Assembly (NCBI GenBank): GCA_020431995.1 | Contig: JAGQHE010000097.1 | Coordinates: 1-20,331 of the forward strand | Origin: Nitrosopumilus sp. | GTDB taxonomy: Archaea > Thermoproteota > Nitrososphaeria > Nitrososphaerales > Nitrosopumilaceae | Direction: 5' to 3' | Length of the DNA: 20,331 bases | In this document: piece by piece, positions 1-20,331 of the stretch | Layout of the letters: every line of letters begins with the position of its first letter | Position numbering within the stretch: position 1 is the first letter of the stretch | Translations under genes and position numbers: made by a program | The notes under the pieces: model-generated | Database searches by the model: none | Told to the model about the DNA's origin: nothing | What the model saw: the letters and a program-made list of their open reading frames with translations, nothing else

Positions 1-258
1 CCTTCATCATCAGGTTTGTCATCAGATGCAATTACACAGATACCATTTTCCAACACAGTTCCTGGTCCGCAAATCGTATTGGGCTTGTGGTCGGCAATTG
101 GAGATGTGTTTGGAGGGGTTTTGAATTTCGTTGGCAATACTGATTGTTTGAGACACATCTGATTCAGGATCATTTTCATGGTTTCCATGAATTACAAAAG
201 CAGTGATTCCCAAGGCAAGCAGCCCGCATACGAAAAGCAATTTTGCTCTCATATTCAC
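1..258 (-). CDS. Small secreted protein, 3'-partial (runs off the window edge), apparently frameshifted
   Basis: ORF 22..258 starts MNMRAKLLFVCGLLALGITAFVI, which looks like a signal peptide or membrane anchor. Its tail (KHISNCRPQAQYDLRTRNCVGKWYLCNCI) looks unnatural. The +1 frame from about nt 120 to nt 1 is open to the window edge and reads TPPNTSPIADHKPNTICGPGTVLENGICVIASDDKPDDE, a Pro/Thr linker plus a Cys motif. The frame switch maps to the G4T4 run at 115-122. Confidence 0.4.
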
Positions 259-515
259 CGTTGTAAATTATGTTTCAGAGTTAATAAAGAACGATTGTAA
301 ACACAGGGTCAAGGAAACGCGACAGTTATTTTCATCCAGAAATTGACGCTTCAAACATGCGAATAAAGAACACATCTAACATCAATGCCTTTCAGGATGG
401 TGGTTGATCAGCCGGTCATGCGTCATTAGAAATCAGCATGCTTTAAAATATCAAATTAAAGCAATACATTTCAAGGATGCACAAAGCCTAAATTCTTTGA
501 TGCTAAAAACTTCTG

Positions 516-1178
516 TTGTCACAGATAGACAAGGTTAGAAAACAAAGATTTCAGTTCATTCACCAACTCTGGCAAATCGCAGGAGGTGATCAAAGCAAAA
601 GAGTGCTTGTAAGGCAAGTCTCAGAGCCATTATGCCTAAACGAGGACGAAGTAAGAGTAATCATCCAATATCTCAATGGCGAGGAGCTGTTGGAGATTAC
701 AACGCATGGATTCAATGTGCCAAGCTATCTTGATGCAAGCCTGTACATCAAGCATAAGGGCGTGATGGAAGTTGAACAGGCCCTCTTAAAGCCAGAGTCC
801 CCTACGGATCATTTCCCTGCAAGCGTTGTAAATTATATCAACATAGGTACCATGACCAACTCAAATATTGCCCAAGCAAGCTCGCATGCAAGTCAGACAA
901 TCACAATAAGCCCAGACACCAAACAGGGCATTTTAGAAGCAGTCAACATGATAAAGGAGTTCCTAGACGAGCAAAAACTGCAACAGGACCAAAGAAACGA
1001 GTTAAGATCAGACGTATCCACGATTGAGAGTCAGCTAAATTCACCAAAACCAAAAATAGGCATACTGTCTGAAAGCCTTTCATCGGCAAAGAACATTTTG
1101 GAAAGCGTGTCAACCATAGCCGTGACAGTTGCACCAATAGTGACACAGATTAGCAGCGTGCTCAGCATGATAAGATGA
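516..1178 (+). CDS. Hypothetical protein with a possible winged-helix-like N-terminus and a helical, hydrophobic C-terminal tail
   Basis: 220-aa ORF with a TTG start and no competing long ORF. The N-terminal 60 aa (RFQFIHQLWQIAGGD...VRQVSEPLCLNEDEVRVIIQYLNGEELLEI) resemble a wHTH. The C-terminus is a Q/E-rich helix followed by a hydrophobic stretch (VSTIAVTVAPIVTQISSVLSMI). I recognise no family. Confidence 0.5.
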   Translation: MSQIDKVRKQRFQFIHQLWQIAGGDQSKRVLVRQVSEPLCLNEDEVRVIIQYLNGEELLEITTHGFNVPSYLDASLYIKHKGVMEVEQALLKPESPTDHFPASVVNYINIGTMTNSNIAQASSHASQTITISPDTKQGILEAVNMIKEFLDEQKLQQDQRNELRSDVSTIESQLNSPKPKIGILSESLSSAKNILESVSTIAVTVAPIVTQISSVLSMIR

Positions 1179-1460
1179 TCATTCATTTTGGGTTTTTGCC
1201 AGAGAAATTTCCGCGGCATGAGTTTGCATTATGAAGAGTGTCCCTCAAACAATTACAACGTGCAAGACAATTCAGTTGCATGAACCCATTTCTCTAGGAT
1301 CAAGAATCTGGCATGGCCAAGCAAAGATTGAGACTTGATCATGCAATCATGTGCAGTAGCTACTCTTTTGGATGCCGGATCAACACCCGTATCCGTCAAT
1401 CTCTTTAGAATCAGATATTAGAGTCAAATATGTGCGGTTATTGCGTACCACGGTGATTTG

Positions 1461-2270
1461 ATGAGAAGGATCTTTTACATTATAATTCCCACAGCTGCAT
1501 TTGCCCTAGTTTTATCAAATGCCTTATTTGGTGAGATTCTTTTTGACTCTTCTTATGATCAGGACATCAACAAGTATTCCGTATACGTCCACCTGCAGCA
1601 AGACTGGAGGAACTCGGGAAACATTCTGTTTGATGTTACAAATGTTTGGTCAGACCAAAAATCCAAATCCAACAGGACATATTCCTCTGACGAGCCGTCA
1701 GACATCACATTACTTTCCAATTACAATTCAAACCAGCTGCAGTACCAGCACGGAAAATCATTTGTAGAGCTAAAGCACGATTTCAGTAACTGCGATTCAA
1801 GCTGGAAGCCAATATCATATCGCTACATAGTTGACATCATACGCAGCAAGATTGATTTGATTCAAGGGACAAAGATGAACGATGATCCTTACGTGTCAGT
1901 ATTTCCCAACAGCATGAATTTCAACTATGACGCTAAAAAACAAACAGAATATGCAAAGCAAGGATACGTCCAATTCATTCCAATTTGCACGGATAATGAA
2001 ACCACTTCCTATGAATACTCGGTTTCAGTGAATGACAAGAGCATTGGGTTTGATGTCTACTTTGTGCCTTCAGAAGAAGAGATGACAAATTACCTGAAAG
2101 GCGATTCCTTTGGATTCTATCCCCAAGACGGATGCCATGCCCAGAACTATCACAGCTTTAGCGGAATTTGCAAAAACGTCGGAAAGGGTTCAGGCTTGCT
2201 GATAATGCTACCAGATGATCTAGAGTTGGCTTTGACAAAAGTTCGGATCAGCCTTCATGAGAAGATTTAG
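1461..2270 (+). CDS. Secreted or membrane-anchored hypothetical protein
   Basis: The track ORF 1458..2270 begins with TTG, and an ATG follows at 1461. The N-terminus MRRIFYIIIPTAAFALVLSNALFG is signal-peptide-like. The rest is Cys-containing and hydrophilic with no recognisable catalytic motif. Confidence 0.55.
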   Translation: MRRIFYIIIPTAAFALVLSNALFGEILFDSSYDQDINKYSVYVHLQQDWRNSGNILFDVTNVWSDQKSKSNRTYSSDEPSDITLLSNYNSNQLQYQHGKSFVELKHDFSNCDSSWKPISYRYIVDIIRSKIDLIQGTKMNDDPYVSVFPNSMNFNYDAKKQTEYAKQGYVQFIPICTDNETTSYEYSVSVNDKSIGFDVYFVPSEEEMTNYLKGDSFGFYPQDGCHAQNYHSFSGICKNVGKGSGLLIMLPDDLELALTKVRISLHEKI

Positions 2271-2356
2271 AACAGTCTGTTTCTGGCGGAGCACTCAGAT
2301 TCCGGAAATCTTAGGTCATGAGGGTTTTCTAACCTCAGAAAGTTTCATGGTCGAAT

Positions 2357-2920
2357 CTATGATTCGCATCCAATCCCATCTTTGTCCCCATCAAATCTGT
2401 GCGGATCAGGTGGAATGACTTTGAATTTTTTGTATGGCACGTCTTTGCAATCCAAATCCGGAGGGTATGGTGGAATGCACACGTCAGGATAAGACGGATC
2501 GCAGTCATCCGTAGTTTGTTCATTCTGGACTGGTTCTGATTTTTGCGATATACCACATCCGTACTTCTGAGCCCATAAGTCATCAGAGAATTCGCTAGAC
2601 GAGCAATATTGCGGCAAAATGCTTGCATGCCCGTTATAGAGCAATTCTGAATTCAGATTCTTGCCGTTGCAATACACTTTTCCCAAGAGCCTGCCATATT
2701 TGTCGTATCGCTGCTTGTCGTCTTGATCAATAGTGATGACGGATCCAACTGGGCAGAGCCTTTTTGTAAATTCCGTAGAATCTAAGAATCCTGCCTCATT
2801 TTTTTCAGGAGTGTTTGTCAGAGACAGCCTTATCTTGTACCCTTCGACGTAAATGGTGTCACCATCAACGATTCTTTCAACCCTTGCAAGGATGCACAGA
2901 CCATTTCCCAAACAAGGCAT
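2357..2920 (-). CDS. Staphylococcal-nuclease (SNase/thermonuclease) fold nuclease with a C-terminal Excalibur Ca-binding domain
   Basis: SNase motifs are present: RVERIVDGDTIYV, IRLSLTNTPE, DKYGRLLGKVY..NLNSELLYNGHA. The C-terminus CDPSYPDVCIPPYPPDLDCKDVPYKKFKV..PDPHRFDGDKDGIGCES carries the Excalibur DxDxDGxxCE signature. The reading frame stays open upstream of the annotated Met through a second IPSW..NNADWW..SDEDFVKGIQYL repeat, so the true N-terminus is probably the 2953..3261 segment (see finding). Confidence 0.8.
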   Translation of the reverse strand: MPCLGNGLCILARVERIVDGDTIYVEGYKIRLSLTNTPEKNEAGFLDSTEFTKRLCPVGSVITIDQDDKQRYDKYGRLLGKVYCNGKNLNSELLYNGHASILPQYCSSSEFSDDLWAQKYGCGISQKSEPVQNEQTTDDCDPSYPDVCIPPYPPDLDCKDVPYKKFKVIPPDPHRFDGDKDGIGCES

Positions 2921-2952
2921 GCCATTTTGCGATACATGGATAATTCCATTAT

Positions 2953-3261
2953 TTACAAGGTATTGGATTCCCTTGACAAAGTCTTCATCAGATAAAAGCC
3001 CATGACTCCACCAGTCGGCATTGTTTCTAAGCCATGATGGGATGTGCTCTGAAGCATCATATGTTGTGCCCGTAGGAGCATATGTAGAGTTCCCTTTTGT
3101 AGGAGGTATTGCAGTCCCTTGACAAAGTCTGTGTCAGAGATCTGAGAGGTAGACCACCATTTTGCGTTGTTTTTTACCCAGTCAGGGATTTCATGGGTCA
3201 ATCCAAACGAATTCATCGGGAAAAACAAGAGAATCACAAACAAAACAACAGCCCATTTCAT
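2953..3261 (-). CDS. Signal peptide plus first 'IPDWVKNNAKWW..SDxDFVKGLQYL' repeat; probable detached N-terminus of the SNase gene
   Basis: The ORF starts MKWAVVLFVILLFFPMNSFG (signal peptide), followed by IPDWVKNNAKWWSTSQISDTDFVKGLQYLLQKG. After about nt 3090 this frame becomes implausible (TLHMLLRAQHMMLQSTSHHGLETM). The -1 frame over the same bases reads STYAPTGTTYDASEHIPSWLRNNADWWSHGLLSDEDFVKGIQYLVNNGIIHVSQNGMPCLGNG and runs straight into ORF 2357..2920. Confidence 0.6.
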   Translation of the reverse strand: MKWAVVLFVILLFFPMNSFGLTHEIPDWVKNNAKWWSTSQISDTDFVKGLQYLLQKGTLHMLLRAQHMMLQSTSHHGLETMPTGGVMGFYLMKTLSRESNTL

Positions 3262-3458
3262 TCATAGAATACAAGCATGTTTTTTGTTATAACATTTTTC
3301 CAAGCCAATTCAGGGTCAATTCTTGACAAATTCATTGTTTTGTGTCAGAATTGTTGTTTCCATGCAGATGTATTTACCGACATGCTACAAAGTCAGACAA
3401 AACCGCAGACCTCAATTTTCTAGATCAAGCTTATTTATCACGAGAACCATACAGATAC

Positions 3459-3872
3459 ATGGCCGAGACTAATGAGTCAGAAAATATTTTTACAGAATGC
3501 AAGAAGAATACCGAGAGATTTTTCAACGAGATTGACAAGTCCTCGCCGGTTTACCATCAGATAGCAACCGACATTCAGAGAAGCTATCTTGACGCATGGA
3601 AGAACGTGATCGAATCATCCATTGCCTTGCAACAAGAATATGCTGCCAAGACAGGCCTGAATGTAAGCATGCCGGAAGAAACCATGAAAGAAATCCACAG
3701 CATAATGGAGAAAGCATCCAAGGCATACCAAAATCAAAACAAGTTTGTCTTCGATTCCACTGAGACATCAAAAAAAATATTTGACATATTCAGTGAAAAC
3801 ACCAAGATATTCAGCTCGCTGAACAAAAACATGATTGATCTGATGACATCCAGCATGAAAAAACGCGCCTGA
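3459..3872 (+). CDS. Hypothetical all-helical protein (phasin-like impression only)
   Basis: The track ORF is 3342..3872. The first ATG is at 3459 (MAETNESENIF...), and the upstream part of the ORF (SELLFPCRCIYRH) looks non-coding. The sequence is helical and K/E/S-rich with no catalytic motif. The phasin resemblance is only compositional. Confidence 0.5.
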   Translation: MAETNESENIFTECKKNTERFFNEIDKSSPVYHQIATDIQRSYLDAWKNVIESSIALQQEYAAKTGLNVSMPEETMKEIHSIMEKASKAYQNQNKFVFDSTETSKKIFDIFSENTKIFSSLNKNMIDLMTSSMKKRA

Positions 3873-4070
3873 ACTTTTAGACTCCACGTGTCATTTTTTA
3901 GATAACACGAATGGCCTTTCCATGCCCCATACAGAAACATCGGGATTGAGTTCCATGAAATTTGTTAAAAAGACTTGCTATCGCTTGTGTCCTCTTCCTT
4001 TTATCATAAAAAACATACAGAATGACAAGCATCTGCCATGCCGTGTATAACCAGACCAGTTATTCAAGGG

Positions 4071-4103
4071 GCCTGACTGCACAGAGCAATCTTGCAGTCA
4101 GGC
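4071..4103. other. Perfect 11-bp GC-rich hairpin (GCCTGACTGCA, 11-nt loop, TGCAGTCAGGC); candidate structured RNA or protein-binding element
   Basis: Read directly from the sequence: 4071-4081 is the exact reverse complement of 4093-4103. It sits in a locally GC-rich patch (4060-4140, including CCCGGG) within an ORF-poor region. Confidence 0.4.
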
Positions 4104-4250
4104 TCATCTCGTCATCCTGAGAGGACGGGTTGCCCGGGAGATCTAGCAATGCATTTTCAAAGGATTCCAATCATGTAGTTTATGAAGAAACCCTAAAAGG
4201 TCAATTTTTCAAACCTCAGTCCTTTTTGATTTTTCTTTTAGAGCGTCATC

Positions 4251-4385
4251 ATGAGCAAACAGATCACAAACAGACACATTCAAAGTAAAAACGAGGAAGA
4301 GATATCAAGAAACATTCAGTATTTTGAGGTGTATAGAAAAATGGTCAGCCAGATGGCAAAGAATTCTGAAAAAGAGTACGCCTGA
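4251..4385 (+). CDS. Possible 44-aa small protein
   Basis: An ATG at 4251 opens MSKQITNRHIQSKNEEEISRNIQYFEVYRKMVSQMAKNSEKEYA, ending at TGA 4383-4385. The stop lies inside an 8-bp hairpin (CCTGAATG 4381-4388 / CATTCAGG 4401-4408). The ORF is below the track size cut-off and has no homology support. Confidence 0.2.
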   Translation: MSKQITNRHIQSKNEEEISRNIQYFEVYRKMVSQMAKNSEKEYA

Positions 4386-5167
4386 ATGTAGAACAATGGC
4401 CATTCAGGATCGTGCAGCTTGCGTACAAGCGCATTCCGCCGTTTCCATTTAGAACCATGCTGTTTTCCCATCAGGATTTGAGACATGTTATACAATGACA
4501 GGACTTCAAGCCTGTGAAGGGAACAGCCTTCTACAGGATTCTTGAAGGATTGCAGTTTGTGCACGATTCAGGTATTTATCCATACCATGTTCCAGATCCA
4601 TATCAGACGAGACAGGAATTAAGAAGACATTCTTGTGCACTGATTGCCACTGGTTTTAGGTTTCCCCTCTGCCATCATCATTTGCCTGGCAATACTGATC
4701 TTTACAGCGTTGGAAAATAAGACATTGTGGTTAAACGTGTAGTTGATTCTTGTGTCTCAGAAATGCTTGTTTGGTTTTCTGAAATCAGTTATTTCTGATT
4801 TTTACGTATCAAACATGACAAAAACTGTTAGACAGACTGTCAGACGTATAATTCTCTACTTTTCTACATCCAAAATCCGTATGCATGCACCACTCTTCGC
4901 AAAACCTGTTATGCTTGCGTAGAGTCTACTTTGCCTCACCTTTTTCCGTAGAAGAATTGTAAAACAGGCATAGAAAAACTCACACATCATGCACAATAGG
5001 TTAGAATACTATGAATATCGCAATTTGATCTTTTTCTTGAATTGAAGTATTTTGTTTGGTAACAAACATTTCTCATTAAATTTTGTAATATTTAATAATT
5101 TATGAAAGTATTATGACAGCAAGTCATTACAAAAGTGTTTTAAACCGCAAGCAACAAACTATCATGA

Positions 5168-6187
5168 TTGCCCCCATTTACAAAACCACATGACATTGAT
5201 TTTGTTTTGGATGTCAATACCGAAGTGAATGCGATCAAGAACCTGCAGAGACAGGGAAAATACAAACTGCCAAAAGGGCACGGAAAGAAACTTCTCTGTG
5301 GCACATGGAATATCGCAAACTTTGATGCACAAAAAAGGCCAGACACTGCCATTCCACTGATTGCACAAATTATTGAGCCCTTTGATCTTATTGCCATACA
5401 GGAAATCAATGCGGACTTGACAGGGCTGAGAAAACTGATGAACTTTCTTCCAGATCATTCTGCAATCTTTACTGACATTGCAGGAAACGAGGAGAGGATG
5501 TGCTACCTCTACAAGAAAAAAAGAATCAAACTGACATCTCATGTTGGAGAGCTAGACATTCCGCCATCAAAGAGAAACGGATACAAGGTAAAGTTCAAAG
5601 ACGAGAATGGAGATCCATGCATCCAGAGGTTCTCAGGATTTGACAGAAACCCCTATGTCATAAGCTGGAACTTTAAGGGAACGGAATTTACCGCATACAA
5701 CTGCCACATCTACTTTGGAAAGAAAAAAGAGGAAGACATTATGAAGTTCCGAAGAAGAATTGTAGAGGTTTACTCTCTAGTTGAATGGATTACAAAAAAA
5801 GAGAACAAAAATGACGGAAGCCTGTATTCTTCTAACATTGTACTTTTGGGAGACATGAATGTCCCAGAAATGAAAGATGATGACCAGGTATTCAAGCAAC
5901 TAAACCGCGGAGTGTTTACAGCACTTGACTATACTGACTATCTCACGCCATACTCCAATATCAAAAATGATGCATCATATGACCAGCTAGTCATTGCAGA
6001 GCCGTTCTCAAACAAGATGAAACTGTGCGGGCACGGCATACTTGCATGGGACAATGCAGTATTTGCCAAACTTGCAAGTGACTTGGGAGTAAAGACGTCA
6101 AAGAAAGCAGTGTCCAAGTTTCAGGCATTTGCAAAGTGGGCAATATCTGATCATAGACCTTTGTGGTGTCTGATGGAATTTCAATAG
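5168..6187 (+). CDS. Endonuclease/exonuclease/phosphatase (EEP, DNase I-like) family protein
   Basis: The ordered EEP catalytic motifs are present: GTWNIANF, DLIAIQEI, LLGDMNV and ISDHRPLW near the C-terminus. There is no signal peptide. The start is uncertain: TTG at 5168, with an out-of-frame ATG at 5164. Confidence 0.8.
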   Translation: MPPFTKPHDIDFVLDVNTEVNAIKNLQRQGKYKLPKGHGKKLLCGTWNIANFDAQKRPDTAIPLIAQIIEPFDLIAIQEINADLTGLRKLMNFLPDHSAIFTDIAGNEERMCYLYKKKRIKLTSHVGELDIPPSKRNGYKVKFKDENGDPCIQRFSGFDRNPYVISWNFKGTEFTAYNCHIYFGKKKEEDIMKFRRRIVEVYSLVEWITKKENKNDGSLYSSNIVLLGDMNVPEMKDDDQVFKQLNRGVFTALDYTDYLTPYSNIKNDASYDQLVIAEPFSNKMKLCGHGILAWDNAVFAKLASDLGVKTSKKAVSKFQAFAKWAISDHRPLWCLMEFQ

Positions 6188-6297
6188 ATTGTCAGAAATG
6201 AATTGCATTTTGCCAAGCATGCTAAACGGTGCGAACAGACTTTTTGTCATGCGATAAATCTGCCGTCAAACTGGAAAACAAAAAATGGTCTCAAATT

Positions 6298-6501
6298 TTA
6301 TTGCACGGTGACTTTTTCTTCATACCAGATATAGTCAAAGCTGCTATACATCGACATCCTCCCACACTTGGGGCACTTCCACATGTTTTCAAAAAGCTCT
6401 GACTTGTCTTTAGCTTTGATGAACTCTTGTTTCGTGGCAACAGACTGTATGGGGGATTTATGAAGCGCTTTGCAGGCCTTGCATTCCACTACGGACGTCA
6501 T
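6298..6501 (-). CDS. Small zinc-ribbon protein
   Basis: The track ORF 6298..6612 has a hydrophobic, implausible N-terminus. The internal ATG at 6501 gives 67 aa: MTSVVECKACKAL...WKCPKCGRMSMY, with CxxC...CxxC spacing typical of a Zn ribbon. Confidence 0.5.
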   Translation of the reverse strand: MTSVVECKACKALHKSPIQSVATKQEFIKAKDKSELFENMWKCPKCGRMSMYSSFDYIWYEEKVTVQ

Positions 6502-6984
6502 CGATCTGACTTTTAAAAGACATACTAAAAAACGAAAATCAAAATTAGTTAACCCGCAAACTAGAAACAAAGGCAACAATTGCAACGTTTGCAGGCCAGA
6601 TACAAATTCCATTTGGAGGTGGCATGATTGGTTTTAAACAGGCATCAAGTTAGTTTTACAGATTGCTGCTCCAAGTCAGCAATGCCAAATCGATGCTATG
6701 TTTGATCAAATTTGTTCCGATCCAGCCTCTCTCGGATGCCACAACATGCAAGACGATAAACTCCCAATTTGCACACCCAATCAAATGTGCACAGGCAATC
6801 GCCAAATGAGCGCAGAAAAATGAGCGTATGTTTCATCATTCACAATCAAACTAGTATCCATTATTTCTCACCATATCACATTTCACAAAAAGAATTCTTT
6901 AACAAGTCAAACATGCACAAGTGAATAAGATTAATGGTTGCAAGTCCTAGAAAACTTGTTAAATAACAATTACTTGATTTACTT

Positions 6985-7560
6985 ATGATTTCAAAAATAC
7001 TTGCATTTGCAGGAAGCACCAGAACTGATTCTTTTAACAAAAAACTAGTCAAAGTAGCAGCAGATGGGGCAAAAGAAGCAGGTGCAGATGTAACCATAAT
7101 TGATCTTCGTGACTATCAGATGCCACTTTATGATGAGGATTTAGAAAAACGAGAGGGATTGCCTTCCAGCACAAGGAAACTAAAAGATTTGATGTCAGAT
7201 CATCATGGATTTCTAATATCATCTCCAGAATACAACAGTTCAATTTCGGGAGTTCTCAAAAACACAATTGATTGGACATCAAGGCAAGGCGATGATGAAT
7301 TACCAAGGTCTTGTTTTAAAGGCAAAGTGGCAGGAATATTGAGTGCGTCGCCTGGTGGATTGGGAGGACTGCGAGGACTGGTTCATGTTCGTGCAATTCT
7401 TGAGAATATGGGAGTAATGGTAATTCCAGATCAAGTAGCAATATCAAAAGCTAATGAGGCTTTTAATTTGGATGGGTCTATGAAAGAACAAAGACAAGAA
7501 CAGCAAGTAAAAAAAATTGGATCTAATCTTGCTCAGATATTATTGAAACTAAATAACTGA
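6985..7560 (+). CDS. NAD(P)H-dependent FMN reductase family oxidoreductase
   Basis: The flavodoxin-like pattern is present: KILAFAGSTRTDSFNKKL, then GFLISSPEYNSSISGVLKNTIDWTSR, then the GGLGG loop. This is typical of the FMN_red family (SsuE/YieF/ArsH-like). Confidence 0.85.
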   Translation: MISKILAFAGSTRTDSFNKKLVKVAADGAKEAGADVTIIDLRDYQMPLYDEDLEKREGLPSSTRKLKDLMSDHHGFLISSPEYNSSISGVLKNTIDWTSRQGDDELPRSCFKGKVAGILSASPGGLGGLRGLVHVRAILENMGVMVIPDQVAISKANEAFNLDGSMKEQRQEQQVKKIGSNLAQILLKLNN

Positions 7561-8117
7561 AATCACGCCCGTCTACATCCGTTTTCATCTCCAAAATGGT
7601 GGGACCCACGTGTGACATCCTAACGTAAGTGGCGCCAACATGTACAGAGACAGGATCATGGAACGCCTAATAGCACGTAACTGGATGCAGTACCGGCAGA
7701 AGTCTCATTTTAAAAACAGATCACATGATCTACAGACACATCAAAGAAAATCAGAGATGTCCGAGCACAAGATCAAACACCATATCAATTGCAGGATTAT
7801 ATGAGATTGTTCAGAGGGTGGTTTTATTTCACAGTCACTGGTCTTTCCAGTCACATCTTTTCCAATGTTCTGGTTATCACCGTCGTTTTAATTCTAATTT
7901 TTATTTTTTCAGCCCTAAAGGATTTCAAAAACTAATTTTTTGGCTCAATCTCCACAGTAAATGTTTGAACAGCAATCTTTCCATCGCTCATAACAAATGT
8001 GTCAGTTCCTAGTGGAAAACAAAAATTTGATTTGTGTGTACATTTGGAAGCGCATCTGCTGAAATTCCAAAAATTGCCACTAAAAAAACTGTGATTAGTT
8101 TGGCAGTACTTTTTTGT

Positions 8118-8306
8118 TCAAACATTTTTTTGTACTACCAAACATTGATCACAGATTGCGCCATAATCTTCTTCAACTAATGTAACTGGCACGTTGCTGC
8201 TAAAGCATCTGTGACACATACCACGTAGCCTTACTCGTTCAAAAGACAGGGAGGGAAAGGCATCTCTTCCCCTCCTTGAAGGTTGAATCGATGTTCTTTG
8301 ACTCAT
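8118..8306 (-). CDS. Small Cys-containing (CxxC...CxxC) protein, translationally coupled to the upstream ORF
   Basis: The internal ATG at 8306-8304 overlaps the TGA (8305-8303) of ORF 8303..8524 as ATGA. The protein contains CHRC...CDQC. Confidence 0.45.
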   Translation of the reverse strand: MSQRTSIQPSRRGRDAFPSLSFERVRLRGMCHRCFSSNVPVTLVEEDYGAICDQCLVVQKNV

Positions 8307-8524
8307 GCCAGCGCCGCTATTGCGTGACAAAGTGTCTCACCGCACATGCAATCACTGTGAAATTTGGCTTCGGTTGTAGCAGCACATTCTGAACAGATCA
8401 TCTGCACAGATTGGCGGCATTGCGGACATTTCTCACATGTTTGCAGGTCTCCTCCACACCGTCTGCACAAAGTGTCTGGCATTTTGTATCGCCTCATGGA
8501 AAGTTGCGTCTTCCGATTCTCCAT
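8303..8524 (-). CDS. Cys-rich multi-zinc-ribbon protein
   Basis: The 73-aa ORF reads CRRCGGDLQTCEKCPQCRQSVQMICSECAA...CMCGETLC, with four closely spaced Cys pairs. It lies on the same strand as hsp20 and downstream of it (108-nt gap, 8525-8632). Confidence 0.5.
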   Translation of the reverse strand: MENRKTQLSMRRYKMPDTLCRRCGGDLQTCEKCPQCRQSVQMICSECAATTEAKFHSDCMCGETLCHAIAALA

Positions 8525-8632
8525 TTGATTATAGCTTCTTCTGGAAGTGAGGAAATTTTTTCAAATGAAGTTCTGACAGTGTCTCTTATTTTTGAGATGG
8601 ATGAACAATCCTTCATCGTTTTCACCTCTTGC

Positions 8633-9139
8633 CTATTCTACTGACACAACTCTTCCTTTTGGCTTGTCTTCTGTAAGCTTGAAGGTCAGTTCCAGTATTC
8701 CGTTTGTGTACTTTGCTTTTGCGGAGTTTTCATCGATCTTGTACTTGATTGGCACATGTGCCTCGTATTTCCTGTTTTCATTTTTGGTCTTGATTGTTAC
8801 AGCCTTTTCCTCAATTGACACATCAATGTCTGATTTTTCAATACCTGGCATTTCTGCTACCAGTTTGAGTGTGTTGTTTTCGCTATCAAGTACTTCATCT
8901 ACATATGGTTCCTTGACATCTGAAGAGGACGCAGGAAGTAGATTTCTGGGCCTGACATTGCCATACTCCTTGACAACAGGTTTTCCATCAGGTCCAACAG
9001 TCATTGTATAGCCATAATAATAGGGACCTACTGTCTGGTTTCTGTTTCCAAACCAGTTGTTTTCAAAGATGTCGTCCCAGTTAAAAAAGCGGTCAGACAT
9101 TCTTCGAAACTCTCTATCAAAGGGTTCATCAAACCACAT
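8633..9139 (-). CDS. hsp20: Small heat-shock protein, Hsp20/alpha-crystallin family
   Basis: An alpha-crystallin domain is present: LKLVAEMPGIEKSDIDVSIEEKAVTIKTK...YEAHVPIKYKIDENSAKAKYTNGILELTFKL. The gene is divergent from the thermosome gene. Confidence 0.9.
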   Translation of the reverse strand: MWFDEPFDREFRRMSDRFFNWDDIFENNWFGNRNQTVGPYYYGYTMTVGPDGKPVVKEYGNVRPRNLLPASSSDVKEPYVDEVLDSENNTLKLVAEMPGIEKSDIDVSIEEKAVTIKTKNENRKYEAHVPIKYKIDENSAKAKYTNGILELTFKLTEDKPKGRVVSVE

Positions 9140-9157
9140 TCATTTATCACCGAGTAT

Positions 9158-9240
9158 ATGTAATAGATGTGACAAAATATAAAGATTTTGCACATATTAT
9201 CTATAATTGACTAGATGTAATATATATGACAAAATTAAAA
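9158..9240. promoter_or_regulatory. Two 26-nt direct repeats in the divergent hsp20/thermosome promoter region
   Basis: 9158-9183 reads ATGTAATAGATGTGACAAAATATAAA and 9215-9240 reads ATGTAATATATATGACAAAATTAAAA, matching at about 22 of 26 positions. Each repeat ends in an A/T-rich TATA-like segment. Confidence 0.35.
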
Positions 9241-9275
9241 TTATGGAATTGTAATTAATTGGATTTGGTGATTTA

Positions 9276-10916
9276 TTGTCACAGCAACATATACCCGTGG
9301 TTCTTCTAAAGGAAGGATCCACTGAAACAAAAGGGCACGATGCCCAGAAAAACAATATCCAAGCCGCAAAGCTGGTGGCCGAACTGGTCAAGACAAGCCT
9401 AGGTCCGCGAGGAATGGACAAGATGATTGTTGATTCCCTAGGGGATGTAACCATAACAAATGATGGTGCTACAATCCTCAAGGAGATCGACGTCCAGCAT
9501 CCAGCCGCAAAGATGATGGTCGAGATCTCAAAGACTACAGATAACGAGGTAGGAGATGGTACCACATCTACTGTGATTCTGGCAGGTTCTCTGTTAGACA
9601 AAGCACAGGAGCTAACAGAGAAGAACGTTCATCCCACGATAGTGGTAAACGGTTTTAAAAAAGCAGCTGACAAGGGATTGGAAATTCTAAGAAGCGTAGC
9701 AGTCAAGGTTGACCCAGAAGACAAGGCATTTCTGAAAAAGATAGCAAAGACAACAATGGAGTCCAAGATCACGACATCCGATTCCAAGATGCTCTCCGAA
9801 GTAGTTGTGGAAGCCATTCTTGCAGTAAGTGAAAAGCAGAACGGCAAGACAAAGGTTGACATTGGCAACATCAAAGTCGAGAAGAAGGCAGGAGGCTCCA
9901 TGAAGTCAACAGAACTGGTTCAAGGAATTATCTTGGACAAGGAAATTGTTCACGGTGCAATGCCAAAACAGATCAAGACAGCAAAGATTGCACTTGTAAA
10001 CTGCCCATTGGAGATTGAGAAGACAGAGTTTGATGCCAAAATCAACATCAACTCTCCTGATCAAATGCAGCAGTTCATAGACGAGGAGAACAGGATGCTC
10101 AAAAAACTTGTGGATCAGGTTGCAGCGTCTGGTGCAAATGTTCTGCTGTGTCAGAAGGGAATAGACGACATGGCACAGCATTATCTTACGAAGGTTGGAA
10201 TCATGGCAGTAAGAAGAATAAAAGAAAGCGACATGATCAAGCTTTCAAAGGCAACAGGTGCCAGAATAATTACGAACATTGCTGAGCTTACAAAAGAGGA
10301 TCTTGGTGCTGCAGAGATTGCAGAAGAGAGAGAGGTTGAGACCGACAAGTGGGTGTTCATCGAGGGATGCAAGAACCCAAAAGCCGTAAGCATTCTTGTC
10401 AGGGGAGGTTCTCAGAGGATAGTAGACGAGGTGGACCGCTCCATCCATGATGCCTTGATGGCAGTAAAGGATGTTGTCACAAACCCGCATGCGCTGGTTG
10501 GCGCAGGCGCTCCCGAGGCATTCGTTGCAAACAAGCTAAGGGACTGGTCAAATTCGCTAGAGGGACGCTCTCAACTTGCAGCCCAGAAATTCGCAGATGC
10601 CATAGAGAACATGGCAGTGATCTTGGCTGAAAGCGCAGGGATGGATCCGCTTGATGCGCAAGTTCAGTTAAGACAAAAGGCAACTGACGGCAGGGCAGTA
10701 TATGGTATTGATGTCGAGAATGCAATGGTTGCAGACATGTCAAAAAGCGACATCTATGATCCGTTGGCCGTAAAAGAGCAGGTAATCAATGGCGCAACGG
10801 AGGTTGCATGCATGATTCTTAGAATCGATGATGTCATAGCAGGAAGCAAAAGCATGGCCCCATCAGGTCCTCCAGGAGAAAGGATGGGCGGAATGCCTCC
10901 AGGAATGGATATGTAA
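9276..10916 (+). CDS. ths: Thermosome subunit (group II chaperonin)
   Basis: 546 aa with a TTG start. Canonical motifs are present: [25 protein letters not shown], plus a [10 protein letters not shown]-terminal tail. Confidence 0.97.
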
Positions 10917-10960
10917 TTCCATTTTCTTTTTTATTTTTACCACAAGTCAAAATGCAGGGA

Positions 10961-11120
10961 CATTTCCTCACATGGCATGCTCTTGACAAACCATGAGTCT
11001 AAAGACAACATGAGGGATGGATCAGGGTATCTTTGAGGATGATTTTAGAATTCTTTACCGAAATGGAATGATCATCCTTTTAGAAATTTTATGTAGTGGC
11101 TCATTTGTTCTTTGAGTCAT
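10961..11120 (-). pseudogene. cas1: Heavily degraded second copy of the Cas1 N-terminal region
   Basis: The minus strand from the ATG at 11120 aligns in three shifting frames with the 15172 copy. MTQRTNE / HYIKFLKG* / KNSKIILKDTL / DSWFVKSMPCEEM corresponds to MTLKNQKNHYNVKLLQGYG...KNSKIVLKNGL...EEWFVKNMPYEKI. A 23-nt core matches at 22 of 23 positions (10972-10994 vs 15013-15035). The relic contains in-frame stops and indels. Confidence 0.55.
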
Positions 11121-11192
11121 TTTTGAAATTAAAAGATGGACAAAAGTATGGGAATGCTTTTTAGGTTATCATTCAGAATTTTTAGATGTATT

Positions 11193-11254
11193 CAAGAAGC
11201 AGGTTCACATGATTCTTGACTCTTGGGTCAAACAAGAGATCGTCCTGCTTCTTG
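11193..11254. repeat. 62-nt nested inverted repeat (long imperfect hairpin)
   Basis: The outer arms CAAGAAGCAGG (11193-11203) and CCTGCTTCTTG (11244-11254) are perfect complements. The inner palindrome TTGAC-TCTTGG-GTCAA sits at the centre. Confidence 0.6.
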
Positions 11255-11402
11255 ATTGTATATTAAATCATTTATGATTAAAAAGGGATACGTAGAATTT
11301 GTTAGTCTTTCAGTCATCAATTCATAATGATTTTAAAATGACCCTGAACTTTCTCCAACAAATCATAACTTACGTAATTGTCTGGCATGGCAAACTCAGG
11401 AA

Positions 11403-11429
11403 CAAAAACGGTGATGCCATTTTTACTCT
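11403..11429 (-). repeat. Distal copy of the aEF-2 3'-terminal sequence (att/TSD-like direct repeat)
   Basis: The minus strand reads AGAGTAAAAATGG-CATCACCGTTTTTG. Its first 13 nt are identical to the aEF-2 end (15971-15959), and the next ~15 nt resemble the sequence that follows it there (TATGCCCCCGTTTTG). Confidence 0.45.
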
Positions 11430-11539
11430 GCCGATTAAAATGCAGAGTCGTCTTCACAGGCACAAAAAACGCAACATAACTAGTGCAATGATGTGGGTTT
11501 GTTTGTTGAAGATTTTTTAAAAAGGGATAACGCATCAAA

Positions 11540-12034
11540 ATGTTATTGGCAAAATTAGAAAATTATGAACTCTCAGATTCACAAATAAAAAACGGATTAA
11601 AGAAAGCTCTCCTAGGGTCTATCGAACTGTCTGGATATGCAAAGTATATTCTTGAACGAAACGGAAACACTACATTATCTTTAGGGTTGTATTCCTTTGC
11701 AATTGGAGAATATGGCAAGTATGAGATTCTCAGGGAATTTCTTTCAGAATCTGTAAAAAGACACCACATACCAAAAGTAATTTTTGATGTAAAAAATTTC
11801 AAGATTAATTTTAAAAAAGCGTTGGATACGTTGCCTAGGAGCATAACTGAGAATCTTTCGAATGATCTGTCATTGGACTTGCAATCCAAAATGAGTTATT
11901 TCAATCTAACATGGGATCAAGAAAAAGAAAAATGGAATGCTCCTCCAAAAATTGATTCATCTCTACTGTCAGAGTCATTGATTTCATTTGAAAAACATGT
12001 TTCTGTGAAACTAGATTCTGAATATGACAGTTAA
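11540..12034 (+). CDS. Hypothetical protein, AbiV-like (abortive-infection family) impression
   Basis: 164-aa ORF preceded by an A/T-rich TATA-like box about 23 nt upstream, which suggests a leaderless transcript. The N-terminal helix pair IKNGLKKALLGSIELSGYAKYILE...LSLGLYSFAIGEYGKYEILREF resembles the AbiV hallmark (A..L..A..L....A.EE.GK...L). This is recalled from memory of the family and not verified. Confidence 0.45.
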   Translation: MLLAKLENYELSDSQIKNGLKKALLGSIELSGYAKYILERNGNTTLSLGLYSFAIGEYGKYEILREFLSESVKRHHIPKVIFDVKNFKINFKKALDTLPRSITENLSNDLSLDLQSKMSYFNLTWDQEKEKWNAPPKIDSSLLSESLISFEKHVSVKLDSEYDS

Positions 12035-12209
12035 AGAACAGCAGGATCATTACAACGTGAAAAGACTACGGTCATTCTGAACATGTAAAAAATTCACAAA
12101 AACTAAAATCAGACCACAATCCTTTCTCTAATCAACTACAAAGCATTGGTTGTCAATGTTATTTGTATTCGAAAAGTATTGGATATGCTGGGTTTATCTC
12201 ATTTATTTA

Positions 12210-12503
12210 TCAAAAGTGGATCCACGTTACAAACAGAAAAGAAGATACGTATCCAAATTCCACCCAAATGAACAGTCGACATCCAACAGCACTCCTAGTA
12301 CCACATCTAGATCCTATTGTAAATTTCCACCCATAAGAATCAGGAGCATTGACATTATCAGGTCTAAGACTTGTAGGCCAAGTAAAACAATATCTCCCTC
12401 CTCCACACTTACTAGCAAGTTTGAAAAAATCTGGAGATAAAATACCGACTGTACTTGTACCGTGTTTCTTTATCATCTTTGTCAATGAAATAGAAATTTT
12501 CAT
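12210..12503 (-). CDS. Hypothetical protein (uncertain gene)
   Basis: The 97-aa ORF has protein-like composition (GGGRYCFTWPTSLRPDNVNAPDSYGWKFTIGS). The overlapping + strand ORF 12150..12440 is S/T/R-rich and looks like a shadow ORF. I recognise no family. Confidence 0.3.
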   Translation of the reverse strand: MKISISLTKMIKKHGTSTVGILSPDFFKLASKCGGGRYCFTWPTSLRPDNVNAPDSYGWKFTIGSRCGTRSAVGCRLFIWVEFGYVSSFLFVTWIHF

Positions 12504-12994
12504 TTTTGAGGATTTGTAGAGATCATTAGTTAGAACAAACGGGCGATTCTTAGTGATGAATCCTCAAATGAAGATATTTGAGATGATTACTTTGGCAAAC
12601 TTTTCTCAATCCTTTCAACAAGTTCTTTACTTCTTTAGACACAAATCTCACTAGCGATGTGAATTAAATTTAATGTGTCTAACACATACTCTGCAAATTT
12701 TTGCAAAGATTGTATGTTGTTCTTTGTAAGTTGTTTGTTATCTGACTAGAATTATTTAAATATTTGAAAAAAAATAAATAGCAATTTAAATTCTCAAAGA
12801 TTTGAAAGTTCTTTTTATACTAATCAATGGTAGTCAAAAACTTTCCATTAACAAAACGTCAGGTGTTTTACATGTTTTTCTAATGTATTTATTCTCTTTT
12901 TTGCTGAACTAGATCATTTTCTAATTTTGTGATTCTATCGTGTTGTTCTTTATTTTTATTGCATCTACAGAAATATCAAGTTGATTTATAGCTA

Positions 12995-14422
12995 CTAAGT
13001 CCCTGGAATTTGATCAACATATCGTGTTTCTGCGGATAACACAATATCATAAGCATCGCCATTTTCAAAACTATCAATCGACAACGATATCATGCCATTA
13101 CTAACTGGCAACGTTTGGATTTCAGTAATTACATTGCTAGCAGATGCAGGATTTGGAATACGCATGATATCTGCTTGTATTGTGTTTGCATCATAAGGAT
13201 AATTTTGAATGTTTATCACAACGTTATTTTGATTGCGGTCATAATTACCTACAAGTAGATGAATTTTTTCTGTTTGGTCATTTTTACTTGCTAGTGAAAT
13301 TATGTGGGACCCTAAGCTTTCTGTAAAAATTCTATTCTTATCTAATTCAGCATATGCCTTATATACAAAATAGATGTTCTCGGGGGTTTTATTGTCTTGG
13401 TCAAGCATTCCATTTAATCCATTCCAGCAATTACTCCATACAGACGATCCAGATCCCATGTCCCAGCATGCACGATTTGCAACATCTACATTTGCTTTTT
13501 CAAGTGAGTATAGCCATCGCACAGCCCATCCTGGGACAGACTGATTGTCATTTGAACCATATTCATTGATATGTATCTCTTGAATCTTCAAATTCTGTTT
13601 TTTTTCAAAAGTACTATCTATTATGAAACGCATTTTTTTCACATGTTCGAGCATCGCATCAGGATCATCAAATTCATGCCAAGACAATGCAGTTAGTTCA
13701 AGATTGTTTTCTTCAATATATCTTATAAAATTAGTTAGATGTTGTTCGTCAAATTGATTTGTGCTTGGTGCAACTATTTTAGCATTAGGCACGTGTTTTT
13801 TTATTATATCATGTGTTATTTTAACAATCTCAAATTTTTGGGATTCAGTAAAGCCGTTGAAAATACCATCCGGCTCATTATATACATCATAATAATCTAT
13901 GTGGATTTTATTCTGTACAGTTTTGATCATAAGATCTTCCATAAAATATTCCCAAATAGTTTTAAATTGTTCAAATGATTGAATACAAGTTTTATTAGAT
14001 GAATCACATTCAGATTCTAAATCAAGAGAGTACTGATTATTACTCACCCCATAAACTGAGAAAAACAAATCAGACAGTACAAAAGTGATTTGTGTGTCGT
14101 GCTTTGATCTAACATTGTCATTTACAAAATTATAGATTGGAATAGTACTCATTCTCCATGATTTTGGTTCTAACTGTGAAACAGAATCCAATATTTCATT
14201 TTGGTTGATGATGTCCGGCAAACCATGAATAAACCCTGATTTTAATTTGACTTTGTCAATATTTTCTCCAGCATCAACAATGACAGACGGCATCATACCT
14301 GTGTTGATTAACTTGTTTATGCCGACAGCATCTTGAATTTTATCAGACGAATTTACAGACGTTATGCCAAGAATTAACAATAAGATTACAGATGCGCTTG
14401 TTGCAATGAAAATTTTTTTCAA
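12995..14422 (-). CDS. Secreted glycoside hydrolase, clan GH-A TIM-barrel type (GH39/GH30/GH5-like) with a C-terminal beta-sandwich
   Basis: A signal peptide is present (MKKIFIATSASVILLLILGITSVNS). YYDVYNEPDG matches the clan GH-A 'NEP' acid/base motif. IQEIHINEYGSN is a candidate nucleophile strand, and LSWHEFDD lies between them. The gene is very AT-rich. Confidence 0.6.
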   Translation of the reverse strand: MKKIFIATSASVILLLILGITSVNSSDKIQDAVGINKLINTGMMPSVIVDAGENIDKVKLKSGFIHGLPDIINQNEILDSVSQLEPKSWRMSTIPIYNFVNDNVRSKHDTQITFVLSDLFFSVYGVSNNQYSLDLESECDSSNKTCIQSFEQFKTIWEYFMEDLMIKTVQNKIHIDYYDVYNEPDGIFNGFTESQKFEIVKITHDIIKKHVPNAKIVAPSTNQFDEQHLTNFIRYIEENNLELTALSWHEFDDPDAMLEHVKKMRFIIDSTFEKKQNLKIQEIHINEYGSNDNQSVPGWAVRWLYSLEKANVDVANRACWDMGSGSSVWSNCWNGLNGMLDQDNKTPENIYFVYKAYAELDKNRIFTESLGSHIISLASKNDQTEKIHLLVGNYDRNQNNVVINIQNYPYDANTIQADIMRIPNPASASNVITEIQTLPVSNGMISLSIDSFENGDAYDIVLSAETRYVDQIPGT

Positions 14423-14567
14423 CTATGCGGTTTCAAGCAAACATTCTATCTAAACTTGACGTTAAGCGTAGGCAAATAATCAAGTCACAAGAGAATAAAA
14501 TACATAATCAAGCCATACACGAATTCAAATCTTCTAATCATCACTGCAAATTACTGGTATGCTGGAA

Positions 14568-14812
14568 TTATGATTCGCATCCAATACCGTCTTTATCCCC
14601 ATCAAACCTATGTTGGTCTGGAAGAAGCACTCTGAATTTTTTGCATGGCACATCTTTGCAATCTAAGTCAGGAGGATAAGGTGGGATGCATACATCAGGA
14701 TAAGAAGGATCGCAGTTTTCTGTACTTTGTGTAGTTTTTGGAGCAGACGGGGTAGTCTGAGAAGTTTTAGTTGTGATTGTTGCTTCGCAGATATAATCTG
14801 CTTTTGTAGGTA
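14568..14812 (-). pseudogene. 3' stump of an Excalibur-domain gene, paralogous to the C-terminus of the SNase gene at 2357-2560
   Basis: The +1 frame relative to the Cas1 ORF reads ADYICEATITTKTSQTTPSAPKTTQSTENCDPSYPDVCIPPYPPDLDCKDVPCKKFRVLLPDQHRFDGDKDGIGCES*, with its stop at 14570-14568. It is nearly identical in protein sequence and clearly similar in DNA to 2357-2490. An in-frame stop lies just upstream and there is no start codon. Confidence 0.8.
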
Positions 14813-15172
14813 TTCACATTTCTCAGGATTTCTAAACGTGTCATATTGCGCTATGCGGTATTTTGTGGCAGTTAGTGAATCCATCACGCCATTTAGAAAT
14901 GATATTGGTTTCCCAAAAGTGTCAGTCAAGACAAGATTACGGTTGTTTTGATTTAGTAGAGATAATGCTTCAATGGAAACATATCCTTTTCCAGATAACA
15001 CTATCTTCTCATATGGCATGTTCTTGACAAACCATTCTTCTTTTTCTTGTTCTCCTGTTACATCATGTAAGCCGTTCTTTAGAACGATTTTGGAATTTTT
15101 AAGAGAAATTGAAACTCCGTATCCTTGGAGAAGTTTTACGTTGTAATGATTTTTCTGATTTTTTAAAGTCAA
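14663..15172 (-). pseudogene. cas1: Truncated Cas1 (casposase-like): N-terminal domain and first helix only, about 127 aa
   Basis: The Cas1 N-terminal architecture is present. Beta strands: YNVKLLQGYGVSISLKNSKIVLKNG. The central segment is EKIVLSGKGYVSIEALSLLNQNNRNLVLTDTFGKPISFLNG. The helical domain then opens with TATKYRIAQYDTFRNPEKCEYLQKQIISAK, as in ..R.AQ....d.e.rl.iAk.ii.aKi.NQ. After that the ORF degenerates into a read-through of the Excalibur stump in the wrong frame. The catalytic helical domain is absent. The start is TTG. Confidence 0.7.
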
Positions 15173-15183
15173 TCTGTCTAGAA

Positions 15184-15621
15184 TTAAGAATTTTCAGATG
15201 TTGAAAATGTGTAAGACATAGGTGGAGTTATAGATTGAACATAAGGAGAATCTAAAATTTCTTCCAATATGGAATATGTGTTAATTACTGCAAAATAGAT
15301 ATGCGCCCACCGTGCTTGATTGAAGGGTTTGTCTTTTTCAAACTTGAATGTGTATCCATCTAGAGTAATCTCTTTTGAGGATTTTGTATGAATTCCATTA
15401 GAATGGAGGCAATTTCTAACATATGCAAGAAGATTCAAGATATCTCTTTTTTCATCAGAATTTTGGATTTGTAAAACTGACAGTAGTTTTGTTACTATGT
15501 CGTAATATTGTCTAGGTACATTTTCATCCATACTGGACAAAAGTATTTTGAATAAAGTTTCTATTTGAAACTGAAAATTAGTAATAAATGAAATACGACG
15601 AATGTCATTTTCAACCATCAT
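15184..15621 (-). CDS. C-terminal part of a hypothetical protein with a possible HEPN-like RNxxH motif; probably one gene with 15677..15880
   Basis: The frame stays open upstream of the Met (IKKIINEEQARKLLSNDLGDFHGS-MMVEND...) up to the A8 tract. The sequence is all-helical and contains LLAYVRNCLHSNGIH. The R-to-H spacing is one residue shorter than the canonical HEPN Rx4-6H motif, so the HEPN assignment is weak. Confidence 0.5.
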   Translation of the reverse strand: MMVENDIRRISFITNFQFQIETLFKILLSSMDENVPRQYYDIVTKLLSVLQIQNSDEKRDILNLLAYVRNCLHSNGIHTKSSKEITLDGYTFKFEKDKPFNQARWAHIYFAVINTYSILEEILDSPYVQSITPPMSYTFSTSENS

Positions 15622-15676
15622 AGATCCGTGAAAATCCCCTAGATCGTTACTTAGTAATTTTCGTGCTTGTTCTTCA

Positions 15677-15880
15677 TTAATGATTTTTTTTATCTAATGA
15701 TTCTAGTAAACTCATGTGCATTACTGATGACATACAAAGATGGCAACAACCGTTTAGAATGATATATCTTCCATCATTATCTGGATATCCATATTTTGTT
15801 AATAAGTTAAGAAACTTATTTCTCAATTCTAAAAATTGTTTTTTGTCCTCACTTAATGTAGGAGTGTCATTGAATGGCAA
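15677..15880 (-). CDS. N-terminal part of the same hypothetical protein, ending in the A8 tract
   Basis: The ORF has a TTG start and ends ...LLESLDKKNH*. The stop is created by the reading frame through the homopolymer at 15684-15691 (T8 on the + strand). With seven A instead of eight it reads ...SLDKKIINEEQARKLL... into ORF 15184..15621. Confidence 0.45.
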   Translation of the reverse strand: MPFNDTPTLSEDKKQFLELRNKFLNLLTKYGYPDNDGRYIILNGCCHLCMSSVMHMSLLESLDKKNH

Positions 15881-15942
15881 TACCGTTTTACTTTGAATTA
15901 AATAATTTCTTAAGCTTTACGACAAGCGTCATGTTTTTGTGC

Positions 15943-15971
15943 CCAAAACGGGGGCATACCATTTTTACTCT
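15943..15971 (-). repeat. aEF-2 3' terminus plus adjacent sequence (proximal att/TSD-like repeat)
   Basis: The minus strand reads AGAGTAAAAATGG-TATGCCCCCGTTTTGGGC and includes the last codon and a half and the TAA stop of aEF-2. It is repeated at 11429-11403. A degenerate third copy (CAAAGTAAAACGGTATTGCC) lies at 15897-15878. Confidence 0.5.
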
Positions 15972-18157
15972 TTGTCGATGAACTCGTTGACGCCTGGAGG
16001 GTCTGGCGCAAGCCCTTTTCTTTTCCTAATGTCCGCTACTGCGGATGCCAGCATTGACTTTGGGACCTCTGTCCATTCCTTAAAGGAGGTGTTCCATGTC
16101 GCACGTCCTGCGGTCTGGCCCCTCATCTCCTCAGACAATGTGAACGTCTCAGAGGCAGGAATCTCGCCTACAATGATGCTTGATGCGCCCTTTTGCTGCA
16201 TGTCTAATACCTTGCCACGCTTGCCAGAAAGAACAGTTGCCACGTTTCCGACCAGGTCAGTTGGGACACGTACCTCGATTGCTAGCGTAGGCTCCAGGAC
16301 TGCTGTACCTGCAGTAAGCAACGCGCCCATACATGCCCTGCGTGAGGCGGGTCCAAGCTGTGACAGTCCCCTGTGTGCAGTGTCCTCATGAGGAACAAAG
16401 TGAGTAAATATGAACTTGCAGTTTCTCATCTGCTCCTTGCACAGAGGCCCTTCTTTCATTACTTCTTCAAACCCGGAATTGATAGAGTCAGTTGACTCTT
16501 GTACAAACTGGACACCCTTTGTCCCATTGATCAGTACGTTTCCACGCGAGTCAAACTTCATGACCCTCTTGATAGTATCAGTATCCCATCCAGCCTCTTT
16601 TAGCAAGTCAGCTACAACTTTTTTGTCCTTCATGTCGCTGATTTCGCCGGTCCTAAGCATGTGGGCAATCTTTGGCTCCAGTGGCTCCACCTTCATGAAA
16701 ATCTTGTTGTGCCTGTTAGGGGATTTTGCCATGACTGGTTCGCATGTACCCTTGACAGTCTCCCTGTAGTTAATCAAAGGTTCGGAAGTCACAATCTCAC
16801 ATTTTGCATCCTGGATTCTGTGCGTTGCAACATCAAGGTGCAACACGCCCATCCCGGCAACGATTGTCTCTCCACTTTCCTCATCTATCTTTACAATGAG
16901 GTTTGGATCCTCAATGGTAAGCTGCTTTAGGATTTCTACGAGCTTTGGCAGGTCTTTAGGATGCTTTGGCTCGATGGCGATTTGAACGACAGGTTCTGAG
17001 ACATACTTTACGCCTTCAAACATAGGGATGCCTTTGACTGACGACAATGTGTTTCCGGCTCTTGCCTCTGTCAGCCCTAGCAGTGCAGGGATGTTTCCAG
17101 CCCCCAGCTCTCCTACCTGCTCTCTCTGGTTGCCCATAAAGAAATTGACTGACTGTATTCTTCCTTCCCTTTTGGAATCAATTATGTTTATTGTCTGGCC
17201 GTCTTTGACGACTCCGGAGAACAGCCTGCCAATTGCGACAGGCCCTGCTGCAGGATCCAACACCATGTTCACAATCATCATGATTGTCGGGCCGTCATCA
17301 CTGCATGCAAGAAGTGCCTTTCCAATGTCAGACTCCAAGTCACCCTTCCAGATTTGAGGTATTCTATACTTTACCGCCTCAGGTGGAGAGGGATGATGCT
17401 TTACGACCATCCCAAGTACTGCGTCAGCCAAAGGTGCCTTTTCAACCAAGACATCGACTTTTTCGTTGACATAGGCGTCAATCACATCCTTGAATGTGAT
17501 TCCTTTCTCCTTCATCAAATCCACGTTTATTGCCCATTTGTCTTTTGCAGAACCAAACGTCACGCTTGCGTTCTGAATTGACACTTTCCATTTTTCTTTG
17601 TACTCTGGCTCTGCATAGGTGTCAATTAGTTGGTTAAAGTTGGAAACTACTTCTGCTAGCTGTTGCTGCATTTTTTCAGGAGTCAGTCTGAGCTCCTTGA
17701 TCAGCCTGTCAACCTTGTTGATAAACAAGACAGGCTTTACTCTCTCCTCAAGTGCCATCCTGGTCACGGTCTCAGTTTGAGTCATAATGCCTTCTACGGC
17801 ATCACATACAACTACGGCGCCGTCAATTGCCCTAAGGCTACGGATTACCCTTCCGCTAAAGTCCACGTGTCCGGGCGTGTCAATCATGTTAATGACGTAT
17901 TCCTGACCCTTTTGAGAAAAGAGCAGTGTTACGTTTGCCTGATAAATCGTAATCCCTCTTTGCTGTTCCTCTTTGTCAAAGTCCATTGCAAGAGCCTTTC
18001 CTGCAGCTGAGGGGGCAATAATTCCAGAGTTTGCCAAAAGGCTGTCACTCATTGTGGTTTTACCGTGGTCAACGTGCGCGATTACACCAAAGTTACGAAT
18101 GTTTGCCTTGTTCTTGATAATTTTCATAACCTCTGCTGTTGACTTGAATTTTGCCAT
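15965..18157 (-). CDS. fusA: Translation elongation factor 2 (aEF-2)
   Basis: 730 aa. GTPase motifs AHVDHGKTT, DTPGHVDF and NKVD are present, along with the diphthamide-region motif HEDTAHRG. Confidence 0.97.
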   Translation of the reverse strand: MAKFKSTAEVMKIIKNKANIRNFGVIAHVDHGKTTMSDSLLANSGIIAPSAAGKALAMDFDKEEQQRGITIYQANVTLLFSQKGQEYVINMIDTPGHVDFSGRVIRSLRAIDGAVVVCDAVEGIMTQTETVTRMALEERVKPVLFINKVDRLIKELRLTPEKMQQQLAEVVSNFNQLIDTYAEPEYKEKWKVSIQNASVTFGSAKDKWAINVDLMKEKGITFKDVIDAYVNEKVDVLVEKAPLADAVLGMVVKHHPSPPEAVKYRIPQIWKGDLESDIGKALLACSDDGPTIMMIVNMVLDPAAGPVAIGRLFSGVVKDGQTINIIDSKREGRIQSVNFFMGNQREQVGELGAGNIPALLGLTEARAGNTLSSVKGIPMFEGVKYVSEPVVQIAIEPKHPKDLPKLVEILKQLTIEDPNLIVKIDEESGETIVAGMGVLHLDVATHRIQDAKCEIVTSEPLINYRETVKGTCEPVMAKSPNRHNKIFMKVEPLEPKIAHMLRTGEISDMKDKKVVADLLKEAGWDTDTIKRVMKFDSRGNVLINGTKGVQFVQESTDSINSGFEEVMKEGPLCKEQMRNCKFIFTHFVPHEDTAHRGLSQLGPASRRACMGALLTAGTAVLEPTLAIEVRVPTDLVGNVATVLSGKRGKVLDMQQKGASSIIVGEIPASETFTLSEEMRGQTAGRATWNTSFKEWTEVPKSMLASAVADIRKRKGLAPDPPGVNEFIDKE

Positions 18158-18180
18158 ATTCGCAAACCAAAGTTTTCAGG

Positions 18181-18187
18181 TATTAAA
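18181..18187 (-). promoter_or_regulatory. Candidate TATA box for aEF-2 (leaderless or very short leader)
   Basis: The minus strand reads TTTAATA followed by 23 nt and then the ATG at 18157. This spacing fits an archaeal TATA box about 25-27 nt upstream of a transcription start at or near the start codon. Confidence 0.3.
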
Positions 18188-18197
18188 CCTTAGCCTT

Positions 18198-19100
18198 CTA
18201 ATAGATCATTTGGTTGGATACGTCACGGATATTTTTTGCAATTACAAAATGACACTCTTTGAGTTTTTTCTTTTTTGCCTCATGCAACACAATCATCTGA
18301 GAGAAGATGGCACCGAAGATCATCTGATCCAGATTCTTCAGAGGCATGTCGGGATGGACCACGTTCATGCCGATTTTTTTCAGGTGCCTTACTAGCTGCT
18401 TGTTGTGGCGGTTCTTGTCCTCAAGGATTATCACAGTGTCTCCCTTTTTTGCCGAAAACAATTCCATGTGGGAGAACTGCTCAATTCTGCAATAGTGCGC
18501 GTCATACCCCAGAACCTCATAGAATTTTGCGGCACAGTACATTGCGATTGGGTAAGTAAACAGATTGCCCAGAATGAATACTCTTTTGGACAGTTTTGTT
18601 CTTTTTGCATCAGACTCTGCCTTTTGGAATACTGATTCGTCGAGAGGCGGGATTTTTCTCACCAATGAAATACATGTAAGGGCGCTTGCAAGAAACGAGA
18701 TGCTGCCTGCAGTGAAGATGCCAGTGCTAGGGAAATCAAGCAGGATTGCTTTGTCAGACGCGTCTACAAGCCTACTGGCAGGGTTTGCCGTTATTGCAGT
18801 CGATTTTCTTGCAGTCTTTGCTGCCTTAATGTTGGATATGGTATTTCCAGAAATTGATACGAAGTAGACATGCTTTGATTGACACGCCTTTCTGTTACTG
18901 TAAAGATCCAGAGGATCAATTGCTCTTACAATCCCGCCAGAGAAAGACTCTGCAAGCAACGAGGATACTAGCGAGTCGCCGCTTCCTGAAAAACAAGTAT
19001 TTTTTTGCGAGATTTGCGAAAGTGGTTTTTGTGGTTTGAACGATTTTAAAAAAGACAGCTGGAGTGCAATGTCTTTTTCAAGGGATTCAATGGAATTCAC
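18198..19100 (-). CDS. SIS-domain sugar-phosphate isomerase-type protein (PGI/PMI- or GlmS-C-terminal-like)
   Basis: SIS motifs are present: FSGSGDSLVSSLLAE and VYFVSISGNTISNIKAAKTARKSTAITANPASRLVDASDKAILL. The length of 300 aa is compatible with a double-SIS fold. Confidence 0.75.
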   Translation of the reverse strand: MNSIESLEKDIALQLSFLKSFKPQKPLSQISQKNTCFSGSGDSLVSSLLAESFSGGIVRAIDPLDLYSNRKACQSKHVYFVSISGNTISNIKAAKTARKSTAITANPASRLVDASDKAILLDFPSTGIFTAGSISFLASALTCISLVRKIPPLDESVFQKAESDAKRTKLSKRVFILGNLFTYPIAMYCAAKFYEVLGYDAHYCRIEQFSHMELFSAKKGDTVIILEDKNRHNKQLVRHLKKIGMNVVHPDMPLKNLDQMIFGAIFSQMIVLHEAKKKKLKECHFVIAKNIRDVSNQMIY

Positions 19101-19182
19101 ATCACCAGATAATTTTTGACATATATTAGAAAAACGGTTTTTTCAGGTTTTGATTTTTATTACGATGGTCCACGAATCAGAT

Positions 19183-20010
19183 ATGGAAATTTTTGTAGGA
19201 CATACTCCTGATTCTGACGACGCCTTCATGTTCTACGGAATGTTTACAGGCAAAGTTCCATCCCCAGGCTTTACAGTAAATCACGTGATAGAAGACATTG
19301 AGAAGCTGAATCGTAAGGCAACAAATCCCCAGCTTGACGTTACGGCGGTTTCTGTCCATGCATGTGCATACATTCCAGGATATACGATCTTGAGAAGCGG
19401 CGGGAGTTTTGGGATTGGTTATGGCCCAATAGTTACCGCAGCAAAGCAGATGTCAATGGACGAACTGAGAAGATGCAGGATTGCAATTCCAGGGAAGATG
19501 ACATCGGCATTTTTGCTGCTCCAGTTGATGATAGGAAAATTTGATTACGTGGAAATGAATTTTAGTGACATTCCAGATGCCGTCAAATCCGGCAAAGTCG
19601 ATGCAGGGTTGGTCATTCACGAGACTCAGTTATCATATGAGCAAGAGGGCAACGTCAAAATTCTAGACGTAGGAGAGTGGTGGGACAAGACGACAAAAGG
19701 ATTGCCAGTACCGCTTGGAATCAATGTGATGAAGACGGATCTTGGAATGGAGACTATTGTGAAGTTTGACAGGTACCTTCAGGCATCAATAGAGTTCGGC
19801 TTGGAGAACTTTGATGATGCCATAGAATACGCCATGCAGTATTCGAGAGGAAAGCCGCGTGATTTAATTGAAAAATTCGTAAGAATGTATGTCAACGAAA
19901 TAACCGTAAACATGGGCGACTCTGGAGAAGAATCAATCAGGAAATTATTTGAGATGGCAAAAGAAAGGAACCTTGTTCCGGACTTTGAGATCAGCATCGC
20001 CACCAAGTAA
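19183..20010 (+). CDS. mqnD: MqnA/MqnD-family menaquinone (futalosine pathway) protein, MqnD-like
   Basis: MEIFVGHTPDSDDAFMFYGM matches the MqnD-type N-terminus (G.SPCPNDTF.FYAL). The overall fold looks periplasmic-binding-protein-like (RIAIPGKMTSAFLLLQL, GLVIHETQL). The likely start is the ATG at 19183 rather than the track start at 19150. Confidence 0.6.
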   Translation: MEIFVGHTPDSDDAFMFYGMFTGKVPSPGFTVNHVIEDIEKLNRKATNPQLDVTAVSVHACAYIPGYTILRSGGSFGIGYGPIVTAAKQMSMDELRRCRIAIPGKMTSAFLLLQLMIGKFDYVEMNFSDIPDAVKSGKVDAGLVIHETQLSYEQEGNVKILDVGEWWDKTTKGLPVPLGINVMKTDLGMETIVKFDRYLQASIEFGLENFDDAIEYAMQYSRGKPRDLIEKFVRMYVNEITVNMGDSGEESIRKLFEMAKERNLVPDFEISIATK

Positions 20011-20037
20011 TTATAGAGCCGGAAAATTTTACCAAGC

Positions 20038-20331
20038 ATGGGAGACGGCATAGGCGGCCCAGTCATCGGGATTCTTACAAACAATGCTTTTGAATTGCTA
20101 GTAAGCCATACCAGAAAAGACAATCAGGAAAGCTATGGAAAGACTGAAAAGATAATTATCGGAAAGATCGATGATCCAGAACATCCGCAGTACGAAGAGA
20201 CCACAAAAGAAGACCTTGAACGCGCGCTGAAGGGAAAATTTGTTTCATGCAACGTTCAATACAGAGACACAAAGACAGACGCGCTTGTTTGCAACGTCTT
20301 TGTTCAGAAGCCTCCGGAAGGATTTGACTAA
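20038..20331 (+). CDS. Hypothetical protein (complete, 97 aa)
   Basis: Clean ORF with an ATG start and a TAA stop at the window end. Composition is protein-like. I recognise no family. Confidence 0.45.
   Translation: MGDGIGGPVIGILTNNAFELLVSHTRKDNQESYGKTEKIIIGKIDDPEHPQYEETTKEDLERALKGKFVSCNVQYRDTKTDALVCNVFVQKPPEGFD

Follow-up and report, generated by a model that had tools for sequence, protein, structure and literature searches.

Family-1 casposons, i.e., those of thaumarchaea, target the 3' end of the aEF-2 gene (PMC4046053; PMC4779613; PMC6563490). [quoted passage not shown] Three or four conserved uncharacterised genes are located upstream of the gene for the protein-primed polymerase (pPolB) in family-1 casposons. 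The described elements closest to the locus studied here are NitAR1-C1, NitSJ-C1 and NitAR2-C1 (Krupovic et al. 2014, PMC4046053; Wang et al. 2021, PMC8464041) and the array NitNF5-C1/C2 at the ef-2 gene of Ca. Nitrosopumilus adriaticus NF5 (Krupovic et al. 2019, PMC6563490).

We analyzed a stretch of 20,331 nt from Nitrosopumilus sp. (the window; comparison loci are cited by their L numbers) and found that the block between its thermosome and aEF-2 genes very probably represents family-1 casposons that inserted in tandem at their attachment site, the aEF-2 3' end, and have since decayed. With NitAR1-C1, NitSJ-C1 and NitAR2-C1 the block shares the target gene, which is intact, the 13-bp target, which differs at synonymous positions only, homologous terminal inverted repeats (TIRs) starting AAAAAT..CCCCC, and a compact Cas1 (approx. 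70% identity in the N-terminal domain). Unlike these elements, it keeps terminal fragments only, with one remnant inverted, and is devoid of the Cas1 catalytic domain, PolB and the conserved PolB-adjacent genes. The NitNF5-C1/C2 array also reuses this target and is separated by TSDs, but comprises two casposons as published, whereas approximately three heavily deleted remnants are present here. Pile-up at one site with inactivation over time has also been described for the family-2 casposons of Methanococcoides burtonii and Methanolobus psychrophilus and for Tn7 at attTn7 (PMC4046053), although these cases differ in casposon family, host phylum and target (tRNA/intergenic; glmS for Tn7). A HEPN nuclease gene is carried by the family-1 casposon NitEve-C1 (PMC6563490), comparable to the putative HEPN-type gene found here. 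The block thus represents a clear but unsurprising further example of a described phenomenon, as both tandem ef-2 casposons and a casposon HEPN gene have already been published.

Layout and base composition of the block

The thermosome gene (9276-10916, + strand) and the aEF-2 gene (15965-18157, - strand) form a convergent pair, and the approx. 5 kb between them proved, as the first-pass annotation had described, to be AT-rich and to contain broken genes. The comparison of windowed GC which that annotation had proposed showed clearly lower values for the block, i.e., a mean of 0.330 across ten 500-nt windows in 10958-15958 versus 0.420 across 29 windows outside (P = 3e-6; Mann-Whitney test); the outside mean was 0.408 when two GC-rich flanking genes were excluded (P = 7e-6). 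Similarly, GC3 was 0.23-0.31 in island genes versus 0.48-0.52 in core genes. Host GC here is approx. 0.41-0.45, while the block GC of 0.33 is usual for ordinary Nitrosopumilus; this composition, foreign to the host, fits import from lower-GC relatives.

The refutation test which the annotation had set for an insertion was passed, as the gene content of the block is not conserved in relatives. Synteny with all 80 related genomes breaks at the aEF-2 stop codon, and the conserved genes that relatives carry downstream of aEF-2 were not found in the window. The further idea that thermosome and aEF-2 had once been adjacent was not supported, as a thermosome gene is located within 10 kb downstream of aEF-2 in 0 of the 80 related Nitrosopumilus genomes.

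Target site copies and terminal inverted repeats

The integration target and the element ends were located as follows:

15965 to 18157, - strand: aEF-2 gene, the integration target, intact (Pfam EF-Tu/EFG domains)
15967 to 15979, - strand: target site copy 1 (TSD1), ATCGACAAAGAGT, homologous to the 13-bp TSD ATTGATAAAGAGT
15905 to 15966, - strand: TIR of remnant A1, AAAAATGGTATGCCCCC...TGACGCTTGTCGTAAAG, aligning with relatives' termini and the NitAR1-C1 TIR
11436 to 11510, + strand: TIR of remnant A2, reading inward, alignable to the NitAR1/NitAR2 TIRs and to the ends located next to aEF-2 in L014 and L012
11425 to 11435, - strand: target site copy 2 (TSD2), ATCGGC--AGAGT, read from the sequence
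11350 to 11424, - strand: TIR of remnant B, AAAAATGGCATCACCGTTTTTGTTCC...AGACAATTACGTAAGTTATGATTT, matching the NitAR2-C1 TIR and the L003 terminus

The aEF-2 protein shows 91-99% amino acid identity to those of 80 Nitrosopumilus genomes. TSD1 spans the final four aEF-2 codons and the T of the stop codon, and the directly adjoining A1 TIR completes this stop codon with its first two A's. The A1 TIR matches the aEF-2-adjacent termini of L016, L073, L011, L022 and L020, in addition to the NitAR1-C1 TIR. TSD2 is a degenerate copy of 11 nt, in which one base is substituted and 2 nt are deleted; nevertheless, the 16-mer AGAGTAAAAATGGYAT occurs in only two places, i.e., at TSD2 and at the aEF-2 stop, against a chance expectation of 0.01. 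The junction at TSD2 has the order TIR-TSD-TIR, with the target copy placed between the A2 and B TIRs, and a degenerate second target copy between two TIRs is the signature of a tandem array. Each of the three termini has homologues among the published NitAR1/NitAR2 TIRs and next to aEF-2 in 17 related genomes. The A1 and A2 termini share GGCACAAAAA at equal offset but represent different sequence types, and no matched intact TIR pair of one single element remains in the block. These TSD and TIR remains at a published family-1 target bear out the earlier description of the block as a casposon graveyard.

Cas1 relics and the missing casposon core

Remains of the casposon core genes were found at four positions:

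14774 to 15172, - strand: Cas1 relic R1, comprising residues 1-132 of the N-terminal domain (match to PF01867 of Pfam, E = 3e-10)
10955 to 11116, - strand: Cas1 relic R2, residues approx. 3-58, at least two frameshifts (tblastn)
12024 to 12201, + strand: Cas1 relic R3, residues 1-65 with a single frameshift (tblastn, seven full-length Cas1 queries)
4430 to 4642, + strand: scrap of protein-primed PolB, residues approx. 209-288, outside the block (L090 PolB as tblastn query, E = 0.004 for the window)

Cas1 stumps had been recognized before, but there are three of them rather than two. R1, the open frame of which continues to 14663 through unrelated sequence, shows 72% identity to Nitrosopumilus casposase-type Cas1 (homology to L173 stops at 14758), is approx. 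72% identical to the L090 Cas1, which adjoins protein-primed PolB, and, as judged from the published alignment, is similar to the NitSJ/NitAR1 casposases. R2 reaches to within 39 nt of the thermosome stop codon and is 93% identical to R1 over 28 nt and 72% identical to the L173 cas1, while R3 is oriented opposite to R1 and forms the inverted repeat I1 with it. The relics are clearly homologous to Cas1 of the family-1 type. The C-terminal catalytic domain with the active site is absent from all three relics, tblastn found no PolB in 10917-15964, and tblastn with the L090 casposon genes gave no match in the block to the conserved PolB-adjacent genes. The block thus contains no complete casposon, and two earlier statements hold, i.e., that no PolB, integrase or transposase is recognizable in 10917-15964 and that the element or elements are probably immobile; having neither the Cas1 catalytic domain nor PolB, they cannot move autonomously. 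The PolB scrap at 4430-4642 shows 73% nucleotide identity over 158 nt to a PolB relic downstream of aEF-2 in L006, which suggests that the flexible island extends to the left of the thermosome gene.

Casposon-linked genes and the central segment

The remaining features of the block are:

15184 to 15880, - strand: casposon-linked 231-aa gene, frameshifted (full-length homologues have 227-235 aa)
11540 to 12034, + strand: putative AbiV-family (HEPN_AbiV) gene, 164 aa (homologues match PF18728)
12210 to 12503, - strand: 97-aa ORF (97% identity in the independent contig L086)
12504 to 12994: non-coding DNA rich in A/T (GC 0.27), all ORFs shorter than 40 aa
12995 to 14422, - strand: predicted GH39-like (clan GH-A) glycoside hydrolase, intact, 475 aa (PDB 5u22, E = 2e-14; 8uwt, E = 7e-14)
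14559 to 14813, - strand: 3' stump of an Excalibur-domain gene, fused to the truncated Cas1 (Excalibur Pfam, E = 9e-4)

The 231-aa gene consists of the ORFs 15677-15880 and 15184-15621, joined across a T8 run at 15684-15691. In L173, a homologue immediately precedes an intact Cas1, and in L174-176 a homologue adjoins a TIR. The protein is helical with a conserved RNCLHSNGIH motif, and its AF2 model (pLDDT 91) gave only weak fold matches to HEPN toxins. The 164-aa protein itself scores below the PF18728 cut-off (E = 0.052, 14 bits; cut-off 27), but all 28 homologues aligned with it (29-sequence alignment; HMMER) match this model, with a best E of 3.4e-14; judged by this homology, with 61 homologue clusters, the gene at 11540-12034, the stop codon of which overlaps the start of R3, probably belongs to the AbiV Pfam family. 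As compared to the AbiV abortive-infection HEPN RNases (PF18728), the putative family member is shorter (relatives have approx. 190-210 aa), and both it and its closest relative carry Phe in place of the conserved family His, which is present in 25 of the 29 aligned sequences. No partner gene was recognized for it. Two putative HEPN-type genes remain in the block, and their function is doubtful.

The 475-aa protein is, on the basis of its similarity and of both catalytic glutamates, a predicted secreted GH39-like hydrolase: its N-terminus is a signal or anchor sequence, and its motifs vyNEPd and hINEYg align with iwNEPd and tINEYc (glutamates of the acid/base NEP and the nucleophile xNEYG), while no Pfam model matched. 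The 97-aa ORF had no Pfam, NCBIfam or PADLOC match, and the non-coding stretch matched none of the Rfam families and was free of tandem and CRISPR repeats. The Excalibur stump, the gene split in a homopolymer, the AbiV-like gene, the secreted hydrolase and approx. 0.5 kb of A/T-rich non-coding DNA listed in the first-pass annotation were all present. Its suggestion that the block has retained defence-like and secreted-enzyme cargo holds for the intact hydrolase but is weakened for the remainder, as the putative AbiV-family gene is devoid of the conserved His and the other Cas1-linked gene is frameshifted.

As the Excalibur stump is a paralogue of another gene in the window (14559-14730 directly repeats, at 81.5% nucleotide identity, the 3' end of the SNase-Excalibur gene at 2357-2920, i.e., positions 2347-2519), it points to recombination rather than cargo. 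The whole central segment of 2.6 kb (12202-14773, with the 97-aa ORF, the non-coding stretch, the hydrolase and the Excalibur stump) may quite plausibly not be casposon cargo either; recombination or deletion would then have introduced it from elsewhere in the island or the chromosome, such that the casposon ends mark its edges only; besides the Excalibur repeat, this would be consistent with the SNase-Excalibur homologue that the aEF-2 island of L026 carries without casposon genes, and with a hydrolase homologue in 0 of the casposon loci compared. On the other hand, the segment is as low in GC and GC3 as the casposon parts and is located strictly within the TSD-bounded block, and casposons carry variable, element-specific genes (PMC6563490).

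Proposed history of the block

About three Cas1-carrying casposons appear to have landed successively. Remnant A1 comprises, next to TSD1, its TIR, the casposon-linked 231-aa gene and the first 132 cas1 codons; remnant A2, inverted, extends from its TIR rightwards to the putative AbiV-family gene and a cas1 5' stump, and remnant B from its TIR leftwards to the third cas1 5' stump. In support of this reading, 13955-15534 is repeated in independent contigs five times and 11511-12679 once. We infer the number and the order of the insertions, because A1 and A2 end in termini of different types and lack the expected TSD between them; the order would be B, A2 and A1, each at the aEF-2-proximal target copy. 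Later deletions would have taken all Cas1 catalytic domains, the polymerase genes and the target copy that had separated A1 from A2, leaving immobile debris, the intact putative secreted GH39-like hydrolase and the two putative HEPN-type genes of doubtful function.

A history of two events instead of three, in which 11436-15966 entered beside the older remnant B as a single composite element that was derived from casposons but not autonomous, had TSD1/TSD2 and two dissimilar TIRs at its borders and was mobilized in trans by a casposase encoded elsewhere, seems rather unlikely. The two target copies do flank this block exactly, with TIR-like ends at both sides, the N. koreensis casposase accepts very diverse ends and lengths from 7 nt to approx. 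4 kb in vitro (PMC8464041), and small TIR-bounded elements are known at the aEF-2 site of L022 (2.9 kb; 62-nt TIR, 92% identical, with TSD) and L011 (approx. 1.1 kb). However, the two ends carry different genes upstream of Cas1 (231-aa versus AbiV family; hhalign comparison not significant), and their TIR subtypes match different casposon lineages, both of which are more simply explained by two elements followed by deletion.

The Hsp20-thermosome module and the left edge of the block

To the left of remnant B, the block adjoins a module that does not belong to the casposons:

8479 to 10957: Hsp20-thermosome module, at the left edge of the AT-rich block (nucleotide identity to L171, L172 and L177)

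The module shows 78-87% nucleotide identity to L171, L172 and L177, each with different neighbours. Homology to L171 and L172 stops at 10953-10957, while the L177 match covers 8479-10843 only, where that contig ends. The thermosome gene is a rare paralogue (best matches 94%, next 84%, all others 74% or less) and the module occurs in four unrelated contexts; the view of the thermosome gene as a stable flank is thus not supported. Here the module adjoins a Cas1 stump, and it is located approx. 7.6 kb from a Cas1 gene in L172.

We consider it unlikely, more so than the composite element, that this neighbourhood is an assembly chimera of two loci joined through repeated casposon/Cas1 sequence. The adjacency of thermosome and casposon debris is absent from related genomes, no independent contig was found to span the junction of remnant B and the module at approx. 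10955, and the contigs of close relatives stop exactly at the points concerned (L001 within the TIR, L177 within the thermosome 3' end). Yet both halves have relatives with approx. 87% nucleotide identity and resemble each other in their unusually high GC/GC3, which one lineage would be expected to show, and the PolB scrap, the SNase-Excalibur gene and the ORF 3342-3872 also tie the left side to the aEF-2 islands of relatives. Finally, a degraded CRISPR-Cas adaptation module, although Pfam and PADLOC label the fragment plain Cas1, has a negligible probability and is effectively refuted, as neither CRISPR repeat arrays, Rfam matches nor other cas genes (cas2, cas4) were found, the nearest homologues are Nitrosopumilus Cas1 beside protein-primed PolB, and TIRs and TSDs are present at a known casposon site.

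The aEF-2 site in related genomes

A much broader reading would see the aEF-2 site as a genus-wide platform for cargo delivery, at which casposon insertion, decay and recombination between copies seed and reshuffle the flexible island and, in this lineage, even brought the rare Hsp20-thermosome module next to it. We regard this as improbable; if true, casposons would be a main driver of accessory-gene flux (chaperones, secreted enzymes, HEPN genes) in marine ammonia oxidisers. The reading of the block as a casposon array is supported by the aEF-2 site of relatives. Among the 76 evaluable genomes of related species, 17 (approx. 22%) carry a TIR-like sequence directly after the aEF-2 stop, and Cas1 or PolB relics were found at this site in L003, L011, L006, L012 and L021. 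Relatives carry inserts of <350 nt to >10 kb between aEF-2 and their conserved core genes.

Composition and gene content of the region between the thermosome and aEF-2 genes

Casposons are regarded as the transposons that gave rise to the CRISPR adaptation machinery, and only a small number have been studied in detail. In the window, the thermosome (9276-10916, plus strand) and aEF-2 (15965-18157, minus strand) genes form a convergent pair, and the DNA between them was AT-rich, as claimed in the first-pass annotation, with a mean GC content of 0.330 in ten 500-nt windows of 10958-15958 as compared to 0.420 in 29 windows outside this block (P = 3 × 10-6, Mann-Whitney test). As the two flanking genes are very GC-rich, visual inspection overstated this contrast; when they were left out, GC outside was 0.408 and the block was still lower (P = 7 × 10-6). 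GC3 was 0.23-0.31 for block genes as compared to 0.48-0.52 for core genes. The host is GC-rich for its genus (aEF-2 GC of 0.477 versus a median of 0.384; core flank 0.43 versus 0.33), and the block GC of 0.33 is at the level of ordinary Nitrosopumilus genomes, a composition that fits import from such relatives. Elsewhere in the window, an NADPH-dependent FMN reductase gene (6985-7560, plus strand) had a GC3 as low as that of the block (0.24; neighbours 0.41-0.45) and is probably another recent import.

The block probably holds remnants of about three casposons (A1, A2 and B), each with a relic of the 5' part of cas1 (R1, R3 and R2, respectively).

Features of the block, in order from aEF-2 to the thermosome gene
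Minus strand, nearest aEF-2: 231-aa gene, frameshifted within the T8 stretch 15684-15691
15172 to 14774, minus strand: Cas1 relic R1, residues 1-132 (PF01867, E = 3 × 10-10; approx. 72% identity to Nitrosopumilus Cas1)
Excalibur-domain gene, 3' stump: repeats the end of the SNase-Excalibur gene (2357-2920) in direct orientation (81.5%)
Minus strand: intact hydrolase gene, 475 aa, matching solved GH39-like enzymes at E of approx. 1 × 10-14, with both catalytic glutamate motifs and a signal-like N-terminus
Non-coding DNA, 0.5 kb, GC 0.27
97-aa ORF without assigned function, between the non-coding stretch and R3
12024-12201, plus strand: Cas1 relic R3, on the strand opposite to R1
11540-12034, plus strand: AbiV-family gene, 164 aa, upstream of R3 and overlapping its start
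11116 to 10955, minus strand: Cas1 relic R2, frameshifted, with its end 39 nt away from the stop codon of the thermosome gene

Every item in the first-pass list of contents was found, with Cas1 stumps numbering three rather than two. No tRNA gene, Rfam family, tandem-repeat or CRISPR array or other cas gene was found in tRNA, Rfam and repeat scans or with PADLOC, for which a Cas1 stump was the sole match in the window; the empty tRNA, Rfam and tandem-repeat scans thus indicate that neither a tRNA target nor a CRISPR array is present. The frame of R1 is still open, as an uninterrupted 169-aa ORF (14663-15172, minus strand) in which the last approx. 37 residues are the Excalibur stump read out of frame; five independent metagenome contigs carried this ORF at 100% identity. 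The Excalibur stump lies 12.2 kb from the 3' end of the SNase-Excalibur gene, and the two share a 173-nt direct repeat (2347-2519 and 14559-14730; 81.5%) through which the intervening DNA could be deleted. Judged by its sequence, the hydrolase looks functional.

The proposal that the block has retained defence cargo found little support among its genes. The 231-aa protein, once the frameshift was repaired, had full-length homologues of 227-235 aa and a helical predicted model (pLDDT 91), and fold searches against the PDB and viral models returned nothing at E ≤ 0.001, with recurring matches to HEPN toxins as the only pattern; as these matches were weak, the protein was not labelled as HEPN. 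PF18728 was matched by 28 of 28 homologues of the AbiV-like protein in a 29-sequence alignment, with the window protein itself below the cut-off. As this protein is shorter than its relatives and carries Phe in a column with His in 25 of the 29 family members, its activity appears doubtful. A single-sequence structure prediction for it was too poor for use (pLDDT 37), and a profile-profile comparison of the two gene families found upstream of Cas1 was not significant. In NCBIfam, the hydrolase had only a chance match below threshold, and the 231-aa, 164-aa and 97-aa proteins had none.

The aEF-2 target and a probable tandem casposon junction

Family-1 casposons of Nitrosopumilus, a group of thaumarchaeal Cas1-carrying transposons, enter the 3' end of aEF-2 and leave the gene undisrupted (PMC4046053; PMC4779613; PMC6563490). 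The target duplicated by the N. koreensis casposase has been determined experimentally as the 13-bp ATTGATAAAGAGT, preceded by a TTT leader (PMC8464041). In the window, aEF-2 ends in ...TTC ATC GAC AAA GAG T/AA, and the 13-mer ATCGACAAAGAGT at 15967-15979 is the homologue of this target. It is directly followed by a terminal inverted repeat (TIR), AAAAATGGTATGCCCCCGTTTTGGGCAC...TGACGCTTGTCGTAAAG, whose first two A's complete the aEF-2 stop codon and which aligns with the TIR of the published casposon NitAR1-C1 and with the post-stop sequence in five relatives (L016, L073, L011, L022 and L020). Compared to the N. koreensis target, the window target (15967-15982) shows synonymous differences only, including a TTC rather than a TTT leader and ACAA where the ATAA "ruler" stands. 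Leader and ruler have both been reported to be important for integration, and the window aEF-2 site, by its sequence, may now be a poorer casposon target; having drifted at synonymous sites, the host target lends itself to a natural test of the rules published for such targets.

In the window, the 16-mer AGAGTAAAAATGGYAT is present in two copies only, one at the aEF-2 stop and one at 11414-11429, as compared to 0.01 copies expected by chance. At the second site, the minus strand reads ...CTCTGCATTTTA, ATCGGC--AGAGT, AAAAATGGCATCACCGTTTTTGTTCC..., with a degenerate copy of the target (TSD2, 11425-11435) in its middle. The right part is a TIR matching the termini of NitAR2-C1 and L003 and is followed by R2 (remnant B). 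Inward on the plus strand, the left part agrees with the L014 and L012 termini and continues into the AbiV-family gene and R3 (remnant A2). TIR-TSD-TIR is the junction expected for two tandem casposons. The order TIR, small gene, cas1 also recurs elsewhere: in L173 a homologue of the 231-aa protein (55% identity) lies directly upstream of an intact 341-aa Cas1, and more distant homologues adjoin a TIR in L174-L176.

The L174 contig carries the outward-facing TSD/TIR motif GAGTAAAAA..CCCC twice, at 3409-3428 (minus strand) and 6899-6918 (plus strand), one copy directly preceding the 231-aa homologue, as well as a tyrosine integrase; no aEF-2 gene was present among the gene calls inspected for this stretch. 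L087 (6025-8083; also L088 and L089) carries an intact 283-aa Cas1 of the same clade, away from aEF-2 and without PolB, at a site between leucine-biosynthesis and aspartyl-tRNA synthetase genes and flanked by a 164-aa CPDase-like gene and an SLFN/AlbA_2 gene. This 164-aa gene, upstream of the solo Cas1, was considered as a relative of the 164-aa gene in the window and found to be unrelated.

Tandem family-1 casposons at ef-2 (N. adriaticus NF5) and a HEPN nuclease gene in a family-1 casposon (PMC6563490), as well as decaying adjacent casposons (PMC4046053), have already been published. The literature likewise covers the site and mechanism as well as the TSD/TIR rules, and the locus leaves the current understanding of casposons unchanged. 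It is a new, well-resolved and heavily decayed example, which documents that ef-2 has repeatedly served as a target in nature, with a TIR-TSD-TIR junction and one inverted insertion; the survey of scars in 80 species and the mobile-looking Hsp20-thermosome module (see below) represent modest additions.

Assembly support and proposed insertion history

Positions 13955-15534 were reproduced by five independent short metagenome contigs (99.85-100% identity) and positions 11511-12679 by one (99.7% identity), and the aEF-2/TIR junction is supported by homology with many genomes. The junction between remnant B and the thermosome module (approx. 10955) had no independent contig support and is possibly chimeric, although both halves have relatives at approx. 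87% nucleotide identity and similar GC.

We infer that remnant B was inserted first, as it shows the most decay and is found on the far side of a decayed TSD. A2 would have followed in inverted orientation, and A1 would have been last, as the reading frame of its cas1 stump has stayed open and the neighbouring gene has a single frameshift. Later deletions would have taken the TSD between A1 and A2, all Cas1 catalytic domains and the polymerase modules; with the latter two gone, no remnant is able to move by itself, and the elements are immobile as had been suspected from the sequence.

Alternatively, though less probably, 11436-15966 may have arrived as a single composite, non-autonomous element, given that the casposase takes diverse ends in vitro (PMC8464041) and that small TIR-bounded elements occupy the same aEF-2 site in L022 and L011. 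These two elements are candidate non-autonomous mini-casposons: L022 (12190-15190) shows an inverted terminus of 62 nt (92% identity) together with a copy of the TSD approx. 3 kb away, and L011 (12190-13350) has an inverted terminus approx. 1.1 kb away. The central 2.6 kb including the hydrolase could possibly be casposon cargo, as its composition matches that of the casposon parts, or possibly captured DNA, as the Excalibur stump points to recombination with its paralogue.

The aEF-2 site across Nitrosopumilus genomes

We compared the aEF-2 neighbourhoods of 80 species-level Nitrosopumilus genomes. DNA synteny covered the right-hand part of the window as far as approx. 15905-15970, depending on the genome, and broke at the aEF-2 stop codon in most. 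A downstream gene set common to relatives was scored for its distance from aEF-2 in 70 genomes with enough flank; it was found at < 350 nt in 10 (empty sites), at 350-2000 nt in 19 and at 2-9 kb in 19, was not within 10 kb in 13, and in 9 the flank was too short to tell. Sequence resembling a casposon TIR directly followed the aEF-2 stop in 17 of 76 evaluable relatives (approx. 22%), mostly as solitary ends, and in the closest relative, L001 of bin JAOUNZ01, the contig ends inside such sequence. Relics of Cas1 (L003 and L011) and of PolB (L006, L012 and L021) were also present at the site. Together with the varied insert sizes, the TIRs and relics indicate that ef-2 casposon scars are common and that the site, among the most variable in Nitrosopumilus, is a hypervariable hotspot genus-wide. 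The frequency of scars serves the annotation of these abundant marine archaea and estimates of the rates at which casposons move and die.

The Hsp20-thermosome module and the left flank

A thermosome gene within 10 kb downstream of aEF-2 was found in none of the 80 genomes, and the thermosome in the window is a rare paralogue, with best database matches at 94% (two clusters) and 84%, followed by other Nitrososphaerota thermosomes at ≤ 74%. The reading of the block as an insertion between two once-adjacent housekeeping genes was therefore abandoned; the thermosome flank is not the ancestral neighbour of aEF-2. With a divergently transcribed Hsp20 gene, the thermosome forms a module (8479-10957) that recurs in three other contigs at 78-87% nucleotide identity, with unrelated neighbours in each.

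Other copies of the Hsp20-thermosome module
L171, 9261-11761: inside a heat-shock cluster
L172, 5415-7761: with a 382-aa Cas1 gene approx. 7.6 kb away
L177 of assembly GCA_975903145.1, 55-2418: beside LeuRS and AlaRS genes; the contig ends within the 3' end of the thermosome gene

Exact-protein look-ups of the thermosome, a 145-aa ORF and the hydrolase retrieved no other contigs. The thermosome as casposon cargo was considered and, for want of direct support, not adopted: genes on the Cas1 side in L172 were not detectably related to those of the L090 casposon, which carries Cas1 and protein-primed PolB, and no TIRs were found around the L172 thermosome.

Three features suggest that the flexible island probably extends left beyond the thermosome. 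A scrap of protein-primed PolB (4430-4642, plus strand; casposon PolB residues approx. 209-288, with an in-frame stop) has 73% nucleotide identity to the L006 PolB relic that lies downstream of aEF-2. It is 11 kb from the window aEF-2, and its orientation is the one that a casposon inserted in the manner of A1 or B would give. The aEF-2 island of L026 holds a homologue of the SNase-Excalibur gene. Homologues (26-31% identity) of a 176-aa ORF (3342-3872, plus strand) come first downstream of aEF-2 in approx. 20 relatives, always co-oriented with aEF-2, whereas in the window this ORF is inverted and 12 kb away, a possible sign of an inversion; as identity at this level leaves orthology uncertain, a simple inversion model was not adopted. 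The window does not reach the conserved core on its left side. A weak match resembling the Cas1 C-terminus in ORF 5168-6187 (pairwise E = 7 × 10-4) overlaps a real endonuclease/exonuclease/phosphatase domain and was judged to be due to chance. ORF 2953-3261 (minus strand) contains an internal 57-nt repeat (77%; 2936-3138) that encodes a repeated domain of approx. 37 aa, which is also the unit repeated at the C-terminus of a 545-aa protein adjoining the N. ureiphilus casposon (L090) and occurs in many other loci.

What the first reader, a model, noticed from the sequence alone, without database searches (positions are those of the whole stretch)
10961..11120. Second, heavily eroded Cas1 N-terminal relic abutting the thermosome 3' end
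No ORF of 60 aa or more exists here, yet the minus strand aligns from its ATG (11120) with the 15172 Cas1 copy through several frame changes and stop codons. One 23-nt block matches at 22 of 23 positions (10972-10994 vs 15013-15035). This gives two Cas1 relics in direct orientation about 4 kb apart. That pattern points to repeated insertion at one hotspot, or tandem elements, followed by decay. An automated ORF-based annotation would miss this.
Basis: seen in the sequence. Interest (0 to 1): 0.75.

Follow-up and report, generated by a model that had tools for sequence, protein, structure and literature searches.

The report
Decayed casposon end near EF-2
This stretch is the eroded start of a Cas1-type integrase gene, still attached to the end of a dead self-replicating transposon (a casposon) that later insertions at the same hotspot behind the EF-2 gene pushed aside; it is real but of a known kind.

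Summary
A DNA profile of the casposase 5' region from 54 other genomes matches the minus strand 11118-10962 (cas1 nt 3-167) at E=5.5e-19. With the conserved 33-nt block masked it still gives E=1.6e-11, and 500 shuffles reach at most 6.7 bits. Three frame-shifting gaps and several stop codons make it a pseudogene.

It is the left end of a family-1 thaumarchaeal casposon. About 300 nt upstream lies a degenerate copy of the EF-2 target-site duplication (ATCGGCAGAGT, 11435-11425). This copy is flanked back-to-back by two terminal inverted repeats, the signature of a junction between tandem casposons (junction profile E=2e-5). The whole 500 bp aligns at 75% with the left end of a casposon in another Nitrosopumilus genome.

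The relic is only 61% identical to the 15172 copy, which is background level. The two are therefore separate insertions, not a duplication. Its 3' end is a breakpoint against the native 3' flank of the thermosome gene.

A third relic lies inverted at 12024-12161. Extra cas1 5' stubs occur in 15 of 80 related loci. The EF-2 hotspot, tandem casposons and casposon remnants are all published, so this is a new example of a known kind.

The parts
10962..11120 (-). Relic B, the finding itself. It is the eroded 5' end of a casposase (Cas1) gene, gene nt 3-167, starting at the ATG at 11120. It carries three frame-shifting gaps, one 3-nt gap and in-frame stops.
   Evidence: nhmmer profile of 54 foreign cas1 5' regions: E=5.5e-19. 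Alignment shown. Masked and shuffled controls. Six-frame HMM hits. tblastn with intact casposases.
11121..11379 (-). Leader of the old casposon, between its terminal repeat and the cas1 start. It contains an 11-bp-stem hairpin (about 11190-11256) and the subterminal motif ACGTAAGTTATGATTTGTTGGAGA (11379-11351).
   Evidence: Aligns with the L050 casposon leader: 75% over the whole left end (blastn E=4e-40). The motif recurs near casposon ends in L057, L019, L056 and at both ends of L015. Hairpin fold z=-3.1.
11380..11424 (-). Left terminal inverted repeat of the old casposon (TIR-L'): AAAAATGGCATCACCGTTTTTGTTCC...
   Evidence: Direct copy of the repeat that follows the EF-2 stop (D18, 37, 39). 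TSD+TIR profile from 22 other loci: second-best hit in the window, E=0.007.
11425..11435 (-). Degenerate second copy of the target-site duplication (TSD'): ATCGGCAGAGT. The EF-2 copy reads ATCGACAAAGAGT. The second copy differs by one substitution and a 2-nt deletion.
   Evidence: Junction profile spans it, E=2.1e-5.
11436..11478 (+). Distal terminal inverted repeat (TIR-R) of the EF-2-proximal element, read inward: TAAAATGCAGAGTCGTCTTCACAGGCACAAAAAACGC. It is in register with TIR-L: AAAATG at positions 2-7 and GGCACAAAAA at positions 24-33.
   Evidence: 10-nt exact inverted match. The register was read directly from the sequence. Junction profile hit 11465-11402 covers model positions 16-82.
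15967..15979 (-). Primary target-site duplication: the last EF-2 codons plus the T of the stop codon (ATCGACAAAGAGT).
   Evidence: Exact match. Corresponds to the N. koreensis TSD ATTGATAAAGAGT (PMC8464041). Profile E=1e-12.
15912..15966 (-). Left terminal inverted repeat of the EF-2-proximal element: AAAAATGGTATGCCCCCGTTTTGGGCACAAAAACATGACGCTTGTCGTAAAGCTT.
   Evidence: Conserved after the EF-2 stop in 22 loci. Shown to be a TIR by the inverted copies in L013, L021 and L029.
14757..15172 (-). Relic A: cas1 nt 1-413 with the reading frame still open. It is part of the 169-aa ORF 14663-15172.
   Evidence: Pfam Cas_Cas1 E=3e-10. nhmmer E=9e-97.
12024..12161 (+). Relic C2: a third cas1 5' stub (nt 2-151), inverted relative to A and B and heavily eroded. 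A TIR-like AAAAATGGAATGCTCC lies 96 nt upstream, at 11928-11945.
   Evidence: nhmmer E=3.8e-8. tblastx and HMM hits. TIR profile rank 3, E=1.9.
10917..10957 (+). Native 3' flank of the thermosome gene (T-rich). The casposon relic is joined directly to it.
   Evidence: Homology with the thermosome loci L166 and L167, which carry no cas1 5' relic or TIR at that spot, runs to window 10953-10957.
15965..18157 (-). EF-2 gene, whose 3' end is the integration hotspot.
   Evidence: 730-aa ORF. 62-93% identical to EF-2 genes that adjoin casposons in more than 20 loci.

Best explanation
The segment 10962-11120 is a dead fragment: the first ~55 codons of the integrase (casposase, a Cas1 homologue) of a family-1 thaumarchaeal casposon. 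It belongs to a ~480-bp surviving left end (11435-10958) made of a target-site duplication, the left terminal inverted repeat, a leader and the start of cas1.

Proposed history (inferred from the anatomy and from published casposase biochemistry):
1. A casposon integrated at the EF-2 stop codon, duplicating the 13-bp target.
2. A deletion removed everything beyond cas1 nt ~170 and joined the stub to the 3' flank of a thermosome gene.
3. One or more further casposons integrated at the regenerated EF-2-proximal copy of the target. This displaced the stub 4.5 kb from EF-2.
4. These later elements decayed in turn, leaving relic A, the inverted relic C2 and no polymerase gene.
5. The displaced target copy has since lost 2 nt and is predicted to be unusable.

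The relic itself most likely has no present function.
For: Shown:
- Homology of the relic to casposase genes is far beyond chance.
- Frame-shifting gaps and stops are present.
- TSD' and TIR-L' lie upstream.
- The back-to-back TIR-R/TSD'/TIR-L' junction matches a profile of nine tandem junctions from other genomes, E=2.1e-5.
- The whole left end aligns with L050 at 361/480 = 75%.
- B against A is 97/158 = 61%, equal to B's median against all lineages. B's best matches are 76% (L008) and 73% (L028, L024).
- The layout EF-2 -> TSD -> TIR-L -> cas1 is the canonical one in more than 15 loci.
- The layout EF-2 - casposon - TSD - TIR-L - cas1 stub recurs in L013, L021, L029 (N. devanaterra) and L041.
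- The relic ends where homology to casposon-free thermosome loci begins.

From the literature:
- EF-2 as target and tandem casposons (PMC4046053, PMC6563490).
- The 13-bp TSD and its key positions (PMC8464041).

Consistent with polarity: the EF-2-proximal relic A keeps an open frame over 138 codons, whereas the distal relic B is shattered.
Against: - No right end (TIR-R plus TSD) of the old element is found. A candidate at 10941-10962 turned out to be native thermosome flank.
- The order of insertions is inferred, not observed. Relic C2, which lies between A and B, is as decayed as B, so decay does not rank cleanly with distance from EF-2.
- The B region is not covered by an independent assembly. 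Only A (L003-L007) and C2 (L168) are.
- No empty site from a close relative was available.
Confidence: 0.85

Rival explanations
1. Local segmental duplication. The left end of the element that carries relic A was copied 4 kb away by recombination or replication slippage, without a second transposition, and then decayed.
For: The orientation is direct. The first ~27 nt of the terminal repeat are more alike between the two window copies (85%) than between the window and most other loci.
Against: B against A is 61% in cas1, which is background level, while B is 73-76% to other lineages. The 300-nt leader of B is unrelated to the 790-nt leader of A but homologous to that of L050. The junction has the TIR-R/TSD/TIR-L form produced by integration.
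Confidence: 0.03
2. The stub was integrated as a stub. A truncated casposon end, for example an aborted protein-primed replication product, was inserted by the casposase, which tolerates non-TIR ends in vitro. In that case the relic never was a full element at this site.
For: - The N. koreensis casposase integrates substrates from 7 nt to ~4 kb and does not need the TIR motif (PMC8464041).
- Stubs in 15 of 80 loci all start at the TIR-L end and stop at variable points, nt 42-243.
- Among the cas1 fragments listed, I counted about 13 secondary 5'-only copies against 4 secondary 3'-only copies.
Against: - The loci were retrieved with N-terminal peptide patterns, so 5' stubs are over-sampled.
- No target-site duplication follows stub B. 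It abuts native thermosome flank, as expected of a deletion.
- Terminal retention after internal deletion explains the bias more simply. PolB C-terminal fragments also occur.
Confidence: 0.05
3. Assembly chimera. The metagenomic contig wrongly joins a thermosome locus to a casposon array at a short shared word.
For: The window appears to be a metagenome-assembled contig: NCBI names the identical Cas1 fragment 'MAG... [Nitrosopumilus sp.]' and its longest carrying contig is 20335 nt. The B region has no independent contig. The breakpoint lies about 15 nt from the most conserved cas1 block.
Against: Exact matches between B and A are at most 14 nt, too short for k-mer joins. The A and C2 regions are reproduced in five and one independent assemblies respectively. 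Decayed stubs of the same kind occur in complete genomes (L029).
Confidence: 0.04
4. Chance or compositional similarity in AT-rich intergenic DNA, with one lucky 23-nt block.
For: The region is AT-rich, and the repeat finder lists many weak two-copy matches.
Against: E=5.5e-19 against a profile that contains no window sequence. E=1.6e-11 with the block masked. Shuffle maximum 6.7 bits against 61.2 observed. The pieces are collinear and start at the gene's ATG.
Confidence: 0.005

Closest known systems
Tandem family-1 casposons at the ef-2 gene of Ca. Nitrosopumilus adriaticus NF5 (NitNF5-C1/C2; PMC6563490)
   Same: Same host family, same target (3' end of EF-2), same re-use of the regenerated target-site duplication, and same TIR/TSD junction between neighbouring elements.
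   Different: In NF5 both elements are reported as complete. Here every element is decayed. Only cas1 5' stubs remain, there is no polymerase gene between EF-2 and the thermosome gene, and one stub is inverted.
Inactivated tandem copies and solo-TIR remnants of family-2 casposons in Methanosarcina (PMC4779613); remnant of a second casposon in M. psychrophilus (PMC4046053)
   Same: Decay products of casposons left at a re-used integration site. The terminal sequences outlive the interior.
   Different: Different casposon family, host phylum and target (tRNA-Leu or intergenic). The remnant here keeps a recognisable piece of the integrase gene in addition to the TIR.
NitAR1-C1 of Ca. Nitrosopumilus koreensis AR1 and its casposase (PMC8464041)
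   Same: The 13-bp TSD covers the last EF-2 codons: ATTGATAAAGAGT there and ATCGACAAAGAGT here. The experimentally critical A1, A11 and T13 are conserved.
   Different: That element is intact and its integrase is active in vitro. The relic's TSD' has lost 2 nt and its integrase gene is destroyed.
Tn7 islands at attTn7 downstream of glmS
   Same: Site-specific insertion just past an essential gene, repeated use of the site, and accumulation of inactivated copies. The casposon literature itself draws this analogy (PMC4046053).
   Different: Unrelated transposase and targeting machinery.

Membership tests
Family-1 (thaumarchaeal) casposon | Encodes a Cas1-family casposase of the compact family-1 type | tested here: met
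   Homology of 10962-11120 to family-1 casposase genes: E=5.5e-19 at the DNA level, and protein pieces matched by 19 of 37 intact casposases. Only nt 3-167 survive, so this is a remnant and not a working gene.
Family-1 (thaumarchaeal) casposon | Terminal inverted repeats at both ends | tested here: inconclusive
   The left repeat is present at 11424-11380. No right repeat of this element was found; the candidate at 10941-10962 is native thermosome flank.
Family-1 (thaumarchaeal) casposon | Flanked by a target-site duplication | tested here: inconclusive
   The left TSD' ATCGGCAGAGT is present at 11435-11425. No copy lies beyond the stub.
Family-1 (thaumarchaeal) casposon | [quoted passage not shown] | tested here: not met
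   The PolB HMM finds nothing in 10917-15966. A PolB fragment lies at 4370-4717(+) (E=1.3e-5), 6 kb away on the far side of the thermosome block, and its affiliation is uncertain.
Family-1 (thaumarchaeal) casposon | Integration at the 3' end of the EF-2 gene (usual but not universal) | tested here: met
   The array starts at the EF-2 stop codon. The same layout is seen in more than 15 related loci.
CRISPR-Cas adaptation module (Cas1-Cas2 with an array) | CRISPR repeat array and cas2 or other cas genes nearby | tested here: not met
   No repeat array in the window. Pfam scans of 20 ORFs, including all those of 90 aa or more between the thermosome and EF-2 genes, give no Cas family other than the Cas1 fragment itself. 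The closest relatives are casposases next to pPolB genes.
Solo-TIR type casposon remnant (as defined for Methanosarcina) | Only one TIR remains, next to the target motif, with no casposon genes | tested here: not met
   The remnant keeps the TIR, a 300-nt leader and 160 nt of cas1. It is therefore a larger 'left-end stub' rather than a solo TIR.

The most novel reading that the evidence does not exclude
The EF-2 hotspot may act as a polarised, CRISPR-like ledger. On this reading, new DNA always enters at the gene-proximal copy of the 13-bp duplication, older entries are pushed outward, and many entries are short left-end stubs (TIR plus 40-240 nt of cas1). These stubs would have been integrated as truncated replication products rather than whittled down afterwards. 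That would be a natural intermediate between casposon transposition and spacer acquisition.
Probability: 0.06. Interest if true: 0.75.

Novelty: new member of a known kind. Interest (0 to 1): 0.3.

Why it matters
For annotation: ORF-based pipelines miss such stubs. They also label the neighbouring 169-aa fragment 'CRISPR-associated endonuclease Cas1', although it is a truncated transposon integrase.

For biology: the relic, its degenerate target copy and the two other stubs show that this EF-2 site was used at least three times and that casposons here turn over and decay quickly. Across related genomes, 15 of 80 loci carry extra cas1 5' stubs. The EF-2 hotspot is therefore a readable record of past casposon invasions in ammonia-oxidising archaea. 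It could be mined for insertion polarity and decay rates, which bear on how casposon integration relates to CRISPR spacer acquisition. None of this changes current understanding.

Tried and rejected
1. A right end of the old element (TSD'' TTGACTTGTGGT plus a TIR-R-like AAAATGCAGGGAC at 10941-10962) looked plausible from the repeat finder family D10. I rejected it because that sequence is the native thermosome 3' flank, shared with L166 and L167, which carry no cas1 5' relic or TIR at that spot.

2. I considered a giant old casposon running from relic B across the thermosome block to the PolB fragment at 4370-4717. No distal TIR/TSD was found on the left, so this is left as an unproven note.

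3. I considered a fourth relic ('C1') at 11787-11946(+). It has a 27/32 match to cas1 A (I2), but the profile hits are non-collinear and not significant (E=0.23 and E=18). It is not claimed.

4. I considered that the relic's leader hairpin is under selection. The 23- and 19-nt identical runs with L050 are expected at 75% identity over 480 nt, and the motif is found only in L050. There is no evidence of selection.

5. The best 120 database homologues of Cas1 fragment A are all 238 aa or shorter, which suggested a domesticated short Cas1. Genome loci contain 47 full-length copies, and the tool scored only 238 word-sharing candidates. N. ureiphilus P0005 is simply a frameshifted casposase. I treat this as a sampling effect.

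6. The metagenome scan with the thermosome protein found no EF-2 neighbour and no close orthologue (best 73%). No empty site could be recovered.

7. Exact-protein look-ups for the thermosome and for the 73-aa ORF found no further contig covering B.

8. Rfam and promoter/terminator scans of the region gave nothing above chance.

Full report
**Setting.** The window carries a thermosome gene (9276-10916, +) and, convergent with it, an EF-2 gene (18157-15965, -). The 5 kb between them holds a 169-aa ORF (14663-15172, -) that Pfam recognises as the first ~120 positions of Cas1 (E=3e-10). The rest of this interval consists of ORFs with no family. The finding concerns 10961-11120, just past the thermosome stop codon.

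- No ORF of 60 aa or more overlaps the segment.
- The 23-nt block is 22/23, and extends to 29/33 and 26/28.
- Outside the block, the minus strand still aligns with the 15172 copy: score 26, against a shuffle mean of 12.0, sd 1.9, and none of 1000 shuffles as high.
- For independence from the window's own copy, I built a DNA profile from the first 420 nt of 54 casposase genes fetched from other genomes. It hits 15171-14757 (E=9e-97), 11118-10962 on the minus strand (gene nt 3-167, 61.2 bits, E=5.5e-19) and, unexpectedly, 12025-12161 on the plus strand (nt 2-151, E=3.8e-8).
- With the 33-nt block masked, the relic still scores 36.6 bits (E=1.6e-11). Five hundred dinucleotide shuffles of 10917-11299 never exceed 6.7 bits.
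- The alignment has gaps of 2, 3, 2 and 1 nt. Translated pieces lie in two reading frames with stops between them: LKEQMSHYIKFLKG, HSISVKNSKIILKD and DSWFVKSMPCEEM.
- Nineteen of 37 intact casposases give tblastn hits below E=0.01 in the 401-nt region. One hit is 14/14 identical.

**What is it?** EF-2 is the published integration target of family-1 casposons of Thaumarchaeota (PMC4046053; PMC6563490). For Ca. N. koreensis, the target-site duplication was mapped experimentally to ATTGATAAAGAGT, the last EF-2 codons plus the T of the stop codon (PMC8464041). The window's EF-2 ends ATCGACAAAGAGT|AAAAATGGTATGCCCCC....

In 22 related loci the sequence after the EF-2 stop begins with the same AAAAAT(G/A)G..CCCCC motif. 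In loci with intact elements (L013, L021, L029 = Nitrosotalea devanaterra) this motif is the left terminal inverted repeat. An inverted copy closes the element 7-8 kb downstream and is followed by a second copy of the 13-bp duplication. In more than 15 loci the casposase gene starts 110-900 bp after the EF-2 stop and points away from EF-2.

**The relic has the same anatomy.**
- About 300 nt upstream of its ATG, on the minus strand, lies ATCGGCAGAGT|AAAAATGGCATCACCGTTTTTG (11435-11402). This is a degenerate copy of the duplication (one substitution and a 2-nt deletion) followed by a terminal repeat (D18, 36, 37).
- A profile of duplication plus repeat from 22 other loci ranks this as the second-best site in the window (E=0.007), after the EF-2 end itself (E=1e-12).
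- Immediately on the other side of the duplication, reading inward on the plus strand from 11436, is TAAAATGCAGAGTCGTCTTCACAGGCACAAAAAACGC. It shares AAAATG at positions 2-7 and GGCACAAAAA at positions 24-33 with the EF-2-proximal repeat, in exact register with the terminus.
- Two repeats back-to-back around a duplication is the signature of a junction between tandem elements. A profile of nine such junctions from other genomes hits 11465-11402 across all three parts (E=2.1e-5).
- The whole stretch 11445-10958 aligns end to end with the left end of a casposon in a Nitrosopumilus MAG (L050): duplication, repeat, leader and cas1 nt 1-170, 361/480 = 75%.

**Duplication or separate insertions?** Over the shared cas1 columns, the relic is 61% identical to the 15172 copy. 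That equals its median identity to all 54 lineages. Its best matches are 76% (L008) and 73% (L028, L024). Copy A is closest to L015 (77.5%). The leaders of the two copies are unrelated. The two relics therefore come from different casposon lineages that used the same site, not from a local duplication.

**Where does the relic end?** Homology between the window and two contigs carrying the orthologous thermosome (94% protein identity; L166, L167) runs to window position 10953-10957, and no cas1 5' relic or TIR is found at that spot in either contig. The cas1 similarity stops at 10962. The relic is thus joined directly to the thermosome's own T-rich 3' flank, as expected of a deletion breakpoint. 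I had read a possible third duplication and a right terminal repeat into 10941-10962. This comparison shows that sequence to be thermosome flank, so I withdraw that reading.

**Likely history (inferred).**
1. A casposon of the L050/L008-like lineage integrated at the EF-2 stop codon.
2. A deletion removed it from cas1 nt ~170 onward.
3. Further casposons integrated at the EF-2-proximal duplication and displaced the stub by 4.5 kb.
4. Those later elements decayed as well. Copy A keeps an open frame for 138 codons but is then fused to a fragment 81.5% identical to the 3' end of the SNase/Excalibur gene at 2357-2920. The inverted stub C2 is shattered. No polymerase gene remains in the interval.

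The displaced duplication is 11 nt instead of 13, so the distance measured by the casposase's ruler mechanism (PMC8464041) is altered. I predict that it can no longer be used, which would force new insertions to the EF-2 side. This prediction is untested.

**How common is this?** Among 80 loci with a family-1 cas1 5' region, 15 carry two or more copies. Several show the arrangement seen here, namely EF-2, an element, a duplication, a left repeat and a cas1 stub of 42-243 nt: L013, L021, L029, L041 and L050. Convergent and divergent pairs also occur. PolB C-terminal fragments recur too. Among the cas1 fragments listed, I counted about 13 secondary 5'-only copies against 4 secondary 3'-only copies. 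However, the loci were retrieved with N-terminal peptide patterns, so this excess is biased. A simple explanation, which is inference only, is that stubs form while the element adjoins the essential EF-2 gene. That neighbour limits how far deletions can extend on the EF-2 side. The stubs are then pushed outward by the next insertion.

**Comparison with what is known.** Tandem casposons at ef-2 are described for N. adriaticus NF5 (PMC6563490). Tandem pairs with one inactivated copy, and solo-TIR remnants, are described for Methanosarcina (PMC4779613). A deteriorating second casposon is described for M. psychrophilus (PMC4046053). The relic is a further case: a left-end stub, larger than a solo TIR and much smaller than an inactivated copy. 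As a casposon it fails the tests for a polymerase gene and a second terminus, so it is a remnant of a family-1 casposon and not a member in working order. It is not part of a CRISPR-Cas locus: there is no array and no other Cas family among the ORFs scanned with Pfam.

**Caveats.**
- The window appears to be a metagenome-assembled contig: the identical Cas1 fragment is named a Nitrosopumilus MAG protein and its longest carrying contig is 20335 nt.
- Independent assemblies reproduce the A region (five contigs) and the C2 region (one contig), but none covers B.
- No empty site from a close relative could be recovered.

**Verdict.** It is a new example of a known phenomenon. It has modest interest as an annotation trap and as part of a readable record of repeated casposon invasion at EF-2.

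Noticed in passing
window 12024-12161 (+), with 11928-11945 (+): A third cas1 5' relic (nt 2-151, nhmmer E=3.8e-8). It is inverted relative to the other two and 900 bp from relic B's start. A TIR-like AAAAATGGAATGCTCC lies 96 nt upstream. This implies at least three uses of the site, one in the opposite orientation.
   Followed up: partly
window 14559-14730 vs 2347-2519: The Cas1 fragment A is fused to a piece 81.5% identical (173 nt) to the 3' end of the SNase/Excalibur nuclease gene at 2357-2920. Homologues of that nuclease sit between the left TIR and cas1 in other loci (L013 12609-13205; L085 2456-3046), and near casposons in L024, L036, L064 and L081. It looks like a casposon-borne nuclease.
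   Followed up: partly
window 4370-4717 (+), and 1458-3872: A protein-primed PolB fragment (HMM positions 319-393, E=1.3e-5) lies on the far side of the thermosome block. It sits beside ORFs (270 aa, 176 aa, and the nuclease) whose homologues lie next to casposons in about 10 other loci. This is a second patch of casposon debris. The 6-kb block with the thermosome, sHSP, FMN reductase and EEP nuclease genes lies between it and relic B.
   Followed up: partly
window 8083-10957; L166, L167: The thermosome is a rare divergent paralogue: 94% identity in only two database clusters, then 84%, then 74% or less. The divergent sHSP-thermosome gene pair occurs in three different contexts. In L167 it lies 7 kb from a divergent family-1-like casposase (E=2e-47) and split PolB-like ORFs. 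It may be a mobile or cargo heat-shock module.
   Followed up: partly
L029 (Ca. Nitrosotalea devanaterra LN890280.1) 15880-16872: Downstream of the ef-2 casposon there is a 67-nt direct repeat (TSD plus left TIR, 99% identical) and a cas1 stub (nt 1-219, 81% to the intact gene). This is a decayed tandem partner. The 2019 survey text that I read describes only two casposons in different genes. The TIR is 99% identical while cas1 is only 81%, which is unexplained.
   Followed up: partly
L001 (ENA k141_7728050) 10001-10510 and 20183-20510: Two Cas1 ORFs called as 169 aa lie in convergent orientation 10 kb apart. Between them are transporter, methyltransferase, low-molecular-weight phosphatase, MIP-channel and Na/H-exchanger genes. 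This resembles a cargo block bounded by two casposon left ends.
   Followed up: no
window 11190-11256 (-) and L050 7949-8004: The leader of the old casposon has a hairpin with a perfect 11-bp outer stem (CAAGAAGCAGG/CCTGCTTCTTG); fold z=-3.1. The outer stem is shared with L050, while the inner stem differs but still pairs. With only two sequences, selection cannot be tested.
   Followed up: partly
window 11904-11935 (+) vs 15032-15063: A 27/32 inverted match to cas1 A (codons ~36-47) lies 90 nt upstream of relic C2's start, out of order for a single gene. It could be a fourth fragment, or chance in A-rich sequence. Unexplained.
   Followed up: partly
window 15873-15889 (-): AAAACGGTATTGCCATT, about 75 nt inside the EF-2-proximal element, is an imperfect inverted copy of the start of the terminal repeat, and also of 11405-11421. 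It could be a remnant of yet another terminus, or internal symmetry of the repeat.
   Followed up: no
one search hit list: All 120 best database homologues of the Cas1 fragment are 238 aa or shorter, although full-length casposases of similar identity exist in genomes (47 full-span copies). This is probably an effect of candidate selection and short contigs, not evidence for a domesticated short Cas1.
   Followed up: partly

Follow-up and report, generated by a model that had tools for sequence, protein, structure and literature searches.

What does a short sequence record that spans the stop codon of the aEF-2 gene and recurs exactly 4.5 kb away, each time ahead of a fragment of cas1? The question is raised by a stretch of 20,331 nt from Nitrosopumilus sp. 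(contig JAGQHE010000097.1), which was analysed as a whole and is referred to as the window. [quoted passage not shown] We are highly confident that the window holds a decayed tandem array of family-1 casposons at the 3′ end of aEF-2, with the repeated 13-mer as its junction between target-site duplication (TSD) and terminal inverted repeat (TIR). The features are collected in Table 1.

Table 1. Features of the window as assigned in this analysis, ordered from aEF-2 to the thermosome gene
Feature	Position	Strand	Basis
aEF-2, 730 aa, 3′ end as integration target	15965..18157	-	Pfam GTP_EFTU, EFG_C and related domains
TSD copy 1, ATCGACAAAGAGT	15967..15979	-	sequence; final T is stop codon base 1; leader GAGTTC upstream
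13-mer copy 1	15959..15971	-	exact match
TIR of element A1, left end, AAAAATGGTATGCCCCCGTTTTGGGCACAAAAACATGACGCTTGTCGTAAAGCTTAAG	15909..15966	-	nhmmer TSD+TIR profile, E 8e-12
Two orphan ORFs between TIR and cas1, 67 aa (15677-15880) and 145 aa (15184-15621)	15184..15880	-	ORF list
Cas1 (casposase) relic 1, residues 1-133 only	14774..15172	-	Pfam Cas_Cas1 E 3e-10, profile 4-119 of 283
3′ fragment of SNase/Excalibur nuclease gene, fused to broken end of Cas1 relic 1	14567..14743	-	nucleotide identity
Intact GH39-like gene, 475 aa, N-terminal hydrophobic segment	12995..14422	-	homologs, several with PF01229
Cas1 relic C, residues 1-39, frameshifted, facing relic 1	12024..12129	+	tblastn with L031 Cas1
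Orphan ORF, 164 aa, between A2 terminus and Cas1 relic C	11540..12034	+	ORF list
TIR of element A2, right end, read inward, TAAAATGCAGAGTCGTCTTCACAGGCACAAAAAACGCAACATAACTAGTGCAATGATG...	11436..11530	+	matches to casposon ends
TSD copy 2, ATCGGCAGAGT, decayed	11425..11435	-	alignments
13-mer copy 2	11417..11429	-	exact match
TIR of element B, left, Cas1-proximal end	11345..11424	-	alignment with L031 casposon Cas1-proximal end
Segment S, conserved TIR-to-cas1 stretch of this casposon lineage	11131..11334		colinearity
Cas1 relic 2, residues about 1-58, stops and frameshifts	10955..11120	-	tblastn E 0.009
Thermosome gene, boundary where element B stops abruptly	9276..10916	+	Pfam Cpn60_TCP1 E 3e-177

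The repeated 13-mer and the aEF-2 target site

The 13-mer AGAGTAAAAATGG occurs in exactly two copies in the window, at the positions given in the preliminary description, and the first straddles the aEF-2 stop codon TAA (15967-15965). With 0.00 exact copies expected by chance (100 dinucleotide shuffles), the two copies are real and chance is rejected; the background frequency, a check suggested earlier, was zero copies in 1.27 Mb of 80 related aEF-2 loci searched on both strands (~2.5 Mb). The following ~15 nt had also been described as alike, and the similarity in fact runs through 38 alignment columns (TTCATCGACAAAGAGTAAAAATGGTATGCCCCCGTTTT versus TTAATCGGC--AGAGTAAAAATGGCAT--CACCGTTTT), copy 2 scoring 33 over a 35-nt core where the best null score is 22.1 ± 2.1 (28 at most). 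The motif is A/T-rich, the ground on which the preliminary description had kept a caveat, at least two matches arise in 24 of 100 shuffles when 2 mismatches are allowed, and integrative elements with att repeats in gene 3′ ends are common in Thaumarchaeota (PMC6563490), all of which would suit a chance match or the attL/attR pair of a tyrosine-recombinase element. However, the shuffle counts, an extended score exceeding that of every shuffle, and the matches of the sequences after both copies to casposon termini elsewhere refute this reading, the Cas1 relics and TIRs also speak against it, and we assign it a negligible probability.

An integrative element with a XerC/D integrase and att repeats without TIRs does not describe the locus, and none of the ORFs scanned encodes a tyrosine or serine recombinase domain. 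For a CRISPR array, the window offers only the two repeats, and the repeat listing holds no CRISPR-type repeat family. A degenerate third copy of the motif had been reported at 15897-15878 (minus strand); it is not supported as a TSD/TIR junction, for it scores 17, below the mean best chance score of ~22, it falls in a subterminal region that differs among elements in an alignment with seven casposon ends, and the sequence after it matches no casposon terminus in 1.63 Mb.

Each 13-mer is a TSD/TIR junction and not a TSD alone, made up of the last 5 nt of a 13-bp casposon TSD and the first 8 nt of a TIR (AAAAATGG...). Family-1 casposons of Nitrosopumilus have been reported to target the aEF-2 3′ end, with the repeat TTTATTGATAAAG(A)GTAAAA and the TIR AGTAAAAATAGAATCCCCC... 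(PMC4046053), and a 13-bp TSD, ATTGATAAAGAGT, plus leader was defined experimentally for the casposase of N. koreensis (Wang et al. 2021, PMC8464041). The comparison with published casposon TSDs and TIRs, also suggested earlier, shows that the window agrees both in where its TSD lies and in the class of the TSD sequence (ATTGATAAAGAGT versus ATCGACAAAGAGT). At aEF-2, the junction reads ATCGACAAAGAGT directly followed by AAAAATGGTATGCCCCC; TSD copy 1 is homologous to the in vitro-defined sequence, retains the key bases A1, A11 and T13, and is identical at three junctions of contig M, a closely related contig from a metagenome. The aEF-2 ORF is intact, its stop codon being composed of T13 of the TSD and AA of the TIR, and insertion at its 3′ end has left it undisrupted; its last 250 residues, used as search query, share 92-100% amino acid identity with 80 Nitrosopumilaceae loci.

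The second flank of the duplicated target, TSD copy 2, retains A1, A11 and T13 and matches in position the inter-element TSD of the L031 locus and contig M. It is 11 nt long, 2 nt being deleted and a single base (A5) replaced by G, an imperfection that counts against the best explanation, as do the weak profile match of copy 2 and the missing polB described below. Another point against it is that no third TSD closing element B and no further TSD-like site was found anywhere in the window. Nor was an empty-site allele of the same strain found, the only other contig with the exact aEF-2 (L081) being identical in sequence.

Could an ordinary segmental duplication, in which the 3′ end of aEF-2 carried one resident casposon end along with it, account for the two copies without transposition? 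Both begin their TIR with the unusual AAAAATGG, which is absent directly after the aEF-2 stop in 80 other loci, and at another locus (L155) copies of the aEF-2 end take in 9-13 nt of the leader, more than a 13-bp TSD can account for. In the window, however, the similarity ends at the leader/TSD border, and what lies upstream of TSD2 is no aEF-2 coding sequence but a casposon terminus in inverted orientation. Past ~35 nt the copies differ in TIR subtype, their internal layouts differ (two ORFs in 790 nt as opposed to segment S in 290 nt), their Cas1 relics share 71% identity and are separated by many indels, and near-identity of the elements past the TIR start is not seen. We consider such a duplication extremely improbable.

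Casposon termini, Cas1 relics and the number of insertions

The array begins with aEF-2, TSD1 and element A1, which has a TIR, two orphan ORFs and residues 1-133 of Cas1. It continues through a mosaic interior (nuclease fragment, GH39-like gene) to an inverted element A2 (Cas1 residues 1-39, orphan ORF, TIR), and ends with TSD2 and element B, whose TIR, segment S and Cas1 residues 1-58 are followed by a break at the thermosome gene. TIRs lie at the element ends (15966-15909, 11436-11530 and 11424-11345) and match the ends of casposons in other genomes and metagenomes of Nitrosopumilaceae. Searched without their TSD, the three termini have 11 to 23 matches each in 1.63 Mb, the best-scoring at casposon ends, among them ends right after aEF-2 in L041, L079, L022, L123 and L102. 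The A1 TIR, whose initial AA completes the aEF-2 stop codon, aligns with seven casposon ends and has 23 matches (best E 7.7e-6). The A2 terminus has 16 (best E 1.4e-5), both ends of the L102 casposon included, and its sole match in the 1.27 Mb set is the left end of the L021 casposon. The L031 casposon shares CCTGAGTTTG and TTATGATTTGTTGGAGAA, at its Cas1-proximal end, with the TIR of element B, whose nhmmer matches include the L123 terminus right after aEF-2 and the L031 right end (best E 0.009). Owing to the decay of its C-run, copy 2 on its own matches the short TSD+TIR profile only weakly (E about 6). The inverted A2 terminus, directly upstream of 13-mer copy 2, had been overlooked in the preliminary description.

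A casposase of the Cas1 family without an HTH domain, of the thaumarchaeal clade, is present as a fossil gene, in three truncated N-terminal relics. As had been noted, one relic lies downstream of each good copy of the 13-mer (15172-14774, E 2e-57; 11120-10955, E 0.009). Relic 1 is 65% identical to the complete Cas1 (334 aa) of the L031 casposon. Relic 2 also matches HSISVKNSKIILK at 11 of 13 residues, shows nucleotide matches to many cas1 5′ ends and, over 33 nt, 88% identity to relic 1, and is cut off beside the thermosome gene. The third, relic C, had escaped notice; it comprises two tblastn HSPs (E 2e-5; MTVKEQQDHYNVK / KDYGHSEHVKNSQKLKSDHNPFS) and is also part of inverted repeat I2.

The two facing Cas1 relics, the different TIR subtypes at the two ends of the DNA between the copies and the truncated element B lead us to infer at least three insertions. 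The tandem insertion proposed earlier stands, with three Cas1 relics and three or more insertions in place of two. The A1-left and A2-right ends belong to different TIR subtypes that do not pair with each other, and we read them from this as the ends of two different elements, whose junction would have been lost through deletion; B probably inserted first and A1 last. Two insertions would suffice if the DNA between TSD1 and TSD2 were one casposon whose Cas1 end was later duplicated internally in inverted orientation and which also acquired foreign genes, and just two TSD copies are indeed detectable in a mosaic interior where an SNase fragment is fused to Cas1 and the GH39-like gene is known from an unrelated context. 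Yet intact elements have near-perfect TIR pairs, and those of L093 and L102 match as well, unlike the A ends; L093 and L102 already suggest intact elements matching A-left only and A-right only; and relics 1 and C are just 66% identical and are preceded by different orphan ORFs. Contig M, moreover, holds an intact version of the window layout, with two distinct elements, both complete and oriented exactly as here (Cas1 proximal, Cas1 distal, TSD, further TIR). Two insertions only are thus unlikely.

Interior, history and significance of the array

The two orphan ORFs of A1 belong to no Pfam or NCBIfam family and have no homolog among 155 related loci, and the 164-aa ORF of A2 has only a sub-threshold HEPN_AbiV match (E 0.05). 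The nuclease fragment shares 82% identity with window positions 2358-2519 and 82.5% with the SNase 3′ end adjoining cas1 in casposon M2. The GH39-like gene is apparently a passenger or insert: its protein has 34 homologs, the few named ones bacterial, and an 80% nucleotide homolog stands in an unrelated context with the gene alone in common. Window positions 11365-10968 are colinear with the intact TSD-TIR-S-Cas1 end of L122/L120 (71.6% over 416 nt), and segment S is 79% identical to positions 26181-26376 of contig M and is also supported by alignment A1. In none of the related loci does a thermosome gene lie within 10 kb of aEF-2.

No PolB similarity was found within 10917-15966, the sole relic (4197-4642, plus strand) lying beyond the thermosome gene and host genes; the array therefore consists of non-autonomous remnants and not of complete family-1 members. 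Because no intact cas1 or polB is left in it, the array would be a fossil unable to move, and the lack of an intact cas1 in the window excludes activity in cis.

Family-1 casposons, transposons with a Cas1-type integrase, integrate specifically at the aEF-2 3′ end. In the mechanism known from the literature, the casposase reads a short leader (TTT or TTC) and the 13-bp target, here ATCGACAAAGAGT, and joins the two 3′ ends of the element to the two target borders, and gap repair copies the 13 bp to either side. With the cut placed inside the stop codon (T/AA), the terminal AAAAA of the element regenerates TAA, so that aEF-2 remains intact. Re-use of the site builds a head-to-tail array with one TSD copy between neighbouring elements. 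L031 and contig M have tandem arrays that are still intact, in which a TSD copy recurs between the elements and the junction reads ...GGGGGGATTCTATTTTT/ATCGAC..GAGT/AAAAAGG..CCCCCC (slashes marking the borders).

By a quick tally, a casposon TIR directly follows the aEF-2 stop in 20 of 80 related species-level genomes, and three contigs (L001, L004 and L054) stop at the junction or within about 20 nt of it; a casposon array explains the hypervariable, assembly-breaking region downstream of aEF-2 in Nitrosopumilus. It also marks short Cas1 ORFs downstream of this gene as transposon fossils and not CRISPR components. That family-1 casposons target the 3′ end of aEF-2, which TSD they leave and that they insert in tandem has already been published (Krupovic 2014, 2019; Wang 2021), and the understanding of casposons is unchanged by this array; what is new is a decayed example, apparently of three elements, beside the one tandem family-1 array described so far. 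At L155, solo TIRs ~90 nt long lie between target copies. It is very unlikely that the aEF-2 site serves as a polarised, leader-adjacent array that collects casposon termini and short remnants between copies of the Cas1 target and also captures passenger genes, a reading that requires mini-units made by the casposase itself and not by decay; if true, such an array would be a natural intermediate on the route that has been proposed from casposon sites to CRISPR arrays, or an integron-like platform for gene capture.

Comparison with known systems

The likeness to a CRISPR array is one of analogy only: a Cas1-family integrase, a leader beside a short repeat that is duplicated with each insertion, and new units probably added at the leader-proximal end. 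In contrast to such arrays, the two repeats are kilobases apart, the 'spacers' are whole decayed transposons, and the window lacks cas effector genes and any sign of transcription or processing. Similar in behaviour are the tandem family-2 casposons and solo-TIRs of Methanosarcina (Krupovic et al. 2016, PMC4779613) and Tn7 arrays at attTn7, where one site is re-used, some copies are inactivated and termini are left after decay; Tn7 at glmS also preserves its target gene, as aEF-2 is preserved here. The Methanosarcina casposons, however, are of another family, target tRNA-Leu or intergenic sites and have another polymerase type, and the transposition proteins of Tn7 are unrelated.

The published family-1 casposons of Nitrosopumilus, such as NitSJ-C1, NitAR1-C1 and NitAR2-C1 (Krupovic et al. 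2014, PMC4046053), agree with the window in target, in TSD position and sequence class, in a TIR start of AAAAA plus C-run, in the inner TIR motif (AATTACGTGAATTATGATTTT versus CAATTACGTAAGTTATGATTTG), and in a Cas1 without HTH domain of the same clade as the window relics. Unlike them, the window elements are dead, the array lacking polB and only the first 39-133 residues of Cas1 being left; their TIR starts with TGG where the published ones start with TAGAA, and passengers such as the GH39-like gene, the SNase fragment and the orphan ORFs are absent from descriptions of the published elements. The tandem NitNF5-C1/NitNF5-C2 in ef-2 of Ca. Nitrosopumilus adriaticus NF5 (Krupovic et al. 2019, PMC6563490) comprises two complete elements, whereas the window appears to hold at least three, all degraded, with one junction missing and a host gene abutting the truncated last element; in both, family-1 casposons have been serially inserted in one aEF-2 target with a common TSD between them.

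The aEF-2 repeat and its casposon termini

We show that the minus-strand 13-mer AGAGTAAAAATGG occurs exactly twice in the window, at 15971-15959 and 11429-11417, as the preliminary description had reported. The number of exact copies expected by chance was 0.00 (100 dinucleotide shuffles), and a search of 1.27 Mb covering 80 related aEF-2 loci found the 13-mer on neither strand. The likeness of the two copies extends over 38 aligned columns (TTCATCGACAAAGAGTAAAAATGGTATGCCCCCGTTTT vs TTAATCGGC--AGAGTAAAAATGGCAT--CACCGTTTT), with copy 2 scoring 33 over a 35-nt core and the best chance score being 22.1 ± 2.1 (maximum 28). A chance match, which had been left as a caveat, is excluded by the shuffle counts, the extended score and the terminus matches of the flanking sequence.

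Family-1 casposons (Cas1-driven transposons) of Nitrosopumilus insert at the aEF-2 3' end, with the published direct repeat TTTATTGATAAAG(A)GTAAAA and a TIR beginning AGTAAAAATAGAATCCCCCATTCGG (PMC4046053, text and supplement). Wang et al. found in vitro that the true target-site duplication (TSD) is the 13-bp ATTGATAAAGAGT after a TTT leader, positions A1, A11 and T13 being critical within the target (PMC8464041). The window junction at aEF-2 reads GAGTTC, ATCGACAAAGAGT and AAAAATGGTATGCCCCCG in succession; because this sequence fits the 13-bp TSD, we place TSD1 here, with the insertion cut within the aEF-2 stop codon (between T and AA) and TAA restored by the terminal A-run of the element. 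Read against the published TSD, the 13-mer straddles the junction, with 5 nt from the TSD end and 8 nt from the TIR start. At copy 2 (...GACTCTGCATTTTA, ATCGGCAGAGT, AAAAATGGCATCACCG), TSD2 is an 11-nt decayed TSD retaining A1, A11 and T13, which can be read as ATCGAC(AG)3T minus one AG unit, an allele present in the reference locus L031.

Terminus searches, with the TSD left out of the queries, covered 1.63 Mb and returned matches for three termini (see table). Those of the copy 2 TIR include the L031 casposon's right end and, in L123, the terminus that immediately follows aEF-2. Those of the terminus read inward from TSD2 include both L102 casposon ends. A short TSD+TIR profile was weak on copy 2 alone (E about 6), and the identity of this copy was settled by the longer comparisons only. 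The proposal that tandem insertions of related elements left a target duplication plus the same terminal sequence is supported by TSD, TIR and comparative loci. A tyrosine-recombinase att pair is excluded, since the scanned ORFs contain no such integrase, and Cas1 relics and TIRs are present.

A degenerate third copy had also been proposed at 15897-15878. We dropped it as a further junction because it scored 17, below chance, and the candidate terminus after it had zero matches in 1.63 Mb; its position at the TIR inner edge, where related locus L155 has its second junction, keeps slight doubt on this rejection. Separately, a low-complexity stretch at 11904-11945 (+; ATCAAGAAAAAGAAAAATGGAATGCTCCTCC) precedes Cas1 relic C by 100 nt and resembles a TSD+TIR start, its score of 26 falling in roughly the top 5% of chance scores. 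It also matches the interior of Cas1 relic 1 (15063-15032) at 27/32 positions, and may be either a TSD+TIR start or Cas1 sequence.

Features of the casposon array and its flanks in the window
Feature	Position	Strand	Details
aEF-2 gene	15965-18157	-	730 aa; stop codon spanned by 13-mer copy 1
TSD1	15979-15967	-	ATCGACAAAGAGT; sequence vs published TSD
Copy 1 TIR	15966-15880	-	23 matches, best E 7.7e-6
Cas1 relic 1	15172-14774	-	residues 1-133; 65% to L031 Cas1, E 2e-57; Pfam Cas_Cas1
GH39-like gene	12995-14422	-	N-terminal hydrophobic segment; 34 homologs (protein-database search)
Cas1 relic C	12024-12129	+	residues 1-39, frameshifted; E 2e-5
Terminus read inward from TSD2	11436-11530	+	16 matches, best E 1.4e-5
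Copy 2 TIR	11424-11336	-	11 matches, best E 0.009
Segment S	11131-11334		
Cas1 relic 2	11120-10955	-	about residues 1-58, interrupted by stops; E 0.009, also matched at the nucleotide level
Thermosome gene	9276-10916		
pPolB relic	4197-4642	+	
SNase/Excalibur gene	2358-3172		casposon passenger beside cas1 in contig M

Elements and Cas1 relics of the array

Each of the two good copies does lie upstream of one Cas1 relic, as first described, although three relics are present rather than two. They are pairwise 66-71% identical with many indels, and are therefore not a recent duplication. A further Cas1-like match (5216-5383) was rejected, its ORF being an endonuclease/exonuclease/phosphatase-family protein.

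The two Cas1 relics between TSD1 and TSD2 point at each other. The outer termini of this stretch, A-left and A-right, are of different TIR subtypes and gave no significant inverted repeat when compared as one element's TIR pair; intact elements (L093, L102 and those of metagenome contig M) carry matched pairs. Because the relics face each other and the ends are unpaired and differ in subtype, we infer two elements here, A1 following aEF-2 and an inverted A2, whose internal TIR-TSD-TIR junction would have been deleted. With element B (below), this would make at least three insertions in all; an array built by two insertions with an internal rearrangement is improbable. Plain segmental duplication of the aEF-2 end is unlikely, as an inverted casposon terminus, not aEF-2 coding sequence, lies upstream of TSD2, and the two units differ in layout and TIR subtype.

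The interior of the preferred A1/A2 pair is a mosaic of an SNase fragment and a GH39-like gene. At about 14743, relic 1 runs into the 3' end of an SNase/Excalibur gene, which adjoins cas1 in M2 (the second casposon of contig M); this gene fragment and window 2358-2519 share 82% identity. The GH39-like gene that follows is intact and rare, with few named homologs, which are bacterial. Its closest homolog (80% nt) shares the gene alone, without flanks, in an unrelated context, which suggests that the gene entered the array recently by horizontal transfer. Orphan ORFs of 67, 145 and 164 aa matched nothing in Pfam/NCBIfam and had zero homologs in the 155 related loci.

Element B, which follows TSD2, ends abruptly beside the thermosome gene, and no third TSD lies beyond it in the window. 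Its portion at 11365-10968 is colinear with the intact TSD-TIR-S-Cas1 end of L122/L120 (71.6% over 416 nt), which makes segment S part of that casposon lineage. Segment S is a stretch of ~200 nt conserved between TIR and cas1 in one casposon lineage, with counterparts at L077 11476-11610, L079 16880-17026 and M 26181-26376, and it also occurs as an isolated relic. We rejected it as a known RNA, given that the window contains no Rfam match and that S has a single 10-bp stem (AAGAAGCAGG/CCTGCTTCTT) with one compensatory pair across five sequences. S may be an RNA, a promoter or an ORF that has decayed.

Since no intact cas1 or polB is left, the array is probably immobile. Judged from targeting next to the leader and from how far the elements have decayed, B would be the oldest insertion and A1 the youngest.

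The aEF-2 site in related genomes

We compared 80 species-level Nitrosopumilaceae loci around aEF-2. A casposon terminus stands right after the stop codon in 20/80 (GAGTAA followed by AAATAGAATCCCCC or AAAGGGAAAGCCCCCC), several more carry the truncated beginning of such a terminus, and the site looks empty in the rest. L031 has a complete casposon of 8.8 kb, flanked on each side by the TSD TTTATCGACAGAGAGTAAAAA; the second TSD is followed immediately by the TIR of another element. Contig M (Ga0224506_10000056, L089 and L085 merged) represents a close relative (84% nt identity in the aEF-2 region, no differences in the last 250 aa) with an intact tandem array at merged coordinates 9200-31800, reading aEF-2, ATCGACAAAGAGT, M1, ATCGACAAAGAGT, M2, ATCGACAAAGAGT and a further TIR. 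Both casposons are complete (Cas1 of 341 and 336 aa; pPolB of 592 and 601 aa) and oppositely oriented, with perfect TIR pairs. A same-strain empty site was not found, the sole other contig with the exact aEF-2 protein being identical and short; N. salarius BD31 has just AAAAAGGG after the stop, and downstream synteny is absent.

Many metagenome contigs (L097, L115, L118/L119, L120, L096) carry more than one copy or relic of Cas1 together with recurring TSD+TIR junctions, some showing window-like pairs of facing Cas1 N-terminal relics. Because many contigs do so, decayed multi-unit arrays seem common at the aEF-2 site. Inverted TSD+TIR junctions lie a few kb downstream of aEF-2 in L017 (11877-11916, -) and L022 (8025-8060), as expected if segments were flipped by recombination between inverted casposon termini. 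M has a degenerate inverted TSD+TIR (ATCGACAGAAT AAAAATGGAAAGCCC) about 7 kb past its array. Assemblies L001, L004 and L054 break off no more than about 20 nt from the aEF-2/casposon junction, as would happen if assemblers were misled by the repeated termini.

At 181-330, away from aEF-2, L155 contains the aEF-2 3' end twice, at a spacing of 100 nt; each copy carries along 9-13 nt of the 'leader' (AACGAGTTCATCGAC...), exceeding what a 13-bp TSD explains. A solo TIR, AAAAATGGTATCCCCCC, comes after the first copy and is among the closest to the window's A-left TIR (82% over 78 nt, common start AAAAATGGTAT).

Further casposon-related DNA lies past the thermosome and Hsp20 genes, at window 1404-4642; a rearrangement may have divided the array. 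Counterparts of the ORFs at 1404-2272 and 3416-3875 come after the third TSD in M, and in genomes with an empty site, homologs of the latter immediately follow aEF-2. Window 7917-8028 (112 nt) is 82% identical, inverted, to M 3991-4102, upstream of M's aEF-2.

Relation to published casposon arrays

Published work already describes aEF-2 as a target along with the TSD and TIRs (PMC4046053, PMC8464041), and family-1 casposons inserted in tandem into ef-2 in N. adriaticus NF5 (PMC6563490). Tandem arrays, inactivated copies and solo-TIRs are also known from Methanosarcina (PMC4779613). The window array agrees with family-1 casposons in TIR, TSD, target and Cas1, but lacks polB and any intact mobility gene. 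We file the locus as remnants of family-1 casposons, and it is a new, more decayed instance of the published casposon tandem insertion.

Follow-up and report, generated by a model that had tools for sequence, protein, structure and literature searches.

The 169-aa ORF behind the aEF-2 gene of this window (the whole stretch of 20,331 nt that was analysed) is very probably the dead 5' fragment of the gene for a casposase, a Cas1-family integrase, left by a family-1 casposon. That a casposon remnant with a lost Cas1 catalytic domain lies at aEF-2 had been proposed in an earlier note on this DNA, and both a match to known casposon termini (E 8e-19) and the family-1 homologues of the ORF support this. 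The note did, however, treat the fragment as a lone one, and in this respect its reading has to be widened: here we show how two further casposase relics, B and C, together with a second copy of the target site, share the same 5-kb interval with the fragment itself, relic A (Table 1).

Table 1. Features of the casposon relic array and its surroundings in the window
Feature	Position	Strand	Description
aEF-2	15965..18157	(-)	complete, 730 aa, ends FIDKE*; 3' end is the integration target
Target site and left casposon terminus	15908..15983	(-)	last ~18 nt of aEF-2 and stop codon, then terminus: TAAAAATGGTATGCCCCCGTTTTGGGCACAAAAACATGACGCTTGTCGTAAAGC
~228-aa pseudogene	15184..15880	(-)	in the slot between left TIR and cas1; split into 67- and 145-aa ORFs
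Relic A	14735..15172	(-)	corresponds to residues 1-146 of a family-1 casposase: N-terminal domain and first helix
SNase'	14559..14738	(-)	3' fragment, residues 132-187, Excalibur Ca-binding end; abuts the cas1 breakpoint
Nonsense tail	14663..14734	(-)	23 codons and a stop, formed by reading SNase' in another frame
GH5/39-like glycosidase gene	12995..14422	(-)	475 aa, secreted; AT-rich DNA, among the relics
Relic B	12024-12129	(+)	casposase codons 1-39 with frameshift; inverted relative to A
AbiV-like HEPN gene	11540..12034	(+)	intact, 164 aa; occupies the slot before relic B
Putative left terminus and leader, element B	11439..11539	(+)	degenerate; faces away from element C, with the target copy between them
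Second aEF-2 3'-end copy and TIR tip	11367..11438	(-)	degenerate, TTTTAATCGGCAGAGTAAAAATGGCATCACCGTTTT; 'distal' type, preceded by a T-run
Element C leader	11121..11366	(-)	non-coding; conserved palindrome AAGCAGG...CCTGCTT at 11180-11267
Relic C	10955..11120	(-)	casposase codons 1-58 with indels and a stop
PolB relic and right-end subterminal segment	4275..4642	(+)	PolB residues ~320-396 at 4427-4642; segment at 4275-4378

The ORF was called on the minus strand from 15172 to 14663 with a TTG start, which is the start codon of many full-length relatives too. Its residues 16-140 match the Pfam profile Cas_Cas1 (PF01867; E 3.2e-10, 40.1 bits against a cutoff of 22.3) at profile positions 4-119 of 283, with positions 120-283 absent, and both the NCBIfam model TIGR00287 and 14 PADLOC Cas1 models find this same N-terminal stretch and nothing beyond it. 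The two profiles that had been suggested as a check, PF01867 and TIGR00287, thus both match, at the N-terminal stretch only. When full-length relatives were compared with the window by tblastn, residues 1-132 were aligned at E values between 1e-56 and 4e-71, and the similarity to Cas1 carries on to about residue 146 ('QLKLLRL'), ending near 14735. The Pfam match and this alignment agree with the initial reading of the ORF as a Cas1 N-terminal domain and the first helix of the catalytic domain, after which it stops being Cas1. All three catalytic residues are missing from relic A, and when the window was compared in all frames with the full-length relatives by tblastn, no piece of the C-terminal catalytic domain was recovered. 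Relic A is 65-78% identical to thaumarchaeal casposases of family 1, complete forms of which run to about 355 aa, and it falls within their clade by sequence over the N-terminal 146 residues only.

That generic Cas1 models match the fragment would also be expected if it were left from a lost CRISPR-Cas adaptation module. Its scores are however far under every subtype-specific cutoff, and its closest relatives are all tied to protein-primed PolB, TIRs and aEF-2. Moreover, the best match among solved structures in a PDB sequence search is a casposase, that of Methanosarcina mazei (6OPM, E 2.4e-6), with the CRISPR Cas1 4N06 behind it at E 0.008. Domain searches of all window ORFs of at least 90 aa found no Cas2, Cas4 or effector domain, the 12 unannotated ORFs of 55-94 aa being inspected by eye only, and the window contains no tandem or CRISPR-like repeat array, in line with what had been noted from the letters alone. 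As such, the window does not hold an adaptation module (Cas1 and Cas2, with or without Cas4, and an array), and we consider a CRISPR origin of the fragment exceedingly unlikely. Likewise, no Rfam family or tRNA gene was found in the window, and neither PHROGs nor PADLOC returned anything for the small ORFs of the 5-kb interval.

Relic A has 227 homologues among the roughly 5.8 billion proteins searched, 56-78% identical over the first ~140 residues only; the close ones are all thaumarchaeal Cas1 proteins, and those with a source name come from Nitrosopumilus, Nitrosarchaeum, Nitrosotenuis or Nitrososphaera. In addition, species-representative genomes were scanned with search patterns that need intact motifs and lie in the N-terminal half of cas1, which yielded 78 loci. 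Comparing the aEF-2 region across relatives, as the earlier note had advised, shows aEF-2 beside cas1 in about 30 of these 78, in either orientation. Where a locus holds the 3' end of aEF-2, this end lies either 110-900 nt upstream of cas1 on the same strand, or convergent to it at the other end of the element, 6-10 kb away. PolB was present inside the fetched flank of 27 of the 78 loci. In the reference elements, cas1 encodes 354-357 aa, PolB belongs to PF03175, the TIRs measure 92-187 nt and the end of aEF-2 is present twice: locus L004 combines a 357-aa cas1, a protein-primed PolB of PF03175, 92-nt TIRs and the duplicated end; L015 carries a 354-aa cas1 and a 626-aa PolB; and in L061 the 187-nt TIRs take in the first ~33 cas1 codons, with a 20-nt duplication, TTCATAGACAAGGAGTAAAA, that equals the aEF-2 stop region. 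Because the loci of the homologues carry protein-primed PolB, TIRs and a duplicated aEF-2 3' end, they can be identified as family-1 casposons.

The aEF-2 gene of the window has the domains GTP_EFTU, EFG_III, EFG_IV and EFG_C, and its product is 89-93% identical to the aEF-2 of Nitrosopumilus and Nitrosarchaeum loci. The start of cas1 lies 793 nt beyond the first base of its stop codon on the same strand, close to the 0.8 kb first estimated. A terminus profile was built from 68 'aEF-2 end + TIR tip' sequences of other genomes (consensus ..ATCGACAaAGAGTAAAAAtgGaAtcCCCCC...). This profile matches at 15983-15908 with an E value of 8.3e-19 and covers 60 bases past the aEF-2 stop, in a segment that also aligns with the termini of L086, L088 and L091. 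The insertion is therefore at the 3'-distal end of aEF-2, where it leaves the gene undisrupted, and the casposon terminus begins at the stop codon. This region is the usual target of family-1 casposons (PMC4046053, PMC4779613, PMC6563490), as the earlier note had it for the thaumarchaeal elements, with ef-2 being the commonest family-1 target and a tandem pair having been described in Ca. N. adriaticus NF5 (PMC6563490). Its parallel statement that some Methanosarcina casposons sit at aEF-2 was mistaken, as these target tRNA-Leu genes or intergenic sites (PMC4779613). At the opposite side of element A, the terminus profile found no right TIR or distal target copy in the window that could be assigned to it; the only inverted match, at 11437-11499, is weak (E 1.5) and belongs to element B. 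A possible third target copy at 12469-12489 (14 of 15 nt) was discarded, as an equal chance match occurs at 1079-1092 and the terminus profile misses it.

While a casposon remnant behind aEF-2 had thus been recognised correctly, it had gone unnoted that the 0.8-kb gap between aEF-2 and cas1 holds a casposon gene of its own. This gene of 228 aa is broken by one extra A in an A8 run at 15684-15691, and deleting one A mends the frame; a 228-aa homologue, P0121, covers both ORFs of the broken gene at 84% identity. Homologues lie directly before cas1 in L091, where it is intact with 341 aa, and also in L094, where it spans at least 297 aa; in Nitrosotalea (L086) one is located between aEF-2 and a truncated cas1 (residues 1-108), among scraps of PolB. 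The protein has no Pfam match. Its AF2 model is of high confidence (pLDDT 90.8), and the likeness of this model to HEPN toxins is weak (Foldseek E 0.66, probability 0.8). The A8 frameshift is seen in the present assembly alone and, lying in a homopolymer, could be a sequencing error. What element A retains is thus the left end, the leader gene with its frameshift, and the first 146 codons of cas1.

At the point where the similarity to Cas1 ends, the 3' fragment of a different gene is found. This fragment, SNase', is a paralogue of the SNase/Excalibur gene at 2357-2920 of the window: residues 132-187 of the latter's product match 14738->14571 with 80% identity (tblastn, E 2e-26), and at the nucleotide level the two are 82% identical over 173 nt. 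The earlier note, which rightly saw the ORF stop being Cas1, can thus be supplemented with the nature of the breakpoint, a fusion to a fragment of an SNase gene. In the ORF, cas1 runs into SNase' in a different reading frame, which yields a nonsense tail of 23 codons, PRLLQKLHKVQKTAILLILMYASHLILLT; this tail has no counterpart in Cas1 and overlaps the frame of SNase'. Similar SNase genes are located just outside or inside the casposon ends in L004, L056 and L076, and a deletion that began within cas1 and ended within an SNase gene downstream of it would be the simplest origin of the junction. The source being a metagenome-assembled genome (MAG), with contigs of the same population breaking around the locus and an abrupt GC step at ~10917, the truncation might instead be taken for an assembly chimera. 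However, five contigs from five other metagenome assemblies span the junction with 0-2 mismatches (at least 99.85% identity) and run on past it into the 475-aa gene, from which it follows that the junction is not an assembly artefact; a chimeric truncation is highly improbable.

Running tblastn with full-length casposases against the window brought out the remaining relics. In relic C, which ends 39 nt from the thermosome stop codon, casposase residues 3-58 are recognisable, with 14 of 14 residues identical at 11070-11029; at the nucleotide level it matches both relic A (blastn, E 2e-8) and the cas1 of L091 (72%, E 2e-11). Relic B retains two stretches of the casposase that lie in different frames, residues 1-17 and residues 16-39 (E 2e-5), and it shares a 38-nt inverted repeat with relic A, at the latter's 5' end. 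The AbiV-like gene upstream of relic B has homologues, P0130 and P0133, that match PF18728 (E 8e-10 and 1e-8). In a Nitrosopumilus MAG (L095) a terminus, an AbiV gene and a decayed cas1 start follow one another in the same order, with 75.5% nucleotide identity to 11496-12036 of the window, which indicates that the cargo gene is kept while cas1 rots. A putative TIR tip or target copy (11916-11945) and a stretch resembling cas1 (11904-11935) were both rejected as chance resemblances, being native, purine-rich coding sequence of the AbiV-like gene ('WDxxxxKW').

Elements B and C are flanked by a duplication of the aEF-2 3' end, which does not close element A. Here the terminus profile has its sole other match in the window (11429-11367, E 2.4e-4); the copy is 79% identical to 15945-15982 over 38 nt (blastn) and aligns with a solo copy in L054, and the T-run before it resembles that of 29 'distal' copies in other genomes. 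It is followed by a non-coding leader of ~290 nt, which aligns over ~320 nt with L054 7760-8080 and has its palindrome in common with that locus. A conserved small ORF upstream of relic C, which came up when all ORFs from 85 loci were run against the window by tblastn, was considered and dismissed: there are stops in every frame, and the likeness to L054 exists at the nucleotide level only. On the other side of the target copy, we tentatively assign a left terminus and leader to element B. The TIR profile resembles this stretch weakly at 11437-11499(+), where the C-run is lost, and its leader has the motifs 'GGCACAAAAAAC' and 'TTTGTTTGTTGAAG', which are common to the leaders of L095, L086, L091 and L054.

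With a left terminus at 15908-15966, this weak inverted terminus at 11437-11499 adjoining a distal-type target copy, and cas1 5' ends that are inverted, the stretch 15964-11439 could also be pictured as a non-autonomous composite with two inverted left ends, movable by a casposase in trans. Against such a composite, its inner terminus is degenerate (E 1.5, C-run lost), the two ends carry different leader genes and hence are not one TIR pair, no second copy was found in any collection searched, and the window holds no intact casposase. We therefore find it barely plausible. Elements inserted repeatedly at one site would be expected to give just such a layout of A, B and C with a second target copy.

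PolB is absent from the interval between 10917 and 15964, as the earlier note had it; contrary to what a complete loss would imply, its only trace in the window lies 10 kb away, where 18 casposon PolBs match 72 codons at 4427-4642 (best E 7e-9). Next to it, 4275-4378 resembles L095 7886-7989 at 75% identity, and in L095 that stretch adjoins a right TIR. In distance and relative orientation, the PolB relic and relic C would fit a single element of the L015 type. A block of host-like genes (thermosome, Hsp20, FMN reductase and others) separates the PolB relic from the relics at aEF-2; rearrangement, insertion, or mis-assembly near the GC step at 10917 are candidate causes for host genes between the PolB relic and relic C. 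This step is abrupt, the interval 10917-15964 having 28-37% GC against 40-51% in its flanks. Within the interval, the 475-aa glycosidase gene (GC 28-34%) matches 5u22 and 8uwt in a PDB sequence search at E 2e-14 and has no homologue in the 78 related loci; it may be either cargo or a host gene.

The homologies, the breakpoint, the frameshift, the left terminus and the second target copy can be fitted into the following course of events. A casposon would have inserted in the last few codons of aEF-2, duplicating them and placing its left terminus, the 228-aa gene and then cas1 directly behind aEF-2. A later deletion would have joined cas1 codon ~146 to codon ~132 of a downstream SNase gene, thereby taking away the catalytic domain, PolB and the right end, so that translation past the breakpoint would run through 23 out-of-frame codons and then stop; the upstream 228-aa gene would also have gained its frameshift. 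Earlier insertions at the site would have been pushed outward and decayed further, which would make them relics B and C. As for their order, element C would have come first, followed by B in opposite orientation against the same target copy, and A last, nearest aEF-2. Without catalytic residues and without a partner right end, what is left of element A is unable to cut and join DNA and can no longer be mobilised. It should be noted that, had a single deletion occurred, an older cas1 start would be expected to follow the SNase fragment, as it does in L004; no such start is seen here.

So could the Cas1 N-terminal domain have been retained as a working small protein, for instance as a dominant-negative one that poisons casposase oligomers and guards the aEF-2 site? 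Its frame of 146 codons is intact, without a single stop, and keeps its native TTG start; many relics elsewhere also keep their homologous part open, and the allele is fixed, with at least 99.85% identity in five assemblies. The five metagenome copies, being 99.85-100% identical, do not however carry information on selection. Relic A differs at 2 of 45 highly conserved positions, where the mean of full-length genes is 1.15, and deviation at so few positions suggests that the truncation is young; this comparison reveals no excess damage, and neither proves nor excludes constraint. Set against neutral decay of this particular copy, relic A has an open and well-conserved frame, though it may simply be young.

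The state of cas1 in the other loci bears on this same question. Among the 78 loci it is open over at least 337 aa in 45, has full-length homology with a broken frame in six, and is present as a 5' fragment only in about 22. In other loci where they are not cut by contig ends, the 5' relics end at residues 31, 32, 35, 58, 61, 65, 70, 74, 77, 81, 82, 85, 88, 94, 108, 118, 125, 128, 129, 134, 138, 140, 158, 159, 206, 216 and 226. There is no preferred point, the domain boundary included, and breakpoints scattered from residue 31 to 226 fit random decay, where a retained domain would call for breaks at its boundary. The predominance of cas1 5' ends can be explained by the cas1 start being nearest to the element end and, in one orientation, nearest to the essential gene, but also by the search patterns sitting in the N-terminal half. 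Similarly, search patterns that require intact motifs favour open frames among the other loci: relics that were not selected by motif (B and C of the window, the second relic in L062, and L095) are full of frameshifts and stops. Furthermore, the present ORF owes its tail to another gene that happens to be read out of frame, the gene just before it carries a frameshift, no second genome has the same junction, and relics B and C in the same window are plainly decaying. Retention as a working protein is therefore quite unlikely. We give just as little credence to its elaboration, in which the ORF would be expressed as a dominant-negative subunit or target-site guard, a transposon-derived immunity factor that keeps further casposons from inserting beside an essential gene, and the aEF-2 3' end would resemble a CRISPR leader, with each new element joining next to it and bringing another target copy while older units decay outward. 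The reading as a dead casposase fragment is the one we retain.

While the locus leaves knowledge of the casposon mechanism unchanged, it does illustrate how casposons die, with deletions anchored at the end nearest the essential gene that leave the 5' part of cas1 behind. Transposition genes go first, and defence-type cargo such as the AbiV-like HEPN gene stays intact. Insertions that recur at this site make a small variable island of the stretch that follows aEF-2, and the survey suggests that across ammonia-oxidising archaea relics are about as frequent as intact family-1 casposons. For annotators, this means that short 'CRISPR-associated endonuclease Cas1' calls beside aEF-2 in Nitrosopumilales are casposon debris, and not evidence of CRISPR immunity.

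The closest known systems are the family-1 casposons NitAR1-C1, NitAR2-C1 and NitNF5-C1/C2 (Krupovic 2014, 2016, 2019), which share with this locus the Cas1 clade (65-78% identity to casposases of elements with a protein-primed PolB), the target at the aEF-2 3' end and the terminus sequence. Like here, the elements of N. adriaticus NF5 are stacked at one site, and NitEve-C1 carries nuclease and HEPN-type cargo as well. Nevertheless, the present locus falls short of an intact family-1 casposon: only the first 146 of ~355 casposase codons remain, the catalytic domain with its catalytic residues and PolB are missing from the element, no right end can be assigned, what is left is fused to a fragment of an unrelated gene, and the stacked neighbours have been cut to 39 and 58 codons. 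As tandem family-1 insertion at ef-2 has been published, the novelty is limited to the dissected three-layer relic array and the survey of relic frequency. A second parallel is found in Methanosarcina, with its solo-TIR remnants and its tandem copies that have been inactivated (Krupovic 2016, PMC4779613). There too, degraded remains, which are no rarer than intact elements, persist at a reused site and new insertions push old ones outward, although those elements belong to family 2, with an RNA-primed PolB and tRNA-Leu or intergenic targets, whereas the present ones are of family 1 at aEF-2 and their remains go beyond a mere TIR to include the cas1 5' end and cargo genes. Finally, the Tn7-type pile-ups at attTn7 downstream of glmS likewise arise by site-specific insertion just past an essential gene that is left undisrupted, and likewise build up, through reuse of the site, an island of partly inactivated elements; their integrase is unrelated, with TnsABCD in place of the Cas1 family, and the casposon, in contrast to Tn7, is self-replicating.

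Across the aEF-2 stop codon and the next ~15 nt runs a strongly conserved sequence, ATCGACA(A/G)AGAGTAAAAA followed by (T/G)(A/G)G.A..CCCCCC, which was drawn from 68 sites in loci L002-L092 of the compared genomes and is present in two copies per occupied locus. Of these copies, 39 are in continuation of a real aEF-2 frame, and 29 have TTTTT immediately before them. This terminus consensus looks like the site recognised by family-1 casposases and like their TIR tip. The gene that separates cas1 from the left TIR differs from element to element (Table), and this slot looks like one for variable cargo of a nuclease or defence type.

The leader upstream of relic C, the casposase fragment of codons 1-58, contains an imperfect palindrome that is conserved with a locus of another genome, L054. 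What remains of a protein-primed casposon PolB (residues ~320-396) was matched by 18 PolB queries, with a best E of 7e-9, and the segment adjoining it has 75% identity to the L095 sequence flanking a right TIR; both lie inside 1.3 kb of sequence that is free of long ORFs. Relic C and the PolB relic are separated by a host-like block, in which the thermosome stop codon lies 39 nt from the end of relic C, with an abrupt step in GC at that point. This arrangement could have resulted from rearrangement, insertion or mis-assembly.

Features of the window and of the compared loci
Sequence	Position	Feature
Window	516-1178 (+)	220-aa protein gene
Window	1458-2270	Gene with casposon-proximal homologues
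Window	2357-2920	Same, SNase/Excalibur
Window	2953-3261	Same
Window	3342-3872	Same
Window	4275-4642 (+)	Contains PolB relic and adjoining right-TIR-like segment
Window	4700-10916	Host-like block, GC 38-49%: EEP nuclease/phosphatase, Zn-ribbon, FMN reductase, Hsp20, thermosome
Window	11132-11310	Palindrome, relic C leader (core arms 11180-11203 and 11244-11267)
Window	11540-12034	Slot gene, AbiV-like HEPN
Window	15184-15880	Slot gene, 228-aa protein, possibly HEPN-like
L004	5271-12318	Intact family-1 casposon
L004	12498-13211	Slot gene, SNase
L054	7950-8003	Conserved palindrome
L079	346-367 kb	Casposon (CP026995)
L080	468-1292	Slot gene, DUF8168 protein
L086	7880-16200	Relic pile
L086	10175-10258	Inverted terminus

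The 220-aa protein has a match (E 1e-9) to PDC-M14B, one of the candidate defence families of PADLOC. For all four genes in window 1458-3872, other genomes have homologues that lie no more than a few kb from cas1 relics or casposon ends; these genes may be what usually flanks the aEF-2 insertion site on its far side.

Elsewhere, the intact casposon of L004 has defence-island-like cargo, with genes for a TIR-domain protein, a DUF4760/SLATT-like membrane protein and a TPR protein of 15 repeats. In the casposon of Nitrosopumilus ureiphilus (L079), a frameshift splits cas1 into 194 + 153 aa and PolB has 512 aa; the neighbours of this element are a tyrosine integrase and CorA, with aEF-2 not being adjacent. 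Downstream of aEF-2 in a Nitrosotalea MAG (L086) lies a second multi-layer relic pile, in which the 5’ part of cas1 is present three times, together with several scraps of PolB and a terminus in inverted orientation.
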